Shown here: positions 1 through 64,000 of the stretch, piece after piece | Layout: every line of letters begins with the position of its first letter | Position numbering within the stretch: the stretch's first letter is position 1 | Source: Chitinivibrionales bacterium | GTDB lineage: Bacteria > Fibrobacterota > Chitinivibrionia > Chitinivibrionales > WJKA01 | Length of the DNA stretch: 64,000 bases | Direction: 5' to 3' | NCBI GenBank assembly: GCA_038247415.1 | Contig: JBBRUX010000001.1 | Coordinates: 1-64,000 of the forward strand | Position numbers and translations under genes: made by a program | The notes under the pieces: generated by a model | Database searches by the model: none | Told to the model about the DNA's origin: nothing | The model's input: the letters and a program-made list of their open reading frames with translations, nothing else

Positions 1-188
1 ATTGCCAAATCACGCTCAAGATTATTCACCATTGCAATAAACTGCATATCATAGCCCACGGTAGCACGCAATGAATTCTTAACAAACGAATCAAAGGTGC
101 TCGATTCGAGCGTTATACCGATCGACAACAGACAGGCCATCACAAAAACTATAATAATAGAAGCAATATGTAAACGATATTCGTTCAT
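1..188 (-). CDS. 5' part of a type IV pilus assembly gene (PilP-like position), runs off the window edge
   Basis: ATG at 188 after an AGGA-type RBS. Reads MNEYRLHIASIIIVFVMACLLSIGITLESSTF..., with an N-terminal hydrophobic segment. Lies directly downstream of pilO. Confidence 0.55.
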   Translation of the reverse strand, partial: MNEYRLHIASIIIVFVMACLLSIGITLESSTFDSFVKNSLRATVGYDMQFIAMVNNLERDLA

Positions 189-207
189 GGGTCCTACCTG
201 AAAATGG

Positions 208-765
208 TTACATAGTTCTCTTTTTGATGCGATACGTGTTAAGCACAAGCGTTGCAGTAATTCCCCGTGTAAAACTTTGAGTAACAATACTCGTTGAAAA
301 CTTATCTGCAAGCTGCTGTACGCTAAACCGCTCGAGAGTAATAATGCGCCGACTATTTTCAAGTTTTGCGCACAACTCCCCAAAAGAAAAGAAATCGCCT
401 TCAATAACAAGCTTATAAGAATATTCTGTCTGTGCCCCTTTTGTATTCGGCCGAGACGGTTCCAATGCAACAAGCCGCAATTTTAAATCGGAAACGCTCT
501 GAGTTATAAACTCAAAAAATCGAGACTCAAATGCCCCAGAATCGCTTTGATTGCCAAATTCCATATTTTCAAAAACAAGCTCCCGCACATGATTCAGATT
601 TTCCTGTACAATTTTTGCGGTAGCCAATTGATTAGAAGCTGCAATACGTTCTTTTTCTAGCAATACAATACGTTTATGTAAACCAACGACATAAATCCTG
701 TCGACAAGAATAATTCCAAGCGCAAGAACTAAAGAACACATAAACAGTATTCTACCTGATTTCAT
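208..765 (-). CDS. pilO: Type IV pilus assembly protein PilO-like
   Basis: N-terminal TM, coiled coil and ferredoxin-like C-domain (YKLVIEGDFFSFGELCAKLENSRRII). Follows pilM-pilN. Start moved to MKSGRIL. Confidence 0.8.
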   Translation of the reverse strand: MKSGRILFMCSLVLALGIILVDRIYVVGLHKRIVLLEKERIAASNQLATAKIVQENLNHVRELVFENMEFGNQSDSGAFESRFFEFITQSVSDLKLRLVALEPSRPNTKGAQTEYSYKLVIEGDFFSFGELCAKLENSRRIITLERFSVQQLADKFSTSIVTQSFTRGITATLVLNTYRIKKRTM

Positions 766-1339
766 TAGCGCCATCCTTGCCCAGAGGTTCAGCCGCAAAT
801 TCAAAGCTTACCTGTTTATTAGCATCTCCCTGCGCAGCACGAGTAGACTTGAGATAAACACTTTTAAAAACATTACCAAAAAGCGGGTCTGCTTTTAATT
901 CCGAAAGATAAACATTAAGCGACAATAACTGATCCTGATTTTCGCGAGGTGTACCATAACCATTTACCGAAAGTACTTCACCATCGTATTCAAACCCCGT
1001 GATCCAATATCCTTCGGGTAAATGAGAAGCCAGAGCAACCAGCTTTTTTGTCCACACAACTCCTTTAGAAGTTAGACCAACAAGCTGGACAATGTCTTCG
1101 CGATCTACAATTGCTTGTGTTTGTTTATACCTACTATACTCTGCTTTAATGCGAGAAACCTGAGATTCCTCTTCGTGAATGACAGCAACCATAGGCACTA
1201 TTCTCAAAAGTGCATAAAAGAGAGCTAAAGCGAGCAGCCCAAAGCTTGCAACAGACAAGGTAACAACCCGCAGGTGTACCTTCTCGCCAATTTTTTCTCG
1301 CTCGCGTTGCAGCCGGAGCATATTTGTCATATAGCGCAT
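752..1339 (-). CDS. pilN: Type IV pilus assembly protein PilN
   Basis: TM and coiled coil, then W..L..LA..LPEG.W motif (WTKKLVALASHLPEGYWITGF). Located between pilM and pilO. Confidence 0.85.
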   Translation of the reverse strand: MRYMTNMLRLQREREKIGEKVHLRVVTLSVASFGLLALALFYALLRIVPMVAVIHEEESQVSRIKAEYSRYKQTQAIVDREDIVQLVGLTSKGVVWTKKLVALASHLPEGYWITGFEYDGEVLSVNGYGTPRENQDQLLSLNVYLSELKADPLFGNVFKSVYLKSTRAAQGDANKQVSFEFAAEPLGKDGANEIR

Positions 1340-1360
1340 AATGTGACCTTTTTACCTTCT

Positions 1361-2287
1361 CTACTCTTTGAACCCTCGAAGTGCAAGCACCATTGCACAA
1401 TCAAAAACGCCATCCGGTTGAGGATCTTTAGCGCTCTCAAGGATAATTCGCGTTGTCGGAATAAGATCTAATCCAATTCCAGCAACAATAGTTTTTTTAA
1501 AGCCCTTACTAAACGTTTCACTTCCAAGCATTACCAATCCATCTACTACTGGTACACGATAGGTCTTTTTATAGAATACTAAAGAACGAGATATTTCATC
1601 GATAAGCGAATCTGCTGTTTTTCGCTCATTGTCTAGAGCAGAAGCCTCTTCTGGCAAATAAATCGTTCTGCAAAAAAAAGGAGCTTCGGCGCCTTCAAAC
1701 ACAAGGGTACATGCATGCGGAGCAAAATGAATACACAACACAACAGCCTTGGAATCGCTTGCTGCTTTATTTAAATGCCATGCTGTATTAGCCAGCGCCG
1801 TTGGCACGATATCTACTATTTCTGGTTGTAAACCGCATCGCTTTAAAGAAGAAGTATGTTTATGCAATAAATCTGTTGCAACAGCAGTTACTAAAATCTG
1901 CAACTCCTGCTTCTCGGATGAGCTTTCCAGAATTTGATATTCGATAGTGGCCGTATCAACATTAAAAGGCAACGTTTTTCTGAGTTCCAACCGCAAGGCT
2001 CCCAAAAGTTCATCTGACGGAAGCATTTTAAACGACATTCTTGATGCGTAAACTTGCTTTCCTGCAAGGCAGGATACAACATGATCGATTGGCTTAGCGC
2101 TAATCTCATTTTTAAGATGTTTGAGTGTATCAAGAGCTTCATTCTCGTGTGTCATGTCTGAAGTTATCGTAACCACATTCTCAATGTCATCTACCACAGA
2201 ATTACCAAGATAGGAACGAGCGGTAACAACGGCTCGTACGCCATATGCATCTATGTCCAAGCCAACAGATCGTGTAGTTTTTTTCAT
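1361..2287 (-). CDS. pilM: Type IV pilus assembly protein PilM (actin-like)
   Basis: VGLDID N-terminal motif, LPF..D and GLQPEIVDI..ALAN motifs. Start placed at MKKTTR after an AAGGA RBS. Confidence 0.85.
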   Translation of the reverse strand: MKKTTRSVGLDIDAYGVRAVVTARSYLGNSVVDDIENVVTITSDMTHENEALDTLKHLKNEISAKPIDHVVSCLAGKQVYASRMSFKMLPSDELLGALRLELRKTLPFNVDTATIEYQILESSSEKQELQILVTAVATDLLHKHTSSLKRCGLQPEIVDIVPTALANTAWHLNKAASDSKAVVLCIHFAPHACTLVFEGAEAPFFCRTIYLPEEASALDNERKTADSLIDEISRSLVFYKKTYRVPVVDGLVMLGSETFSKGFKKTIVAGIGLDLIPTTRIILESAKDPQPDGVFDCAMVLALRGFKE

Positions 2288-2316
2288 GTATACATTTCCT
2301 TGACCATAGAGAAATT

Positions 2317-2820
2317 TCAATTCAACAGATCGAGCCAGGAATTAGCTGATGACGACCACGCCATTCGTCTCGATTGGAGACCATCTGGATCTGGAACTAA
2401 AAAGGTGGTATCAGCGTAAACATTTGATATTTCAGTAAATCTCTCAAATACCGTTTGATCTACTGGATCTTGAACCTGAAATTTGTAGACAGAAGCAGTC
2501 TCTTCTGAATTCAAATGCAAAGAATATCCATTAACATTCATTGGGTTGTCGATTGAATCATTAATGGCATATGCACTATCTCCCAATTGTATTATGGAAG
2601 GGGTTGCTACAATGCATATATGCCTAGTGGCTATATTTAGTGCGGATTCGTGGGCCCAATAATTGCGCATGATTTGAATATCCTGATTAACAAAAGAACT
2701 TCCATTTCCTATAACTGTCATTGCTGTTACTGCAATAATAGAAAAAACTATACCAAACACCATGGCAAAAATTAAGGCGCTTCCGCCTTTTGATATTAAA
2801 AAGAAGTGTGATTTTTGCAT
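2317..2820 (-). CDS. Minor pilin, PilX-like
   Basis: KGG|SALIFAMV leader with hydrophobic helix and no Glu5, typical of PilX/GspK. Last pilin in the cluster. Confidence 0.65.
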   Translation of the reverse strand: MQKSHFFLISKGGSALIFAMVFGIVFSIIAVTAMTVIGNGSSFVNQDIQIMRNYWAHESALNIATRHICIVATPSIIQLGDSAYAINDSIDNPMNVNGYSLHLNSEETASVYKFQVQDPVDQTVFERFTEISNVYADTTFLVPDPDGLQSRRMAWSSSANSWLDLLN

Positions 2821-3323
2821 AATGCGCTCATACCCACAGGTGTAAAAAAAGTGCTATCCAGACTGCTGCGAACAGTAAAATTAAAAGTTACCCCGGCTCC
2901 TCCATTTGCCGAAAAAGTAGCATTGACAAAAGTGCATGCATAAGGGGTTATCACTTTAGAGTATGTTCCTGAAGAAATCGGATTTTCATATGTTAATGTG
3001 TCGTGAGTATTATCTGAATTAGGAATTAATTTAAACCTATACCATGCAGCTCCATTTGTGTCAATTACAATTTGCTGAGGCGATTCCACGGTAACGATAG
3101 TTCCCAAATGCACTTGTTTAGTAACAATCTCAATCACCGCACTACTCTCCAAGGCATTGCGCTGTTCTGCGCTAATAAAATCAATACGATTTCCAACAAA
3201 TCTAAACAGTATTGTGGCTCCTGCAATGACAATTAACCCAATTGTGGATGCAACTAAAACTTCAATAAGCGTGAGTCCCCGTGCACCCCGTGCAAATCTT
3301 TTGTCAAGACTAGCCGCGAACAT
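2796..3323 (-). CDS. Minor pilin, PilW-like (prepilin N-terminal cleavage motif)
   Basis: RG|LTLIEVLVA type III signal. Confidence 0.8.
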   Translation of the reverse strand: MFAASLDKRFARGARGLTLIEVLVASTIGLIVIAGATILFRFVGNRIDFISAEQRNALESSAVIEIVTKQVHLGTIVTVESPQQIVIDTNGAAWYRFKLIPNSDNTHDTLTYENPISSGTYSKVITPYACTFVNATFSANGGAGVTFNFTVRSSLDSTFFTPVGMSALCKNHTSF

Positions 3324-3771
3324 AGGTAATCACTTTAGCAAGACTATCATTCTGTACTGCAGGATCAGACCAGGTACATCTTACCGTAATCTGTAGGGTT
3401 GGAATATCTGAACCATTAAGTCTACAGGTTATCGGCGCGACAGCTATTTGCATAGTCCCTCGATAGTGCCCTCCATCGCTATATGAAGTATCAAGCAATA
3501 CTGTAAAGGAGTCTAGTATGCCGGGAGCAACTGCTCGCAATGCGGCATAATTAGTGCCATCTCCCCCGCTACTATACTCTACTCTCTCTAAAATGTTATT
3601 CATCTCTTGAAAAGCCCGCCGTCGCAAAATATCACGTTTACTTATACTACTACCCTCACCGATCATGGCGCTCACCGAAACTATCACCAAAATCAAGATA
3701 GCCCCTCCCACAAGCGTTTCGATAAGAGTCATGCCGCTTTGAGTTTGATGCATTCTAAAGATATGGTTCAT
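3310..3771 (-). CDS. Minor pilin, PilV-like
   Basis: SG|MTLIETLVG type III signal. Start placed at MNHIF after AAGGG. Confidence 0.8.
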   Translation of the reverse strand: MNHIFRMHQTQSGMTLIETLVGGAILILVIVSVSAMIGEGSSISKRDILRRRAFQEMNNILERVEYSSGGDGTNYAALRAVAPGILDSFTVLLDTSYSDGGHYRGTMQIAVAPITCRLNGSDIPTLQITVRCTWSDPAVQNDSLAKVITYVRG

Positions 3772-3775
3772 ACCC

Positions 3776-4195
3776 TTATTGCCACCGATTTGAACCACTG
3801 AGATAAGGATAAAAAGCAAGAGAAAAACCATTCATGGGGCCGTTAGCAAAACCGGTTATTTCAACATGAAAATCAGGATCGTTAGCCCCTGCCGGATAAT
3901 CGTCAAACACATACGTAAAGACACTATCCGAAGGGTCAACAATGCTAATTTGAGTCCACCCGTTTCCGCTACTGGCATCTATTGAGACACCTTGATTATG
4001 CCTCTGCAAAATTGCTGCACCAATCATTTCGGCTCTGGCATGAGCATCCCGATTATGTGCATCAGTAATATATCCTCTGTAAAGAGGTATTCCTACTGCA
4101 GCAAGAATTGCAATAATTACAGCAGTAACTATCACCTCGATAAGAGTAAAACCCTGCTGTCTTTTATAGATTCCCCGCATTACGATCGGTCTCAT
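3776..4195 (-). CDS. Type IV pilin (PilE/second pilin)
   Basis: QG|FTLIEVIVTAVIIAILAAVGIPLY. Start is uncertain (4195 or 4180). Confidence 0.85.
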   Translation of the reverse strand: MRPIVMRGIYKRQQGFTLIEVIVTAVIIAILAAVGIPLYRGYITDAHNRDAHARAEMIGAAILQRHNQGVSIDASSGNGWTQISIVDPSDSVFTYVFDDYPAGANDPDFHVEITGFANGPMNGFSLAFYPYLSGSNRWQ

Positions 4196-4208
4196 TTCTC
4201 GTAAATCG

Positions 4209-4577
4209 TTACCAGTTTTGAGTTGCATTATAGCCTGGAGGTGTCGTATCGGTAGCAGTTACAGTACCTCCGGCTGGGATAGATCCTGCACCTCCAAGAG
4301 ACATGGTAACACCAACGGGAAAATTAAAAATTGTGTTTTGTGCACCTGTAATTGTTCTTGCTGTTACATCAACTGTTGGAATAGTACCACTGTTACGCGC
4401 TGCGGCGCAAAATGAGGCGGCAGCACCCGCAGCATTTTGAACTACGTTTTGACGCGAGCTTGTAACATAGCCGTTATACAAAGGAATTGCCACTGCTGCA
4501 AGGATGGCAACAATGACCGCAACCACAATAACTTCCACCAGGGTAAAACCCTTTTGACTTTTAAGAAAACGCTTCAT
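4209..4577 (-). CDS. pilA: Major type IV pilin PilA
   Basis: KG|FTLVEVIVVAVIVAILAAVAIPLY, strong AAAGGTG RBS, short pilin directly after pilC. Confidence 0.8.
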   Translation of the reverse strand: MKRFLKSQKGFTLVEVIVVAVIVAILAAVAIPLYNGYVTSSRQNVVQNAAGAAASFCAAARNSGTIPTVDVTARTITGAQNTIFNFPVGVTMSLGGAGSIPAGGTVTATDTTPPGYNATQNW

Positions 4578-4645
4578 ACTATCCACCTTTCTCTACAGTA
4601 ATAAATGATTAATTAAGACACATCGCCAACTATTTAAAAGCACTG

Positions 4646-5884
4646 TTAGTGCATAATTTTTCCCATCATAAAAACGGGCAAATACAGTGCAATCAGAATA
4701 GCGCCCACAATTGCACCAAGCGTTATTATGAGGAACGGCTCAATAATTGCAGCAAGAGAATCGACGGTAACCTTAATTTCCCGTTCGTAAAATTCGGCCG
4801 CACGAGAAAGCAGGTCATCTATTCTACCCGAAGATTCTCCCGTGGTAACGAGCTGAACCACAAGAACCGGAAATTGTCCCGATGCTTTTAATCCAGAACT
4901 TAAAAGCTCGCCCGTTCTAAGACTTTTGTAAACACCATCGAGTGCGTCAGAATACAATTTATTTCCAACCACAGTCCCCGCAACTTCAACTGCAGAAAGA
5001 ATTGGGGTGCCACTACCCAAAAGAAGCGACATTGTTCTACTAAATCGTGCTAAAATATTCTTGCGCAAAATTTCTCCAAACACAGGAAATTTTAGTACCG
5101 ACGCGTCGGCGATTGCTCGTATGCGAGGGGTACGCAATGCAAACACATACGCGACACTTACAATAATCGCTCCCAGCACAAATAAAAGTGCATAGTGTTG
5201 AATGGTATGAGACATTGCAATAAGCATTTTTGTGGGGGCAGGAAGCTGGGCACCGAAATTGCCATAAAGCCTCTCAAATACAGGAACAAGCTTCCAGAGA
5301 ATTGCTACAATGAGAATAACAACAAACCCACCTATAAAAGCGGGGTATCGCATGGCTCCCTTTACTTTCTCTTTGAGGGTATGGATATTTTCCATGTATG
5401 TTGCAAGCTCATCGAGAACCCGATCCAGCGCACCTGCAATTTCGCCCGAATGTACAACAGCCACATACGTTTTGTCGAACGCGCCAGGATGATGCGATAT
5501 AGCCTCAGAAAAACTTGCTCCCATAGAAATATCTGCTGCTACTGCTGATATTGTTCTTGCAAATATGGCTTTTTCTGAAGATGCAAGCTGTTCTAGTGCT
5601 TGCGAAAGCGGGACCCCTGCATTTACCATAGTAGCAAGTTGGCGAGTAAAAAACACAACCGATTTATACGGAACACGCGTTTGATAGGCACGCAAAAACT
5701 CATTGACAGTATCTAAGAAACTTACATTTTTTGGGGATCCATCAAAATTAAGCTCTTCTAACGATAGCGGTATAAGGCCTTTGTCGGAAAGACGCACCAA
5801 TACTTCATCAAAGGATGCTCCTTCTAAAGTGCCTGCTATTTTTTTATTAAGGGAATCACGAGCTTTATAGGTAAATTTTGGCAT
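4646..5884 (-). CDS. pilC: Type IV pilus platform protein PilC (GspF family)
   Basis: FTRQLATMVNAGVPL, GEIAGALD, AMRYPAF, GESSGRID and IEP..I motifs. Confidence 0.95.
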   Translation of the reverse strand: MPKFTYKARDSLNKKIAGTLEGASFDEVLVRLSDKGLIPLSLEELNFDGSPKNVSFLDTVNEFLRAYQTRVPYKSVVFFTRQLATMVNAGVPLSQALEQLASSEKAIFARTISAVAADISMGASFSEAISHHPGAFDKTYVAVVHSGEIAGALDRVLDELATYMENIHTLKEKVKGAMRYPAFIGGFVVILIVAILWKLVPVFERLYGNFGAQLPAPTKMLIAMSHTIQHYALLFVLGAIIVSVAYVFALRTPRIRAIADASVLKFPVFGEILRKNILARFSRTMSLLLGSGTPILSAVEVAGTVVGNKLYSDALDGVYKSLRTGELLSSGLKASGQFPVLVVQLVTTGESSGRIDDLLSRAAEFYEREIKVTVDSLAAIIEPFLIITLGAIVGAILIALYLPVFMMGKIMH

Positions 5885-5961
5885 GGATGTATCCCGATAC
5901 AAATAAGTATAGCAATCACTCTTTCACACAGCCGTGTGCAAAAAACAATCTGTATTTAATC

Positions 5962-5977
5962 AGCAATTATTACGCCA
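5962..5977 (-). promoter_or_regulatory. Sigma54 (-24/-12) promoter of the pilC-pilA operon
   Basis: TGGCGTAATAATTGCT, GG-N10-GC spacing exact, about 78 nt upstream of pilC. Confidence 0.7.
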
Positions 5978-6190
5978 GTGAGTGAGCGCATCTCAAAAAA
6001 AATATAACTATTCTATGTAATCGATTTAATTGCTTAAGCTTATACCAACACGATACTTGACTGAAGAAAGTTTACTAGTGTCGATAACATTGAAAAAGAG
6101 AATGATTTTTTCTTAAGAAAAGAGGACTCTTCTCAAATTGATAAAGGCAGGAATCAAGATTGGTACGTAAGCCTCAGACAGCAAAATTTC

Positions 6191-7033
6191 CTACATCCGT
6201 TTTTTTTTAAAAATTTCAAAAGGAAGGATTTGTTCTTTTTTTAATCGTGCGGGATCGGTTTCTGCGGCTTTTTGCAGAATCTTTTTCTCTTCATTAGTAA
6301 GGGATTTTATGCCCCTTTCGGAAATTTTTTTAAGAAGCGGATCTACAACCTTTGTATAATACTGCTCTTTGTTTAAAAACGATTGTGCCCGTTGCCTACG
6401 AAGATCTTCTTCTACCCGCACGGTGTACGAGAGATGCCATGTTTCCCACAATGGCAATATCTTTACATATGCAAACCCGGCAACAATACCACCAAGATGA
6501 CACAAGTGCGCAATTCCTCCACCACCGCCCATAGATCCAAATAAAGAAATGGCTCCTATAATGGCAACGGCAATTCTTACGGGCATGGGGAATATAAAAA
6601 ACATGAGAATCTGGCGATCTGGATTCCATAGTGCATATACGGTAAGCAGGGCAAGCACAGCACCTGAGGCACCAATCACGGGGGTTGTATAGGCAAATGT
6701 GCTAAACAGTGCGGCACCGAGTGCCATTGCGCAATAAAATACTACAAAGGGGATAGTTTTAAGCCGCGCCTCAAGTTCCACCCCAAACATCCAGAGCGCG
6801 AGCATATTAAAAGCTATATGCCATATCGAGCCAGCATCATGCATAAATGCATAGGTCAATAGTCGCCATAGTTCCCCGTGCTCAAATACCCGCTGTGGAA
6901 TAAGTTCTCCGTAGGCAAATATATACGTATTTACTCCGGGAATATATTCGAGGATATACATTCCAATGCATAGCCCAATAAGCGTAAAAACACCGGGAGA
7001 TTGCGAAAGGAAGCGTGTACGATATGAGATCAT
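6191..7033 (-). CDS. Rhomboid intramembrane serine protease with C-terminal soluble tail (DUF6576-like)
   Basis: WRLLTYAFMH, HIAFNM, catalytic GASG, AHLCHLGG and tail VDPLLKKISERGIKSLT. Confidence 0.9.
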   Translation of the reverse strand: MISYRTRFLSQSPGVFTLIGLCIGMYILEYIPGVNTYIFAYGELIPQRVFEHGELWRLLTYAFMHDAGSIWHIAFNMLALWMFGVELEARLKTIPFVVFYCAMALGAALFSTFAYTTPVIGASGAVLALLTVYALWNPDRQILMFFIFPMPVRIAVAIIGAISLFGSMGGGGGIAHLCHLGGIVAGFAYVKILPLWETWHLSYTVRVEEDLRRQRAQSFLNKEQYYTKVVDPLLKKISERGIKSLTNEEKKILQKAAETDPARLKKEQILPFEIFKKKRM

Positions 7034-7044
7034 GAAGTGTGATC

Positions 7045-7530
7045 CTATGCTGTTTTATTGAGTTTCTGTCGTATTCTATCAAGTACCAAGGGAGGGACAA
7101 AAGCAGAAACATCCCCGCCTAAACGCGCAATCTCTTTAACAAGGGTTGAGCTTAAGTAAGTATACTTTTCGTTGGGCATGAGAAATACCGTTTCGGCTTC
7201 CGAATACATATTTCGGTTAGTAAATGCCATTTGGAACTCATACTCAAAATCGGAAAGTGCGCGCATACCTCTGATAATAGTGGTAGCTTTATAATCTTGT
7301 AAACACTGCACCGTTAAGCCAGCATACTGAATCACCTCAATCTCGCTACAATCTTTAAGTGCTTCGCGAGCCATGTCAACTCTCTCTTCTACCGTAAAGA
7401 GCGGATTCTTGCTGGAATTAGGTGCAATAACGGCTATTACATGTCTAAATATTTTTGCTGCCCTACGCGCAATATCAATATGGCCAAATGTAATGGGATC
7501 AAAAGTTCCTGGGTATAATGCTACTGGCAT
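7045..7530 (-). CDS. coaD: Pantetheine-phosphate adenylyltransferase
   Basis: YPGTFDPITFGHIDI, IRGMRALSDFEYEFQMA, LSSTLVKEIA. Confidence 0.97.
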   Translation of the reverse strand: MPVALYPGTFDPITFGHIDIARRAAKIFRHVIAVIAPNSSKNPLFTVEERVDMAREALKDCSEIEVIQYAGLTVQCLQDYKATTIIRGMRALSDFEYEFQMAFTNRNMYSEAETVFLMPNEKYTYLSSTLVKEIARLGGDVSAFVPPLVLDRIRQKLNKTA

Positions 7531-7552
7531 AGAAAGCTCATCCACTTCAAGT

Positions 7553-8098
7553 TTAAGGTAGAGTAGTATAGAGGTCGATCATGGTATCACCGTAGCGTCG
7601 TGAAAGATAGGGCGGTGGCACGCTAGCACATACACGTCTGTCATCCTCAGCATGTTCATACACAAGTTTGCCGCGTGGAGCTAAGAGCGAAAAAAGCGAC
7701 CCACATATTTCGGGGGCCGAATCATCATAATAGGGAGGGTCAAAAAATATTACATCAAATGGTTTGGGATCGCTCTTCACAAAAGATTTCATGTCTCTTT
7801 TATAAACTTCAACCGACTCTACCACCTCAAGGTTGTGAGCCGATGCCACAAGAGCAGAAGCTCTTCCCGCATCATATTCTACGAATACGACAAAGGCCGC
7901 GCCACGGCTTAAAAGCTCAAAACCCAATGCACCACTACCTGCGCAACAATCGGCAACGCGGGCATTATGAAGTACCGGATTGAGGATATTTGCCACAGCC
8001 TGGCGAGTTCTTTCGGCAGTTGGCCTAAAATTTTCTGCAGAGGGTGGGATCGATACAAAGCGGCGAGCGTGCGTGCCTGCTGTGATCCGCAATTTCAT
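7553..8098 (-). CDS. rsmD: 16S rRNA m2G966 methyltransferase RsmD
   Basis: LRITAG, RPT..R, D.CAGSGALG.E.LSRGA and DPPY motifs. Canonical rsmD-coaD pairing. Confidence 0.92.
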   Translation of the reverse strand: MKLRITAGTHARRFVSIPPSAENFRPTAERTRQAVANILNPVLHNARVADCCAGSGALGFELLSRGAAFVVFVEYDAGRASALVASAHNLEVVESVEVYKRDMKSFVKSDPKPFDVIFFDPPYYDDSAPEICGSLFSLLAPRGKLVYEHAEDDRRVCASVPPPYLSRRYGDTMIDLYTTLP

Positions 8099-8120
8099 GC
8101 TTTAAAAATCCTGATAGCGT

Positions 8121-9065
8121 TTACTTACGAACGGTAAAAATAACAATACCATCGATAGAAACCAGAGATCGGCTTTTTGCCCCAACCGACAACTTTATAA
8201 AGGCACATTGTATCCGCGCATCGTAAAGTGCTTTGATCCAGGCAACAAAATCGACAAATGAACCAGTTCCCGTTACATGATAGCTATACCGTCTAAAAGA
8301 CCCCGCTTGTGCAACCTCTGTTTGTACAGGCGTAGGCGGAACAAGCGAAACACCTGAGTTTTTCCCGAGTGCAGAAAACCGAGTAATAAGCGCCGGCAAA
8401 TCTTCGTTTTCAGAAAGAGTTGACAAACTCAAATCAACAAAGGGATCGGTGAGATCTATTCCCCAAAGCGCTTTATAGGTAAATGCAAAACGATAACCGT
8501 CAGTTCCATTTGGTCGAATAAACGAATAAGGAGGAGCAAGCACTTCTACCCGTTCCCGCTTTACCGCTGCAAACATGGCATTAACGCTCTCTTTACGACT
8601 CCCTAAACCAACAGCATACACGGTTTGAAAATTAGCAATTTCCAAAGAACGCAGTCCGATATCATCGGGAACTGCGCGAGCTAGCACTTCACATGCCGCA
8701 CGCGCAAAAAGCGATTCGAAATTTATCTGCTCGGTAAATGACATCTGGCTATACGGGATAAGAAGCTTTCCATCCTTGCGAGCGATATCTACGGTATCTG
8801 CAACATCAGTTACCACATCTTCTACTTGACGCTGAGCAACAAAGCTCGAAGGCGCAACCGGTGGTTCTTTCTTTTGAACTACCGTAGGAACGGGCTTTGG
8901 GACAACAACTGCAACGGCTACTTTTTTAGGCTTGAACACGTGAGGAACGAGAAATACTGCAACCAGAGCAACAATGAGTACAGCACCTGAGCCTATAATA
9001 AGAGGCATCGGAAACGACATTGACTTACGGCGAGAGCCTTTTTTAAGCAAATTAATACGTATCAT
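8121..9065 (-). CDS. PilN-like protein with extended (PilO-like) C-terminal domain
   Basis: N-terminal MIRINLL (PilM-binding INLL motif) plus TM. C-terminus YHVTGTGSFVDFVAWIKAL resembles PilO. Overlaps the upstream pilM paralog. Confidence 0.55.
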   Translation of the reverse strand: MIRINLLKKGSRRKSMSFPMPLIIGSGAVLIVALVAVFLVPHVFKPKKVAVAVVVPKPVPTVVQKKEPPVAPSSFVAQRQVEDVVTDVADTVDIARKDGKLLIPYSQMSFTEQINFESLFARAACEVLARAVPDDIGLRSLEIANFQTVYAVGLGSRKESVNAMFAAVKRERVEVLAPPYSFIRPNGTDGYRFAFTYKALWGIDLTDPFVDLSLSTLSENEDLPALITRFSALGKNSGVSLVPPTPVQTEVAQAGSFRRYSYHVTGTGSFVDFVAWIKALYDARIQCAFIKLSVGAKSRSLVSIDGIVIFTVRK

Positions 9066-9979
9066 GCGTCGACCTCAGTTCCACCACGCACAGCAAGACC
9101 AACTGCCACAGCAAGCTGGGGAGCATGTTTTTTGAGATCGGCGGGAGACATTTCTGCCCGGCAGGAAATGGTACGAAAAGGATCGAGCATTTCGGTAGTT
9201 TGCATTTGCGCACAAAGATAGGTTGCAAGCTCTTCTTGAACAAAGAGAGGACCCGTTAGATACGTTGACTGTGGCGTACCAAGCGATGCGTTTGCAGAAA
9301 AAACTGTAGCTTTAGAATCTTCGATAATCGATTGAATACCCGCTCCATCAATAACATCTGCGGGAATTGGCCTGTATTCGAAATCGAGAAGCTTTCCACC
9401 AGAGGTTAACAAAACCACGAGAGTATCAGCAGAAGCAGATACAATACACACGAGCGTAGACATTAATTCTTTATAGTTTGTTTCAAACACATTTACCAAT
9501 GCAAAAATATCGATATCGAGAATAAACGGATTAAGTTTTGCAGATTTTATAATGCTCTGAATCTGATCGACAGCGTCTCTGCGATAAGCAACCACAAAAA
9601 AACGCTGGCCTGGGGAAGCGGGATTTGGCCTGAGCGGCTCATAGTCGATTATATAATCGTCTAAAGATCCGACAATCTGCTGACTAGCTTCCCATTCGAT
9701 AACGCTTCGCACATCGTCTTCCTCGGCGTCGAGGACAACTTCCTTGATGATTGCATTTTCGCCCCCCAAAGCGCATACGACATCCTGATCAGCAAAACCA
9801 ATTTCTGATATCAAGTCGATAAATTCGCTTTTCAGTTCATCCCAACCAGCATCACCCGCAAGTACCAACGGTTTAATGATAATACTGGCTACAGAACCAT
9901 CATGAGGGAAATATTGCGCCATGCAGATGCAATCTTTGCGAAGATCAACACCACAAACGCTCTGGGTATGTTTTGCCAT
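9062..9979 (-). CDS. pilM: Second PilM family protein
   Basis: CGVDL, IEWEASQQI, IDY, LDIDIFALVN and AVAVGLAVRG motifs. GGAG RBS before MAKHTQ. Confidence 0.85.
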   Translation of the reverse strand: MAKHTQSVCGVDLRKDCICMAQYFPHDGSVASIIIKPLVLAGDAGWDELKSEFIDLISEIGFADQDVVCALGGENAIIKEVVLDAEEDDVRSVIEWEASQQIVGSLDDYIIDYEPLRPNPASPGQRFFVVAYRRDAVDQIQSIIKSAKLNPFILDIDIFALVNVFETNYKELMSTLVCIVSASADTLVVLLTSGGKLLDFEYRPIPADVIDGAGIQSIIEDSKATVFSANASLGTPQSTYLTGPLFVQEELATYLCAQMQTTEMLDPFRTISCRAEMSPADLKKHAPQLAVAVGLAVRGGTEVDA

Positions 9980-10224
9980 AAATCTCCATACAGGAAACAT
10001 GCTCGATACTTCGAGGGACACTAGTAAAAATGGCTCTTTTTTTGTGGTAAAGCAACTATTTATGCTTTTTTTACATCAAGTGCTCTAATTCACTCAAAAA
10101 GCTTCGCACGTATCTAATACAGTGTAAGCAACAATTGGTGCAAGGCGCTATTTTATCTGTGTTTGATTGTAGCCATATATATAGTATATAATCTCGGAAC
10201 CACCTTTTTCCGCAAGGATTTTTT

Positions 10225-10779
10225 ATGGGTGAAGCTAAAAAAGCACTCCACGCGATGAATCTTATAGCCATCACCTTTAATCGGTCAGTTCCCTACGAGC
10301 CAACTCTTGCCACGCTCGTTCATCTATTTGGGCCTGTCGAATGCACCTATGGACCAATCGAATTTACTCATACAGAATATTATGCCCAAGAAATGGGAGA
10401 TAGCCTAAAAAAGATTTATTTCTCGTTTTCAAATCTTATCGATCGAACAACATTACCACGTATCAAAAACAAAACAAACGAACTCGAAATGGCATGTGCG
10501 ATACAAGGCAAGCGCAGTATCAATATCGACCCGGGCTACATCACAAACGACAAACTTGTTCTCGCGTCAACCAAAGACTTCTTTCATCGCATCTATCTCG
10601 ACCAAGGGATTTACGCAGAAATTACTCTCCATTATCGCAAAGGATGCTATCGTTTTTTCTCGTGGACCTACCCCGATTACAAAGAACCCGAATTCTTAAA
10701 ATTCCTCGAAAAATCAAGGGCTTCCTATGTTCACACGCTCCGGAGCACAAGCACCAGTAAAGGAAATGATGATGTCTAA
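10225..10779 (+). CDS. DUF4416 family protein
   Basis: YYAQEMG, R.INIDPGY, LVLASTK..HRIYL..GIYAEITL and WTYPDY motifs. Confidence 0.85.
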   Translation: MGEAKKALHAMNLIAITFNRSVPYEPTLATLVHLFGPVECTYGPIEFTHTEYYAQEMGDSLKKIYFSFSNLIDRTTLPRIKNKTNELEMACAIQGKRSINIDPGYITNDKLVLASTKDFFHRIYLDQGIYAEITLHYRKGCYRFFSWTYPDYKEPEFLKFLEKSRASYVHTLRSTSTSKGNDDV

Positions 10780-11152
10780 TTGGATTCTCCCAAGCCTATT
10801 TTCCTGCGCCACAATCGGTTGTATTGGCGAAATTCTGGTTATTATCATGCCAAACCGCGCCATCGAACTTCTCGATCACGCTCAAACCGAATCGGCACCG
10901 ATCCCCACATCAACCATGTTTTTAGGCGTGCTCTCTATTTTTTCTGTAGCAACCACAATTCTTCTCTTTCTTTCCGGAGATCCTGTTTTTCGCATTTACG
11001 GCATTACCCTTTTGGCTCTCCCTCTGGTTGTATGGCTTCTCAAGCAAAAAATCAAATCTATCAAATACTTAATTGTCGGAGAATCTACCCTGTGCCTTAT
11101 CATGCTCCTTGACACGATTCGCACTATCGCACAAAAATTTGGGTGGATTTAA
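10772..11152 (+). CDS. Hypothetical membrane protein (about 4 TM)
   Basis: Several hydrophobic segments. Overlaps the DUF4416 stop and has an AAGGA RBS. Confidence 0.6.
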   Translation: MSNWILPSLFSCATIGCIGEILVIIMPNRAIELLDHAQTESAPIPTSTMFLGVLSIFSVATTILLFLSGDPVFRIYGITLLALPLVVWLLKQKIKSIKYLIVGESTLCLIMLLDTIRTIAQKFGWI

Positions 11153-11153
11153 C

Positions 11154-11352
11154 GGGGAAGAATTGATACGTCATTATGGGAGCTCCACACGAGCACATTG
11201 CTCCTTAGGTATCAAGTACGCAGATGCAGCTATTTCACAATAGCGTCATTAAACAATTCGTCAACTTTTACCAATATCTAAGAGGCGGTATTGGCAGGGG
11301 GCAAATGACGATCCGACATTGCGTTTGGCACTGTTTTCTACAAACAGTGCCA
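11154..11352. ncRNA. Candidate structured RNA / multi-hairpin intergenic element
   Basis: At least six nested or adjacent inverted repeats between convergent genes (see findings). No family recognised. Confidence 0.35.
11326..11352. terminator. 11-bp perfect hairpin between convergent genes (possible terminator or processing stem)
   Basis: TGGCACTGTTT-TCTAC-AAACAGTGCCA, with no clear U-tract. Confidence 0.4.
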
Positions 11353-11394
11353 TTGGAGAGCATCAAAGTGAGTATGGAGGAGCGAGGCCGAACA

Positions 11395-12042
11395 TTATAA
11401 TAATGGTGCAATCTGAGGTAACGGTTTGCGATACATAACACCATTTACATAAGCACTATCGAGCTCATATACAAAGGGCAATCTACCAACCGGATCAATA
11501 AGCTTGACAATACCGATTGACTGTGCGAAATCGATTTGCGAAAATCCGTGAAAGTTTCGATTCGGATAGGATAATTCAGCAACGTTTGCAAGCCTAGTAC
11601 CAAGAACGAGTGTATCTTTAAGCATATACGTTATAGGATTACCCCCACTCATAAACGACCCACTATCATCCGAAAAATTGTCAGGTAAAAAGCTTCCAAA
11701 AACGCCGCGCAAGGCAGAACTGTAAAAGGTTCCTTGCGTAGATTGTTTGAACCAGTCGTTAGTCGTTGGTCTTGTTGCTTCTACAAATGAAATCTTAAAA
11801 AAGCTAGTATCTGCATCAGTTATGGTATCAAGCACCATAATAGAAAGTTGATTTTTAGAATTTTTTTCCGTGTACTTCCACCAATTCTGTGCATTCTGAA
11901 AAGGGAAATAAGCAGAAGTGCTTGTCAAGATCGGTGGCGGGGCTTTCTCCACAACTGTGGTTGGAGCAAGGTTACAGCTTAGCATAAACATGCCAAGAAA
12001 AACAAATCCGGATACCTGCTTGACTAACAATATTTTTTTCAT
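11395..12042 (-). CDS. Hypothetical lipoprotein
   Basis: MKKILL... signal with lipobox MLSC. YFP....WWKY and FAQSIGIVK motifs are seen in beta-sheet lipoproteins. Confidence 0.7.
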   Translation of the reverse strand: MKKILLVKQVSGFVFLGMFMLSCNLAPTTVVEKAPPPILTSTSAYFPFQNAQNWWKYTEKNSKNQLSIMVLDTITDADTSFFKISFVEATRPTTNDWFKQSTQGTFYSSALRGVFGSFLPDNFSDDSGSFMSGGNPITYMLKDTLVLGTRLANVAELSYPNRNFHGFSQIDFAQSIGIVKLIDPVGRLPFVYELDSAYVNGVMYRKPLPQIAPLL

Positions 12043-12488
12043 AGCAACCCTAATCGTTTGAGTGATTGGATGCATGCTTACATGCATACACTTTAAATGG
12101 AATATAATGAATATAGATAATGCAGCCAGGTGAGCAACCCGCATAGCGTGAGCTACAGAAAAGGCCGGCTATGCCCCATAAAAAAGCAGTTACAGCCATT
12201 TCAAGAATGTCGGAGGTTTTGCTGCTGAGAGGTATGGGACAATATTTAATGTTAAGGGCAGCGCAGATATTGACTATTAAGCTATCACTCCAGGCTTGAA
12301 CCAGTTTTATTTGCCACAAAGACAACTACAGCATTTTCAATGACTTACGTAATATTTAGAGATAATTTAGAGATAATGTCGTAGCCTTCCCCTCTCAACT
12401 AGTTAATCTTTTTTGTAAACTCAACCATCTCCTGCAATTGCAATCGAATTGTCTCTTTCTGCATTCTTTCCTGGTTTATTTTGCACAA

Positions 12489-12920
12489 CTACCTCTTAAG
12501 CGCAAGCACAACCACCCCTGCTGCAACAAGTGCTATGCCGCCCCAATCGCGCAGACTGGGGCGTTCGCCAAGAAATACCACCGCAAAAAGTGCAACGAGA
12601 ACAACACTCAACTTGTCAATTGGAGCAACCTTTGAAGCATCTCCGATTTGTAAAGCTCTAAAATAGCAGACCCACGAGGCTCCGGTGGCAAGCCCCGAAA
12701 GCGTTAAAAATATCCACGTTTTAGCTGATATCTGAAATGGATTACTCCATTTGCCAGTAGTATAGACAAAAATAGAAAGTACTACAATAATGACAGCCGT
12801 TCGGACAAGGGTGGCAAGATCGGAGTTGATGCCTTGTATGCCAATTTTTGCCAAGATAGCCGTTGCTGCTGCAAATACGGCAGATAAGAATGCCCAAAAA
12901 AGCCAGGGTGTATAAGTCAT
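12489..12920 (-). CDS. EamA/DMT family transporter (single-domain)
   Basis: AILAKIGI, SDLAT.VRT, SWVCYFRALQIG.ASKVAPIDKLSV. Confidence 0.92.
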   Translation of the reverse strand: MTYTPWLFWAFLSAVFAAATAILAKIGIQGINSDLATLVRTAVIIVVLSIFVYTTGKWSNPFQISAKTWIFLTLSGLATGASWVCYFRALQIGDASKVAPIDKLSVVLVALFAVVFLGERPSLRDWGGIALVAAGVVVLALKR

Positions 12921-13041
12921 ACGATAGTATTCCTCTGCTAAAACATTTGGATTTTAATTTCTTGCAGGACACTCTATTTTCACGAATTCAGGAACTTTAT
13001 AGCTTAAGTCAAGCTTCATCTGATCCATAGCAAATTCGAGA

Positions 13042-15024
13042 TCATGAATTTTTTGATATCGATCGCTCAAGAGCCCACTGAGCAAAGAGCCCAGAGAGAA
13101 TAATTTTTTCTGCGAGAAGCGCATGTTGAGCGAGCCAGTGTGTCATATCTAGTAAACATACATTCTGCAAGGCATCGGGGGATAGCGCACTGGTATCGAG
13201 GTAGTGATAATCAGCACAGTCCACATCGGTATCTATACTTTTTAGTACACAAAGAGCATCACGACTTGTGTAAATTTCATGACGCAGGATAATGCCTGCA
13301 CTTTCCGACAAATCGTCGAGCCATGCCTGATTTACCTTATGAAGAGATGTATCGAGCAGTGCGAAAACGCGACGCATAGGATTAGGAAATGATTGCGTGG
13401 AAAACATTTTCTCAGGATAGCTGCTTTTTTTATGAGAGACAAAAGAATCGTTGACAGCATCAACAAAATCAAGTGGCATGTGTGGCGTAACTATTACGAT
13501 TACGCACAGTGCTGCAAAGGGATTTGTTTCACAATGCCGATTTATGCATCTTTTAATTTCGAGTGGCGACAGCTTGCAACCTCGAATATCCAGAACGAGT
13601 GTAAAAGTGTTTGCACTCTGGTTAAAAGATTCAGCGAAAAACGTTTCGCATCCTGTCTGATCGGATAGCCTAAAAAAAGAAAATATCTCTGCATCGGTTC
13701 CTGGAAACGATTCATGCTGATGGGATAGTGCCATAAAATCGCAGCTGCCAAAATACGGTTTCGCATAGGGTAGCGTGCTAATTCCCAGATACTCTTCTGC
13801 AAACCCTAGCGCACCTGCCAAGGAATCTGCATCCCAGGTTTTTGTTTCTACCACATGATACGGCGGTGCATTTTCGCAGGTAATGCCTAATGACTCTGCT
13901 TGAGAACGTAAGGGAGTGCCGGGCAGAACCTGCGTATGAAACACCGCAACCGACGATGCCAATCCAGCATTTTTGACAAACGATAACGTTTTCTCAAACC
14001 CTTCCATGGTATCGCTTGGGAGCCCGATCATTACATCTGTCTGAATGCCAATTTTTTTATTTGACAAAGCAGATTTCCCACGCAAAAACTGCTCTGCATT
14101 AAAACGCCGACCTACCGATGCCAGTACTTTTTTATCAATACTTTGCAAACCGGTTTCTACCATTCGTACGCCAGCTTCTGACAGCATATCTGCGATAGCA
14201 TCGGATATCGATTCTAGCCGTAACTCACAAAAGAGCGGCAGTTTTTGAGTATTGACTTTTGCAAGAAGTTGCAAGAACTCCTTAAAATCCTTACGCTGTT
14301 CGAGGCTAGGGTCGAGAAGATAGATCTCCTTGACACCCTTTTGATTAGCCCATAAAAAAAGCTCTACACATTCGACAGAATCTCGAACAAGCGGCGTTTT
14401 TTTGAGCCGACCCTGATTATAATGACAAAACGTGCACGCATAGCGACAACCACGATACATCTCGGCATGCACGACCCCATTGGGTTCGGGCACAACAAGC
14501 CTGCTCAGGAAAGGATCGTGAATGCTTTTAAGCGATGACAGTGTTGGCGCGGTAACGGGCCCAGCGGTTACTCTGCCTCCAGGAGTTAAAAGCCCGCGTA
14601 ATCCCTCTGGCATAACGCCGTACGCCAGGCACTTGAAGATAGATTCCCCTTCGCCTGCTATGGCATAATCGAATGGCGCCGCGTGGTCTAAAAGCCAGGG
14701 AGAGTCTGCTGCTACATCAGGACCACCAAGTATAATGGTAATTGCCGGAATCTGCTCCTTGATTTTTTGGCACAAATACAAGCTGCGCTCAATATTCCAT
14801 ACGGTAACACTTAATCCCAAAAGAGTTGGATTTTTATTGACAATATGCTTAATAAGCAAAGCATCGCCATAGCGCGATGCACTCGTCTGATCGCACAGCG
14901 CTATACGTGAAGGAGAATCTTGTGCATGCAGTGCAAGAGTAGCAATCCCAAGGGGCAGGTTACCCGTGTTTTCTATTGGGGCAAACATGGGAACGGGAAG
15001 CGACACAAGGAATATATCATGCAT
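13042..15024 (-). CDS. B12-binding-domain radical SAM protein
   Basis: N-terminal cobalamin-binding-like domain (LGLSVTVWN...ILGGPDV...GEGE), then RGCRYACTFC CxxxCxxC, ETGLQS and D.MIGLP. Confidence 0.9.
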   Translation of the reverse strand: MHDIFLVSLPVPMFAPIENTGNLPLGIATLALHAQDSPSRIALCDQTSASRYGDALLIKHIVNKNPTLLGLSVTVWNIERSLYLCQKIKEQIPAITIILGGPDVAADSPWLLDHAAPFDYAIAGEGESIFKCLAYGVMPEGLRGLLTPGGRVTAGPVTAPTLSSLKSIHDPFLSRLVVPEPNGVVHAEMYRGCRYACTFCHYNQGRLKKTPLVRDSVECVELFLWANQKGVKEIYLLDPSLEQRKDFKEFLQLLAKVNTQKLPLFCELRLESISDAIADMLSEAGVRMVETGLQSIDKKVLASVGRRFNAEQFLRGKSALSNKKIGIQTDVMIGLPSDTMEGFEKTLSFVKNAGLASSVAVFHTQVLPGTPLRSQAESLGITCENAPPYHVVETKTWDADSLAGALGFAEEYLGISTLPYAKPYFGSCDFMALSHQHESFPGTDAEIFSFFRLSDQTGCETFFAESFNQSANTFTLVLDIRGCKLSPLEIKRCINRHCETNPFAALCVIVIVTPHMPLDFVDAVNDSFVSHKKSSYPEKMFSTQSFPNPMRRVFALLDTSLHKVNQAWLDDLSESAGIILRHEIYTSRDALCVLKSIDTDVDCADYHYLDTSALSPDALQNVCLLDMTHWLAQHALLAEKIILSGLFAQWALERSISKNS

Positions 15025-15601
15025 GGGGATAATCCTTGCCCACAAGAGTCTTGACAGAACGTTTTTTAGTTGAAGCTTTTTTTATAGGTTTCATACATTC
15101 CTTAAGAGCAACGTCTTCGTTAAGAGCTCTCAAAACGATATGAGCACACGCTAAAGCATCCGACGCGGCATCATGGTGCCTTAGAGGGATATTAAAGTGC
15201 GAACAGACATGCGCTAACGAAGTCGGTTTTATCTTCCACACTCTTCGAGACACCTTGACGGTACATACAAAATCTGCTGCAGGCGGGACACATCCGGCCA
15301 AAGCGCAACATGTATACAGAACACTTTTATCGAAACTTGCGTTATGCGCGGCAATAAAATCGACACCCTCAAACAATGGCTCAATCAATTTCCAGACTTC
15401 ACCAAAAACAGGTTTATCGCAGACATCTGCCCATGATATCCCATGAAGATATTCAAACACCATATACTGTCGTGGCGGACGTATAAGATGCGTAACCTTT
15501 TTTACTATCTCGCCCTGCTCAACTCGTATAACAGAGAGGGCACAGGCGCTATCTCTGCCGTAATCGGCTGTTTCAAAATCGAGTGCTGCAAAAATAGCCA
15601 A
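15017..15601 (-). CDS. DEDDh 3'-5' exonuclease (DnaQ/epsilon-like)
   Basis: LDFETA, AHNASFD, HHDAASDA. TTG start after AAGGA (alternative ATG at 15622). Confidence 0.92.
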   Translation of the reverse strand: MAIFAALDFETADYGRDSACALSVIRVEQGEIVKKVTHLIRPPRQYMVFEYLHGISWADVCDKPVFGEVWKLIEPLFEGVDFIAAHNASFDKSVLYTCCALAGCVPPAADFVCTVKVSRRVWKIKPTSLAHVCSHFNIPLRHHDAASDALACAHIVLRALNEDVALKECMKPIKKASTKKRSVKTLVGKDYPHA

Positions 15602-15856
15602 TGATCTTCCTTTGAGATGCACTATTTACCGTATAATCCATTATGAAAATACCTAATGGCAGCTGCATAACGCTCTATCTCGCTTTAAGATCAAACATTC
15701 ATACACTCTATTGTGGTTTGGTGGTTTGCAAAGCTTTGGGATCTATTGAAATGCGTTATTCGACCGCACCCAAGCCGTAAGGCAAAGCCAGCGCAGTGAT
15801 TACTATGCAGGTTTCATTGGTTATTATACTAGCTGCTGCCTCACGTAGCAAATGGT

Positions 15857-15872
15857 ATACCACATATTGTGT
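15857..15872. promoter_or_regulatory. NrdR box upstream of nrdJ
   Basis: ATACCACATATTGTGT matches the acaCwAtATaTwGtgt consensus at 13/16 positions, upstream of a ribonucleotide reductase. Confidence 0.65.
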
Positions 15873-15890
15873 CTTTTTTTAAACATGCCC

Positions 15891-15920
15891 TTGACTTTCC
15901 TTTTTTAATGTGGGTATTTT
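15891..15920 (+). promoter_or_regulatory. Putative sigma70 promoter of nrdJ
   Basis: TTGACT-N18-TATTTT just downstream of the NrdR-like box. Confidence 0.4.
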
Positions 15921-16054
15921 TGTTTTATAAGGATTTTGTTAGAATAATTACTCCAGTTCGAATATATTACAATTACAATCATATAACTAAACAATTAACA
16001 GACGTAGCAGAATTCGCGTTCGTGTATATGCTACGTATGGGAGGATCATTTTAA

Positions 16055-18454
16055 ATGGTGACAGACAAAGCAATTGGCAGCATCAAGGAAGCAATATCAT
16101 CTAAACTCTTTGCATCTAAAGAGAACACTCCCGAGACTGTTGTTCGCAGCAAAGTATTGCGCGAAAAACTCCTCCAGAAAAAGGTTGGCCTCACGACAAA
16201 TGCGCGTACAGTTCTCGAAAAAAGATACCTCTTTAAAGATGATAATGGAATTGTTGTCGAAGGACCTGAAGATATGTTTTTTCGCGTTGCAGAAAATATT
16301 GCGAGTGCCGAAAAAATCTTTGACTCAGCTGCCAATCCCGATGTTTGGACAGAAAAATTTTACAACGTCATGACAGACCTGGATTTCCTTCCAAACTCAC
16401 CAACCCTCATGAATGCAGGCCGTGAACTTCAACAGCTCTCAGCATGCTTTGTGCTTCCCGTGGGGGATTCGATGGAAGAAATTTTTACGTCTGTTAAAAA
16501 TACAGCCCTTATACATAAAAGCGGCGGTGGAACTGGATTTTCCTTTTCTAATATCCGTCCAAAAAATGATCGCGTAAAGTCAACTAAAGGCGTTTCAAGC
16601 GGCCCTCTTTCTTTTATGAGAGTATTTGATATCGCTACCGAAACAGTAAAGCAAGGTGGAACACGCCGTGGCGCAAACATGGGTATTCTTAACTGCACCC
16701 ATCCAGAAATTCTCGATTTTATCGAAACAAAAGAAAAAGACGGTGTTCTTTCCAATTTCAATATTTCTGTTGGCATAACAGACGAATTCATGGAAGCTCT
16801 CAAGCGCAACGAAGAGTACCCGCTGCGTAATCCTCACACAAAAGAAGTTGTTGGGCATCTGAGCGCTTCCAAGGTATTTAAACGCATTGTTGAGCTTTCC
16901 TGGAAGAATGGTGAACCAGGCATGGTTTTTCTTGACAAAATAAATGCAGCAAATCCAACTCCCCATGTTGGAATGATGGAAGCAACCAATCCCTGCGGCG
17001 AACAACCCCTGCTTCCATATGAATCCTGCAATCTTGGATCGATCAACCTTGCTCATATGATTAAGTCTGAAAATGGTGAGAAAAAAGTAGATTTCACAAA
17101 GCTAGCCGAGACAGTTCGTTTGGCGGTCCGCTTTCTTGATAATGTTATTGAAGTTAATAAATATCCCCTTCCAGAAATCGATAAAACAACCAAGAGCAAC
17201 CGCAAAATTGGTCTTGGCGTTATGGGATTCGCCGACATGCTTGTTGAATTTGGTATTGCATATAATTCGCATGCTGCTGCAAACCTGGCAGAAGAAATCA
17301 TGAAAGCGATTGATGAAGAAGGCAAAAAAGTAAGCGCCTACCTTGCAACAGAACGGGGAGTTTTTCCTAATTATCCTGGCTCAATATTCGACAAACCAGA
17401 CGGCATCAAGATGCGCAATGCAACGGTAACAACCATAGCTCCCACAGGTACGCTTTCGATGCTTGCCTCATGCAGCTCTGGCATAGAGCCCCTTTTTGCA
17501 ATTGTCTACCAGAAAAATGTTCTTGATGGTCAACACTTTTTTGAAGTGCACCCAGCATTCGAGCGCATTGCACGAGAAGAAGGTTTCTACTCTGATGAAT
17601 TCATGAAAATGGTTGCCGAATCTGGTAGCCTCAATAAAATCTACGGAATTCCCAAAAGAATTCGTGACATTTTTGTAACTGCCCACGACATCGAGCCTCG
17701 CTGGCACATTGCTCTACAGGCAGCGTTCCAAAAATATGTCGATAATGCTGTCAGCAAAACCGTTAACTTTAGACACAATGCAACTGCAGAAGATGTCGAA
17801 GAAGTATACCGACAAGCCTACGATTTAGGCTGTAAAGGTGTTACAGTGTACCGCGATGGTTCTCGCGCCAATCAGGTATTAACTGCAGGAAGCAAGATCG
17901 ATGCGCATGGTGTTCCGGTTGCTATTGGTGGGGCTATAACCCCTCGAGCACGACCATCTATCACAAAAGGTCGCACCTACAAAACCAAAACGGGATGCGG
18001 CAATTTGTATGTCAACGTAAATGCCGATGACCACGGCTTGTGCGAAGTGTTTACACAAATGGGTAAATCGGGTGGTTGCGCAGCATCAAACTCCGAAGCT
18101 GTTGGTCGTATGATGTCTCTTTCGCTTCGGTCTGGGATAGAGCCCCATACCATAGTCGAACAACTTCGCGGGATTCGTTGCCCTGTTCCAACATGGAACG
18201 AAGGAGAAATGATTCTCTCGTGCGCAGATGCAATTGGGCGTGTTCTCGAAAAAGCAATCGCCGATTTCTCGATTGGTGCTCGTACCCTTGTCCCGAGCGC
18301 CCATGCAACATCAGAAACAAAACCATCGATTGCTATTAAATATAGCGCACTCGATTTTGGGCTTTGTCCTCAATGCCCCGAATGTGGTGGCATGATGGAA
18401 CACGAAGGCGGTTGTTCTGTTTGTAAAGTTTGCGGATTTTCGAAGTGTATGTAA
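16055..18454 (+). CDS. nrdJ: Class II (adenosylcobalamin-dependent) ribonucleotide reductase with C-terminal TSCPD domain and Zn ribbon
   Basis: PNSPTLMNAG, LSACFV, GGTRRGANM, catalytic TNPCGEQPL, TTIAPTGT, SKTVN, SCADAIG and terminal CPECG...CKVCGFSKC. Confidence 0.95.
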   Translation: MVTDKAIGSIKEAISSKLFASKENTPETVVRSKVLREKLLQKKVGLTTNARTVLEKRYLFKDDNGIVVEGPEDMFFRVAENIASAEKIFDSAANPDVWTEKFYNVMTDLDFLPNSPTLMNAGRELQQLSACFVLPVGDSMEEIFTSVKNTALIHKSGGGTGFSFSNIRPKNDRVKSTKGVSSGPLSFMRVFDIATETVKQGGTRRGANMGILNCTHPEILDFIETKEKDGVLSNFNISVGITDEFMEALKRNEEYPLRNPHTKEVVGHLSASKVFKRIVELSWKNGEPGMVFLDKINAANPTPHVGMMEATNPCGEQPLLPYESCNLGSINLAHMIKSENGEKKVDFTKLAETVRLAVRFLDNVIEVNKYPLPEIDKTTKSNRKIGLGVMGFADMLVEFGIAYNSHAAANLAEEIMKAIDEEGKKVSAYLATERGVFPNYPGSIFDKPDGIKMRNATVTTIAPTGTLSMLASCSSGIEPLFAIVYQKNVLDGQHFFEVHPAFERIAREEGFYSDEFMKMVAESGSLNKIYGIPKRIRDIFVTAHDIEPRWHIALQAAFQKYVDNAVSKTVNFRHNATAEDVEEVYRQAYDLGCKGVTVYRDGSRANQVLTAGSKIDAHGVPVAIGGAITPRARPSITKGRTYKTKTGCGNLYVNVNADDHGLCEVFTQMGKSGGCAASNSEAVGRMMSLSLRSGIEPHTIVEQLRGIRCPVPTWNEGEMILSCADAIGRVLEKAIADFSIGARTLVPSAHATSETKPSIAIKYSALDFGLCPQCPECGGMMEHEGGCSVCKVCGFSKCM

Positions 18455-18675
18455 TAGATGCGTAGCTGTTTGCAGAAGCCACAGTGCTGTCATTAAGGTG
18501 CTTGGCTCAGATTAACCAAACTAGATACGCTACCATACGATAGTTATGAGCGAGAGCGGCTATCTTTTGTATTTTCTACTTTCATACTGATCTTTTACCG
18601 CTGGTGCCTTTGAGGGGCTGGCGGTTTTTCATAAGTCAATCATATAACTGCTTCTGTAAATCTGGCCATATATTA

Positions 18676-19413
18676 TTATTCATGCTGATCTCCTTTTTTC
18701 CCAGAGACAGCAGTAATATCTTTTATCTTCTCTTCTGCTTCAATAAAATGTTTTTCAACCGCCGCAGGTTCCTCTAATTGCTTTGCCTTGAATTTATCAT
18801 ATTCCTGATTCGCCTTTTCCATTGCAGCATCGTGGCTGATATTTCCTGCATGGGTCAAAAGTCCCCGTCCTGTCATGGTTAAAAACTGGTTCAACCGTTC
18901 TATCCAATCTTGCATTGACATGGGAACACGATTTAGAGGCTGGATTTCTGCAACTTCGAGATATGCGGTAACAAGCCGATTAAGAAGATTCAATTCTTTT
19001 TCTGTCAAATAATTCTTGGCAATTTCGGTATCGCGCTTGAGCAGTGTCTTACCAGGGTAATCGGTGATACCCATATTCCGGTTGGCTGAATCTGCGCGGT
19101 TGTAGATCAGTTCCGCGGCAGTATGCCCCTGTGCTGCCTAATGCATTTTATTCTGTACCTGCTTAAAAAACTCTTGTGAAGTTTCGCCATTCGGGTTGTA
19201 GTCTATGCTGGTAGCGTAAATATCCAGTATCTTTCTCCAGAAAACTTTTTCAGAAGTGCGAATATCCCGGATACGCGCAAGGAGTTCTTCGAAGTAACGG
19301 CAACCTTCGGGTTCCTTAAGCCGAAGGTCGTCCAGCACAAAACCTTTAACAATATATTCCTTGAGTTTTTGTGTTGCCCAGATGCGAAATCGGGTGGCAG
19401 AAAACCTGTATCC
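18676..19413 (-). pseudogene. rhuM: RhuM (virulence RhuM family) pseudogene, 5'-truncated with an internal amber stop
   Basis: ATRFRIWATQKLKEYIVKGFVLDD.RLK, YFEELLARIRDIRTSEK.F, VQNKMH*AAQGHTAAELIY and IAKNYL are all in one frame. TAG at 19138-19140 sits where Trp is usual. Confidence 0.88.
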
Positions 19414-19646
19414 GAAATCTGGCTAATTTAATTAATACAACTTTCACGAGCTCTTCCAAAGTAATAATATTCGAAAACGCATGAAATGATTATCCGAGTA
19501 TTTTGTCAAGGTTCATTGTTTCACAGCCCTTGTCATATCTTCTCATTATCATCTTCTGTAAGTATACAGCATAGTTGATATATTTCAGTTTTTATGTCTT
19601 TCTCAATAATTGTCACATCAGACTTTGCTCATCCTGGAGCGGCTCT

Positions 19647-21395
19647 TTACATGCTTGAGTAGGAAAACCTAACCCAAACCCTATGCTGCGCCTGATTCAT
19701 TTGAGCATCAGCAGCACTTGGTTGCTTGAGGGTGTAGGTGTAATCGTAGTCGAAGGTGACAGCGCGGAAAATTCGTATGGAGAGAGTATTAGTCCAGTTG
19801 ACATCGGGATGTGAAATGCGCTCAAAGGGCAACAAAATCTTACATTCCGATTCTAAGGTGCCAACAGGGCCCAATCGAAGTGTTACTTTTAGTGCAGCTT
19901 CTGGCCCAAATTCTGGTCGGCCATTTTGGGCGGTTCGCCGAAGAATGGTAACCTCTTTCTTTTGGCTTATGAGAGAATCAAAAAGTGCCTTTTCTGAGGA
20001 GAGATCGGGCTTGACGGTGTCTGACAACACAGAAATACCCCGAGTAAAGTCGGATTTAAAACCTAATCCAGCAAGCAAACGAGATTCAACAAATCGGCGC
20101 GAAATTAAGTTTACATTAACGCCAAGCCCTGTCTCTAATCCAAAAGGAGAAAAAGAGGGCTGCAAGAGTCGCGTACGCGAAACAGAATCGATACTTGTGA
20201 GCAAGGAATCGGAGGAAGTAAGGGCAAAATATTGTTTCTCTGCACTGGTTGTCCCATTTTTAAATATCGGAAAGATATTTGTGAGTGCTTCTAAGCGACC
20301 ATACGGCCCAAGCCATGGCAGAAATCGCCATGTAAACAAAGAAACGAGCCTTGCTTTATCGGAATTAATGGCCAGACTTCCAATATCAAACGATTGGATA
20401 GTAACACCTTCATCGAACTTAAGGGAAGTGTTCCACTCGACAGGTTCTTTTCGATAATTGAGCCGACCGCCAAAAAGAGCTGCCACAAGGGATGATACCG
20501 TGGTGGTATCGGTTTTAGCCTTGCGAAAATCTGTTGTGGCATTGAAAAAAAAGGATCCGCCGAGATCAAGCCCATATTTCCAGTCTGAGAGAAGCGTTCG
20601 AGTTGCTCTATTTGTCAACACCCCGCCGCCCATAATTTTCATCTCACTTATGTTATTGAGAACCAGCTGAACATGCGTTAATTCTCCCGACATCAATCGA
20701 ACAGTGATATAATTAGTTTGAGTGTTATAGCTCTGACCTACGCCAAATATTTTATACAGTCCTGGTTTGAGAATCCATGTTTTAGGCTCCTCCCCAAGAT
20801 CGGGATCTGCCCCGTAGGCTCTGCCAAACGACTCAAATTCATCGATCCGCGCTAACTCATATTCTCCCTTAACCGCGATATTGTTTTCGTCAACAACCTC
20901 AATAGCAAGGCCCGAAAAATCGGGGGCAACGGTAGTTATTTCTCCTTCGGTTACAACAACCTGACGTATCATTCTTTGTTCATGACTCCCCGAGCCAAAA
21001 ACGGCAAAATAGTTACCCGCCATCACATTAATTTTTTTACCAGATTTGCCTGTTGCAATCGAATTTCCTGTTGCATCTAGAATATCTACATCGGGTTCCA
21101 AGGTACTATTTGTTAGTCGGGGAATAAAAATCGACCCCTTGCCAAGAGGAGTAAATGAAGCATCTGAAGCCACTTGTAAAGCAATGCCCGGCGCGTCCCA
21201 GCTTAGTTGGGCAGCATCAAGCCATCCAACCGAAGTTGGTATATCACGCGGAATAGTCGCTTGTATGCTATCGATGTGCGCTTCTTCTGCCGAAACCGAG
21301 TTTGTAATATCTTCTCCCGGTAATTCTGGCGGAGGGGAAGCAAAACCCTTGACACCAAAAAAAACAAGAAAAAAGATAGTTCGGTATGAGCGCAT
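19647..21395 (-). CDS. Hypothetical outer-membrane protein (periplasmic beta-sandwich N-domains plus probable beta-barrel), last gene of the MCE operon
   Basis: Signal peptide. C-terminal half has alternating amphipathic strands and ends VWVRFSYSSM. 2 nt downstream of the PqiC-like gene. Confidence 0.6.
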   Translation of the reverse strand: MRSYRTIFFLVFFGVKGFASPPPELPGEDITNSVSAEEAHIDSIQATIPRDIPTSVGWLDAAQLSWDAPGIALQVASDASFTPLGKGSIFIPRLTNSTLEPDVDILDATGNSIATGKSGKKINVMAGNYFAVFGSGSHEQRMIRQVVVTEGEITTVAPDFSGLAIEVVDENNIAVKGEYELARIDEFESFGRAYGADPDLGEEPKTWILKPGLYKIFGVGQSYNTQTNYITVRLMSGELTHVQLVLNNISEMKIMGGGVLTNRATRTLLSDWKYGLDLGGSFFFNATTDFRKAKTDTTTVSSLVAALFGGRLNYRKEPVEWNTSLKFDEGVTIQSFDIGSLAINSDKARLVSLFTWRFLPWLGPYGRLEALTNIFPIFKNGTTSAEKQYFALTSSDSLLTSIDSVSRTRLLQPSFSPFGLETGLGVNVNLISRRFVESRLLAGLGFKSDFTRGISVLSDTVKPDLSSEKALFDSLISQKKEVTILRRTAQNGRPEFGPEAALKVTLRLGPVGTLESECKILLPFERISHPDVNWTNTLSIRIFRAVTFDYDYTYTLKQPSAADAQMNQAQHRVWVRFSYSSM

Positions 21396-21397
21396 GG

Positions 21398-22084
21398 TTA
21401 TTTGGCCATTACTGGTGCGGTGGTATCGGGTGTGTCAAAACTGCCCTGCAGCTGGACTTGAGTTTGTCCATAATCACGTGCGAGGACAAGGTCGATATCG
21501 TGAGTAGCCTGCATCATGATATATTCAAAAATTGATGACATTTCGCGAATTACGATCTCCGGCTCATTTTTTGCCACCTGCTTACGATTATCAAAATGGC
21601 GGGAATATACCACTTTATTATCGGAGAGGCGTGTGAGCCGAATCATGAGCGCAAGATGGGCAAACCATATTTTTTCGGAATCATACTCTTCAATTGCTTC
21701 GATGGTACCGCTTAATTCGTAATCGGGTTTTACACCCTCGTCGAATCTCCTGATAACACGGCTAACAATGTTGACAGAGAGCAAATGCTTGCGAATAAGA
21801 TCTGATATCATGAGCGTGGGTTTAACCGCCCAAACCCGGTATACATAATAGCGTAATTCAAAAGGACTTTGACGATACACTATTTGCGGGCGAGAATACG
21901 CTTCTTCAATTTCAAAATCCTTAAGTCGAATAACACATGGATACGGAGTTGGGTTAAGCCTCTCGGTAAGCGGAGAAGGCGCATAGGAGAGCATATAAAA
22001 TTGCTTGACAAGTACGGATGAGCACGTTACCAAAAGCCCAACCATAATACTCCCGCACAGGATAATCAAGAGGCGGTTTTTCAT
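21398..22084 (-). CDS. ABC-type transport auxiliary lipoprotein (PqiC-like)
   Basis: Lipobox LVTC, YSRPQIVYR...YRVWAVKP and DYELSGTIEAIEE. Follows the MCE gene. Confidence 0.8.
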   Translation of the reverse strand: MKNRLLIILCGSIMVGLLVTCSSVLVKQFYMLSYAPSPLTERLNPTPYPCVIRLKDFEIEEAYSRPQIVYRQSPFELRYYVYRVWAVKPTLMISDLIRKHLLSVNIVSRVIRRFDEGVKPDYELSGTIEAIEEYDSEKIWFAHLALMIRLTRLSDNKVVYSRHFDNRKQVAKNEPEIVIREMSSIFEYIMMQATHDIDLVLARDYGQTQVQLQGSFDTPDTTAPVMAK

Positions 22085-22998
22085 CGTACTACTCTTTCCT
22101 TCTGTTGTTCACCGCGTAAAAGCAGCGTCGGATTTTCCGACAATTCGCGGGTGAGTTCATTAGCGTTTGCAGATGCTTCTCTAATGTTTTTCATGGTAGA
22201 AGAAATATCTTCGCGGCTTTGCTTTAGTGTCATATTAAATGTTTCGGAGAGCTCTTTTAATGAATGCGCGGTGGAATCTACCGAACTCATGATCCGTGTT
22301 ATCTGGCCACTGGAAACATTCTTGCGAAGCTCCGACGTAAGCATACGAATATCTGTTGAAATCGAATCGACGCTGCGCAATACGTTCTGAGTAGATCTAC
22401 TCATCGATGAAATTTCTGGTCGCACATTGTCAAAAAAGCTTCGCGCATCTGCGGAGATCACTGCTGCATTATCCAAAATCTCCCGAAGCGCATGAAGACT
22501 ATCGGGATCGGTAAGCTGATTAAGATGATTGAGGAGCAATTCAATCTTGACACTAAGGGCTTCTGCCTTGCCCGTTATGGAAGCAATCACCGAACGCCGT
22601 GTCGTAATGTTAGAACCTGGCTTGAGAGCTATCCCAGTATCTGATCCACCTAGAATATCTATATACATCAAACCTGTGATCCCCATCATGCCCGACTGTG
22701 CATACATATCCTGTTTCATGGGAAACACGTCATCAATTTTAAGGGTTGCCTTAATGGAAGAGAGATTTTTGGGATCGTAACCAACTTTTACTACTTTACC
22801 TATTGGTATTCCCCTAAATTTAACCGATGCCCCTTGCTCGAGCCCCGAAAGAGACTCCCCAGAAAAGAGTGCATAGTACATAACGGTATGATCCCGCAGT
22901 CGAAGACCTACGGGAATTGCAATAAAGAGAAACATTATTACGATGCCGCACACCATAAAAATTCCAAGCCGTACTCGCTGAGCACTTGAAATACTCAT
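22081..22998 (-). CDS. mlaD: MCE/MlaD family protein with long helical C-terminus
   Basis: TM, then SLSGLEQGASVKFRGIPIGKV and GITGLMYIDI, C-terminal NPTLLLRG. Confidence 0.9.
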   Translation of the reverse strand: MSISSAQRVRLGIFMVCGIVIMFLFIAIPVGLRLRDHTVMYYALFSGESLSGLEQGASVKFRGIPIGKVVKVGYDPKNLSSIKATLKIDDVFPMKQDMYAQSGMMGITGLMYIDILGGSDTGIALKPGSNITTRRSVIASITGKAEALSVKIELLLNHLNQLTDPDSLHALREILDNAAVISADARSFFDNVRPEISSMSRSTQNVLRSVDSISTDIRMLTSELRKNVSSGQITRIMSSVDSTAHSLKELSETFNMTLKQSREDISSTMKNIREASANANELTRELSENPTLLLRGEQQKERVVR

Positions 22999-23792
22999 GA
23001 AACATTCTCCACCGTAAAGAGTTCGTCGGCATTATGGACAACAGAATCTTGGCTATCGACTCGGGCAAAAAAATTGGGTATGGGACCTTGCGTAATAGCC
23101 TGAGCTCCCGACAATTCTCCCCGATACAACAATTTTCCCTTATGCAAGAATATAATACTATCGGCGATAGCTTCGATAGAAAAAAGTTCATGCGTCACTA
23201 CCACGATCGAAATACCAAGCGATTGCTTAAGTTCCAGAAGTAGCTCATCGAGTCCTGCCGATGTAACAGGATCAAGCCCCGCCGATGGTTCGTCGCAAAA
23301 AAGAATTTCAGGGTCGAGCGCCAATGCCCTTGCGAGTGCTGCCCGTTTACGCATTCCGCCCGATAATTCCTCGGGCAGCAAATTGGCTGCATGAGAAAGC
23401 TTCACCTGCGAAAGTTTTATCGCAACAATTTCAGTAATTATTGATACTGGCAAATCGGTGTGTAACGTTAGCGGTAACGCCACGTTATCTGCAATAGAAA
23501 GCGAGCCTATAAGCGCACCGTTTTGGAAAAGAACACCAATTTTTTTAAGAACAGTAAGGGACTCATCCGAATCTGGCTCAACCAAAGAATGGCCAAGAAT
23601 TTCTATGCTCCCTGCGCGAGGACTAATGAGACCAACGATGGTTTTAAGCAATGTCGTTTTTCCACAGCCAGATGTTCCGAGAATCGCAGTAATATCCCCT
23701 CGATTGATATCGATGGAAACATCATCGAGAACAGTGCGACTGCCATAGCCCACAACAATATTTTTTGTTCGGATGAGTGGATGTTCCTGCAT
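22995..23792 (-). CDS. mlaF: MlaF-type ABC transporter ATPase
   Basis: GTSGCGKT, LFQNGAL, ELSGGMRKRAALARA, CDEPSAGLDP, VVTH. Confidence 0.93.
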   Translation of the reverse strand: MQEHPLIRTKNIVVGYGSRTVLDDVSIDINRGDITAILGTSGCGKTTLLKTIVGLISPRAGSIEILGHSLVEPDSDESLTVLKKIGVLFQNGALIGSLSIADNVALPLTLHTDLPVSIITEIVAIKLSQVKLSHAANLLPEELSGGMRKRAALARALALDPEILFCDEPSAGLDPVTSAGLDELLLELKQSLGISIVVVTHELFSIEAIADSIIFLHKGKLLYRGELSGAQAITQGPIPNFFARVDSQDSVVHNADELFTVENVS

Positions 23793-23798
23793 ATACAC

Positions 23799-24887
23799 CT
23801 AAATGACAAAAGAGAAAATGGCATCTGCAACGATAATTGCAAAAATCGCAGCTACAACGCACGATGTTGTTTCTTTGCCCACGGCTTCTGCGCCACCGCG
23901 CACTTTAAAACCAAAATAGGCACCAATCATGACAATAAGCCAGGAGAACGCTATGGACTTGAGAATTCCAGCCATAACATCCCGTATAAAGAGATTGAGC
24001 ACCAACTGCTGCCAGAAAAGCGATGCCGACAGTTCAAGATACAAAAGAGAAATTAGAAAACCGCCAGCAATACCCATCGCGGTTGAAACAATCGATAAGA
24101 ATGGCATCGTTACTGTAATCGCCCAGAATTTAGGCGTTACAACATATTGAATTGGATTTATACCCATGGTTTTCAAAGCGTCAATTTCTTCACCAACCAC
24201 CATTGTTGCAATTTCGGCTGTGGTTGCACTACCCGTGCGGCCAGCAAGGATTATTGCCGTGAGCAGCGGGCCAAGCTCGCGAATCATGGCAATGCCAATC
24301 ATGGGCGCCAGAAATGAACCAGCACCAAACTGCTTAAGTTGTATAGCCGATTGTAAAGCAAGAACCATCCCAATGAGAAAAGAGAGCAGGCCAACAATAC
24401 CCAATGCCTTAAATCCCAGCTGATACATCTGTTCGCCCAAGGCACCTTTTCTTATATCCCGCTTTTTAAATAATCCCCACGTCGACCAATACAGTGTTTC
24501 GGCACACACCGAAAGTGCCTCTTTACATTCTTCAATAAATGCAAGAGTTGCTGTCCCGAGATCCTCGAGCATTCCCATGCGAGTCAGGGTATTCGAAACT
24601 GGCGATGGGGGTTGCCATGCCGTAAGTGTTGAATGCAGATCGGCCTTAATATTTCTAATGGTGAGCGTAGAGCCGCTTGCTTTGCAGCGGCGTCCAAGAT
24701 TATAGATAAGGGCCGCTGTAGAAGAATCAAGAGATAGCGTAGATGAGAAATCAAACACGAGAGGGCGTGAGAGCGCAAGCATCACGAGAGGCCGTTGAGT
24801 ACCTACCCACACGCGGTTTGCGTGCTCTGGAACCAGTATAATGAGTTCCTGTTCGTTGTTTACCATTGCGGGTACAATGCCCTCCAT
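23799..24887 (-). CDS. mlaE: MlaE permease with N-terminal STAS-like domain
   Basis: RELGPLLTAIILAGRTGSA, EEIDAL..MGINP, GGAEAVG..TT. N-terminal FDFSSTLSLDSS is STAS-like. Start is 24887 or 24866. Confidence 0.92.
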   Translation of the reverse strand: MEGIVPAMVNNEQELIILVPEHANRVWVGTQRPLVMLALSRPLVFDFSSTLSLDSSTAALIYNLGRRCKASGSTLTIRNIKADLHSTLTAWQPPSPVSNTLTRMGMLEDLGTATLAFIEECKEALSVCAETLYWSTWGLFKKRDIRKGALGEQMYQLGFKALGIVGLLSFLIGMVLALQSAIQLKQFGAGSFLAPMIGIAMIRELGPLLTAIILAGRTGSATTAEIATMVVGEEIDALKTMGINPIQYVVTPKFWAITVTMPFLSIVSTAMGIAGGFLISLLYLELSASLFWQQLVLNLFIRDVMAGILKSIAFSWLIVMIGAYFGFKVRGGAEAVGKETTSCVVAAIFAIIVADAIFSFVI

Positions 24888-25011
24888 ATAAGAGACCTGG
24901 ATATGCAATCGAGCCACAATTAAGGCAAGAATTGAAGCATAGTCAGGATTATCAAACGACAAAGGCCATCTTGTTAGACGGCCTCTATCGAAGCGCTGCA
25001 AAAAAGCTTAT

Positions 25012-25125
25012 TTACTTTGGAGCTTTTTCGCCTTTATCTTTTTTCTTGGCATTTTTAAGCCGTGCGTTACCGTTTGATCCTTTAAAAATTTTACCTCGTT
25101 CGGTGCGTTTATCGCCTCTTCCCAT
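25012..25125 (-). CDS. thx: 30S ribosomal protein Thx (bS31), 37 aa, below the ORF-track cutoff
   Basis: MGRGDKRTERGKIFKGSNGNARLKNAKKKDKGEKAPK matches the Thx pattern MGKGD.RT.RGKI..G..G..R. Strong AGAGGAG RBS. Confidence 0.9.
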   Translation of the reverse strand: MGRGDKRTERGKIFKGSNGNARLKNAKKKDKGEKAPK

Positions 25126-25157
25126 GATCTACTCCTCTTAAGTTATGGTGATTATCG

Positions 25158-26990
25158 TTAATCGATATAGTATTTATCGAGCTTGTCTTCGATGGAAATC
25201 TTTTTGCGTTGTGCTGCAAACCACTGTGCGTAAACGGTTTGACGCTGCATCATAATGAGCCGTTGCTGCACTTGCATGACAGGATCGGTTCCCCATGGGA
25301 TTGTCTCGATTGCCTGATGAAAAAGCGGTTTAACCACATAGGCGGTTGTGCCAACAACTAAAGGCTTAGAAACAGATCCAACAGGACGGTTAAATGCTGC
25401 AATAACTGCTGCATTTTGCATGCCCACGTTAGGAATATAACGGGATTGTGTAACGGTATCGGTTGTTCCTGAGTTAACAGTAGGGTCAATCGTTTTAAGG
25501 TTTGCGATGGTAACAGCTGTTCCTGCTTTGCCAATAACCTCGGCAAGTCGCTGTGCAGCCTGTGCACCTTTTAGTGAGTCGAGGAGATGTAGCTTAATAG
25601 CGCTGCTTACACTGGCCAAAGCAGGTATGCCCCGGGGAGTCTTTTTCTTGATGCCCAGAATATAAAATCCATCTTCTCCTTCAAGCGTTTTTTCTACAAC
25701 AGCGCCATCACGATTATTAAATGCAAAATGACTTACACCCGTGACTGCATCGAGACCGTATCCAAAAGGCTTTCCTTTTATGATAGGTCCTACCGTATCA
25801 ACGACAAGTCCTGCATGCGCTATCGCAACCTTGGCAAAACCGGATTTCTCGATTTCCGAACGAAGTGAATCTGCAATTTGCTCGAGCGAATCGGAGGTTT
25901 GGGCAGAAGGCCGTATTTTACGAAGGATATGACGAGCCTTGACTTTTACTACAGAATCTTTGACCATTTCCTTTTGTTCTACAACAATCAGATGATATCC
26001 AAAAGGCGTCCTAATAGGATCGGATACAACCCCGGTATCGAGTCCGAAGGCAACCGATTCAAATGCAGGAACCATGGCGCCTCTTCCAAACCAGCCAAGC
26101 TCCCCGCCTTGTGCAGCAGAACCCTCATCATCCGATTCGACTTTCGCTTCATCGGCAAAGGCTGCTTCATGAGACATAACACGTTTTTTGATATCTGAAA
26201 GTTCACTGACAAATTCAGCCTCGTCGGCTGCGCCAGCTACCTTTGGAACCTTTACATAATACAAGACTGCCTGTTCATCTGAGAAGAGGGAGTCGCTTTT
26301 TGCCTTATAAAAATTTTCGATCATTGCAGGAGTAACAGTATTTGAATCGAGAGAAAGCGTAGCTCCAGCAAATGCAGCATACTCAAAAACAGCACGTTCA
26401 TTGTCTTCGCGGTAAGCATGGGCAACTTCCACTTTTGTAACCAGGACTGAAGCATCGATCAAGCGCTGAAGTTGCTGCATGGGAACAACCATATCCCGGA
26501 TCTGCTTTTCAAACATCCGCATGCCTTCGTTATCGAGGTTTGCGGGATTTGTTAAAAATTGTTCGAACTTGCTGGTATCAAATACCCCATTGGTCTGAAA
26601 TTCTTTACTTTCCGTTACTTGCGCAGGGGGGTTATTGCGGATATACTGGAAAATTTCTTCGGCAGAGGCAGAGAGCCCCATTAACTGAAAGCTATTTTGA
26701 AGAATTGAGCGAGAAATTTTATTTTCCCATACCTGCCGGGGCACCATACGCGATTCCTGCGACGAAATATCTGCACCGTTTTTGCTCTCACGCAGTTTTT
26801 CGCGTTCAGCCTGTACCTCGCGATCAAACCCATCGATGCCGACAGCCTCCTTACCGATCTTCCCCACAACTTGAGATTTGCCGCCATCTCCTGTGACATC
26901 CATACCCCACGAAAAGACAATTGTCGCCAAAAAAGCACCGATAACAATTATCATTATTAAGGGAATATGATCCCTCAGCTTCATCATCAT
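25158..26990 (-). CDS. ppiD: Peptidyl-prolyl isomerase, PpiD/SurA-like (N-terminal TM, parvulin domain)
   Basis: MMMKLR...FLATIVFSWG, S.DEGSAAQGGELGWF.RG.MVPAFE, TPFGYHLI. Confidence 0.85.
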   Translation of the reverse strand: MMMKLRDHIPLIMIIVIGAFLATIVFSWGMDVTGDGGKSQVVGKIGKEAVGIDGFDREVQAEREKLRESKNGADISSQESRMVPRQVWENKISRSILQNSFQLMGLSASAEEIFQYIRNNPPAQVTESKEFQTNGVFDTSKFEQFLTNPANLDNEGMRMFEKQIRDMVVPMQQLQRLIDASVLVTKVEVAHAYREDNERAVFEYAAFAGATLSLDSNTVTPAMIENFYKAKSDSLFSDEQAVLYYVKVPKVAGAADEAEFVSELSDIKKRVMSHEAAFADEAKVESDDEGSAAQGGELGWFGRGAMVPAFESVAFGLDTGVVSDPIRTPFGYHLIVVEQKEMVKDSVVKVKARHILRKIRPSAQTSDSLEQIADSLRSEIEKSGFAKVAIAHAGLVVDTVGPIIKGKPFGYGLDAVTGVSHFAFNNRDGAVVEKTLEGEDGFYILGIKKKTPRGIPALASVSSAIKLHLLDSLKGAQAAQRLAEVIGKAGTAVTIANLKTIDPTVNSGTTDTVTQSRYIPNVGMQNAAVIAAFNRPVGSVSKPLVVGTTAYVVKPLFHQAIETIPWGTDPVMQVQQRLIMMQRQTVYAQWFAAQRKKISIEDKLDKYYID

Positions 26991-27039
26991 ACAAACAATC
27001 TCCCGAAAAAATGTGGCCTGCTATTTTAAAAGCTTTCGC

Positions 27040-28854
27040 TTATTTCCCTTTGAGCAACCGAGAATAGAGCGATGGATTACCCAAAATATCTATGGCTGCC
27101 TTGAGCTCGGTATCATTATTAAGCCGGGCACGATAAACAATTTCATTGTCTTGTCCAAAAACCTGCGCTAACATTGCTTCGCGCAAAAAGGTGCGAATTT
27201 CAGCATCATGGGCGCCAAATTCGCGACCACGTTCTTCAACCAAGATCTTTTCGATTTTAGCGGAGAGATCTTTAACTGCTATTTTTTCTGCGGCGCTTAA
27301 GGAAATCGAATCGAACCGAGCCGTTTTAGCAGTATCTTTTACACTATCGATTACTCCAACACGCTTTTTGAAGTCTTCAAAAATAATTTGGGCGTTGGAG
27401 CGGTATTTGAATTTTATTGAATCGAGGAAATTTTTAAAATCAGCCATCACCATATCGTTGACCTTAAAATTCTCATCGATAACTATTTTTTTCTTCTCAA
27501 GACGAATATGCTCGATGGTAGAAAATCTAAAAAACATGTCGTCGCTGAGTAGCGTAAGAATAAGGGGATTAAAAAATGGAGGAATATGCACCGAATCGGG
27601 AACTATACCCCCGCCTCCATGCACAATACGTCCACCTTTAGTCTTATAAACCATTGTATCTAATGGTGTTTTCTTGTTTTTAAGAGAATCGGCGACTGCC
27701 GCTGAATCAACAGCTTCTCCATCTTCAACAACCCCTGGCTTCTTGCCACGAATGCCATTCTCGGGCTTATTGATGCAGCGTCCAGAAGGTGTGTAATAAA
27801 ATGCTGTTGTCATCTTGATTGTATGCGACGAATCGAGGGGAAGAATCGTTTGAACAGATCCTTTGCCAAACGTGGTATCTCCGAGCACTACGCCGCGATC
27901 CCAATCTTGTATTGCACCGGCAACAATTTCCGATGCAGAGGCAGATCCACCATTAACCAAGACGACTATGGGCAAAGATCCTGGGATAACTGGAGCGGAT
28001 GATGAAAACTCACGATTTTGCCCAGGCATGCGCCCCCGGGTCGAAACAACAAGAGATCCCCGTGGTAAAAACTTTGCCGATACTTCTATCGCCTGGGGTA
28101 AAAGTCCGCCCGGATTTGCGCGCAAATCAAGAACGATGCCTTTCACATTTTTAGCCAAAAGACTCTTAAGTGCCTTTTCGACCTCGGAACTAGTCTCTTC
28201 TGAAAACTGGTTGAGGCGAACATAGCCAATAGAACCAGAAATTACGCCGGCAAAAGGAACCGACTTAATCTTAATGACTTCGCGGGTGAGGGTATAGGGC
28301 AGTGGTTTCCCTTCGCTTTTTCGGACAATAGTAATTTTAACCTGGGTTTGAGGCTCTCCCCGTAATTTGCCTACTGCTTCATCGAGTTTAATTCCCTTGG
28401 TAGGTTTACCATCTATTTCTACTATCTGATCGCCTGGCTGAATACCAGCACGTGCAGCGGGTGTTCCTGCAATAGGCGTCATAACGGTTAAAACTTTTTC
28501 GCGAATAGCAATTTGAATACCTAATCCACCAAACTTACCTTCGGTGTGAATGCGCAGCTCCTCAAACTCTTTTTCATCGAAATAGGCAGTATGTGGATCG
28601 AGAATAGAGAGCATCCCATCGATGGCTTTATCGATAAGATCCTTAGAGTTCATCTCTTCGACATAGCTTTGATGCACCTTTGCAGCTAAACTTTCCAACC
28701 GAATTATATCCCCGTAAAAAGAATCGCTATCGGCGCGTGTTTGCGTATCGATAAGCAGCCCGGCAAGGACAACCAGCAATACAACTAATCCGATAAAGGG
28801 AGGACTTATTCGGGGGGACGAAGATTTACCATTTGATTCTTGTTGCACACTCAT
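27040..28854 (-). CDS. ctpA: C-terminal processing protease (S41, PDZ)
   Basis: LDPHT, GKFGGLGI, LDLRANPGGLL, catalytic SASASEIVAGA and TFGKGSVQ, YYTPSGR. Confidence 0.93.
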   Translation of the reverse strand: MSVQQESNGKSSSPRISPPFIGLVVLLVVLAGLLIDTQTRADSDSFYGDIIRLESLAAKVHQSYVEEMNSKDLIDKAIDGMLSILDPHTAYFDEKEFEELRIHTEGKFGGLGIQIAIREKVLTVMTPIAGTPAARAGIQPGDQIVEIDGKPTKGIKLDEAVGKLRGEPQTQVKITIVRKSEGKPLPYTLTREVIKIKSVPFAGVISGSIGYVRLNQFSEETSSEVEKALKSLLAKNVKGIVLDLRANPGGLLPQAIEVSAKFLPRGSLVVSTRGRMPGQNREFSSSAPVIPGSLPIVVLVNGGSASASEIVAGAIQDWDRGVVLGDTTFGKGSVQTILPLDSSHTIKMTTAFYYTPSGRCINKPENGIRGKKPGVVEDGEAVDSAAVADSLKNKKTPLDTMVYKTKGGRIVHGGGGIVPDSVHIPPFFNPLILTLLSDDMFFRFSTIEHIRLEKKKIVIDENFKVNDMVMADFKNFLDSIKFKYRSNAQIIFEDFKKRVGVIDSVKDTAKTARFDSISLSAAEKIAVKDLSAKIEKILVEERGREFGAHDAEIRTFLREAMLAQVFGQDNEIVYRARLNNDTELKAAIDILGNPSLYSRLLKGK

Positions 28855-28916
28855 TTAAACTCCTCGGTATAAAATATATTCAGCTAAACATCATGTCGCT
28901 TGCAAGGAAACCAAAC

Positions 28917-29561
28917 CTATAGAGACGCAGCACTAGGCAGCCATAATGCATCGATTCTCTCCATTACTTGACGAGTGATAACATCAGGATCCTGCGCGCC
29001 ATTAATTACAGTGCAGCGAGTTGCGTCCTCGGTTGCCATGGTTTTATATCCTGCCCTAACCTTGACAAAAAACTCCCGCCCAAGGCCTTCGAGACGATCG
29101 GCATTTTTCTGCCTGCTGACAAGTCTGGCATGTGCAGTGTCTGCATCGATATCAAATACGAACGTATGATGAGGCTTTACCCCACCGGTTGCAAAACGAT
29201 TAAGCGCCATAAGAGCATTTAAATCTCCGTGGCGTCCGTACCCTTGATATGCAAAGGTCGCAAGCTCAAAGCGATCACATAATACCACTTCGCCTGCAGC
29301 TAATGCGGGCTGAATTACTTCTTGTACATGTTGGGCCCGCGCAGCAAGATACAGCAATACCTCGCACGAATTATGCATTTCGGAATGATCGGGATCTATA
29401 AGAATACTTCTAATTTTTTCTGAGATGATAGTGCCACCTGGCTCACGACTTTGCCGATAAGCAACACCACGCTCTGCCAATATTTTGGCAATGCGCAGAA
29501 CCTGTGTTGATTTTCCACAGCCATCGATGCCTTCGAACGTTAAAAAAATGCCATTACTCAT
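28917..29561 (-). CDS. tmk: Thymidylate kinase
   Basis: [33 protein letters not shown] overlap with the secA stop. Confidence 0.95.
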
Positions 29562-32500
29562 GCAGTGGCTCCATGACACTTTTTATACTTTTTTCCACTT
29601 CCACATGGACACGCGTCGTTTCGGCCGACCTGCTGTTCAACTCGAATAGGTGCTGCAACCGGACTATCGCTCTCACGATTGGTGATCATTGGCTGAGACC
29701 GCCGAACAGGAGCTTGCACAAGTTGATCGGTGGGTGGTTGTCCATCAGCCGAGAATGCATCAAATTCGGCATGTACTGTTTTAGCTTGATTAAGTCCCAT
29801 ACGATCCTGCTCTTGAGCAACTGCTTCGAGCCTAAAAATATAGCCCGATACATCGCGTGCAATGAGCGAACGCAATTGCTCGAACATTTTAAGACCTTCG
29901 CGTTGGTATTCAAAAAGAGGGTTTTTTTGAGCAAACGAACGATACTGCACAGCGTCTTTGAGATGATCCATTTCGTAAAGGTGGTCTTTCCAGAGGTTAT
30001 CGATAACCATTAGAAATACACCCCGCTCAAATTGACGCATGCCTTCTGAAGTGAGACGGACTTCTTTAGCTTCGTACCGCGATTTGATTGCTTTCCAGCA
30101 ATCATCAAAGAGCATATTCTGAGACATTTTTGCCGTAGTTTCGGCAGGAATGGTATAGCTTACCCCGCACGTTGCAGCAATATCGGCATAGAGTCCATCT
30201 AGATTCCATTCCTCAACATATTTTCCTTCGGCCGTAAATTTAAATATTGCATCTTCGAGCCAGGCTGCTGTTTGATCGAGAATTTCGTCGCGAACATCTT
30301 CACCTTTGAGAATGCGTTGGCGCAATCCGTAAATTTGCGTTCGCTGTAAATTCATGACATCGTCGTATTCTTTAAGGTGCTTACGTTGATCGAAGTTGCG
30401 TCCTTCGACGCGCTTCTGAGCGTTGCCAATGGCTCCTGTAACAAGCGGATGACTAATTACTTCGCCATCCTCGGCGCCAAGCCGTTCCATAATTGACGCG
30501 ATACGACCAGACCCGAAAATACGCATGAGGTCATCATCAAGCGACAAGAAGAACTTCGATGATCCTGGGTCTCCCTGACGTCCAGCACGACCGCGCAGCT
30601 GATTGTCGATACGACGTGCTTCGTGGCGTTCGGTACCAATAATATGCAAACCGCCCAGATCGATGACCTTCTGATGCTCGTCTTGAAGTTCAGTATGCAG
30701 CGCAGCATAATTTTTGCGCTTTTCGGATATTGACAAATCGTCAATCGACATGCCTTCGCGGGTAATCTGATCGTTGACCATGATGTCGAAATTACCACCC
30801 AATACAATATCTGTTCCGCGACCTGCCATGTTGGTAGCAATCGTAACGGATCCCAACCGACCAGCTTGTGCTACAATAACAGCTTCGCGTGCATGCTGTT
30901 TGGCATTAAGAACGTCGTGCTTAATACCCGCACGCGAGAGGAGTTTGCTTATGAGCTCCGATTTTTCGATGGAGGTTGTACCAACAAGGATCGGTCTACC
31001 GAGTGCATGAATCTCCTGAATCTCTTTGACAATGGCATTATACTTTTCGCGATGTGTTTTATAAATTTCATCTTCGAAGTCTTTACGCTTAAGACCCCTG
31101 TTTGTTGGAATTGTTACCACATCGAGCTTATAAATTTCGTGGAACTCGGCAGCTTCGGTAGTAGCGGTACCGGTCATACCCGATATCTTTTTGTAAATTT
31201 TGAAATAGTTCTGGAAGGTAATGGTAGCAAGCGTCTGATTCTCTCCTGCAACCTTGACGTTTTCTTTTGCTTCAAGAGCCTGATGTAAACCATCGCTATA
31301 GCGCCGTCCAACAAGAATACGCCCTGTAAATTCGTCGACAATAAGTATCTGACCATCCTGTACAACATAATCGACATCACGCTCGAAAAGCGAGAACGCA
31401 CGCAACAATTGACTCACACAATGAATCCGCTCGTTACCTTCGGCATAGGCACGATGCCGATCTTCTTTGCGCTCTGCCTTGGCAGCAGGATCGAGTGTCT
31501 CGTCATTATCGATATGAGCAACTTCTTCGGCAAGATTTGGCACAACAAAAAAGTCGGGTGTCGATCCAGAAATGAGGTCTCTTCCTTTTTCGGTAAGCTC
31601 GGCAGAATGTCCGGATTCGTCCATGACATAATAGAGCTCTTCATCGATCTCATGTAGTTTACGCTCACGAAGGTAGTCGGTCTCCACCGTTTTCATAATC
31701 CGACTTACACCAGCTTCTTTAATGAGCTTGACAAGCTTCTTATTTTTAGGAGATCCACGTTGCACTGTAAGCAATTTAAACCCAGCTTCGTACTCCTTGT
31801 CTTTATCGGCAAGAAGTTTTTCGGCCTCGTCGATTACTTTTTGCACAAGCTGAATTTGCGCTGCAACAACTTTTGCAACACGCGGACGGAGCTCTTCGTA
31901 TTCTCGATTGTTTTTTGTTACGGGCCCAGAAATAATAAGCGGAGTTCTTGCCTCGTCAACAAGAATATTATCGACTTCGTCGATAATGGCATAATTAAGT
32001 TCCCGCTGTACACAATGATTGGGCGACCCAGCCATGTTATCGCGCAGGTAATCGAATCCGAATTCATTATTAGTACCATAGGTAATGTCGGCATTATATG
32101 CTTGTCGGCGTTCGGTCGATCCTGGTTCTGTGAGATCGAGACACCCTACGGTCAAACCTAAATAAGAAAAAACACGACCCATCCACGAAGAGTCGCGACG
32201 AGCAAGGTAATCGTTGACCGTAATAACATGTACGCCTTTGCCAGACAATGCATTGAGGTATGCTGCAAGCAGCGCTACCTGGGTTTTTCCTTCACCCGTT
32301 TTCATTTCTGAAATTTTGCCCTGATGCAAAGTAATACCACCCATTATTTGCACATCAAAATGGGCCATGTAGAAAATATTCTTGCCCACAGCATCTGTTA
32401 GAACGCGCTTTTCACCCAGCACGCGATGCGTTGCCTCACGTACAACCGCAAATGCTTCTGGCAGAAGATCGTCAAGGGTTGTTCCCTGAGCAATCCGTTG

Positions 32501-32656
32501 CCGAAACTCAATAGTCTTAGCGGCTAATGCTTCATCGGATAAGGCTGCCACCGATTCACGTTGGCCATTCACGGCAACCACAAGAGGCGCCAGTTTTTTA
32601 ACATCCCTATCTGTTTTGCTCCCAAAAACTTTTCCAATAATCTCTATCAGTTGCAT
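29558..32656 (-). CDS. secA: Preprotein translocase ATPase SecA (long FCB-type form)
   Basis: [45 protein letters not shown] and SEC-C tail [13 protein letters not shown]. Confidence 0.98.
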
Positions 32657-32657
32657 G

Positions 32658-33245
32658 TCATTTCCTGTCTAAAGTACAATCGCGTATTACAATATTTAAA
32701 ATGGGCTCATTCTTCAAAATTCTATTAAGCTCTTTTTTGACAAGAGGCGCTAAAACTGCTGGTTTCATCTCCGAGAGCGCTAGCTTCCCCACTGAACCAA
32801 CAATCAGACCTCGTAATTCTTCCCTTTTAAAGAGAATCTCCTTGCGTCGGTTCACATCAGAGAATTGACAATCAACATTCATCACTATCGAGAGATCGGG
32901 CCGATCGAAAACAACACTGCGAACGGCAGCGAATGTTATGGTTTGCAAAGGCTTTGCGAAAGACATGGTATCGACAATTGAAACAGGCGCAGCCGCAGGG
33001 CCTTGCTCTGGCTTATGCATTACCCCACCCGGCATACTATCAGTGCTCGAAGCGGCTGCGACACTTTGGTTGGCAGGTTTGGTCTTAGGAGTCCATCGCT
33101 GCAAAACACTTTTTAAACCATGCATCGGCAGTGCGTCTCGATTATTATAAACCACAATCCCCGCAAGACAGAGCACTACTACACTGATTATAATTCGCCT
33201 GACACCCTGCTTTTTTTTACTTTGTTCCCATGATGGCTCGTTCAT
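32658..33245 (-). CDS. FliL-like single-pass membrane protein
   Basis: N-terminal TM and linker. C-terminal [13 protein letters not shown]...[22 protein letters not shown] follows the FliL C-domain pattern. Confidence 0.55.
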
Positions 33246-33252
33246 GCGAAAT

Positions 33253-33585
33253 TTACTCTCGCCCAATTTCACCCACGATACCACATTTTAATTCAACACC
33301 TTTAGAGTAGGCATCGACAAGCGCATTAATGCTTGCATGCATTTCAGGCGATACCTCAATAAATTCTAAACCCACCCGGTAGCCATCTAATCGGGATGTT
33401 GTATGCCGAACAATTGCTTTGCACACGATAGCATTAAGCTTAACGGTTACAAAAGCCCCAACTTCAAGATTTTTTGTGAACAGACACGCAACGCCATGTG
33501 AGCTTAAATCAAAAAAATTCAACTGATTGTCAACCAGATCGATATTCTCGACCCGCTCTTCGACTCGATCAGATTCTGAATTCAT
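33253..33585 (-). CDS. Stand-alone PilZ domain protein
   Basis: RxxxR (RVEER), DxSxxG (DLSSHG) and GLEF motifs. Confidence 0.85.
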   Translation of the reverse strand: MNSESDRVEERVENIDLVDNQLNFFDLSSHGVACLFTKNLEVGAFVTVKLNAIVCKAIVRHTTSRLDGYRVGLEFIEVSPEMHASINALVDAYSKGVELKCGIVGEIGRE

Positions 33586-33617
33586 AGTCGACTCCTTGTC
33601 GATACATCAGTATTGAT

Positions 33618-34688
33618 TTACGACTGCCCCTCAAATGCGAAGGGGAAGACTACTTCCACAGGCCCGCCCCCGCTTATGGGGGTAAACATCCATCGTTGCA
33701 CAAACCTTACAACCATGTCCTCAAATTCGGGGTTATTCATGGTTGATTTAGCAATGGAAACACTTGCCACAGCGCCGGTTGGCAAAATAGTAAAGCGAAT
33801 TTTTATCTGACCTTTAAGCTCGGGATCTTGCTTAAGCCTATTTTCGTAGATGCGTATAAGCCGAACCTTTTCACGATCGATCACTTTTTGAATAGAGGCC
33901 ATTGAACGTTCTTCGGAAGAAGCAGATTCGCCCTTGATTTCTGGCGGTGCACTACTGGTAATATTAACACTGCCACCAGCTACGATACTTCCTCCCGATG
34001 CGCGACCAATTGCCGATTGACTGAGCACAACACCACTTGTTTTTGCACCTCGACTTTCCTTAATATCGGATGCGCTTATCCCGCGCGAAGCCGCAGCAAA
34101 GGTACCCTTAGATACCTTAAGATTTTGCAAATCGGCTATGCCATCTCCATTTGCAGCCCCCAGTAAATCGTTTACCCTACCACCACCACCGCCGTTTGCG
34201 GTTGCCGTTATTGCAGCAAATATCCCAGTTGATTGTACTTGCGCTGCAACTTGTTGACGAACCGATTCGCGCGTTGCGCTGCTTGCTACCCGACGGGTTT
34301 CTCGCTCTTTGAATGTTTCTTTTTCTCTGTCAACAGGGGCAGCTTCGGCTGGCTTCTCTTCGGTAGTTTGTGCCTGCTCTTGCGCCTTTGGCGTTATTTC
34401 TGTTGGATTTGGAATTTCTTGAGGCTTTGGCACGGGTTGATTAAGCACGATGCTTGCATAACGCTCTTGAAGCTTAAGAATTTGAGCATCGGTCATTACA
34501 TCGGATTGTTTACGAAAAGAAAGAAGATACACCGATAACCCTACAACAAGAAGCGAAATGCCAAAAAGGAGCACAAAACGAGGCTCAACCTTCCCAAATA
34601 GGCGCGACCGTAACTCACGTGGAAAGCTCGTAGGCTGTCCAGCTGCAGCGTTCTGCATGAGAAAAATGCCAGTAGAATCGCTTGCCAT
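33618..34688 (-). CDS. TonB-like energy transducer with AgmX/PglI (GltG/GltJ-type) C-terminal domain
   Basis: TM, Pro/Glu-rich and Gly-rich linker, C-terminal YENRLKQDPELKGQIKIRFTILPTG.V...STMNNPEFE...RW.F...V.FPF.F. Confidence 0.85.
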   Translation of the reverse strand: MASDSTGIFLMQNAAAGQPTSFPRELRSRLFGKVEPRFVLLFGISLLVVGLSVYLLSFRKQSDVMTDAQILKLQERYASIVLNQPVPKPQEIPNPTEITPKAQEQAQTTEEKPAEAAPVDREKETFKERETRRVASSATRESVRQQVAAQVQSTGIFAAITATANGGGGGRVNDLLGAANGDGIADLQNLKVSKGTFAAASRGISASDIKESRGAKTSGVVLSQSAIGRASGGSIVAGGSVNITSSAPPEIKGESASSEERSMASIQKVIDREKVRLIRIYENRLKQDPELKGQIKIRFTILPTGAVASVSIAKSTMNNPEFEDMVVRFVQRWMFTPISGGGPVEVVFPFAFEGQS

Positions 34689-34693
34689 GGCTC

Positions 34694-35194
34694 CTATTTC
34701 CGATATACTACCAGGTTCATATTAGGAAACCCGGCCTGCCCGCAGGTATACATAACACGGGTCAGGATATTATAAGGAATTTCTTCGTCACCCTGAATCG
34801 AAATTTTTCCAGAAAATTCGGTTTTAAACATTGCAGCCGATTTACGCGATTCAACTTCAAATTTTTTAAGAACGTCATACAGCGGCGCAATCATAAAATC
34901 TTTTTGCAGTGTAAGTTGTTCAAAACCTGCAGCGTCAATAACGGTGGCATTTTCTACCATGATAGAATTTTGTGACACCTTTACAGACAATGCTTCCTGC
35001 GCGATTGTTTCGACGCTGGACTTGGGAAGCATAAGCCCTTGCGCAGGAGTAACCATTTGCCCTTGAGACGAATAGTTTTGCAGCAAAAACACAACCATGA
35101 GGGTGAACATGTCAATCATGGAGGTGATATTGAGTTTTACTGTCCCATCACCCTTGCGACGGCCTCTGCCGCGTTGCGTACGAGAACTCGGCAT
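34694..35194 (-). CDS. exbD: ExbD/TolR family protein (AglS-like)
   Basis: LNITSMIDMFTLMVVFLL TM with conserved Asp, LPKS, IQGDEEIPY..L..VM.TCGQAGF. Confidence 0.9.
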   Translation of the reverse strand: MPSSRTQRGRGRRKGDGTVKLNITSMIDMFTLMVVFLLQNYSSQGQMVTPAQGLMLPKSSVETIAQEALSVKVSQNSIMVENATVIDAAGFEQLTLQKDFMIAPLYDVLKKFEVESRKSAAMFKTEFSGKISIQGDEEIPYNILTRVMYTCGQAGFPNMNLVVYRK

Positions 35195-36492
35195 TATTGA
35201 ACGATCCCTCCGGCTATCGACACATTCGGAAAGAGCGTAACAACCCCGCCATCGGTTTTAGCCCCGCGGGCAGCATCCATTACTGCAACAACGGTCTGAT
35301 ATTTGATCTTTTCTTCGGCAACAATTTTTATCGATTCATTGTCGGGAAAAGTCGTAGAACCGCTCAAATCTTTTGAAATATACGCCTTGTAAAGTTCTAT
35401 GAGGGTGGCATCGGGCCCCACCGTGAAATACGCTTTGTCAATTTCATAGAGTGCTTTGCGCTTCACCTCGCACAGAGCCTTGTTGAGCGCTTCTAAATCG
35501 TATTTTCCATCCGATAAAAGCGGGATGTCTGGTTCACCAGGAGCCTGGGATCCTGCCTTACTGGCTTCGGTTTTATAATAATGAAAAAGATTAAAACCTT
35601 TGGCAGTAATAACTACTCCAACTTCAAGCTTTGTTTCCAGTGCAGCTACCGAAGACCCGCCACCACCACCACCCGAAGCTTCGGGCAATTTGAGCTCGAT
35701 GCTTCCAATTTTTACAAATTCTGATGAAGTAAGCAACACGGGGATAAGAATAACCATAAGGTTGAGCATGGGCGTAACGTCTGCATCAGCAGCTTCTTCT
35801 TCGCCACTACTGCGCCTGGTGAGTGTGATCTGTTTTTTCTGATTAAACTCGGGTGGATTGAGAATATTGAGAATCGCAACAGCATACCGATCGATCTCAA
35901 CCAGAACAGCATCTACGCGTGCTCGTAAAAAAGCATACGCAACAACGCATAAAACAGAAATCGTCAAGCCAACAAGGGTAGAATTCATTGCCGCAGAAAT
36001 ACCCGCAGCAAGCAATGCAGATTTTTCTGTTGCTTCTATGTTAGGTTGGCTCACTGCAGAAAAAGACATTATCAGACCAAAAACAGTTCCAAGGAGTCCA
36101 AAGAGTGTCGAGACATTCCCAAACATTACCATTATGCCCAAATGTCGTTCGAGGGCTGCATTCATATGGGTAGACTCTTCGGACATTGCCCCCATGACAA
36201 GTTCGGGAGATTCCTTAGACTTTTTTATACCCGAAGCAAGAATGCGCGGAAGAGCCCGTTTTCCCCCTGCGGCACATACCTGATAGGCTCCATCGATATT
36301 TTTTTCGTAGACAAGTTTCTTGACCTTATCAAAAAGTGCCAGAGCATCGTAGTCGGAGTAGGCTCCAATTGCTAGCCATCGTTCGAGGGTAATTAAGGCC
36401 CCAATAATACCAATAACCGCCAGACACCACATGAATATGAAGGCATCATGACTAGGGAAAAAACATTTGGCAAGTTCGGGAAGAAAATCCAT
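35194..36492 (-). CDS. ExbB/TolQ::ExbD/TolR fusion protein (AglR-AglQ-like)
   Basis: Residues 1-210 are MotA/TolQ/ExbB-like (GNVSTLFGLLGTVFGLI, GISAAMNST). After about 25 aa of linker comes an ExbD-like part (DVTPMLNLMVILIPVLL...LKLP...IVAEEKIKYQTVVAVMDAAR). One uninterrupted ORF. Confidence 0.88.
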   Translation of the reverse strand: MDFLPELAKCFFPSHDAFIFMWCLAVIGIIGALITLERWLAIGAYSDYDALALFDKVKKLVYEKNIDGAYQVCAAGGKRALPRILASGIKKSKESPELVMGAMSEESTHMNAALERHLGIMVMFGNVSTLFGLLGTVFGLIMSFSAVSQPNIEATEKSALLAAGISAAMNSTLVGLTISVLCVVAYAFLRARVDAVLVEIDRYAVAILNILNPPEFNQKKQITLTRRSSGEEEAADADVTPMLNLMVILIPVLLTSSEFVKIGSIELKLPEASGGGGGGSSVAALETKLEVGVVITAKGFNLFHYYKTEASKAGSQAPGEPDIPLLSDGKYDLEALNKALCEVKRKALYEIDKAYFTVGPDATLIELYKAYISKDLSGSTTFPDNESIKIVAEEKIKYQTVVAVMDAARGAKTDGGVVTLFPNVSIAGGIVQ

Positions 36493-36509
36493 GTGATATC
36501 AGATCCGTT

Positions 36510-36532
36510 GCGTCATGACAATGTCATGCCGC
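36510..36532 (-). other. Intergenic hairpin between exbB and the exbB::exbD fusion
   Basis: GCG-T-CATGAC-AAT-GTCATG-C-CGC on the plus strand, no U-tract. Confidence 0.45.
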
Positions 36533-36535
36533 GTG

Positions 36536-37303
36536 TCAGATGTTTACTTCTTTAATGAGCTTATTGTCGGTAAAAATCTTGATATTATTATGCGTCACAT
36601 GAATACCAACACCTTCTTTAAGCTGTGTTGCTGCAATATGGTATTTATGTGTTTTATACGATTTTTCGACAAGTGCATTAACCACCCGCAATGAGTGCTC
36701 ATCGAGCTCATCGATAATCTTTTGTGTTTTTGCCTTGATAAGAGCAAAAATCATGATTGCTGTAATAGCAACCGAGAGTCCCGAAAATGTTGAATTCATA
36801 GCAGTAGCAATACCAGCAGCCAAAAGCTCGGACTTTTGCGCAGCATCGATACCAGGTCGTCCCACAGCGGCAAACGACATGATAAGACCATACACGGTAC
36901 CAAGCAGCCCGAGCAAGGTTGCAACGTTTCCTATCACGGCGAGATAGCCAGTTCGTTTTTCGAGCTCGGGAATAATTCGGAGCATTCCTTCATCAATCGC
37001 GTTGCGAATTCTATCGGCACCAGAGTTTGCCTCGTCAAGGCCGGCTTTAACAACACCCGACAGTGCCATTTTTCCTGCCTTGCCGCAAATCTTGAGAGCT
37101 CCGGGTATATCGTCTTTTTCGATTGACGAAAGAATATTCTTCATAAAAAGGTCTGCTTTGTAGCCCGAGCGGGACATAAGATACAAAAGCCGTTCAACAG
37201 CAATCGAAAAGCAAAATACGCCTACAACCAAAATCGACCACATAAAAAGAAAGGCATCAGATTTTGGATTAAATGAAGCAAAAAGTTTTCCAACGAATTC
37301 CAT
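36536..37303 (-). CDS. exbB: MotA/TolQ/ExbB proton channel protein (AglR-like) with about 40 aa C-terminal extension
   Basis: AVERL, LEKRTGYL..IGNVATLLGLLGTVYGLI.SF, GIATAMNST. GGAGG RBS. Confidence 0.92.
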   Translation of the reverse strand: MEFVGKLFASFNPKSDAFLFMWSILVVGVFCFSIAVERLLYLMSRSGYKADLFMKNILSSIEKDDIPGALKICGKAGKMALSGVVKAGLDEANSGADRIRNAIDEGMLRIIPELEKRTGYLAVIGNVATLLGLLGTVYGLIMSFAAVGRPGIDAAQKSELLAAGIATAMNSTFSGLSVAITAIMIFALIKAKTQKIIDELDEHSLRVVNALVEKSYKTHKYHIAATQLKEGVGIHVTHNNIKIFTDNKLIKEVNI

Positions 37304-37526
37304 TCGGTTCCTCCGTATTGTTCCACGCTTATATGATCAGATGATCAAAACCGTTATAGTGGCTCGAGACTCAAGGGCTTATTACTCTAAAACATATAAT
37401 AATATATATCAGGTAAAGAATATACTACTTTGGATAGGTAGAAAGCACATGGAAAATACTTTCTCATTGACGCGTTGAATATCTATTATGAAAAAGTATG
37501 CGCAAGCCGGCTAAACCATGACGGAA

Positions 37527-37859
37527 TTAGGGCTGATAATTTGATATGGCTCGACCAGAAAACTGGAAGGCGCCATCATATGAAGATTTCTGCAACACAG
37601 AAGGATCAACAAAATCCACAATATTTCCGCCTTTTCCAAGACTTTGAATAACCATCGGCGCAAACTCGGGACGCTGATCGGCCTTAATGAGCACAAGCTG
37701 AGGGCGACGGATTTTCCCTTCGATTTTCTGCTCTTCAAAAACAAGCTTTTTAACAGACTTACCTGAGGTTGTGGCACCAAGAGCGCCAAAGCTTGCCCCG
37801 AGCATGCTCAAACAGACAAAAAAATATTTAAGCGCAAATTGGTTTTTGGGAAAATTCAT
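37527..37859 (-). CDS. Small secreted protein, CglF/GltF-like
   Basis: Signal peptide, then KKLVFEEQKIEGKIRRPQ, resembling the GltF F....IEG...KP motif. First gene of the motor operon. Confidence 0.55.
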   Translation of the reverse strand: MNFPKNQFALKYFFVCLSMLGASFGALGATTSGKSVKKLVFEEQKIEGKIRRPQLVLIKADQRPEFAPMVIQSLGKGGNIVDFVDPSVLQKSSYDGAFQFSGRAISNYQP

Positions 37860-38030
37860 GGATCAATCCAAATGAAAATGATCTAGGATTATATTTTTAA
37901 AGTATACATTATGTGCACCTCAATAAATCTATTCAAAAATGACTTTTTTTTACCTTTTCCTCCTAAAATGTCCTTTTAATCTGATCAGGTACCGATTTAT
38001 CAAACTCTGCCAGATTTTTTGCAAGCGGGG

Positions 38031-38681
38031 CTATTTGCAATTCGTCAATTGCTTTCGCAGTACAAAGATTAGCCCTGCAATCCCTACCACAAATGCTCCC
38101 TCAAAGCGAGTAGCGGTTACAAGCATTGCAAGGGCAAGCAACCCAACAATGTGCCGAGTAGAGGGCTTGCGATCATCGGTTTTAATAAAAATAATCCCAA
38201 AGAATATATTTACAAATGCCTAAAGCAAGTGTTCCATACCCGAAAACACATTAGGTAAATAGGGACTTAGGGCAACTATTGCTGCAAGTAAACTAAATCT
38301 CATAAGCGCTGATAGTTTAATGAAGCTAAAAAGCATATCACACAAGAGTAAGAACGCACATCCGAAAAAACAATTGAGCACGAAAGGAAATAGCACCCCA
38401 TCAATCCCAAATCGATACGGCAGAGAAAGTATAAGCGGCCATAAAATTGACGAGGACGCTGAAGAAAACTCCCCCGGGGCAATGCCCCAGATGCCAGAAA
38501 GCGCCACATTTCGAGCTATTGTCAGATGAATATAAGGATCATCGAGCGCGTAAACAAAAATGCCATTGCAAGAGCTTATAATTTTTACATAGAGGTAAAC
38601 CGTGAACAAAAGGAAAATTGTGCACACCGCACCCCATGGAATCCATGAATAGCCTTGACCATTAATTTTTTCAGATGTCAT
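38031..38681 (-). pseudogene. Truncated polytopic membrane protein (GT-C/ArnT-like glycosyltransferase N-terminus) with an internal amber stop
   Basis: YALDDPYIH..IARN, SSSILW, SGMEHLL* followed in frame by ...LVTATRFEGAF...* (TRxEG motif). TAG at 38220-38222, ends at 38031. Confidence 0.7.
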
Positions 38682-38815
38682 GAATTATCCTAAAAAGAAT
38701 GTGCATCTTTCACGCTTGCACTGTATCACTTTACTCAACGAATAGAGCAATCTGCATTTTTTAAAGAAATTAGGTAACTTTCAGCATGCTTGCACCAACA
38801 ACTTTCAATACCAAT

Positions 38816-38841
38816 AAAAAAAGGCGCGAAGATCTCGCGCC
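38816..38841 (-). terminator. Rho-independent terminator
   Basis: GGCGCGA-GATCT-TCGCGCC plus T7 on the minus strand after 38884. Confidence 0.8.
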
Positions 38842-38883
38842 CGCAGGTCCCATCACACTTCCAAATTCAATGTAATTACTTAC

Positions 38884-39618
38884 TTACGGATGCCCACTCA
38901 CACTAAAATAATTATCTGAATAAGCGGTAAGTTCGTTGATATTATGCGAGCCTCCTGGATAGGGCTCATATACCTTTACCATCATACTGTCGCCAATAAA
39001 CTTAACCGTTGACCCAAGGGGAGTAACAGTATCTTTTGCAGCTATTTTAAATGTCCCCAGCGCAAGCTTTGCAACCGAGTCAATCATGGTATAAGATTTA
39101 TAGCTTGTTGAATTGAGATCCCGGGGGTACTGATTCCAATACTCCTCAGAAAAAGGGACATCAAGATAGAATCTACCATTTTTAGAAAACCCAACAACCC
39201 CAGCCGACGAAACAGAGAGATCTTGGAGCCAAGCAACAGTAATAGTATCCTGCCCATAGCGGAAGCTTTCTTTTCCATTGGGAGAAAGAATTCGCATAAA
39301 CTCATGTGCTTTCAAACGGCGGTACTTTACGGACGCAGATTGAACACCTGAGGCTTTCGAAAGTGGAATCTCGGTAGTGTCATAATAAGGATGAACAATC
39401 ACAAGAACATCAGACGATGATTTTCCATCTCCAACAAAAGAATAGCTACCATCCGATTGACTCGTGGTAATTGTTGATGGTGAATTTTTAAGCCAAAGCA
39501 TTGCACCCGCCACCGGTTTATTCAGTTCATTTTTGACTATTCCAGTTAATGGAGCTTCAGGCGAATTTGGCGTGCAAAATGCAAAGAGACCTATGACCAC
39601 AACTAAAAAGCGCTTCAT
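38884..39618 (-). CDS. Hypothetical lipoprotein (carboxypeptidase-regulatory-like beta-sandwich plus Ig-like domain)
   Basis: Lipobox FAFC, G.V....KPVAGA...DGSYSF, ILSPNGKESF..G..ITVAW. Confidence 0.7.
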   Translation of the reverse strand: MKRFLVVVIGLFAFCTPNSPEAPLTGIVKNELNKPVAGAMLWLKNSPSTITTSQSDGSYSFVGDGKSSSDVLVIVHPYYDTTEIPLSKASGVQSASVKYRRLKAHEFMRILSPNGKESFRYGQDTITVAWLQDLSVSSAGVVGFSKNGRFYLDVPFSEEYWNQYPRDLNSTSYKSYTMIDSVAKLALGTFKIAAKDTVTPLGSTVKFIGDSMMVKVYEPYPGGSHNINELTAYSDNYFSVSGHP

Positions 39619-39641
39619 GTTTTACTCCAAGCTCTAAAGTT

Positions 39642-39675
39642 AAAAAAGGGTTTGAAAGCAAATGCCTTCAAACCC
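39642..39675 (-). terminator. Rho-independent terminator
   Basis: GGGTTTGAAGGCA-TT-TGCTTTCAAACCC plus T6, 31 nt after the stop at 39707. Confidence 0.85.
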
Positions 39676-39706
39676 AAACCGATACTACTTAAAATATACT
39701 TAATCT

Positions 39707-41284
39707 TTATCGAGTAGCAGGAACATTCCATTTAACAATAGATGGAACATCTGCACCAGGAATTGCAATCTTTACAAAATAAACACCCTGGCGAACTGCA
39801 GGCAACGACACAAGCATTGCCTTTGCCCCTAAAGCGCCACTATCCCATATTTTTGCACCCAATGCATTAAATACCACTACCTGATTCATTGGCGTATTGG
39901 TACGTACCACATTTTTGTCAAGTGTCAAATAGCGTCCCGCTGCTGCAATTCCTTTAATAGGGACTCTAATTGAAGTTAAGATTGTTGCAGGCTCAGTATA
40001 CCCATCGGTGCTCACCCACAACCAAGGATAGACCATGTTGGTACTATCGGTGATTGTAGTATCAATAGTTTCCATGAGGCGAAGAAGTTTGCCATTATCA
40101 AGATTTACACCATACACAAGCTGACCATTTTGAACCTGATTCCACGCAGTACCAACTTTAAAGAGCCTATTTGGCTGTGCAGAAGCAACTGCATAGAGAG
40201 GATGATTTGACCATTCTGGGTTCCACCATTCAACCTTTTCGTAAATTTCTCCGTTCCCATTGCAACCGTTTGGAGTGGGATTTGTGGTATTTTCGGTGCA
40301 TACATTCAAATCATTAGGGACTGTAATAGCACGAAGGATGTCATTAGGTTTTGCAAAGGTTTTTACGATAAGCCGCTGATGAGCACCCCAACTGCCAAAG
40401 GCTGTCTGAGCTTTTGCTGAACCCAATCCTCCTGTATACATAAGCATTGCTCCAGGAACAACACTGCTAGGCGACATAGATCCGTTGCAGGTATTTGTAG
40501 AAATGAGTGTATCTTTGCCGGCGGGAGTTTTTGCTGCATAGTTACCCAATGAAATAGCAGTATTATTAGGATTGCTAGCATCCAGGATAAAAACATTATC
40601 CCCCGGATATTGGGCCCCTAAATATTTACCATCTTTGGAATATCCCGCGTTGTAGCCACCATCCACCCACACATCCGTAGTAGCGCCAATAACAGGGGTT
40701 CCACTGCTCACATTAACCATTGTTCGCAAAGTTTTTGGCCCACCTATACCATGAGGATACTTTTGATCTACAATTGTTCCGTTGCAAAAGGAATTTGGAT
40801 AGATTACGCCGAACTGATTGTCAGAAGAGTTTTTATAATCAAATCGTGGTGAAAAGCCTGTTGAAGCTACTTGATACGGGGTCGATCCTGCAGCAAGTTT
40901 GACAAACATCACTTTTGCAACCGCAGGTGAAGGGCACAGTTCATTTTCTTGCGCATCGCCCAAACCATCACGGTATACAACCCAATTCCCATCAGGTGCA
41001 ATAACCGGCAAAGCTACATCGCCGGTATTATTGATAAGCTTTTTAATAGTTGGCGAAGTTTCCGAGAAATCGACATAATAGATTGTATTCACATTATTGG
41101 TTTTTTGCACATACACCAACTTAACCTTATTGGTACCAAAAAATTCTTGCACAGAAGCAGGTGTTGCCGCAATTCGAGGACTTATTCCCGCATACGATGT
41201 TGCAAGTAGTCCCATTGCTAGCCCAGCAGAGCACATAATCTCAAATAAACGTTTTCTTTTATTCTTACCGGTTGCGTTGCTCAT
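39707..41284 (-). CDS. Secreted beta-propeller-like (TolB-like) protein with T9SS/Fibrobacter-type C-terminal domain
   Basis: Signal peptide, PVIAPDGNWVVY, PEWSNHP and YPWLWV repeats. C-terminal VVFNALGAKIW...GVYFVKI. Confidence 0.65.
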   Translation of the reverse strand: MSNATGKNKRKRLFEIMCSAGLAMGLLATSYAGISPRIAATPASVQEFFGTNKVKLVYVQKTNNVNTIYYVDFSETSPTIKKLINNTGDVALPVIAPDGNWVVYRDGLGDAQENELCPSPAVAKVMFVKLAAGSTPYQVASTGFSPRFDYKNSSDNQFGVIYPNSFCNGTIVDQKYPHGIGGPKTLRTMVNVSSGTPVIGATTDVWVDGGYNAGYSKDGKYLGAQYPGDNVFILDASNPNNTAISLGNYAAKTPAGKDTLISTNTCNGSMSPSSVVPGAMLMYTGGLGSAKAQTAFGSWGAHQRLIVKTFAKPNDILRAITVPNDLNVCTENTTNPTPNGCNGNGEIYEKVEWWNPEWSNHPLYAVASAQPNRLFKVGTAWNQVQNGQLVYGVNLDNGKLLRLMETIDTTITDSTNMVYPWLWVSTDGYTEPATILTSIRVPIKGIAAAGRYLTLDKNVVRTNTPMNQVVVFNALGAKIWDSGALGAKAMLVSLPAVRQGVYFVKIAIPGADVPSIVKWNVPATR

Positions 41285-41583
41285 AAATACCCCTATTTAA
41301 AATGAAAGATACTGTTCGAATTAAAAATTCTCATTTAAAAACTGAAGATGCTATAGTAATTCTTCTACATAAGTCCTCGTCTAAATATACTCGATTTTCC
41401 TTTTAAAAACCACGAATTCCTTTAGGATATTGTTTTGTATATAAATTGTTAGCCCCCTTCTCAAACGTGGCCTTATTTTATTCGTCTAGTTATATAATAC
41501 CTCAAATTAAGCTCTCCTGCCATGACCAAAGATACAAAGTGTTGCGGGTTTGGCAACAGGGCTAGAAATTCTTTCATCATCAC

Positions 41584-41620
41584 AAAAAAAAGGGGTTTGA
41601 AAGCATCTGCCTTTAAACCC
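41584..41620 (-). terminator. Rho-independent terminator, near-copy of 39642-39675
   Basis: GGGTTTAAAGGCA-GA-TGCTTTCAAACCC plus C and a T-tract. Confidence 0.7.
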
Positions 41621-41651
41621 TATCAGACACTATTTCCGAATCATGCTTACT

Positions 41652-41760
41652 TTACCGAGCAACAAGAATATTCCATTTAACAATTGACCATCTTCGCGCC
41701 ACAGGCCTGCAGTTAGAACCCATTTGCTATCGCAACAGCGATAGATCCCCAGCACATTCA
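41652..41760 (-). pseudogene. 3'-end remnant of a paralog of 39707-41284
   Basis: Encodes SIVKWNILVAR* versus SIVKWNVPATR*. Same 31-nt spacing to the duplicated terminator. Confidence 0.7.
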
Positions 41761-41837
41761 CCTTTTTTTGAGCGCATTGCAAAAAGTAACGTATTTTAAT
41801 CCCTTTCAATCCAACTCAAAAAAGAAATACCCTCGTT

Positions 41838-43379
41838 ATGAATACCGACCCAACTCAGGTTTCCGACCTACAATCAGCTCTGTTGCTGCTTGACTCCCTT
41901 ATAACAGATCCGAAAAAGCTCGCCTCCTTAGACGAAAACACACGAGCCCATATCCTTCGGGTTGCTGGGCAGCTTACAAATCCTACACCCGAAGACCGAA
42001 AAAAAAGGCAGCAAGCACGAGCAGAAACGAAAAAAGAAAAGATTGCTGCTCGCGACCGTAGGCTGCGTGCAGAGACTGGTATTCGTAAAGCGCGCCAGAA
42101 TGTTGTATTCTTTGCGCCTGCGCAGCTTCTCTGCGCCCCGGCACATGAGACACCTTCGACCGCCCCAGAACTTGAATCGCCACGAAATTGTTATATCTGT
42201 AAAGCATCGTATACCCGGCTTCATCATTTTTATGATGCTCTGTGCCCAGCGTGCGCGCAGCTTAATTACGATAAACGATTTCAATGTGCAGACCTCACGG
42301 GTGCGGTAGCGATCATTACCGGTTCCCGTCTTAAAATCGGGTATCAGGCCACCCTCATGATGTTGCGTGCCGGAGCAACGGTTATTGCAACCACGCGATT
42401 TCCTCACGATTCAGCTATTCGCTTTAGTAAAGAATTAGATTTCCCTACATTTAAAGATAGACTTAAAATTTTTGGCCTAGACCTTCGCCATACCCCCAGC
42501 GTAGAACTCTTTTGCGCCTATTGCGAACAAACACTGCCACGCCTTGATATACTTATAAATAACGCAGCACAAACAGTTCGACGCCCTCCGAATTTTTATG
42601 CCCACCTAATGGATATTGAACGACGATCCCTTAAGAATCTTGACACGAATGCAGCGTCACTTTTGGCAGACTTTTCATCGTGCAAAGCTGCCATTTCTAA
42701 AAGTGCTGCCTTAACCCATATCGACACTGCTTCTTTGCCGGTTCAATGGAACGGAGAAGTTCCTGGAATTGGTATCATGTCGTCTGCAGAACTTTCTCAA
42801 ATTCCTTATACAACCGATAAAACACTTCCAGCCGCAGAAATCTTTCCCCACGGCGCACTCGATGCCGATTTACAGCAGATAGATTTGCGCACAACTAATA
42901 GCTGGAGACTCACTCTTGGTGAAATAGCAACCTCCGAAATGGTAGAGCTTCAGCTGGTCAATGCCATTGCCCCTTTTGTGCTGTGCAATCGGCTTATCAA
43001 TATCATGAAGCGCGACACCACAGGCCTTAAGCACGTTGTCAATGTTTCGGCAATGGAGGGAAAATTTCTCAGATTCTCTAAGGGGTCACGGCATCCTCAC
43101 ACCAACATGGCCAAAGCAGCCCTGAATATGCTTACCCATACAGCAGCCGAAGATCTTGCTCTCTTGGGAATTTTTATGAACGCCGTTGATACCGGCTGGG
43201 TTACCGACGAAGACCCAGCAAAGCTTGCACAAGAAAGACAAACCCGCCACGACTTTCAGCCACCCTTAGATATTGTGGATGGTGCAGCACGCATTTGCGA
43301 TCCGTTTTTTTATGGGATTAATTCTGGGCACCACTGGAGCGGTAAGTTTCTTAAGGATTATATGCCAATTGACTGGTAA
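41838..43379 (+). CDS. SDR family oxidoreductase with N-terminal Cys (Zn-finger-like) region
   Basis: CYICK...[49 protein letters not shown]. Confidence 0.9.
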
Positions 43380-43446
43380 AAGGGGGCGGTTTCTGGTATT
43401 ATTGATTTACCAGTAGTTAATAAAGCGATGCTTTTTGAAATCTACG

Positions 43447-43788
43447 CTACGTTTTTTTTGGCGGCCGATTCTTGATCATGTCCACGAGATGCACTACCGA
43501 TAGTATCGGGTGGCTAAACAGCATATACGGCCCACCTGCCCGCATCACTTTTTTTACCAGTGCTTTCATGTCCGGACTATAGCATTTAATAGTACAGTGA
43601 GAGCAAGCCGGCTTTTTTATACCATAGGGACACAGTTGTATGCGTTGCGAAGCGTAAGCAAGAAGATCGTTGCAGGTGGCATCGATCCCAGCCTCGTTAC
43701 GGTGCTTGTGCCGATAATGCTCAACCATAGAGGCGATCGTTCTATAATGACGGTTTTGCCCTGGCAATCTTGATTTCTTATCTGACAA
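43447..43788 (-). CDS. YgbA / nitrous-oxide-stimulated-promoter family Cys-rich protein
   Basis: C.DLLAYA..R...CPYG..KPACSHC...CY.P......VMR.GP.M...HP. TTG start overlapping the upstream stop. Confidence 0.8.
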   Translation of the reverse strand: MSDKKSRLPGQNRHYRTIASMVEHYRHKHRNEAGIDATCNDLLAYASQRIQLCPYGIKKPACSHCTIKCYSPDMKALVKKVMRAGGPYMLFSHPILSVVHLVDMIKNRPPKKT

Positions 43789-46700
43789 TGAGAATCTTTC
43801 CTTTAATAAGCAGTGTATTGTTTTCGTCGAGGATACAGTAAAAATACGGTCCTGCGACCACGGGCACACCATTTTGATTTGTTGCACCCCACTTCCACTG
43901 TGGTAGTGTATTAGGATCGCCTGCCACCACGGGAATAACAACACCTGCTTTTTTAGAATCAAAGACCGGATTTCCCAAAAGTGAAAATATACAAATGCTA
44001 ACATTTTTAAGAGGCTCTGGTTTAAGCGCATGTAAATTTTTAAACCAAATTCCACACGGCGCACCAAATGCCCCACAATGCGCGGAATTTATTCCTGGCT
44101 TGTAAGGATTGGGAAAGGTATAAAACCCTACGTTTGCACTACAAAAAAACCACGATGACGCACTCGTTGCCATAGCTCCACTATCGGGCAGTTGCCAATC
44201 CAGCGATGTATATGAATACTGTGTAACGAACCCATGAAACACGCATGAAATGCTATCTTGCGCAAAGAAACCAGAATCAGCTTTACAAACAATTCCCATT
44301 GAATCGGAGCTTATACGTATATATTCAAAAGTATGCGGAAATGGCCGATACCGCGAAGTTACGGTAAATGATCTATTACTAGATGCGCGCGATGTGTCGA
44401 AGGTATGGGCAAAAAGCTTATCGCTAAAACGCAGGGAAATTTCTGGACGTACCAAAGAACTATTTCCAGATTTTACAGGTATGGTTGTTGTAATCGACAG
44501 CGGTGTAACCGTATAGCGCCATGTCAAAGGTTGCGGCAAAGAAAGGGCCGTATCTGAAGGAAATGATGTAAAGAACCTGACTGTATCAGGAATTTTAAGA
44601 GCACTCAGAGAACAGGTTATAGTGTCGGGCCCATAGTAACGAAGTGTTGGATACCATTCTGCTGTTGCCCCGCGTATCACTATGCGAGAAAAATCCTGTG
44701 GGCTTGGGCCAAAAAATTTTGAGGTAACCTGCATGCTCCGATTATTATGCAAGGATGTATCGATAACGCCGTTTTGCACAAGTGTAGAAAAGGTAATCCG
44801 TTGTGGAGCCGATGCAGGCGACGACCCATTCGGCTGCGGTTCAAACGATGTGACCTGAAGATCAGCAATTGAAAAGCGCCAAACGATATCATCTGAAGTT
44901 GACAAGGAATCAAACAATGCAGAGGGAATGCCATCTCCGGAATAATCTATAGGATAGCCCAGTGAATCTCTCCCAGTTTTACTTTTGTAAACACACGTTA
45001 CAGAATCTCCATAATAAAACGCAGCAGCCGGATAGAACCATACTGCATTGCCCAGAATGCGAACCGAATCAAACGAAAGAATTTTTGTTGTACCAAACCG
45101 AGTCGTTACGCGTAGGCTTTTATTATTGCTTTTATTAGTATCGATACTCGATTTACTGAGCGGAGCATTAAATTGGAGCATGATTGTCTGTTTTCCGCAA
45201 GGCATTTTGGATTGATTTGAAGGATTTACCGATGTGACAGTAAATGTTACGCTGTCAACCCGCAACATAAGCGTCGTATCCCCGCTTTGAACCACGGCAA
45301 ACGTCCTGTGCAGATCGAACCTGTTGGGGCCTAAAGAAGCACTGTACGCTCGATCGGTCATGCCACTGCCTAAATGCAAAGAGATCGAGTCGGTTGGTAT
45401 AAAAAATCCTACTGAGGGAAATAAGCCATTGAGTCCTCTATTGGGGGCCGAATATCTAGGGGATAGCTCGCATACCGAATAATTGACAGACCAAGAAAAA
45501 GAAAACTCGATTGGCGTAATGCTATTTCCGGCGATAGAATCGAAAATCGAATAGCACGAAACATTTGCAGCCACCGATGCAGAATCCATTGGTTCTGAAA
45601 ATGTCAATACGATTTTAGAATAAGGAGGAAACACACTATGTGTGAGTGTGTTTGCACCTGTTTTGCGTAGAGCAAAAGGAATAGGTGCCCTCGCCGTTGC
45701 ACCAACGCGTGCAATACGGGGAAGATCATTATACTCCAATAAAATTGGAACGGTATCTACTGGATGGAACGGATCGGACGTGTAGACAAAAAGAGTATCT
45801 CGAATATATCCATCTCCATGAAGCAGATCGGCATTTAAAATCACTAAGAACACTCCTGTATCTGCTTTTGCCAGAACAATGCTATCCCGATAGCTGTTTT
45901 TAGAAAGGGAGTCAAACATGATATATTCGCTTCCTGATAAAGCAGGCACCCCAATCTGTATCCATCCTCGTTTAGGGTGAGCTAACGCCAACGAAGTTAT
46001 GGTGAGCGAATCGTTTCCAGTATTAACATAAGGAAGCACGATTGTATCGTATTTGTTACTCCCAACAATAAGCGACACTCCCGATTGCAGCACTTTTTTC
46101 GCCCTAACAAGCCCGGGGTTATTAAGCGAATCGAGCTCTACCCAGGGCCACTTGAAGAAAACTGTAATCGAATCCTGTGCATGATATTTGTCCCAAACTA
46201 CTATATTTACAAAAGAATCTGCCCTCGAAAAATTGAGATGATACGATGCGCTGTCGGAAGTTGCAGACCCACCGGGCGTCGTAAAACGGTATGTCATTGA
46301 ATCGAGTCCGTACCAGAGGTCACTATCATTGACCGTTGCAATAAACCGATAATCGGTACCCACTGCCATTCGTAGAGTATCCCCATCGTATGCGGTTTGT
46401 CCGCTTATGCTTACACTCGTAAGAGTTGGGACATGATTAACACCAAGCGAAAATGATAACTGTGCCGAATCATCGGGATCGACGGCTTCTACTTTTATAG
46501 GAACAACGCCAAATGCACTTTGACTAGTACCTCTATATACATAGCGGGACGTTTGTCCTATCCCAACCGAATCTACACGAATCGAATTGACATACAAATA
46601 TGCCTTTTGCCCCGCGTCATTGGAATCACTCACCGAATAGGTAATTGCTAATGAATCGCCTACCTGAATAGTAAAGCGTTCGCTGCCCGAAAGCGGAACC

Positions 46701-48724
46701 GTTACCTCCACACCACTTCGATTTGTATCAACCTTTACAGAAGCATTAATTGCCGGAGCGCTATTTCGTGTTATAAAATGTAAGGTTTTTTCGACTGCAT
46801 CCCATCCCCGGGTATCGGTAAGCGAAAGTTTTGACGCATACAGCGTGTCTTTTGTATCAAAAGGCGCAAAGGAAAGCATTGCATGTTGCGATGCCGCAGT
46901 AGCAGTTGCTTGTGCAGTTTTTGGAATATACACAAGGCCGGTAAGCGTTACAGCATCATTAGTATCTGCATCGTGAAACCCAATAAACATGGTAATGCTA
47001 TCTTTACGGGCAAAGAGTTTAATGGTATCGCCAAAGCTTATTGTTCGCTTTACAGATCCATCATAGATAAGCGAATCGATAGATTCTAAAAAGGGTTTTG
47101 CATTCCATCGAATGGTTACTGCTTGCGCAACCGGAGAAAAAAGGGAATCCCTGGTATTTCTGGATAAAGCAACTTTATAGCGATAATACATGCTCGACGT
47201 TTTTCCAGACGTAGCTAAAACCATCGAATCTGCAGCATTAACCCAAGGCCCCCACGCAGCAGTATTAAGAATATTTGAGCTGCTTCCTATTTGGATTGAA
47301 TCACTAATGTTTCCAAATCCACCATTGCCGCTTTGTATAAGAGTTGGCAAATAGCCTATCGAATCTCCCGATGCAAAAGGGAGTGAGTCTACCTTAGATT
47401 CAAAAAAGCCAAGTGGCTCCAAAATTCCCCTTTTTGCATAAATTGCAGCCCATGCAGAGCTACTGCCTTGCCATGTAGCTGCAATATCACCGGTAGAATC
47501 GATAGCAAGCGAAACATCCGCCTTAAATCGTTCTGTAATGGTAAGTGCTCGAGACGGATCGGAAAAAGACAGAGTTAGATCTGGGGTCGTTTGCACTTCA
47601 CCATTTAAAACCACAAACCGCCACACTGCAATTTCACGTTTGTTATCTTTATTGAGATCCGCTTTCGATCCAACGATAACATAACTGCCGTTTGTAGCAA
47701 TAGATGCAAAATGGAGCGAATCTCCAACATGTACTGGAATGCGACTGGGCACAAGCGAGATACCATTCCAAGAAAAAACGTACATGAGCAAAGAATCGGC
47801 CCGCCATGTTGCTGCTGCAAATCGATTAGGCGCAAAGCAAACGACCGGGGCATCTTCGGTATAAAAATCAAAGAGGGTCTCATTGACTCCGTTGCGCACG
47901 AGTCCGCTATCAAGCATCTGGCAATTTGATCGCATGAATTTGAATTCAAGTTGTTTACTCAGCACTCCGGAAATCGAAACTTTTCTGGTATACAAAGCAA
48001 GCATTGTATGATTTACAGAATCGAATGCCAGCGACGGATTCATGAATGCTTCGCTTCGAGGTGGTGCAATGATTCCCGTTGCAATAGTATCCAGGCTTTT
48101 TTGAACAAGGCTTCGCTTAGCAGCCAGATACTTTCGAGTAACAAGTTTTAAGTTATCGATTTTTTGGATAACGATAAAAGTATCGTTTCCCGCATATGCA
48201 AGAGACCCCAGTGGGGTGGTATTCTTGGAAACTGTAAGACTTGTTGAATCAGTCATAGCGACGAGGGAATCAAACCCCCCCGTAACAATTGTTGCTAAAA
48301 AGGTAGATCTTCCCATGGCAGCCCTTAGATACGAAGAAATCGTATCTATATTTGAATAGAGCTTTTGAGAAGCCCCTTGTGTAAAGCTTGTTTGCGTGAG
48401 GGAGATATTTCTTCGAAACACATTTTCTTGTGCTCCCCCAAAGGCTGTCGAGCTGGTTTCTGCCCAAAAAAAGCCAAATGTTGTTGGGTTAACCGGCATT
48501 ACCCACGACGATCGCGAATGTACTTTGGTTGGGCTTATGAGTGAATCGCCATAGTAACGTGTAAGGATCGTATCGCGGGGAGCCAAAATAAGACTATCTG
48601 AATAGCGCACATGCAGTGAAGTTTGAGGCTGATTAAAATCTGGATATATCTTACTGCCTGCCAAGCCCACGCTACACAGGCAAACTATCTCAAGTAAACT
48701 TAGTGTATACCTAAGCCTGTGCAC
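43778..48724 (-). CDS. Large (about 1650 aa) secreted surface protein with cadherin/Ig-like and Big_5-like repeats and a FlgD-Ig/T9SS-like C-terminal domain
   Basis: Signal-like N-terminus, DxDxND and VDPDD motifs, LTFSEPMD and three IDT..NN.S..VTSR/KF-type repeats, terminal FYTFPNPYKP...WGATNQNG..V.AGPYFY. GTG start overlaps fliJ. Confidence 0.75.
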   Translation of the reverse strand: MHRLRYTLSLLEIVCLCSVGLAGSKIYPDFNQPQTSLHVRYSDSLILAPRDTILTRYYGDSLISPTKVHSRSSWVMPVNPTTFGFFWAETSSTAFGGAQENVFRRNISLTQTSFTQGASQKLYSNIDTISSYLRAAMGRSTFLATIVTGGFDSLVAMTDSTSLTVSKNTTPLGSLAYAGNDTFIVIQKIDNLKLVTRKYLAAKRSLVQKSLDTIATGIIAPPRSEAFMNPSLAFDSVNHTMLALYTRKVSISGVLSKQLEFKFMRSNCQMLDSGLVRNGVNETLFDFYTEDAPVVCFAPNRFAAATWRADSLLMYVFSWNGISLVPSRIPVHVGDSLHFASIATNGSYVIVGSKADLNKDNKREIAVWRFVVLNGEVQTTPDLTLSFSDPSRALTITERFKADVSLAIDSTGDIAATWQGSSSAWAAIYAKRGILEPLGFFESKVDSLPFASGDSIGYLPTLIQSGNGGFGNISDSIQIGSSSNILNTAAWGPWVNAADSMVLATSGKTSSMYYRYKVALSRNTRDSLFSPVAQAVTIRWNAKPFLESIDSLIYDGSVKRTISFGDTIKLFARKDSITMFIGFHDADTNDAVTLTGLVYIPKTAQATATAASQHAMLSFAPFDTKDTLYASKLSLTDTRGWDAVEKTLHFITRNSAPAINASVKVDTNRSGVEVTVPLSGSERFTIQVGDSLAITYSVSDSNDAGQKAYLYVNSIRVDSVGIGQTSRYVYRGTSQSAFGVVPIKVEAVDPDDSAQLSFSLGVNHVPTLTSVSISGQTAYDGDTLRMAVGTDYRFIATVNDSDLWYGLDSMTYRFTTPGGSATSDSASYHLNFSRADSFVNIVVWDKYHAQDSITVFFKWPWVELDSLNNPGLVRAKKVLQSGVSLIVGSNKYDTIVLPYVNTGNDSLTITSLALAHPKRGWIQIGVPALSGSEYIMFDSLSKNSYRDSIVLAKADTGVFLVILNADLLHGDGYIRDTLFVYTSDPFHPVDTVPILLEYNDLPRIARVGATARAPIPFALRKTGANTLTHSVFPPYSKIVLTFSEPMDSASVAANVSCYSIFDSIAGNSITPIEFSFSWSVNYSVCELSPRYSAPNRGLNGLFPSVGFFIPTDSISLHLGSGMTDRAYSASLGPNRFDLHRTFAVVQSGDTTLMLRVDSVTFTVTSVNPSNQSKMPCGKQTIMLQFNAPLSKSSIDTNKSNNKSLRVTTRFGTTKILSFDSVRILGNAVWFYPAAAFYYGDSVTCVYKSKTGRDSLGYPIDYSGDGIPSALFDSLSTSDDIVWRFSIADLQVTSFEPQPNGSSPASAPQRITFSTLVQNGVIDTSLHNNRSMQVTSKFFGPSPQDFSRIVIRGATAEWYPTLRYYGPDTITCSLSALKIPDTVRFFTSFPSDTALSLPQPLTWRYTVTPLSITTTIPVKSGNSSLVRPEISLRFSDKLFAHTFDTSRASSNRSFTVTSRYRPFPHTFEYIRISSDSMGIVCKADSGFFAQDSISCVFHGFVTQYSYTSLDWQLPDSGAMATSASSWFFCSANVGFYTFPNPYKPGINSAHCGAFGAPCGIWFKNLHALKPEPLKNVSICIFSLLGNPVFDSKKAGVVIPVVAGDPNTLPQWKWGATNQNGVPVVAGPYFYCILDENNTLLIKGKILIVR

Positions 48725-49169
48725 GTGCCTGCCCTCGAATAAAGCCCTGTTGTGCAACTTCATCCATAAACCGCTGAGCAAAACGTCCCTGCTCTTTTTT
48801 CCATGCTCCTTGCCGATGTTCTTTAAGCAATTCTACAGCGCGTGTTTTTTGTCGAGCTTTAACCAGACGCATGCGTATCTGTTCCGACTCTGCAGATAAG
48901 TCATCGATCCGTCTCGCACTAAAGAGCATTTGAGCTTTTAAGGAATGGCGATAGGCAACACCTTGCAAGAGAAGTCCAACAGACAACGCCTTCTGTCGCG
49001 CATTTTTTTCCGAAACTTGCAGTTGTTTTAATTCGTCGTGAAGACAGCGCAAGGCATCTTGGGCAAGAGCAATTTCTTTATTCTTGTGCGCAAGCTCCTC
49101 CTTGATTGCATCTTCTACCCGTTGACGCAACGTAAGCAATGTTTCGAGCGAAAAATGGAAACGTTTCAT
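48711..49169 (-). CDS. fliJ: Flagellar export chaperone FliJ
   Basis: MKRFHFSLETLL.LR, coiled coil, Q..MDE. Follows fliI. Confidence 0.9.
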   Translation of the reverse strand: MKRFHFSLETLLTLRQRVEDAIKEELAHKNKEIALAQDALRCLHDELKQLQVSEKNARQKALSVGLLLQGVAYRHSLKAQMLFSARRIDDLSAESEQIRMRLVKARQKTRAVELLKEHRQGAWKKEQGRFAQRFMDEVAQQGFIRGQARAQA

Positions 49170-49205
49170 AATGTTTTATGCTCTTTATAAAATGTTCGGA
49201 GATTC

Positions 49206-50549
49206 TTATAACCCCTCGACCTGGGCAAGCATCGTTTTTACTTTATCAAGGGCTTCAAAATATTCACTTTTCTCAAGAACATCCTGTCGCATGAATTCAG
49301 TCATGGGACCATGCAACTTTATGGCCTTATCGACCCGTGCGTTGCTCCCGGTAGCATAGGCACCGATTTGTATTAAGTCTTCGTTTTCTCGGTATGCAGC
49401 TAAATAATCTTTGATGCGCGATGCAATTTTCTTATGGTCTGCAGAAATGACATCACTCATACACCGAGAAATTGATTCCAGGATATCGATGGCAGGAAAA
49501 TGATTACGATGTGCCAATTTACGAGAAAGAACCAGATGCCCATCCAAAATAGACCTGGCAGCATCTGCGATGGGTTCATCCATATCATCACCATCAACGA
49601 GTACGGTAAAAATTCCTGTTATCGTTCCTCGGTCAGAAGTGCCTGCTCGCTCAAGAAGTTGAGGCAGCATCGCAAATACCGATGGCGTATACCCTTTTGT
49701 TGCAGGAGGCTCTCCTATAGCAAGGCCAATTTCCCGCTGTGCCATGGCAAGACGCGTTATGGAATCTACCATAAAAAGGACATCTTTTTTCTGATCCCTA
49801 AAATACTCTGCTATTGTGGCCGCTACCATTGCCCCTTTAAGTCGAATAAGTACCGGTTGATCTGATGTTGCAACAATAACGATTGATCTTTTTAAACCTT
49901 CTTCCCCCAGGTCCCGTTCGATAAACTCCCGGACTTCTCTTCCCCGTTCGCCAATAAGAGCAATAACGTTAATATCTGCTTTGCAATGCTTAGCCATCAT
50001 ACCCATGAGAACGCTTTTGCCCACTCCGGACCCTGCAAAAATACCCATGCGCTGGCCTTTACCAATCGACATCATTGTATCTATTGATTTTATCCCCGTT
50101 TCAAATATATCCTTTATTCTTGTTCTGGTAAGGGGGTTGGGTATACGGGAAAAAACGGGTCTAGATTGCTGTAGTGCAAGTGGGCCTTTTCCATCGAGGG
50201 GATTTCCTAAACCATCAAGGACTCTACCGCACAAGGCATCGCCCACTTCAACAAGAAGGGGCTGTTTTGTCGAAACAACGGTGAGACCCGGATGAATCCC
50301 TTCGATATGTCCAAGCGGCATTAAAAGCGTTGAATCTTTACGAAACCCAACAACTTCGGCACGTCCAACCACACGTCCATTTTTTTCCAGTAAACATACA
50401 TCGCCAACAGAAGCGTTGGGCCCGTTTGCTACAATCAGAAGTCCAATAACTTCTACAACTTTTCCATGAATGCGTATTGGGTCGGTGTTCGCTAATTGAC
50501 TAAAAAGCGGTGCATAGATGGAATCGAGATCAAGCAGCTCGGGCGCCAT
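49206..50549 (-). CDS. fliI: Flagellar export ATPase FliI
   Basis: GQRMGIFAGSGVGKS, LIGERGREV, DSITRLAMAQREIG, ILDGH. Confidence 0.97.
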   Translation of the reverse strand: MAPELLDLDSIYAPLFSQLANTDPIRIHGKVVEVIGLLIVANGPNASVGDVCLLEKNGRVVGRAEVVGFRKDSTLLMPLGHIEGIHPGLTVVSTKQPLLVEVGDALCGRVLDGLGNPLDGKGPLALQQSRPVFSRIPNPLTRTRIKDIFETGIKSIDTMMSIGKGQRMGIFAGSGVGKSVLMGMMAKHCKADINVIALIGERGREVREFIERDLGEEGLKRSIVIVATSDQPVLIRLKGAMVAATIAEYFRDQKKDVLFMVDSITRLAMAQREIGLAIGEPPATKGYTPSVFAMLPQLLERAGTSDRGTITGIFTVLVDGDDMDEPIADAARSILDGHLVLSRKLAHRNHFPAIDILESISRCMSDVISADHKKIASRIKDYLAAYRENEDLIQIGAYATGSNARVDKAIKLHGPMTEFMRQDVLEKSEYFEALDKVKTMLAQVEGL

Positions 50550-50564
50550 GAATTGATTCCTGAT

Positions 50565-51416
50565 CTAGATGGATTCGTGCGGATGAGAAGTAATTTGATC
50601 ATACTCGTTTGGCTTTATTGTTTCCCAGAATTTTTCTACAAGCTCAGAAAGTTCATCAAAAACAACCCCAAGCCTTGAATCTGCAGAGCCAGAATTAGAT
50701 TCGATAATGCAACCACCCGCCTCGATAGTAGGATCTGAAATAATGGTTATGCCACTTATCTGTTCCCCTTCGGGCAACCAGGCTTCTTTGTTAGTTTTAA
50801 TAATATCACAAAGCGAGGGAGATACGCGAACAATAACACGTTGACGTTCTGCTACATACGAGAGAGTTTTTTTAACGATATCGATAATATGATCGGGCTT
50901 AATGGTAAGTTCTGCAGCAACAACCTTTCGAGCACACGCAAGCGACAAATTAACAATCATATGATGCGCATTTGCAAGAACAGTATCATGCTGTAGCGCC
51001 ATTTTTTCTACGCTCTTGCGTACAATGTCCTGGATCCGACCAACGCGTTCGTTAAAGACTTTTTCGGAAGCGCTGTGCCCTTCGAGGTGTCCTTGTGCAC
51101 TTCCTTCGGTAAAGCCCTTCTGATACGCTGCATTCAATACATCTTTAGACCGTTTTTTTTCCGCCTCCAACTCTGCTTTTAATTGAGCGACCTGTTTTTC
51201 GACCTCTAGAACATGCCGCTCTTCATCGGAGAACGAAAGCTTTGCCCCTTCATCCTTGCGGAATTCATCGTAACCAATTGGTTGACAAGGAAAAGACCCT
51301 GCAGATTCCCGTTTATTTTTAAGAATTCGACGCAAGCCTATAACGGCTGGATCGGGGGTGGTAAGAATTGTATCTATGAGCGTTGTAATATCGGAAGATG
51401 ACATAGTTGCATTCAT
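50565..51416 (-). CDS. fliH: Flagellar assembly protein FliH
   Basis: AY..G...G...G repeats, VRVSP, GGCIIES..G..DSR. Located between fliG and fliI. Confidence 0.9.
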   Translation of the reverse strand: MNATMSSSDITTLIDTILTTPDPAVIGLRRILKNKRESAGSFPCQPIGYDEFRKDEGAKLSFSDEERHVLEVEKQVAQLKAELEAEKKRSKDVLNAAYQKGFTEGSAQGHLEGHSASEKVFNERVGRIQDIVRKSVEKMALQHDTVLANAHHMIVNLSLACARKVVAAELTIKPDHIIDIVKKTLSYVAERQRVIVRVSPSLCDIIKTNKEAWLPEGEQISGITIISDPTIEAGGCIIESNSGSADSRLGVVFDELSELVEKFWETIKPNEYDQITSHPHESI

Positions 51417-51483
51417 AGGGAGCTCGCTATGACAGGGGTGGTATACCTTATATTCATTCTAGATTGTACCATTCAAGCGAGCA

Positions 51484-52563
51484 TCAAACTACAATTTCTT
51501 CTTCGCCTCCACGTCCGGAAATAATGATTTCTCCATCTTCCTCCAAACGTCGAACGACATCGACAATGCGTTGCTGTACATCCTCGACATCTTTGAGACG
51601 CACTGGCCCCATAATTTCCATTTCTTCTTTTATCATTTCTGCGGCGCGTGAAGACATATTCTTGAAGAACTTGGTTTGTAGCTCTTCGGAAGCACCCTTG
51701 AGGGCCATGGAGAGTTCCTTGGTATCGATTTCTTTGAGTACGCGCTGCATTGCACGATCGTCGAGCAAAAGGACGTCCTCGAAAACAAACATAAGATTTT
51801 TGATTTCGGTGGCCAACTCGGGATTTTCGCGCTCCAAATTGCCCAAAATATTTTTTTCTGCACCGCGATCAACATTATTGAGCATTTCTGCAACAGCTTT
51901 AACGCCGCCAACCTGAGAGACATCACCACCAAAAAGCGATTTCATCTGGCCTGCAAGTACTTCTTCGACCTGTGCGAGTGTATCGGGTGAAATCGATTCC
52001 ATGGTCGCAATGCGTGTGGCCACATCGACTTGTAATTCTTGAGGGAGAGCCGAAACAATTGCCGCTGCATTAGGTGCATCCATGTGTGCCAGAAGTAAAG
52101 CAATAGTTTGCGGATGTTCTTTTTGAATAAAATTGACAAGCTGCTTAGGATCAACATTTTCGAGAAGATTAAAACCAGTGGTTCGAATAGTTTGCTGAAT
52201 TTTTTCGAGAATCTCTTTTGCCTTACGTGAACCCAGTGCTGATTCGAGCACCTCGCGAGCGTAATCGATACCACCCTGGCTTATATATTGCGAAGCCATG
52301 GCAAGGTTATGAAACTCTTCGAGAACCGCCTCGCGTATATCGGGCGGAACATTGTTAAGCTTTGCAATTTCTGTCGATAACATTTCGACTTCGGGCTCAT
52401 CGAGATTTTTGAAGATCTGAGACGATGCTTCGGAACCGAGGGCAACCATGACAATTGCAGCTTTTTGAGGACCAGGTAAACGTGCAGCTATAGAACCAGG
52501 TACCGCAGCACCATTTTTCTGACTTTCCCCGCCGTAATCTTCCTTGAAAAATCCTTGTGGCAT
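51484..52563 (-). CDS. fliG: Flagellar motor switch protein FliG
   Basis: QKAAI, GGIDYA, EHPQTIA, MFVFED, NMSSRAA, GPVRLKDVE. Confidence 0.97.
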   Translation of the reverse strand: MPQGFFKEDYGGESQKNGAAVPGSIAARLPGPQKAAIVMVALGSEASSQIFKNLDEPEVEMLSTEIAKLNNVPPDIREAVLEEFHNLAMASQYISQGGIDYAREVLESALGSRKAKEILEKIQQTIRTTGFNLLENVDPKQLVNFIQKEHPQTIALLLAHMDAPNAAAIVSALPQELQVDVATRIATMESISPDTLAQVEEVLAGQMKSLFGGDVSQVGGVKAVAEMLNNVDRGAEKNILGNLERENPELATEIKNLMFVFEDVLLLDDRAMQRVLKEIDTKELSMALKGASEELQTKFFKNMSSRAAEMIKEEMEIMGPVRLKDVEDVQQRIVDVVRRLEEDGEIIISGRGGEEEIVV

Positions 52564-52642
52564 GATGCGCGCATTCTTCCTTGATGCAAAGTATTATTTA
52601 AATCTGTTTATACAGTATATCTCAATAATTCAGATACATCCA

Positions 52643-54226
52643 TTAGTTTTTACCTTTTGATCCCGATTTAGCCGGAGCCACTCCAACCGGGATTTCACGT
52701 AACCACTCACGGATAATGGATGCTATATTGATAGGTTCTTCTCGCGTCAACATTTCGACACGCTCAAGAATCTCGGAGCTTCTGCGCAACTCTTCGGGAA
52801 CTTCTACCGGCACATCTTCGGGCATACCCAGCAACTCAACACGGGGAACCGGTGGATTAAGAGCATCGGCAATGGTTTTTGCAACGCTGCGTAAAAACAG
52901 AATGAGCAAAATTGCAAGAATGAAAAGTGCGGCATATTTTGCAACAGTCAACTTGAATTCCATATCGTCCTGACTTTTCATCTCTTCGCGCTGATCTCGC
53001 ACAAATTCATTGTCAAAATGCAAGTTAGTCACGGCAATCTGGTCGCCTCGCGCAACATCGTATCCTACTGCATTTTTAACAATATTTTCGATTGCACCAA
53101 TATCATCGGTTGTTCGTGCAACATAGACAGGTTTGCCATCCTTGCCTTTTTCGTATTTTCCATCAACAACAACCGATACCGTCATCCGCTTGATATTGCC
53201 AATTTCCCCAATCACATGCTCTACGGTTTTGTTAATTTCGTAATTGGTGAGCGATTTTTCTTTCTGTTGATCGCCATCGGGTGCATTTTTAACATTTTCA
53301 TCGGTTCGTTCTTCCGATCGGACAACTTTACTTTCGGGATCAAATTGCTCTAACGTTCTTTCGACCCGATCAAAATCCATATCAAGTGATACTTTAAGAT
53401 TTGATTTACCAGGCCCTAGTACCCCTTCAAGCATCCCCGCTGCCTTATTTTCGAGATAGCGCTCGACATTTTGCTGCAATTCAACATTTTGGGAACTTGC
53501 CATTGAACTGGGATCGCCCGAAAAAGGGCTCGTTAAAAGTTTGCCTTCAAAGTCGACAATAGCAATATTCTCGGGCTTTAATCCTTCAACGCTCGACGAC
53601 ACAAGGAACATGATTCCGCGTACTTTATCTTTTGGAAGATCGCGCCCCGGCACGGTGCGCACAACAATCGATGCCTTAGCATCTTTTTGATTGTCGAGAA
53701 AAATGGTTGGTTCTGGAATCACAATATGCACACGAACCGATTTGACTTCGTCAAGACCTTCAATGGTACGTTGAAGCTCGCCTTCTAATGCCCGTCGCGC
53801 ATTGACTTTTTGGACAAAATCGGTCATTGCCAAATTTGTTTTATCAAAAATTTCATAGCCCACACCATGCGATTTTGGAAGTCCGTCACGTGCTAAAGAC
53901 ATACGAACTTCGTAAACCTTTTTAGCATCCACCATAATTGTGCGGCCTTCGTTTTCAATCTTGTATTTGTAACGGCCGTCATCGAGCTTTTTAATAATCT
54001 GACCAGCTTCATTAAGCTCTAGGTCGGAATAAAGCGTTTTATAGCCGGCAGGGCTTCCCGAAGATCCTGTCCCCGAAACTGCAGAATTTGCAGTCCAGAT
54101 AACCAGACTCATGAGCCCTATTGCGGTAAAGGTCACAAGTGCAACGGTAATTACTTTTTGCTGGAGAGAGAGTTTTTGCCAGATTGCCGAAAGTTGGGCT
54201 AAAAGCTGCTTAAAAAATTCTGCCAT
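52643..54226 (-). CDS. fliF: Flagellar MS-ring protein FliF
   Basis: GYEIFD, RALEGELQRTI, RVHIVIP, VSSSVEGL, NYEINK, AVGYD..RGD. Confidence 0.97.
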   Translation of the reverse strand: MAEFFKQLLAQLSAIWQKLSLQQKVITVALVTFTAIGLMSLVIWTANSAVSGTGSSGSPAGYKTLYSDLELNEAGQIIKKLDDGRYKYKIENEGRTIMVDAKKVYEVRMSLARDGLPKSHGVGYEIFDKTNLAMTDFVQKVNARRALEGELQRTIEGLDEVKSVRVHIVIPEPTIFLDNQKDAKASIVVRTVPGRDLPKDKVRGIMFLVSSSVEGLKPENIAIVDFEGKLLTSPFSGDPSSMASSQNVELQQNVERYLENKAAGMLEGVLGPGKSNLKVSLDMDFDRVERTLEQFDPESKVVRSEERTDENVKNAPDGDQQKEKSLTNYEINKTVEHVIGEIGNIKRMTVSVVVDGKYEKGKDGKPVYVARTTDDIGAIENIVKNAVGYDVARGDQIAVTNLHFDNEFVRDQREEMKSQDDMEFKLTVAKYAALFILAILLILFLRSVAKTIADALNPPVPRVELLGMPEDVPVEVPEELRRSSEILERVEMLTREEPINIASIIREWLREIPVGVAPAKSGSKGKN

Positions 54227-54271
54227 ACAATGTACTCCTTGTAAATCTTCTTCGTAGCATCCTGCTAACGA

Positions 54272-54574
54272 TTACAAACGAATTCTCATAACTTCCTGGT
54301 ATGCGTCCATAACCTTATTGCGCAATTCCATCATCATATTGAACGCGACATTTGCTTCTTCAACTGCAGACATAACCTGATGAACATCGGTAATTTCCCC
54401 GGCGGCCAGGTGCTTGATCGACTCGGAGGCTTTCGTCTGCATCTTATTGACATCGGTCATAAAGGTAGAAAGTGTATCCTTAAACGAGGGCCCATTCGGT
54501 TGAGCAGCACCCCCAGCAGTAGGACGAAGGCCCTCTGACGGATTTACTGGGCCAATTGATCGTAGTGCATCCAT
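54272..54574 (-). CDS. fliE: Flagellar hook-basal body protein FliE
   Basis: SF.D.L...VN, DVHQVM, RNKVMDAYQEVMR. Confidence 0.95.
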   Translation of the reverse strand: MDALRSIGPVNPSEGLRPTAGGAAQPNGPSFKDTLSTFMTDVNKMQTKASESIKHLAAGEITDVHQVMSAVEEANVAFNMMMELRNKVMDAYQEVMRIRL

Positions 54575-54643
54575 AATCGTATTCCTTTGAAGTAAGCCTC
54601 TAACGCATTCAGCCGCGCTTCATAACTTTAATAGTAACATAGA

Positions 54644-54928
54644 CTAAGCATATGAATCAAACAATTTTCCAATAAGCATTCTCGACGGAGATTGTGTCGA
54701 TTGCAGAGTAGCAGGCATTGCTGCCATAGACCGTGTGCGCGACATACCATAGGTTGAAAAAGGAACTTCCGGTCGAGCTACCTGCGGTGATCGGTTAGGA
54801 ACACTAAACGTAGGTCGCGATGCGATGGGTGCAGTAGCACCGGTTGCCAACGTCTGCTGCTTGGCAGCCACCAATCGCAAGAATGCATCGAGTCTCTGTT
54901 GTCCACCTGCAATATTCGTTATACTCAT
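54644..54928 (-). CDS. Hypothetical 94-aa protein between flgC and fliE
   Basis: ORF fills the gap, AAGGG RBS, low-complexity middle, C-terminal IGKLFDSYA. Confidence 0.65.
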   Translation of the reverse strand: MSITNIAGGQQRLDAFLRLVAAKQQTLATGATAPIASRPTFSVPNRSPQVARPEVPFSTYGMSRTRSMAAMPATLQSTQSPSRMLIGKLFDSYA

Positions 54929-54961
54929 GAGTTTGCCCTTTACGTAAACTTAGGATGTCGG

Positions 54962-55468
54962 TTAAATTTGAATAGCCTGCATCAACATGCTCTTGGTTGC
55001 ATTAAATGCTGTTACATTTGCCTCATACGCCCGCGTTGCAGCTATCATATCGGTCATTTCCTCAACTACATTTACATTAGGCATAGCAACATACCCTTCT
55101 GGATTGGCATCGGGATGACCTGGATCAAAAACAAGTCTTGGTGGTCTGGTATCCTCACGAATTTCGTCGACCCTTACTCCATTGCCAAAAAAACGCTCGT
55201 CACGAGGAAAAAGCAACGGCGGCATTTCGATATGATTTTTGTCGGTAACACTGCCCTGCAGTTTAACTTTTTGATTGATAATCTGAGTATCTTTTTTATC
55301 CGAATCGGCAGCCATAACAACAGATTGTCGCCGATAGGGGCCACCCTTGTCGGTTCGTGTAGTTTCGGCGTTTGCCAGATTTGACGAAATGGCAGTTTGC
55401 TTGATTCGTTGCGCACGCAACCCAGACGCACTAATCGAAAGCCCAGAAAATATTCCACTCATACTCAT
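54962..55468 (-). CDS. flgC: Flagellar basal-body rod protein FlgC
   Basis: ISASGL.AQR, NLANAETT, PYRR, DPGHPDA..GYV.MPNVN, RAYEAN. Confidence 0.97.
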   Translation of the reverse strand: MSMSGIFSGLSISASGLRAQRIKQTAISSNLANAETTRTDKGGPYRRQSVVMAADSDKKDTQIINQKVKLQGSVTDKNHIEMPPLLFPRDERFFGNGVRVDEIREDTRPPRLVFDPGHPDANPEGYVAMPNVNVVEEMTDMIAATRAYEANVTAFNATKSMLMQAIQI

Positions 55469-55487
55469 AGGATTCTACTCCCTGTGA

Positions 55488-55916
55488 TTACTGCTGTGGC
55501 AGAGACTTTGCCTGAATTGCAGCGTTAATTTTATTAAAAACGCCTTTTTCAAATTTGACAGCATAATTAAAAATGATCTGATTCTCTGCAAGCTTTGCCA
55601 TTTCTTCATCAATATCAACATTATTGACACCGCTTGGAAGTGTTGGATCGATTGGACGATATGCAGTAGCGTTGATTTCACCGATTCTTGGTTTGCCAAG
55701 GCCCATATGACGTTCGTTTGTAGTTGCCCCTTTAAGCTTTGAACGATCCAACGCATCCGCTAGATACTTCTCGAATTTAACATCAACTCTCTGATACCCA
55801 GGAGTATTTACATTGGCAATATTATTTGCTATAACGCGAGCTCGGAGCATAGAAGCATCGAGCGTTTTATTCATTACTGCCAGATTTGTTTTAGAAAAAA
55901 GAACTTGATCGAGCAT
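55488..55916 (-). CDS. flgB: Flagellar basal-body rod protein FlgB
   Basis: IANNIANVNTPGY, NNVDIDEEM..LAENQ. Start MLDQV after AAAGGA. Confidence 0.96.
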   Translation of the reverse strand: MLDQVLFSKTNLAVMNKTLDASMLRARVIANNIANVNTPGYQRVDVKFEKYLADALDRSKLKGATTNERHMGLGKPRIGEINATAYRPIDPTLPSGVNNVDIDEEMAKLAENQIIFNYAVKFEKGVFNKINAAIQAKSLPQQ

Positions 55917-55953
55917 ATTCGTTCCTTTCAGTTGATAACGCAGGGCTATTACA

Positions 55954-55969
55954 TGCAACTCCAATGCCA
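55954..55969 (-). promoter_or_regulatory. Sigma54 promoter of the flgB operon
   Basis: TGGCATTGGAGTTGCA, near-perfect TGGCAC-N5-TTGCW, about 38 nt upstream of flgB. Confidence 0.8.
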
Positions 55970-56233
55970 GATAATAAATACCTCGCGAGCCAAAGGATTT
56001 TTTTGGGTTATTTTTTCTCGCCACTCTCTACAATTACCTTCTTATTAAAGAGCTTCAATATTTCAACCTTGCACTTCAACCATCATTCATTCTTAATAAA
56101 TTCAAGGAGTTATGATTTTTCATGCAACAATATTTTAGATAGCTAAGAGCAGAAACGTCCTCTTTCATGTACGATACACGAAAGCACATCGAATCTAAAC
56201 CCAAGCACCTTGTATGCTTTTTTGTTTCTTATC

Positions 56234-56260
56234 TAAAGTCACTTGTTTGCTTGCCGATAA
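56234..56260 (+). promoter_or_regulatory. Sigma28 (FliA) promoter upstream of wza-wzc
   Basis: TAAA-N15-GCCGATAA, an exact consensus match. Confidence 0.7.
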
Positions 56261-56431
56261 TGCAGCCGGCCGAAAATGCCGATGATCAGGATAAAATTGC
56301 CTATGAGTGCACACAAGCAAGCAGCCGTGCTTAGATACCGTCGTGCTCTATTGGTATTGATCTCACACTGCATCTATGATAGTATCAATATGATACAATC
56401 ACGAAACATGATATACTTTATGAGGCAACGC

Positions 56432-57325
56432 ATGAGAAAGTTCCTTTTTTTTGCAGCATTTATTAGTACTTTGGCGAGCATAAGTTTTTCGGCAATAATC
56501 AAAAGTGGCGATGTTATTGACGTTATCGTACAAGGGCATCCCGACTATTCTGGTCGATTTACACTTTCAGATGCAGGCACCATCGAATACCCTTTATTAG
56601 CCGACGAACCGCTGCTTAACATTTCCACATCCGAACTCATGAATCACCTCACCTTTAAGCTTGCTAAATATATCGACAACCCCCTTGTTACCATTAGTAT
56701 CATCGACGAGCCAGAAATAACCATTCTTTGTGTAGGACAGGTGAATAATCCCGGGACAATCAAGACAAATTTAGGAGTAACCATACAAGAAGCACTCAAG
56801 CTAGCCGGGGGCACTTCTAAAAATGCCGACCTCGAACGGATTAAGATTCTTCATAAAGGAAAAGCAGACTACGATGCAGAAATCTTTAACCTCGACAGCT
56901 TTATGATCCGAGGCGATTTCGAAAAAATGCCAATCCTTGTCGACGATGATCGGATAGTAGTATTAACAAAAAAGGAATCAACCAAAGTTAAGGTCATAGG
57001 CGATGTTGTAAAACCTGGCTTTTATGAACTTACCGAGCCCACGACCCTTTTTGAAATTATCTATTTAGCGGGCGGGCCTGCCGAAAAAGCCGATCTGACT
57101 CGTATCCGCAGAATTTACAAACACGAAGGTAAATCGGCAGAAGATGTCATTAACTTGCAGGCATTTATCGACAATGGTTCTATGGATCAAATTCCTTTTG
57201 TAGCCGAAGGGGATGTTGTGATTGTATATCCCAAATGGTTTGATTGGAAGACGCTCATGGCAGTACTTCAAAACTCGTTGCTCTTTATTGTAACCATTCA
57301 GGCTTTTAGAGGAGCATTTAAATAG
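56432..57325 (+). CDS. wza: Polysaccharide export protein, Wza/OPX family (Poly_export plus two SLBB domains)
   Basis: GD.I.V.V, G.I.YPL, GQVNNPG, LAGG...ADL..I (twice), GDVVIV, C-terminal amphipathic helix. No lipobox Cys. Confidence 0.85.
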   Translation: MRKFLFFAAFISTLASISFSAIIKSGDVIDVIVQGHPDYSGRFTLSDAGTIEYPLLADEPLLNISTSELMNHLTFKLAKYIDNPLVTISIIDEPEITILCVGQVNNPGTIKTNLGVTIQEALKLAGGTSKNADLERIKILHKGKADYDAEIFNLDSFMIRGDFEKMPILVDDDRIVVLTKKESTKVKVIGDVVKPGFYELTEPTTLFEIIYLAGGPAEKADLTRIRRIYKHEGKSAEDVINLQAFIDNGSMDQIPFVAEGDVVIVYPKWFDWKTLMAVLQNSLLFIVTIQAFRGAFK

Positions 57326-59502
57326 TGATCGCAACCAATGCAACAAATCCACTTACGCTTCGGGGTGGAATGCAACTTAAAGATTACATCGGCGTCATTA
57401 TGCGACGGCGATGGATCATTATTATTGCACTCTTGTCGGTAGTCGCTTCAACCGTTTTTTATGTTACCCGTATCGAGGATGTATTCGAATCGTCTTCTAC
57501 TATTGTAATAGAAGAACAAACGACACTTATCGATCAAGCGATGAATTTTGGCTCAACCCAGTCACTCTCTTATTATCAAGGGATCTTAAATAGCAGAACC
57601 TACCTCGAAATGGTATTTGACAGCATTGGGATGAATGTTTTTGCTGCCACGTTTCCTAAAATTACCCGAGATGAAGCAATCTCCTATATCCAGGGATCAT
57701 TTTCTCTTAAGCCAACATCCTACACATCCTTTTACCGTTTTAATGCCCAGGCGAAAACACGCGAACTCGCCTATCTTATAGCATCAATTGGTACCGATGC
57801 TTTCAGATTACAATGCCAGGAAGTGGCTTCGGAACAAACCCGCCGAACCGTTTCTGAGATCGATAAACAATTGCAAACAATAAGAAAAAAGCTTGAGCAG
57901 GCAGAGGTTGACTTCAGATCTTATAAAGAACGTACCGGAGATGTTAGCGGAGGGACAACTCCCGAACTCAAAACCTTGCAGAGCGTGTATAGCGAAAATA
58001 TGGCTCAGCTTGGTGTAAAGGAAGCCGACCTCGACGCCGAAAACAAACAGCTTGCCCTTCTAGAACGCAAACTTACTCCGCTCGAGCAAGAACGCTCCCC
58101 CGAATATTTAAAGCTCCGTTCAAAACTCTCGGAACTCGAAAAAGAAAAGATGCGTCTCGAAAATCTAGGTATAAAGCTCACCGGTATTTCGACCATCGAT
58201 CGAGAAGTTGCAGAAATAGAAAAACAACTGCTCCAATACAAGCAGCCTGAGGGTGCCCAAACGATCGATACGCGCATTGTCAAACAGTGGCAGGAATTGC
58301 GTAAAATTGTTCTTAGTAAAGAAGGTGATTTAGAGCTTTTTAAACGAAAACTCGACTCGTATAAAAGCGCAATTGCATCTTACAAAAAAGGAAATCCAGA
58401 CCTTCTCACACAATCGCTGGAACTTCAACGGTTGGAACGTACTCGGCAAATTTATGAGACTATATACAATTTTCTTCTCAATAAAGCAGAAGAAGAACGC
58501 ATAAAAAGTTCAGCCACATCGGCCGGAATAAAAGTTGTTGACATTCCACGAATAGCAGGCTCCCCTATTCCAAAAAATCAGAATCGATTCTACCTTATAG
58601 GCATTCTCGTTGGCTTGGCACTCGGATTATTGCTTGCATTTTTTGCCGAGTACAATGATAGCACAATAAAATCCAATGAGGACGTTGAGCGCTATTTAGG
58701 GCTATCGGTACTCGGCACCATTCCGCATATTGTGCATGATAAAAAGAACGAGATGGAAATAAAACGAACCTCTTCTCGCAAACAAAAAGGAATTTCGGTG
58801 CTGGCCTATCCTAAACAGCTCCTTAATTTTGCCGGCGAAGATTCCATTATTACCGAAGCGTATCGTTCCTTGCGAACAAATCTTGCCTATATAAGCCCCG
58901 ATAAACCTTTACAGGCTGTACTACTTACGTCGGCAGGCCCATCTGAAGGAAAATCTCTTTCGATCTCTAACCTGGCACTTGCACATGCGCAAATGGGAAA
59001 AAGGACCCTTCTCATCGACACCGATTTGCGGCGCCCCATTCAGCATCATCTCTTTGGACTCAAACGCGAGCCTGGCTTTACAGAAATGTTTGTAGAAAAG
59101 CCCGACTACGCTAGTATTATTCGTCCTACGGGGCGTGAGAATCTCTGGATTATCACTGCGGGCATTTTTTCCCCAAATCCAGCAGAGCTTATTGGGTCTC
59201 AACGTATGGCAGAACACATCGCCTATTTTCGCAAGAATTTCGATATGATATTTTTTGATACCCCCCCTGCAGTTGCCGTAACCGACGCTGCGTTATTGTC
59301 AACGCATATCGATGGCATTATACTTGTTGTGAAAAGCCACCATACCGACCGGGAAGTTGCGCAGCGTGCTGTGCAAAGCCTTCGTAATGTTGGCGCAAAA
59401 CTAACCGGTGCCATACTTAATGATATCGACCTCACGCATCGCTATACCTCGTATGGCTATTACAAATATTATTATCACTATTACAAATCTAAAACTGACT
59501 AA
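57325..59502 (+). CDS. wzc: Polysaccharide co-polymerase / BY-kinase Wzc
   Basis: Two TMs flanking a coiled coil, EAYRSLRTN, Walker A GPSEGKS, IDTDLRRP, FDTPP, Tyr-rich tail YGYYKYYYHYY. Confidence 0.95.
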   Translation: MIATNATNPLTLRGGMQLKDYIGVIMRRRWIIIIALLSVVASTVFYVTRIEDVFESSSTIVIEEQTTLIDQAMNFGSTQSLSYYQGILNSRTYLEMVFDSIGMNVFAATFPKITRDEAISYIQGSFSLKPTSYTSFYRFNAQAKTRELAYLIASIGTDAFRLQCQEVASEQTRRTVSEIDKQLQTIRKKLEQAEVDFRSYKERTGDVSGGTTPELKTLQSVYSENMAQLGVKEADLDAENKQLALLERKLTPLEQERSPEYLKLRSKLSELEKEKMRLENLGIKLTGISTIDREVAEIEKQLLQYKQPEGAQTIDTRIVKQWQELRKIVLSKEGDLELFKRKLDSYKSAIASYKKGNPDLLTQSLELQRLERTRQIYETIYNFLLNKAEEERIKSSATSAGIKVVDIPRIAGSPIPKNQNRFYLIGILVGLALGLLLAFFAEYNDSTIKSNEDVERYLGLSVLGTIPHIVHDKKNEMEIKRTSSRKQKGISVLAYPKQLLNFAGEDSIITEAYRSLRTNLAYISPDKPLQAVLLTSAGPSEGKSLSISNLALAHAQMGKRTLLIDTDLRRPIQHHLFGLKREPGFTEMFVEKPDYASIIRPTGRENLWIITAGIFSPNPAELIGSQRMAEHIAYFRKNFDMIFFDTPPAVAVTDAALLSTHIDGIILVVKSHHTDREVAQRAVQSLRNVGAKLTGAILNDIDLTHRYTSYGYYKYYYHYYKSKTD

Positions 59503-59603
59503 TAAACCTGCCAAACCGCTCAAGTTTGCTTATTTTATAGTATAGCAGCACAAAAGAGTTGATACTAAAACATTTCTGGCACCACGACTCCTAGGATCTA
59601 GGT

Positions 59604-60731
59604 ATGCTTAGAACATCCCATTTGACACAGATACTGATATTTTTTGGAATCGGGCTAATAATTTCCACAAATAGTATTGCCCAATCCCCTCGCATACAAT
59701 CAGTTAATCCGTTGAAAGGAACTGCCTACACAACAGTCACTATCACTGGAAGCGAATTTACAGGCGCTACTCAGGTGCACTTCGATACCTCACCTGCACT
59801 CTGTTTTTATGCAAGCCCCAGTGGCGCCGTGCTCTACGCCCTTGCACCGGGTACTGCAAAAAGTGGGAAAATATCAATAAGCACGCCTCGCGGATCAGCA
59901 CTATCAGCAGATTCATTTATTGTACTTTCATCGAGTAATCCTGCATCGGATTTTTTATCCCGGGACTCACTTCCTCAAACAAGCTCATCTGAAACATCGT
60001 GGTGCACCCGCTCGTGGAATCTTGGATGGGGTCCCAGAAGTCAACAATATCCAAAAATCACATTTCCCGTATCGCTTGATCCTCAAACCTTTGCTCAAAG
60101 CCGTGCATTGGCAAGTGCGCTTCATTGTGTAGGATTACCCTATCAGCATCATCATATCCCCGCTTTTGATGCACGTTTATGCACCGCGCAACCCGATTCC
60201 TTGCGTGTAGGCCCAGGGCTTGATTGCTCTAATTTTTCAGCATGGGTTTACAATTACGGATTCGGCCTGATTTTTACCTCACATATCGTTGCTCAAGCAG
60301 CTGACAGCGCCGCTGGCCCGCTCATTCAAAAAAACGCTCCTCTTCTACCGGGAGATATTCTCTTCTTCAAGGGGAATCCAACCGATACTATTATTACTCA
60401 TTGTGGCATTTTTGTTGACTCTGGGCATATTATCGACTCGCATAATACGGGAGTATACCTCAGATCATATAGCTCCACTCGGTGGCCCGGAAACAGCTTT
60501 GGCCATGCTCGTAGGCCTCTTAAACTTCTTGATAAAAGTACTAACACATCACTACCAAAGAAAAATAGTACCCAAAAACATTCCATTTCACATGCGCTTG
60601 ATTTTTATGACATGAGAGGAAGACGTGCGACTCATGCTTCCCTCCAGTATGGCATCTACATACGCACGCAACCCGATGTTTCTAATAATGGAACTCCCAG
60701 AATTATCACCTACCTCCCGAGTTCCCCATAA
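59604..60731 (+). CDS. Secreted NlpC/P60 peptidase with N-terminal IPT/TIG domain and short C-terminal sorting-like tail
   Basis: Signal, PRIQSVNP..G...TTVTITG..F.GA..V.F, GLDCSNF (catalytic Cys), PGDILFF, THCGI, tail FYDMRGRR...GIYI. Confidence 0.85.
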   Translation: MLRTSHLTQILIFFGIGLIISTNSIAQSPRIQSVNPLKGTAYTTVTITGSEFTGATQVHFDTSPALCFYASPSGAVLYALAPGTAKSGKISISTPRGSALSADSFIVLSSSNPASDFLSRDSLPQTSSSETSWCTRSWNLGWGPRSQQYPKITFPVSLDPQTFAQSRALASALHCVGLPYQHHHIPAFDARLCTAQPDSLRVGPGLDCSNFSAWVYNYGFGLIFTSHIVAQAADSAAGPLIQKNAPLLPGDILFFKGNPTDTIITHCGIFVDSGHIIDSHNTGVYLRSYSSTRWPGNSFGHARRPLKLLDKSTNTSLPKKNSTQKHSISHALDFYDMRGRRATHASLQYGIYIRTQPDVSNNGTPRIITYLPSSP

Positions 60732-60765
60732 GAGTTTACTCTATGGCTTAACAGATGCATCTCAT

Positions 60766-61644
60766 TTACAGAAGAACTTGCCACACAAGCAAGCCCCACA
60801 CAAAAACCTGAAACGCATACAGAATTCGATTTACAACACCATAGCCGTGTGTTTGGGTTTGGCCACATAAGTTCCAGGCAAATAATCCTATAAAGAGTAC
60901 ATTCGTGATAGTTAACACAATGAGTATAGGTAACGATGAAATTACTCCACTAAATGCAAACATGAACGTGACAGCAGCAGTACTAAAAAACCACACAAAA
61001 ATAATAAGCTTAACGCGCTCTAGGGGAACCTGTTTCATGATTGTTGGAATACCAGCATCTTCGTATTCTTTTCCATATTTGAGAAGCAAAAGCAAAAAAT
61101 GGGGCACTTGCCATAAGAACATGAAAGCCCCCACCCATACGATGTATGCAGATATAGTTCCTGTAGCAGCTGCGCAACCAATAAGCGGTGGCAAGGCCCC
61201 GGTAACCGCCCCAATAAGCACAGCAAAAACCGAAACTCTTTTGAGGGGGGTATATACACCAACATACCAGATAAAATTTACAAGAGAAAGAATAACCGCA
61301 AGCCATGTTGTAACATAACAGAGAATGAGAATACCCAAACAACTCAGTATGGTTCCCATAAAAATTGCTTGATTAACCGTTATTACTCCCCGGGGAATTG
61401 GTCGAAGCATGGTGCGAGCCATAAGCGCATCTGTTTGTCGTTCTTGAACCTGATTGAGCGCAGAAGCTCCCCCGCTCAGAAGCGCAATTCCCACAAAAAC
61501 CGCGCAAGCATGTAAATCAACTGAGCGTTGTGTAAGATAATACCCCATAAAGGCAGAAAATGCGATTGATGCGGAAAGGATTATACGCATTAATGCAGGA
61601 AGTGCTGATAAAAAGCTAGGCCCAAATTTACTAGACACATTCAT
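60766..61644 (-). CDS. cyoE: Protoheme IX farnesyltransferase (heme O synthase)
   Basis: GASALNQ..E...D..M.RT..RPIP.G, YTPLKR, GALPPLIG, WQ.PHF. Confidence 0.95.
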   Translation of the reverse strand: MNVSSKFGPSFLSALPALMRIILSASIAFSAFMGYYLTQRSVDLHACAVFVGIALLSGGASALNQVQERQTDALMARTMLRPIPRGVITVNQAIFMGTILSCLGILILCYVTTWLAVILSLVNFIWYVGVYTPLKRVSVFAVLIGAVTGALPPLIGCAAATGTISAYIVWVGAFMFLWQVPHFLLLLLKYGKEYEDAGIPTIMKQVPLERVKLIIFVWFFSTAAVTFMFAFSGVISSLPILIVLTITNVLFIGLFAWNLCGQTQTHGYGVVNRILYAFQVFVWGLLVWQVLL

Positions 61645-61702
61645 AGATCACCTACCAATCCGATTTATGTGTCTACGCACATGCAAAGCCAGGCACTCAT
61701 CG

Positions 61703-62626
61703 CTATTTTATAGTCTTCAGATATTCGCAAATGTTATGCAGATCTTCCTCGGTCATGGTGCTTTTGCTTGACGGCATCGTGTTTGGAAAACCATCAACAA
61801 TATCGGCGCCAGGATTTATAATAGATTCCCGAATATAATTGGTATCTGCCACAATAGTATGCGCTGACCCAGAACTACTTACCATTATCGATGAATTGAC
61901 CAATCCTTTAAATGTTGGCCCCATCATTGTAGCGCCATCAAATGAATGGCAGGAAACACAGCCTCGCTCATAGAGCAATGCTTGACCTGGAGGCATATTT
62001 GCAGTTGCCGAACCAGAAAAATCCATCTTTTTCCCATTCATCCAATCGGTAAATTGATCGGCAGGTACCGCAATAATCTTTGCAATCATATTTGAATGCC
62101 GTAAACCACAATATTGTGCACAAAACAAATACGAGGATCCTGGAGTATTCGCATTAAACCATACGAAGGTTTTTAACCCCGGCAAAATATCTTCTTGAAT
62201 ACGAAATGCAGGAGCATAAAACGAATGTATAACATCTGCCGAATAAAGATCGCATCGGATATTCTTTCCGAGGGGAACAATAAGATCGGTGCTTTTTTTA
62301 CCATTTCCGTATTCGAAGAGCCACGACCATTGAGAAGCATGCACTTTTACAACAAGGGAATCGGCTGGGGCAGTGCGTAAAAAGCGGAACCCCGTAAGCC
62401 CATAGGCAAACATGCTAAGCGCAATGAGTGTTGGAACCACAATCCAGACAACTTCAACCCAGGCATTCCCTTTAAGCTCTTGCGGAACAGGGTTGCGTGA
62501 TGCACGATAACGCACCAAAAAATAGAGCATTGCAAATATGATGACGAAAAAAAGCAAGCCCGAAAAGGCCAGAATATAATAAAGCGATCCGTCAACAACA
62601 GCCGTTGAGGTAGCCGAACCTTCCAT
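61703..62626 (-). CDS. coxB: Cytochrome c oxidase subunit II with fused cytochrome c (caa3-type)
   Basis: EVVWIVVP, QWSW.F.Y, DVIHSF, CuA CAQYCG..HS.M, heme CVSCH. Confidence 0.95.
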   Translation of the reverse strand: MEGSATSTAVVDGSLYYILAFSGLLFFVIIFAMLYFLVRYRASRNPVPQELKGNAWVEVVWIVVPTLIALSMFAYGLTGFRFLRTAPADSLVVKVHASQWSWLFEYGNGKKSTDLIVPLGKNIRCDLYSADVIHSFYAPAFRIQEDILPGLKTFVWFNANTPGSSYLFCAQYCGLRHSNMIAKIIAVPADQFTDWMNGKKMDFSGSATANMPPGQALLYERGCVSCHSFDGATMMGPTFKGLVNSSIMVSSSGSAHTIVADTNYIRESIINPGADIVDGFPNTMPSSKSTMTEEDLHNICEYLKTIK

Positions 62627-62637
62627 GCACTTCCCCC

Positions 62638-62949
62638 TTAACGCGAAATAACATCGATAAAAGTTATACCAATAAAAACAGCTAACGTAACCATGGTTAT
62701 AGGCATTATCAGTTTAACCAGGAGCCTATCCTCATGTCGTAAATGCATAAAATATAAAAGGACGAGCGTACACTGAATTGCTGCAATTGCAAGGCTCACA
62801 ATGATCGTGAAACCATTATGAATAACAGATGCGCTGCCAACAGAAATAAGCGTAAGCAGTAATAATGCAACCCAAATCAACACATGTTGACGTGTTTCAT
62901 GATGATTCGCTTCTGTTTTTGGGACGGCCTCGTGTGTTTCTTGGCTCAA
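62638..62949 (-). CDS. Cytochrome c oxidase subunit IV
   Basis: ALLLLT, LV.LYFMHLRHE, 3 TMs, TTG start. Confidence 0.88.
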   Translation of the reverse strand: MSQETHEAVPKTEANHHETRQHVLIWVALLLLTLISVGSASVIHNGFTIIVSLAIAAIQCTLVLLYFMHLRHEDRLLVKLIMPITMVTLAVFIGITFIDVISR

Positions 62950-62958
62950 ATTTTATCC

Positions 62959-63558
62959 CTATGAAATAAGGTAAAAAAGCGGAAAAAGAAAGATCCAAAT
63001 GAGTTCGACAAGATTCCAGTACAAACCAGAATTCACAAGAAATCCTGGATTATGAGGTGTAATTTTGTTGCGCTTAACCTGAAAAAGCACAAAGGTAAGG
63101 AGCCCAATTCCAACAAGCACATGCACAGCATGCAAACCTGTCATGGCAAAATAGAGACCAAAATAAAGCATCTCCCCCTTAGGTTTACCTGCGAGAATTG
63201 CCGAATTTGGATATAACCCATGCTCAAATTTTGCAGCCCATTCAAACCCTTTAACAATAATAAAGGCAATTGCCAAAACAACTGAAGACGAAAGCAGGAC
63301 CATTGTTTTCTTGATCTGACTTTTTCGTATCGCCAATGACGCAAGCGCAACGGCAAGACTGCTTGTCAATAGAATAAAGGTATTGACCGTCCCCATCACT
63401 TTAGAGAGTTCAAGTGATGCTGTATGAAACTCAATCGGGTTCTTAAATCGATACATAGAATACATAAGAAACAATCCCCCAAAGAGGACAATTTCTGTGG
63501 CGATAAAAAGCCACATACCAATTCGATCGGCATTGTGATCTGAGTGTACGCTACTCAT
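62959..63558 (-). CDS. coxC: Cytochrome c oxidase subunit III
   Basis: GMWLFIATE..LFGGLF, NT.ILLTSS, YF.MTGLHAVHV, GLYW..V..IW. Confidence 0.95.
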   Translation of the reverse strand: MSSVHSDHNADRIGMWLFIATEIVLFGGLFLMYSMYRFKNPIEFHTASLELSKVMGTVNTFILLTSSLAVALASLAIRKSQIKKTMVLLSSSVVLAIAFIIVKGFEWAAKFEHGLYPNSAILAGKPKGEMLYFGLYFAMTGLHAVHVLVGIGLLTFVLFQVKRNKITPHNPGFLVNSGLYWNLVELIWIFLFPLFYLIS

Positions 63559-64000
63559 GCACTATCCTTTAGCGAACTAAAATCATAGGGACCTTTTGTA
63601 ATAATCGGAACTTCTCTAAAGTTTTCAGTTTCGGGAGGGGAAGGAAGACTCCATTCGAGGGTAGTTCCACCCCAAGGATTTGGGCCACATTTTTTGCCAG
63701 AAAAAGCCCCCTTTACAAGATTTGCAATCATCATTAATAGTCCAGCCACCATGATAAAGGATCCGATACTGACCAGTTGTTGCATGGCCATATATTCAGG
63801 TGGAGTATCATAAAAACGTCGCGGCATTCCCATCCAGCCCATAATAAACATGGGGAAATAAAACAGATTGAACCCGCAAAAAAGAATTACCCATGAGACA
63901 ATCGAAAAAGGCTTGTTATACATTCTTCCCGTCATTTTTGGAAGCCAGTAATGAAACCCGGCAAACATTCCAAAGCCCATGCCCCCGAAAATGACATAAT
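63555..64000 (-). CDS. coxA: Cytochrome c oxidase subunit I, C-terminal part (5' end beyond the window)
   Basis: YW.PK.TGR, GMPRR, NPWGGTTLEW...SPPE.ENF. Confidence 0.93.
   Translation of the reverse strand, partial: YVIFGGMGFGMFAGFHYWLPKMTGRMYNKPFSIVSWVILFCGFNLFYFPMFIMGWMGMPRRFYDTPPEYMAMQQLVSIGSFIMVAGLLMMIANLVKGAFSGKKCGPNPWGGTTLEWSLPSPPETENFREVPIITKGPYDFSSLKDSA

Follow-up and report, generated by a model that had tools for sequence, protein, structure and literature searches.

Which machine is served by a PilZ protein and a FliL-like protein when their genes end an operon for an ExbB/ExbD-type envelope motor, the motor encoded beside them or the flagellum? This question is raised by a locus of a Chitinivibrionales bacterium (contig JBBRUX010000001.1), of which we analysed a stretch of 64,000 nucleotides, called the window here. 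Seven genes, all co-oriented, occupy positions 37859-32658 on the minus strand, and their coordinates were confirmed. The features are as follows.

37888..37917, minus strand: promoter-like site (TGCACA-18 nt-TATAAT) 5' of the first gene, a consensus match only
37859-37527, minus strand: small secreted protein, 110 aa, with a signal peptide, of a family that appears distantly CglF/GltF-like
37303-36536, minus strand: TolQ/ExbB-type proton-channel subunit, 255 aa (MotA/TolQ/ExbB domain PF01618, E 2.4e-24)
36492-35194, minus strand: ExbB::ExbD fusion, 432 aa (PF01618, E 9.5e-23, and ExbD domain PF02472, E 5.1e-12)
35194-34694, minus strand: ExbD/TolR-type subunit, 166 aa (PF02472, E 9.7e-15)
34688-33618, minus strand: GltG-like TonB-type transducer, 356 aa (TonB_C, E 2.2e-8, and AgmX/PglI C-terminal domain NF033768)
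33585-33253, minus strand: stand-alone PilZ domain protein, 110 aa (PF07238, 32.2 bits for a cutoff of 22.5)
33245-32658, minus strand: divergent FliL paralogue, 195 aa counted from the ATG, assigned on fold and profile evidence
32656-29558, minus strand: secA (SecA domains), part of the conserved gene string but not necessarily of the machine

The initial annotation had described a co-oriented run that continues into secA, with gaps below about 45 nt from exbB onward and one of about 220 nt before it, and this is what we measured: 223 nt separate the small gene from exbB, whereas the largest of the later gaps, from exbB to the fusion gene, is 43 nt. The ExbD start overlaps the fusion stop by 1 nt, the gaps leading from ExbD through the GltG-like gene and pilZ to the FliL-like gene are 5, 32 and 7 nt, and secA begins 1 nt further on (TGA, C, ATG), so that the tight packing reported for pilZ and the FliL-like gene holds. 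An AAGGAG Shine-Dalgarno sequence precedes pilZ, and the longest open reading frame of the FliL-like gene begins at a GTG (33284) upstream of the ATG. No terminator-like site was found between the operon genes in a scan of the window. The promoter-like site matches the consensus at 10 of 12 positions, in a scan that returned 23 sites against 16.5 ± 4.6 in shuffled sequences; 18 of 36 related loci have, as their closest upstream neighbour, a SIS-domain-family gene transcribed divergently, which fits an operon start at this site. The flagellar genes of the window (flgB, flgC, fliE, fliF, fliG, fliH and fliI, at 56024-49206) lie 11.3 kb upstream with six genes in between, one of them on the opposite strand, and the operon does stand apart from them, as had been claimed.

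The PilZ protein carries both of the c-di-GMP motifs attributed to it, RVEER (residues 7-11) and DLSSHG (residues 26-31). The corresponding RxxxR and D/NxSxxG motifs are retained in all 17 copies, R7, R11, S28 and G31 being invariant, and a further C-terminal motif, FSRGVP, is conserved. When the family profile was compared with the PDB, the only sequence relative was the PilZ domain of Alg44 (E 0.003). As judged from these sequence features, the protein is likely a c-di-GMP receptor. It is not of the two-domain YcgR/FlgZ type, with which the initial annotation had compared it, since Pfam shows a lone PilZ domain of 110 aa. The PilZ domain with intact RxxxR and D/NxSxxG is shared with the stator effectors YcgR/MotI/FlgZ, MotL/DgrA/McrA and FlgX; the window protein is stand-alone like MotL, DgrA and McrA (PMC8203827), lacks the N-terminal YcgR/PilZN domain of YcgR and, as far as can be told from its residues, is not of the tetrameric FlgX type.

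The FliL-like protein of the window gave no match to Pfam or NCBIfam at E<=1, and its identity depends for this reason on fold and profile evidence. Its AF2 model (pLDDT 83.7 overall, above 93 for residues 101-194) was run through Foldseek, and ranks 1 to 10 were all FliL periplasmic domains (7sgn, 6ahq, 9hmf_O; target TM-scores of 0.61 to 0.83), HflK/C and stomatin coming after them. The family profile agreed, with FliL as its only matches in the PDB (E 1.7e-4 for C. jejuni FliL, and 0.013); PF03748 was matched at E<=1 by 21 of 59 relatives, and 28 of the 30 Atlas neighbours belong to FliL sets. The FliL fold of the last of the seven genes is thus supported by model and profile alike. The protein's N-terminus, cytoplasmic and with a conserved Trp, leads into a single transmembrane helix; beyond this come an invariant NN pair and then, after a variable linker, a predicted FliL/SPFH-type periplasmic domain. 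The single helix and the periplasmic domain are common to flagellar FliL, which forms a stator-associated periplasmic ring (9hmf chain O among the structures above), whereas the window copy goes unrecognised by PF03748 and differs in its linker, which is long and variable, and in the NN motif, which is peculiar to the family; its gene follows an ExbBD/GltG-like operon instead of accompanying motAB or fliMN.

We then looked at how far this arrangement is conserved. All 21 related loci with sequence across the whole region share the order ExbB, fusion, ExbD, GltG-like gene, ..., SecA, Tmk, indicating more than a chance arrangement, and the gene cluster is maintained throughout the phylum Fibrobacterota. 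The linkage of pilZ and the FliL-like gene, which had been expected to be conserved, is so only in part: in 12 of 22 operons the interval from the GltG-like gene to secA contains both, and such operons occur in each of the two deep clades of the ExbB+fusion tree, but the linkage is not universal, as five operons have only the FliL-like gene, four only PilZ and one neither. At least one of the two is consequently present in 21 of the 22, PilZ being missing from six (on the count of all operons) and the FliL-like gene from five. The same tree implies at least three losses of PilZ and one or more of the FliL-like gene, with the motor genes retained, meaning that both are dispensable for the motor.

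These data bear on the main rival explanation, an unlikely but serious one, in which the two genes form a flagellar module acting on MotAB (a DgrA/MotL-type PilZ with a FliL or MotF-like paralogue) and merely reside in a housekeeping string beside the ExbBD-type operon. Every characterised FliL and motor-directed PilZ works on flagella (PMC8203827 and, within the scope of its account, PMC11725899), Caulobacter DgrA has been hypothesised to work via FliL levels (PMC8203827), and the part of PMC9541039 dealing with MotF describes this FliL paralogue as having a flagellar role in S. meliloti. The window itself encodes flgB to fliI, about 11 kb from the operon, the unrelated secA and tmk share the string, and the ancestor of the phylum is inferred to have had flagella, which Fibrobacteraceae lost (PMC4704652); locus L016, of the clade without the FliL-like gene, bears a Fibrobacteraceae label. 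In contrast, locus L014, also labelled Fibrobacteraceae, and several loci labelled 'Fibrobacter sp.' retain the gene; these labels conflict with the tree and are unreliable. Of 21 loci, 16 place the FliL-like gene between the GltG-like gene (or pilZ) and secA, no homologue of FliI, FliH, FliG, FliF, FliE, FlgC or FlgB was found in 36 loci (up to 10 kb on each side, contig permitting), and the paralogue is so distant from canonical FliL that Pfam misses the window copy. These points speak against the flagellar module.

As for the motor, its free TolQ/ExbB protein has tolQ as best NCBIfam match (60.5 bits, under the cutoff of 221) and shares 35% identity with the N-terminal half of the fusion, whose domains cover residues 81-200 (PF01618) and 232-412 (PF02472). 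Both paralogues keep the threonines of the channel without exception (T136 and T172 in the family alignment of the free protein), and the free protein ends in a conserved cytoplasmic tail of about 45 aa (K220, H222, I223, G231, T237, ...). The PDB relatives of the fusion's channel half rank TolQ (55.6 bits) above ExbB (43.8) and MotA (19.1). The free ExbD has the canonical transmembrane Asp, D28, invariant in 24 of 24 copies, whereas in the ExbD moiety of the fusion this residue is an Asn, the aligned N244, equally invariant (24/24).

In the transducer a short N-terminal stretch in the cytoplasm leads into a single transmembrane helix; the periplasmic region beyond it is long, contains several conserved islands and ends in a TonB C-terminal domain of AgmX/PglI type. 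The protein lacks FHA domains. The AgmX/TonB-C identity given in the initial annotation was confirmed, as all 23 copies satisfy NF033768 (window 81.2 bits, cutoff 40) and TIGR01352 (TonB family), and NF033760 gliding_GltG is the top family for each of them. With the window copy the latter model gave 99.9 bits, below its curated cutoff of 650, aligning residues 22-353 with profile positions 323-646 of 650, and it beat every TonB or TolA model (about 30 bits) over the whole region from the transmembrane helix to the C-terminus. By these profile comparisons the transducer is GltG-like specifically, across its whole membrane and periplasmic part.

The small secreted protein, which had been called cglF/gltF-like, is a less clear case. 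We found 342 relatives at E<=1e-3, with the invariant motif IEGK-RRPQ-VLI-A--RP-F-P. NF033764 gliding_CglF was matched by 34 of 40 family members, all far beneath its cutoff of 90 (12-23 bits), and no other family was matched consistently, but the window copy itself gave no match to this model; weak family-level similarity suggests a distantly CglF/GltF-like family. The protein has no relative in the PDB and its AF2 model (pLDDT 65.5) folds only in the signal helix, consistent with a protein that is probably disordered until bound. CglF is the same protein as GltF according to the relevant part of PMC4488436, and GltF is described, in the corresponding part of PMC11761067, as disordered alone, with a beta-strand modelled as docking on the TonB C-terminal domain of GltG.

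The locus resembles the Myxococcus xanthus Agl-Glt system (AglRQS motor, GltG, GltF/CglF) in its TolQ-like channel with two TolR/ExbD-like partners, its transducer and its small secreted partner upstream, this last with weak CglF similarity. It differs in having two channel paralogues, one fused to ExbD, a transducer without FHA domains, scores under the curated cutoffs of both the GltG and CglF models, and the added PilZ and FliL paralogue; outer-membrane Glt genes are not near the operon, and no GltD/E/C-type TPR gene was found near it in the window or in the 36 loci. GltF had been counted in the core of the gliding motor, whereas the conserved core, in the section of Luciano et al. 2011 (PMC3169522) that defines it, consists of AglRQS with GltD, E, G and C and excludes GltF, which is given there as restricted to Myxococcales and Bdellovibrionales. 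Gliding is not known for the organisms that carry this operon.

It is improbable, though with some evidence behind it, that the motor is an ordinary TonB-ExbB-ExbD uptake energiser or the phylum's Tol-like envelope-integrity system; its Glt likeness would then come only from the common descent of TonB-type C-terminal domains, and the small protein would be a periplasmic ligand or adaptor. TIGR01352 is satisfied throughout, the ExbB, ExbD and TonB_C domains are all above Pfam cutoffs, the channel subunits are closest to TolQ and ExbB, the transducer has a TolA/TonB-like layout, and the window neighbours include the envelope-biogenesis genes secA, an S41 protease gene, a PpiD/SurA-like gene and mlaFED. 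An ExbB/ExbD/ExbD/TonB operon of F. succinogenes, commoner on cellulose, has been suggested to power the uptake of cellodextrins, in the portion of PMC6851124 concerned with it; its proteins, however, are of 23, 32, 18 and 32 kDa (PMC4619616), sizes that differ from those found here, so that its identity with the present system is not established. The GltG model outscores those of TonB and TolA (tolA_full was matched by one of 23 copies), the upstream family points to CglF/GltF, the extra fused paralogue and the Asn for Asp in one ExbD set the system apart from TonB-ExbB-ExbD, and the window holds no TonB-dependent receptor, tolB or pal gene, nor cpoB beside the operon.

That PilZ and the SPFH-fold FliL-like protein serve secA instead, by c-di-GMP tuning of Sec-dependent export or in membrane-protein quality control, is very improbable: secA begins right after the FliL-like stop codon, SecA and then Tmk follow in 21 of 21 loci (the S41 protease next in 14 of these) and the next structural matches after FliL are SPFH scaffolds that serve membrane-protein quality control, HflK/C among them, but secA stays in place with or without either gene, FliL fits the fold better, and we know of no precedent for such a pair acting on SecA.

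We return to the reading that makes PilZ and the FliL paralogue accessories of this Tol/Glt-class proton motor; it is the best in our view, and we hold it tentatively, as a real possibility short of probable. The host's flagellar genes and the lack of GltD/E/C-type partners nearby speak against it, and since secA, tmk and the S41 protease share the string with equally tight spacing, adjacency says little about a shared machine. A precedent for PilZ and FliL bracketing a 5:2 stator is the C. jejuni FlgX with the FliL ring, as presented in the pertinent part of PMC11725899. The operon would code for an envelope motor driven by protons and belonging to the TolQR/ExbBD/AglRQS (5:2) class. The free TolQ-like paralogue and the one fused to ExbD would together make up its pentameric channel, and the free ExbD (Asp) would pair with the fused ExbD moiety (Asn) in the central dimer. 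The motor would energise the GltG-like transducer, whose AgmX/PglI domain probably captures a beta-strand of the small disordered protein, carrying force towards the outer envelope as in the GltG-GltF model in Myxococcus. The extended periplasmic part of the ExbD-type dimer may be encircled and stabilised by the FliL paralogue, much as MotB is by FliL rings, and the stand-alone PilZ, on binding c-di-GMP, may work on the channel from its cytoplasmic side, whether as brake, clutch or stabiliser, in analogy to YcgR, MotI and FlgX on MotA. We infer the protein-protein contacts, the stoichiometry, c-di-GMP binding and, above all, that the motor on which PilZ and the FliL paralogue act is this one and not that of the flagellum. 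If this is true, a c-di-GMP sensor and a FliL look-alike, two types of helper known to date from flagellar motors alone, may regulate a non-flagellar envelope motor in the manner of a flagellar stator.

Annotation of the window upheld the gene run described earlier: seven co-oriented minus-strand genes, with the following products and family matches.

37859-37527 (-): small protein of 110 aa with a signal peptide; no direct family match
37303-36536 (-): MotA/TolQ/ExbB protein, 255 aa; PF01618, E 2.4e-24
36492-35194 (-): ExbB::ExbD fusion, 432 aa; PF01618, E 9.5e-23, and PF02472, E 5.1e-12
35194-34694 (-): ExbD, 166 aa; PF02472, E 9.7e-15
34688-33618 (-): TonB-type transducer, 356 aa; NF033768, TIGR01352 and gliding_GltG matches
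33585-33253 (-): PilZ protein, 110 aa; PF07238, 32.2 bits against a cutoff of 22.5
33245-32658 (-): single-pass membrane protein (FliL-like), 195 aa; no Pfam or NCBIfam match at E<=1

In transcription order the spacings are 223 nt, 43 nt, a 1-nt overlap, 5, 32 and 7 nt, and the stop codon of the FliL-like gene lies 1 nt from the start of secA, which is followed by tmk and then by a gene for an S41 protease. An AAGGAG Shine-Dalgarno sequence precedes pilZ. A promoter-like site (10/12 matches, by consensus match only) was located directly upstream of the first gene, and a consensus scan revealed no terminator-like site between the operon genes. The Rfam scan of positions 32000-39000 gave no match at E<=1, and the predicted structure of the 223-nt gap was not unusual (z = -1.67).

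The co-oriented string (27040-37859, -) runs on past secA, tmk and the protease gene into a PpiD/SurA-like gene and mlaEFD, and as a whole it is an envelope-biogenesis supercluster. Flagellar genes from flgB to fliI lie at 56024-49206 in the window, 11.3 kb away from the operon, and the organism is therefore considered flagellated. Between these flagellar genes and the operon are genes for a protein of 1667 aa showing Ig-like Big_5 similarity (43778-48781, -) and for one of 525 aa that weakly matches TIGR02171, a Fibrobacter paralogous family, and a T9SS C-terminal sorting domain (39707-41284, -). Elsewhere, genes resembling those of type IV pili or type II secretion occupy 208-5902 and 9062-10021 (-), encoding PilO, PilN, PilM, three N-methyl pilins, a T2SS-F protein and a second PilM-like protein. 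A 132-aa ORF at 18676-19074 (-) matches the RhuM family on profile positions 150-249 of 252 only and is probably a gene fragment. Finally, 60766-63980 (-) carries COX1-4, the genes for cytochrome c oxidase, and a haem O synthase-like gene of the UbiA family; given these oxidase genes the organism may respire oxygen, in contrast to cultured Fibrobacter.

TolQR, ExbBD and AglRQS share a common 5:2 architecture. PF01618 and PF02472 each occur twice in the operon. Its channel proteins are paralogues of each other, with 35% identity across 231 residues, and when compared with solved structures the channel half of the fusion scored higher with TolQ (55.6 bits) than with ExbB (43.8) or MotA (19.1). 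Free ExbD gave nothing at E<=0.01 against the PDB. Its transmembrane Asp was present in 24/24 copies, whereas the fused ExbD moiety has Asn in 24/24 at the position aligned with it by a weak hhalign match (E 0.0013, probability 18%). The fusion itself was found in all 24 copies. A channel tethered covalently to the central dimer, with a single protonatable subunit, is odd among 5:2 motors, and such a tether seems to us at odds with unlimited rotation; a phrase search of the literature returned no paper on natural ExbB-ExbD fusions. The free ExbB ends in a highly conserved cytoplasmic tail (residues about 211-255; window 36536-36670, -) with many invariant residues in 29 copies, kept with or without PilZ and with no counterpart in ordinary ExbB and TolQ proteins. 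A second BLAST segment between this tail and the ExbD part of the fusion was not significant (E 0.78).

In 23/23 copies of the transducer the NCBIfam model gliding_GltG beat every TonB or TolA model, and the AgmX/PglI C-terminal domain NF033768 exceeded its cutoff in 23/23 (81.2 bits against 40 in the window copy). Residues 22-353 of the window copy, from ahead of the membrane helix to the C-terminus, align with gliding_GltG profile positions 323-646 of 650; lacking the cytoplasmic FHA half, the protein scores 99.9 bits and falls short of the equivalog cutoff of 650.

The small protein encoded by the first gene has 342 relatives at E<=1e-3 with the invariant core IEGK-RRPQ-VLI-A--RP-F-P, in which the invariant QLVLIKA stretch presumably recalls a TonB box. 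NCBIfam gliding_CglF (NF033764) was matched by 34/40 family members, whose scores of 12-23 bits lie below the cutoff of 90, and the window protein and 5 other members gave no match to this model. Modelled alone, the protein was predicted to be unfolded (pLDDT 65.5). CglF is GltF (PMC4488436), and GltF is likewise described as unfolded alone, with a beta-strand modelled docking onto the TonB-type domain of GltG (PMC11761067). According to Luciano et al. (PMC3169522), GltF is confined to Myxococcales and Bdellovibrionales, and the core clusters of other bacteria include an extra, unassigned gene.

The motor is predicted to belong to the 5:2 machines of the Tol/Glt class, its transducer resembling GltG and its partner GltF. 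The profiles of TonB-ExbB-ExbD systems (PF01618, PF02472, PF03544 and TIGR01352) all scored above their cutoffs, and no TonB-dependent outer-membrane transporter was seen in the window. The Tol-Pal partners tolB, pal and cpoB are absent from the window and from the related loci. Agl-Glt combines one TolQ-like channel protein, AglR, with two TolR-like proteins, AglQ and AglS; the operon encodes two channel proteins and two ExbD moieties. In Agl-Glt the TPR proteins GltD, GltE and GltC of the core complex are clustered with the motor (PMC3169522); no GltD/E/C-type TPR gene was found near the operon in the 64-kb window or among the conserved upstream neighbours of 36 related loci. Agl-Glt has in addition an outer-membrane module, GltA/B/H/K-CglB, and a gliding phenotype. 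The F. succinogenes genes FSU_2400-2403 were not equated with the present operon, because their reported product sizes of 23, 32, 18 and 32 kDa (PMC4619616) do not include a fusion of ~47 kDa.

The 36 loci were collected by a scan with the motifs of the small protein, taking one genome per species, and all records were labelled as Fibrobacterota lineages. ExbB is encoded directly after the small gene in 31 loci; the small gene stands in another context in 4, and in the remaining one the contig ends. In those four loci (L006, L009, L012 and L036, small-protein match at about 10000) the CglF-like gene is apart from any ExbB gene; the next gene is convergent and alcohol-dehydrogenase-like in L006, L009 and L036 and a helicase gene in L012, and these loci may be second copies or split operons. 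The stretch from the GltG-like gene to secA was spanned by 21 loci, with identical order in 21/21, ending in secA and tmk; the S41 protease gene often comes next. Upstream of the operon, the other loci have housekeeping genes that are transcribed divergently. Using family HMMs to call the state of 22 operons (these 21 loci and the window), we found both PilZ and FliL-like genes in 12, the FliL-like gene only in 5, pilZ only in 4 and neither in 1. On a tree of ExbB plus fusion (24 rows, state available for 21), operons with both genes occur in both deep clades, and at the minimum the state changes 3 times for PilZ and once for the FliL-like gene. A search with seven flagellar proteins of the window (FliI, FliH, FliG, FliF, FliE, FlgC and FlgB) gave no homologue in the 36 loci. 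Taxon labels were rejected as a proxy for flagellation, as they are scattered against the tree.

The product of 33245-32658 (-) had been called FliL-like, and its FliL fold was recovered by structure prediction, Foldseek and a family profile. An exhaustive HMMER search gave 61 proteins at E<=1e-3. Two of these, P0122 (5241 aa) and P0128 (5636 aa), ranked high but were rejected as a repeat-summing artefact: they have plectin-like repeats and a eukaryotic look, and their scores sum many weak stretches, each of 0.5-11 bits. The final alignment thus comprised 59 sequences including the window copy. PF03748 (FliL) was matched at E<=1 by 21/59 (best E 5.4e-6); the window protein itself had no match to it at E<=1 and did not reach the gathering score. 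The AF2 model built on this alignment (mean pLDDT 83.7) has a single transmembrane helix that is joined by a poorly ordered linker to a C-terminal periplasmic FliL/SPFH-like domain with pLDDT above 93. Foldseek ranks 1-10 against the PDB were FliL periplasmic domains only (target TM-scores 0.61-0.83), with matches to H. pylori 7sgn, the FliL fragment 6ahq and C. jejuni 9hmf chain O, followed by the SPFH domains of HflK/C and stomatin. A profile of 17 operon-linked copies retrieved two PDB sequences at E<=1, both FliL (E 1.7e-4 and 0.013), and in the language-model atlas 28/30 of the nearest clusters belonged to FliL sets. In the word-index search the single sequence retrieved itself alone and the family profile 5 proteins. 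Since the HMMER relatives, AF2 and Foldseek, the PDB profile and the atlas agree, the FliL fold and distant FliL homology of this protein are established. The family is set apart by a Trp conserved in the cytoplasmic part, by an NN pair that follows the membrane helix without exception and by a linker that varies. Judged by gene context only, an association with the flagellar stator MotAB is not supported: the gene follows an ExbBD/GltG-like operon, and the 36 loci gave no homologue of the seven flagellar proteins searched for.

As for the PilZ protein, the initial annotation was right about its c-di-GMP motifs: RxxxR and (D/N)xSxxG were present in 17/17 copies, in which a further C-terminal motif, FSRGVP, is conserved. 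It does not belong to the two-domain YcgR/FlgZ/MotI type but is a stand-alone domain: the 110-aa protein has a single PilZ match, no other domain and hence no N-terminal YcgR (PilZN) domain; the only sequence relative in the PDB was the PilZ domain of Alg44. PF07238 together with both motifs marks the operon protein as a predicted PilZ c-di-GMP receptor. Complex prediction of ExbB and the fusion (residues 1-235) with PilZ as the scored partner returned 0.00 and 0.00, from which we infer nothing.

The PilZ protein and the FliL paralogue may quite possibly act on the ExbBD-type motor. Consistent with this, the genes are tightly packed, the pair keeps its position throughout the phylum, the paralogue has diverged from canonical FliL and the motors are alike in architecture. 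There is also a precedent in C. jejuni, with a PilZ protein beneath the stator and a FliL ring around it (PMC11725899). On the other hand, the known cases are all flagellar, the stand-alone PilZ proteins MotL, DgrA and McrA included (PMC8203827), and flagella are inferred to be ancestral in the phylum (PMC4704652). The host organism is itself flagellated, as indicated by flgB to fliI in the window, and the unrelated genes secA and tmk also belong to the gene string of the operon. These points argue for the pair serving the flagellum, which we regard as less likely. A bolder picture, possible but less likely than not, is that of an ancestral Tol/Glt-class envelope motor of the Fibrobacterota, which would be gated by c-di-GMP via a dedicated PilZ protein, would have its own FliL-ring scaffold and would be built on a covalent ExbB::ExbD(Asn) subunit, by which a heteromeric composition is fixed and the channel is tied to the central dimer; on cellulose or chitin, such a motor might power surface-associated behaviour.

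To our knowledge, FliL rings and PilZ brakes, clutches or stabilisers have so far been attributed to flagellar MotAB stators only, and we know of no comparable accessories described for TolQR, ExbBD or AglRQS. The literature search found no paper that treats either FliL or PilZ alongside ExbB, TolQ or Agl motors. If true, the picture drawn here would be the first instance of a flagellar stator accessory kit on a non-flagellar 5:2 motor. The invariant fusion, with Asn replacing the proton-accepting Asp, bears on the range of rotation that such motors require. A genuine link would mean that this motor class is in general controlled by a scaffold in the periplasm together with a second-messenger receptor in the cytoplasm, and that c-di-GMP feeds directly into an envelope force transducer in a phylum whose members degrade polymers; the CglF/GltF-GltG pair would also reach beyond the lineages given GltF in 2011.

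Follow-up and report, generated by a model that had tools for sequence, protein, structure and literature searches.

An ExbB-ExbD fusion lacking the axle aspartate in Fibrobacterota, and the asymmetric 5:2-type motor it may build

The 5:2 ion motors (MotAB, ExbBD, TolQR, GldLM, and ZorAB) are believed to operate by turning a ring around an axle, and rotation is still debated for the Ton and Tol motors. A 64,000-nucleotide stretch of DNA from a Chitinivibrionales bacterium (GenBank assembly GCA_038247415.1, contig JBBRUX010000001.1; hereafter the window) raises the question of what such a motor does when one ring subunit and one axle subunit are made as a single chain. The first-pass annotation of the window had read this locus as a natural ExbB-ExbD fusion, missing the essential Asp of its ExbD helix, and had suggested a tethered motor whose rotation would be limited. 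A natural tether of this kind would be a test of whether 5:2 motors need full turns.

The open reading frame (ORF) at 35194..36492 on the minus strand encodes 432 aa and is uninterrupted, with 0 internal stops. The Pfam family MotA_ExbB matches residues 81-200 (E 9.5e-23; 80.8 bits against a cut-off of 22.9) and the family ExbD (PF02472) matches residues 232-412 (E 5.1e-12; 46.4 bits against a cut-off of 25.4), which bears out the proposal that one ORF joins an ExbB/TolQ domain to an ExbD/TolR domain. The linker text, NPPEFNQKKQITLTRRSSGEEEAADAD, stands in the fusion as first described, and an inspection of residues 206-241 agreed with the claim that the linker region contains neither a stop nor an in-frame ATG, GTG, or TTG codon. 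The parts of the fused gene are as follows.

35860..36492, minus strand: ExbB/TolQ-like domain, residues 1-211, with three transmembrane (TM) helices and cytoplasmic helices
35779..35859, minus strand: cytoplasmic linker, residues 212-238 (27 residues)
35725..35778, minus strand: ExbD-type TM helix, residues 239-256, containing Asn244 (35761-35763)
35194..35724, minus strand: Gly-rich spacer (257-283), ExbD-like periplasmic domain (about 290-429, with a helical insert), and stop
35194-35196, minus strand: stop codon of the fusion

A lost stop codon or a frameshift, introduced in sequencing or assembly, could merge two genes into such a frame, and a relative in which the gene is broken into at least three frames (G157) indicates that such errors or decay occur. 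However, the same fused frame is present, near full length and free of stops, in 51 of 201 Fibrobacterota genomes, and it occurs in 56 of 79 related public loci deposited by many studies, the other 23 of the 79 being split loci with a single ExbB. Both Pfam domains were found in all of the 120 homologues listed out of 264 matches (53-100% identity), and 11 near-full-length fused representatives (408-439 aa) extend the architecture to identities as low as 34%. The search of relatives for the same architecture, which the first-pass annotation had proposed along with a read-level check, found the fused gene in many independent assemblies, and this recurrence places it far beyond chance or assembly error. 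At the junction itself, public contigs from three runs match the window without indels or differences, the three runs belonging to one study and two of them possibly being the source of the window DNA; the contig of the third sample shows 0 differences over 35745-35912. None of the 7 public runs that match the DNA of the locus was an RNA run. We assign an artefact a negligible probability; the gene is a genuine, vertically inherited fusion of a ring subunit to an Asp-less axle subunit.

The fusion is flanked by the following genes on the same strand.

37527..37859, minus strand: small conserved upstream ORF of 110 aa with a hydrophobic N-terminus and no Pfam family, heading the fused operon
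36536..37303, minus strand: free ExbB/TolQ-like ring subunit, 255 aa (Pfam MotA_ExbB, E 2.4e-24)
34694..35194, minus strand: free Asp-bearing ExbD, 166 aa, with Asp28 encoded by GAC at 35111-35113 (Pfam ExbD, E 9.7e-15)
33618..34688, minus strand: TonB-family protein, 356 aa, with an N-terminal TM anchor, a Pro/Glu-rich spacer, and a C-terminal TonB_C domain
33253..33585, minus strand: PilZ-domain protein, 110 aa (Pfam PilZ, E 1.4e-7; 32.2 bits against 22.5)
32658..33284, minus strand: membrane-anchored protein, 208 aa, without a Pfam match; last gene before secA

The free ExbB paralog upstream of the fusion, also noted in the first reading, is present, and its orthologues are exactly 255 aa long in 51/51 fused loci and end in a strongly conserved 40-residue C-terminal tail. 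An AF2 model of this protein (mean pLDDT 83.3) predicts tail strands at residues 232-237, 240-245, and 248-254 (pLDDT 58-70). The idea that this tail is a relic of a fused ExbD was rejected when its profile was compared by hhalign with those of the Asn-type and Asp-type ExbD (E 0.15 and 0.21, respectively; probability <1%). Of 68 fused-locus rows, a set that includes the duplicates L001-L012, 44 have a homologue of the 110-aa ORF upstream of the free ExbB; the split loci have none (0/23). Downstream, the ATG of the Asp-bearing ExbD overlaps the stop codon of the fusion (TAATG), and a stop/start overlap is found at this junction in 45/54 fused loci; the corresponding junction from the Asn-type to the Asp-type gene overlaps in only 1/22 split loci. 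The TonB-family protein scores 34.8 bits against Pfam TonB_C PF03544 (cut-off 24.6), 43.2 against TIGR01352 (27.1), and 81.2 against NCBIfam NF033768, the AgmX/PglI C-terminal domain of GltG/GltJ type (cut-off 40).

The gene order free ExbB, fusion, Asp-bearing ExbD, TonB/GltG-like protein holds in every fused locus long enough, and a TonB-like gene follows the Asp-bearing ExbD in fused and split loci alike. The split operon of KSB1 and Calditrichota runs ExbB, Asn-type ExbD, Asp-type ExbD, TonB-like protein, and the split-type exbB-exbD-exbD-tonB layout also occurs in paralogous operons of this genome. An independent KSB1 sample, gathered with the Asn-type protein alone as query, contained Asn-type ExbD in 49/61 genomes, and 28 of the 30 loci taken from it had exbB upstream and an Asp-type gene downstream of the Asn-type ExbD. 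Fused or free, Asn-type ExbD is paired with an Asp-bearing partner in at least three phyla of the FCB group, and it makes up a large, apparently unstudied ExbD subfamily without the proton-binding Asp. When 78 genomes of the Fibrobacter family (f10) were searched with the whole fusion, matches went no further than the ExbB level (about 1e-29 at best), and the ExbD part alone found no match at E ≤ 1e-3 in two complete genomes of that family. FSU_2400-2403 of F. succinogenes, which may or may not be the split orthologue, are reported to be up-regulated on cellulose (PMC6851124, accessible part).

How the fusion arose can be read from the trees and the junctions. In a quick tree search with paralogues of the same genome as outgroup, the ExbB parts of 54 fusions form one clade (SH-aLRT 99), the 51 free ExbB proteins form another (SH-aLRT 96), and the two clades are sisters (support 91), with the 23 split-operon ExbB proteins outside. 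On this topology, exbB was duplicated once and fused once, both at the origin of the fused clade. In 44 of the 53 fused proteins, 38 residues lie between the equivalents of D201 and P241 (range 37-43), and the matching sum over the two separate proteins is 35-36 residues in 23/23 split loci. The junction therefore exceeds the summed ancestral tails by 3 residues, a length consistent with the loss of a stop codon, and junctions made of an in-frame stop, 3 nt, and ATG do occur in split loci. By this comparison of lengths, the linker is a former ExbB C-terminal tail joined to a former ExbD N-terminal tail, and its constant length may only mirror conserved tails that are no less constant in the split operons. 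We propose that the ancestral operon was exbB, Asn-type exbD, Asp-type exbD, tonB-like, as in KSB1 and Calditrichota today, and that it would already have encoded a 5:2-type proton motor with a heterodimeric, one-Asp axle. A duplication of exbB in the forerunner of the fused Fibrobacterota would then have given two copies, of which the downstream one lost its stop and ran into the Asn-type exbD. A low-level natural fusion by stop-codon read-through in split operons was also considered. The gap between exbB and the Asn-type exbD is a multiple of 3 in 23/23 split loci found with the fused query and in only 5/28 loci of the unbiased sample found with the Asn-type query, so the pattern was a ranking bias of the fused query, and read-through was rejected.

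The second distinctive feature lies within the fused ExbD helix. Asn244 is encoded by AAC (35761-35763), and the TM alignment places it in the column of the partner's Asp; the Asn codon of the fused helix and the Asp codon of the separate ExbD (35111-35113) are both as first described. Across 56 fused loci this column is filled by N (46), S (4), or G (6), with D in 0/56. The free Asn-type ExbD of split operons has N in 23/23 loci and in 30/30 of the independent KSB1 sample, and the partner ExbD has D in 87/87 orthologue rows and again in 30/30 of that sample. The fusion departs from the ExbD/TolR pattern in two respects: the single N-terminal TM helix with a proton-binding Asp is replaced by one carrying N, S, or G (56/56 loci), and in place of a free-standing small protein with a cytoplasmic N-terminus, its ExbD part has an N-terminus continuous with ExbB. 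Free Asn-type orthologues occur in other phyla. In E. coli, ExbD D25N is inactive and dominant-negative, so an axle with one Asp is not obviously functional without co-adaptation. Since the Asn type, fused or free, always comes with an Asp-type partner in these operons, one proton site per motor would seem to be a common natural design and no defect. Against a strict pairing of the two types, contig C54 of the same genome carries a paralogous operon with ExbB and an Asn-type ExbD and no adjoining Asp-type gene; given this operon, Asn-type subunits may also function in other combinations.

The predicted structure of the fusion agrees with a ring subunit leading into an axle subunit. The AF2 model has the three TM helices and long cytoplasmic helices of the TolQ/ExbB fold, with pLDDT 85-97 over residues 1-211 and a helix at 154-211, followed by a disordered linker (pLDDT about 48-52), an ExbD TM helix of low confidence in the monomer (pLDDT about 50-60), and a periplasmic domain at 290-429 (pLDDT 92-97) that includes helices 333-355 and 364-373. 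The top Foldseek matches of the ring part are TolQ 9ddm_E (E 4.1e-6, TMt 0.70) and ExbB 5sv0_C (E 4.9e-5, TMt 0.69), and PDB profile searches with the fusion returned TolQ 8odt (3.5e-14) and ExbB 5sv0 (1.2e-11). TM2 Thr136 and TM3 Thr172, which we take to be the counterparts of the pore-lining Thr residues of E. coli ExbB/TolQ, are invariant in 50 fused sequences and also in 33 free or split ExbB sequences. A complex prediction that paired residues 225-432 of the fusion with the free ExbD, made with custom alignments, gave a median score of 0.45, against 0.00 for the best of 3 controls; 83% or more of the contacts agree between runs, with a partner pLDDT of 66 or higher. The mark used in this test is reached by 116/157 solved complexes and 2/215 mismatches, and scores of 0.60 or lower take in only 18 of the 157 solved complexes, yet both of the passing mismatches. 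The test lends weak support to pairing of the two ExbD parts; since ExbD/TolR dimers have already been solved, passing it may show no more than likeness.

We hypothesize that these proteins form an asymmetric 5:2-type proton motor with a heterodimeric axle and a single proton-carrying Asp. The pentamer would consist of four free ExbB subunits and the ExbB part of one fusion, and its pore would hold the fused Asn-type helix together with one free Asp-type ExbD helix, giving a 4:1:1 assembly of 1,618 residues in total. The same composition had been suggested in the first-pass annotation; it fits the operon data, and as an assembly it is proposed here with a fair degree of confidence. Several observations agree with it. 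First, the free ExbB always lies just upstream of the fusion, and the single ExbB of split operons serves both ExbD types. Second, the fused helix lacks the Asp that the separate ExbD keeps, and the genes for these two axle subunits share the stop/start overlap described above. Finally, a ring built entirely of fusions would bring five axle helices, so a second, free exbB would be needed; the fusion would in this way fix the number of Asn-type axles at one for each ring. The adjoining GltG/AgmX-like TonB-family protein would be energised by this motor. The disordered linker, of roughly 27 residues, would sit close to the axis within the cytoplasmic vestibule, acting as a leash or swivel that marks one ring subunit and does not necessarily stop rotation. 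We regard this stoichiometry, together with one-site proton use, the output, and the linker geometry, as most likely.

The same genes could be divided between two complexes. The fusion might form a separate, non-conducting assembly, for example a homopentamer with two Asn helices inside the pore and three outside, that serves as scaffold, plug, or regulator, leaving the free ExbB and the Asp-bearing ExbD as the working motor. An Asn-type helix without a carboxylate would suit such a role, as would the ExbB and Asn-type pair on contig C54. However, the single ExbB of split operons must serve both ExbD types, the pore-lining Thr residues are invariant in the fused ExbB, translational coupling ties the fusion, rather than the free ExbB, to the Asp-bearing ExbD, and the two ExbB paralogues have diverged in step, their trees being mirror images. 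We consider a division of this kind quite improbable. To much the same degree we doubt that the fusion is only a co-production device whose linker is cut after membrane insertion to release the two proteins, ExbB and Asn-type ExbD, as split operons make them. In the AF2 model the linker is disordered and exposed, and the split form with the same tails is, judged from its conservation, functional in other phyla. Cleavage would nevertheless make the extra free exbB needless, yet this gene is kept in every fused locus long enough and has acquired its own conserved tail; moreover, the fused state persists down to 34% identity and no conserved cleavage motif is evident in the linker alignments.

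Whether the proposed 4:1:1 motor turns is a distinct question. The first reading inferred that the tether would limit continuous rotation and that only one TM would conduct ions, implying a ratchet or power-stroke motor or else linker processing. In its strong form, the tether would forbid continuous rotation, and this family of motors would oscillate over a limited angle, ratchet, or work by a power stroke through its one ion-conducting helix. Ring and axle are indeed continuous, and the stretch that joins them is short and constant in length (38 residues in 44/53), Asp is present in only one of the two axle helices, and nothing in the present data demonstrates turning. The constancy of the linker, however, is no evidence of a tight leash, since the tails are equally long in split operons, and a single disordered chain near the axis could swivel about its backbone bonds. 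The N-terminal tail of the other axle subunit is free-ended, so permanent entanglement would not be forced. F1-ATPase offers a precedent, as it is reported to keep rotating with the C-terminal helix of gamma disulfide-linked to the stator, a cross-link that amounts to a single unwindable chain near the axis (PMC3536650, accessible part); it is a different motor with an artificial disulfide and serves as an analogy only. The earlier account thus stood in its genuine fusion, its Asn/Asp division, and its free ExbB, but a tether that must limit rotation is not compelled, and we judge a ban on continuous rotation unlikely.

Among known systems, the E. coli Ton motor ExbB5-ExbD2/TonB (PDB 5sv0, 6tyi, 9ddo) has the same ring fold, an ExbD domain, and an adjoining TonB_C partner, whereas the fusion system has a covalent join of ring and axle, two ring and two axle paralogues, and one Asn helix. 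Scores fall well below the Ton equivalogs (exbB TIGR02797, 40.6 bits against 206.2; ExbD_2 TIGR02804, 20.5 against 123.45), and none of the 6 Plug-domain ORFs in the genome adjoins the fused operon. TolQ5-TolR2-TolA (PDB 8odt, 9ddm, 9kpz) provides the best structural and sequence matches of the ring part. The Tol equivalogs score 51.8 bits against 221 (tolQ) and 21.3 against 127.3 (tolR), no Pal or TolB gene was found adjoining the fusion, and a separate Tol-Pal locus on contig C45 reads TolQ, TolR (with Asp), TolA, TolB.

Another relevant comparison is the gliding motor of Myxococcus xanthus, for which a heterodimeric axle is predicted in an AglR5-AglQ-AglS-GltG complex with a TolQ-like pentamer (PMC11761067, accessible part). 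That motor, like the one proposed here, would combine two unlike TolR-like subunits with a TonB-like partner around one ring protein, and the TonB-like protein of the present operon has the AgmX/PglI-type C-terminal domain. The accessible part of that account reports no fusion. Core Agl/Glt homologues were noted in one member of the Fibrobacteres by Luciano et al. (PMC3169522, accessible part). The TonB-like protein scores 99.9 bits against 650 for the GltG equivalog, so that only its AgmX/PglI C-terminal domain passes, and no GltD, GltE, GltC, or TPR homologues were found adjoining the operon. The exbB-exbD-exbD-tonB operons of the FCB group have the same layout but are unfused; BT2665-BT2668 of B. 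thetaiotaomicron, for example, are described in the available part of the source as one ExbB followed by two ExbD and TonB (bioRxiv 10.1101/2023.07.07.548152).

A literature search, with subscription journals and supplements lying outside it, found no published description of an ExbB-ExbD, TolQ-TolR, or MotA-MotB fusion and no paper on an Asp-less or heteromeric ExbD, TolR, or MotB. A 2025 survey of MotAB relatives in mBio nowhere mentions a fusion, the aspartate, or a heterodimer, and PMC12204202 mentions other fusions, an ExbB-ExbD fusion not being among them. The fusion would be a natural covalent rotor-stator tether retained since the base of the fused clade. If, as we think unlikely, the leash does block full turns, a whole Ton/Tol-like branch would use back-and-forth or limited-angle strokes with a single proton site, and continuous rotation would not be universally required in the 5:2 motor class. 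A marked ring subunit tied to one of two unlike axle subunits would break both pseudo-symmetries, and every rotational register should therefore be distinguishable in cryo-EM. The four genes at 33618-37303 form a compact set that would lend itself to expression in a heterologous host and to structural work.

Two further genes lie at the downstream end of the operon. In about 30 of the 68 rows of fused loci, the TonB-like gene is followed by a homologue of the PilZ-domain protein, and weak homologues of the 208-aa membrane-anchored protein stand where that gene does here in about 25 of 68. The segments RVEER and DLSSHG of the PilZ-domain protein presumably correspond to the RxxxR and DxSxxG motifs, and on the strength of its sequence this protein is a possible c-di-GMP-dependent regulator of the motor.

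The ExbB::ExbD gene at 35194-36492 (-) is a single 432-aa frame without an internal stop, in which residues 81-200 match the MotA/TolQ/ExbB domain (E 9.5e-23) and residues 232-412 the ExbD/TolR domain (E 5.1e-12), both above the curated Pfam cut-offs. No in-frame ATG, GTG or TTG occurs in residues 206-241, and Asn244, at the Asp position of the ExbD transmembrane (TM) helix, is encoded by AAC (35761-35763). The gene is flanked by a free ExbB and by a separate Asp-bearing ExbD whose ATG overlaps the fusion stop (TAATG). The first-pass annotation had described the fusion, the free ExbB, and the Asn and Asp codons correctly in each element. The operon and its neighbors are as follows:

37527-37859 (-): 110-aa ORF of no known family, hydrophobic at its N-terminus, operon head
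36536-37303 (-): free ExbB, 255 aa, upstream of the fusion
35194-36492 (-): ExbB::ExbD fusion, 432 aa, both Pfam domains
34694-35194 (-): Asp-ExbD, 166 aa, next gene after the fusion; Asp28 is GAC at 35111-35113
(-): TonB-family protein, 356 aa, passing the models for TonB_C and for the AgmX/PglI C-terminal domain
33253-33585 (-): PilZ-domain protein, after the TonB-family gene
(-): 208-aa membrane protein, between the PilZ gene and secA

An indel or stop splitting the gene, as the first-pass annotation had cautioned, is not seen in contigs from three sequencing runs of one study, all of which match the window without indels (two of the runs are possibly its source); a contig from the third sample covers 35745-35912 with zero differences. 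The same architecture, which that annotation had proposed seeking in relatives, is present there: 51 of 201 genomes of the phylum contain a near-full-length fusion match in an open frame with no stops, and in 4 more the match is interrupted by contig ends. The 78 genomes of the Fibrobacter-proper family gave only ExbB-level matches to the fusion query. Among 5.8 billion proteins there were 264 matches, and all 120 of those listed carry both Pfam domains (401-449 aa, 53-100% identity), the named ones among them being Fibrobacterota, Chitinivibrionales or Chitinispirillaceae MAGs. An exhaustive HMMER search returned eleven near-full-length fused representatives (408-439 aa) with identity down to 34%. 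Recurrence in relatives and the indel-free contigs together rule out an artefact. A literature search turned up no publication about a naturally occurring ExbB-ExbD fusion; automatic JGI names already give both domains for the fused proteins. In one relative (G157; 6.1 Mb, 20 contigs, 81% complete), the fused gene at C11:797923-799987 is broken up over three or more frames and contains an in-frame TAG, which could reflect either frameshifts introduced in assembly or decay of this copy.

Scanning a single genome from each species, with annotation by phmmer, yielded 79 loci. In 56 of these (Fibrobacterota by title, with one Raymondbacteria record and a few oddly labelled MAGs) the operon is fused and ordered as in the window, whereas the other 23, from KSB1 and Calditrichota, are split operons that encode an ExbB of ~216 aa, two ExbD, one homologous to the fused part and one to the free ExbD, and a TonB-like protein, with no second ExbB in any of the 23. 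In the TM-region alignment, the Asn244 column of the 56 fused proteins holds Asn in 46, Ser in 4, Gly in 6, and never Asp, while free Asn-type proteins (ExbD lacking the family's Asp) have Asn in 23/23 and the partner ExbD has Asp in all 87 rows, twelve of them duplicate loci. The pairing originally read from the window, a fused helix without Asp beside a separate ExbD with it, is thus true across the 56 fused loci. An independent KSB1 sample was retrieved by the Asn-type protein alone, which matched 49 of 61 genomes; the 30 loci fetched have Asn in 30/30 Asn-type proteins and Asp in 30/30 partners. The window's own genome has further split operons with this pairing on contigs C6 and C35; on C15 it has an operon whose two ExbD are both Asp-type, and on C45 a classical TolQ-TolR-TolA-TolB locus. 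From this pattern across fused, split and own-genome operons it follows that the Asp-less ExbD is a separate subfamily older than the fusion, for which we found no descriptive paper; what the fusion exposes would be a widespread one-Asp axle design.

Other arrangements occur in the same genome. The C6 split operon runs from ExbB (208 aa) through a 268-aa Asn-type ExbD paralogue with a long insertion in its periplasmic part (C6:40098-40904, +) to an Asp-type ExbD (167 aa) and a TonB-like protein (456 aa). At C54:20026-23729 (-), a paralogous ExbB of 210 aa and an Asn-type ExbD of 161 aa have no adjacent Asp-type gene; after them come a 601-aa ORF that has a GTPase-like P-loop and an ORF with a Plug domain (TonB-dependent transporter). 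An orphan Asp-type ExbD lies at C35:1394-1873.

A quick maximum-likelihood tree built from 133 ExbB sequences groups the 54 fused ExbB parts in one clade (SH-aLRT 99) and the 51 free ExbB encoded in fused operons in another (SH-aLRT 96). The two are sisters (support 91) with mirror-image branching, and the 23 split-operon ExbB fall outside both, the genome's other paralogues serving as outgroup. The equivalents of Asp201 and Pro241 are separated by 38 residues in 44 of 53 fused proteins (range 37-43); in split operons the ExbB tail and ExbD head sum to 35 or 36 residues in 23/23. Junctions of stop + 3 nt + ATG occur among split loci, where loss of the stop gains exactly three residues, and the N-terminal motif of free Asn-type proteins, M-A-Y/F-K/R-P-S-x-R-R, is recognisable within the linker of more divergent fusions. 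The simplest history suggested by these sequences would be one exbB duplication, then one stop-codon loss. Read-through in split operons was rejected: exbB and the next exbD share a frame in 23/23 split loci retrieved with the fused query (L068-L091), but in only 5/28 of an unbiased sample (L098-L127), because ranking with a fused query favors in-frame pairs.

Two axle helices are present in solved ExbBD and TolQR complexes; an all-fused ring of five would carry five. Several observations instead indicate a ring of four free ExbB and one fused ExbB around an axle that pairs the fused Asn-type helix with one Asp-type ExbD, because every fusion is accompanied by a free ExbB gene and the two paralogues co-diverge, the invariant TM2 and TM3 Thr are kept in both, the fusion stop overlaps the Asp-ExbD start in 45/54 fused loci (vs 1/22 for the equivalent split junction), and split operons have just one ExbB for the two ExbD types. 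Complex prediction with custom alignments weakly favors this pairing: the median score for fusion residues 225-432 plus the free ExbD is 0.45, compared with 0.00 for the best of 3 controls, with runs agreeing on at least 83% of contacts and partner pLDDT of at least 66. The mark used is passed by 116/157 solved complexes and 2/215 mismatches, and at scores ≤0.60 by only 18/157 solved complexes and both of those mismatches; resemblance to solved ExbD/TolR dimers may account for the pass. Such a motor would have one proton site, the Asn, Ser or Gly at the second perhaps mimicking a permanently neutral Asp, and its output would be the GltG/AgmX-like TonB-family protein. A natural symmetry-breaking, tethered 5:2 motor would be the main value of the finding.

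An AlphaFold2 model of the fusion (50-sequence alignment, mean pLDDT 84.3) has a confident ExbB part, which matches TolQ and ExbB chains in Foldseek and ends in a helix, 154-211, comprising TM3 and a cytoplasmic extension. Disordered residues 212-238 lead to the ExbD TM helix (239-256, low confidence in the monomer), a disordered Gly-rich spacer (257-283), and an ExbD-like domain (290-429) that is modelled confidently and bears a helical insert. In solved ExbBD, the cytoplasmic vestibule contains both the ExbB C-terminus and the ExbD N-terminus, close to the five-fold axis, which fits their joining by only three extra residues. The first-pass annotation had read the complex as four free ExbB, one fusion and one Asp-type ExbD, a composition that our analysis supports, and had concluded that tethering ring to axle limits rotation, which is not compelled. 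Such a leash seems unlikely, since the linker is one disordered chain whose twist can be relieved by rotation about backbone bonds, and the tail of the other axle subunit, ending freely, would force no permanent entanglement. By analogy, F1-ATPase still rotates with its rotor C-terminal helix disulfide-linked to the stator, interpreted by its authors as a swivel joint (PMC3536650). With a swivelling single chain and a free-ended partner tail, continuous rotation may therefore be compatible with the tether.

In 51/51 fused loci the free ExbB has a length of exactly 255 aa. Its last 40 residues (window 36536-36655, -) are very strongly conserved (consensus S.KT.K.HI.A.QLK.G.G.HVT..NIKIFTDNKL.KEI), are predicted to form three beta strands, are absent from split-operon ExbB (~216 aa), and have no homology to ExbD by profile comparison. 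This tail and the fused subunit's linker may form a cytoplasmic cap. Of 68 fused-locus rows (duplicates included), 44 have a homologue of the 110-aa ORF ahead of the free ExbB, as against 0/23 split loci; the ORF probably encodes one more component, not described before.

The ring part belongs to the MotA/TolQ/ExbB family, and the axle part, though it matches the ExbD/TolR model, lacks the hallmark Asp of that family. NCBIfam scores do not place the fused system among the equivalogs of ExbBD, TolQR or GltG, and its TonB-family protein passes neither the GltG nor the TonB equivalog model. In function, AglR5-AglQ-AglS-GltG of Myxococcus comes closest, its axle being predicted as heterodimeric (PMC11761067), and Luciano et al. 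note Agl/Glt core homologues in one member of Fibrobacteres (PMC3169522). In Bacteroides, operons that combine one ExbB with two ExbD are on record (bioRxiv 10.1101/2023.07.07.548152) and are comparable in gene layout.

Six Plug-domain transporters are encoded in the genome, none adjoining the fused operon. In about 30 of the 68 rows, the TonB-like gene is succeeded by one for a PilZ protein; in the window this protein carries RVEER and DLSSHG, which match c-di-GMP-binding motifs. PilZ proteins are known to bind flagellar-motor stator units (PMC11725899), and by analogy with YcgR and FlgX on those stators this one may bring c-di-GMP control, as a brake or clutch on the motor. Outside the ExbB operon, the flagellar genes for FliF, FliG, FliH and FliI lie at 49206-54226 (-), so the organism is probably flagellated.
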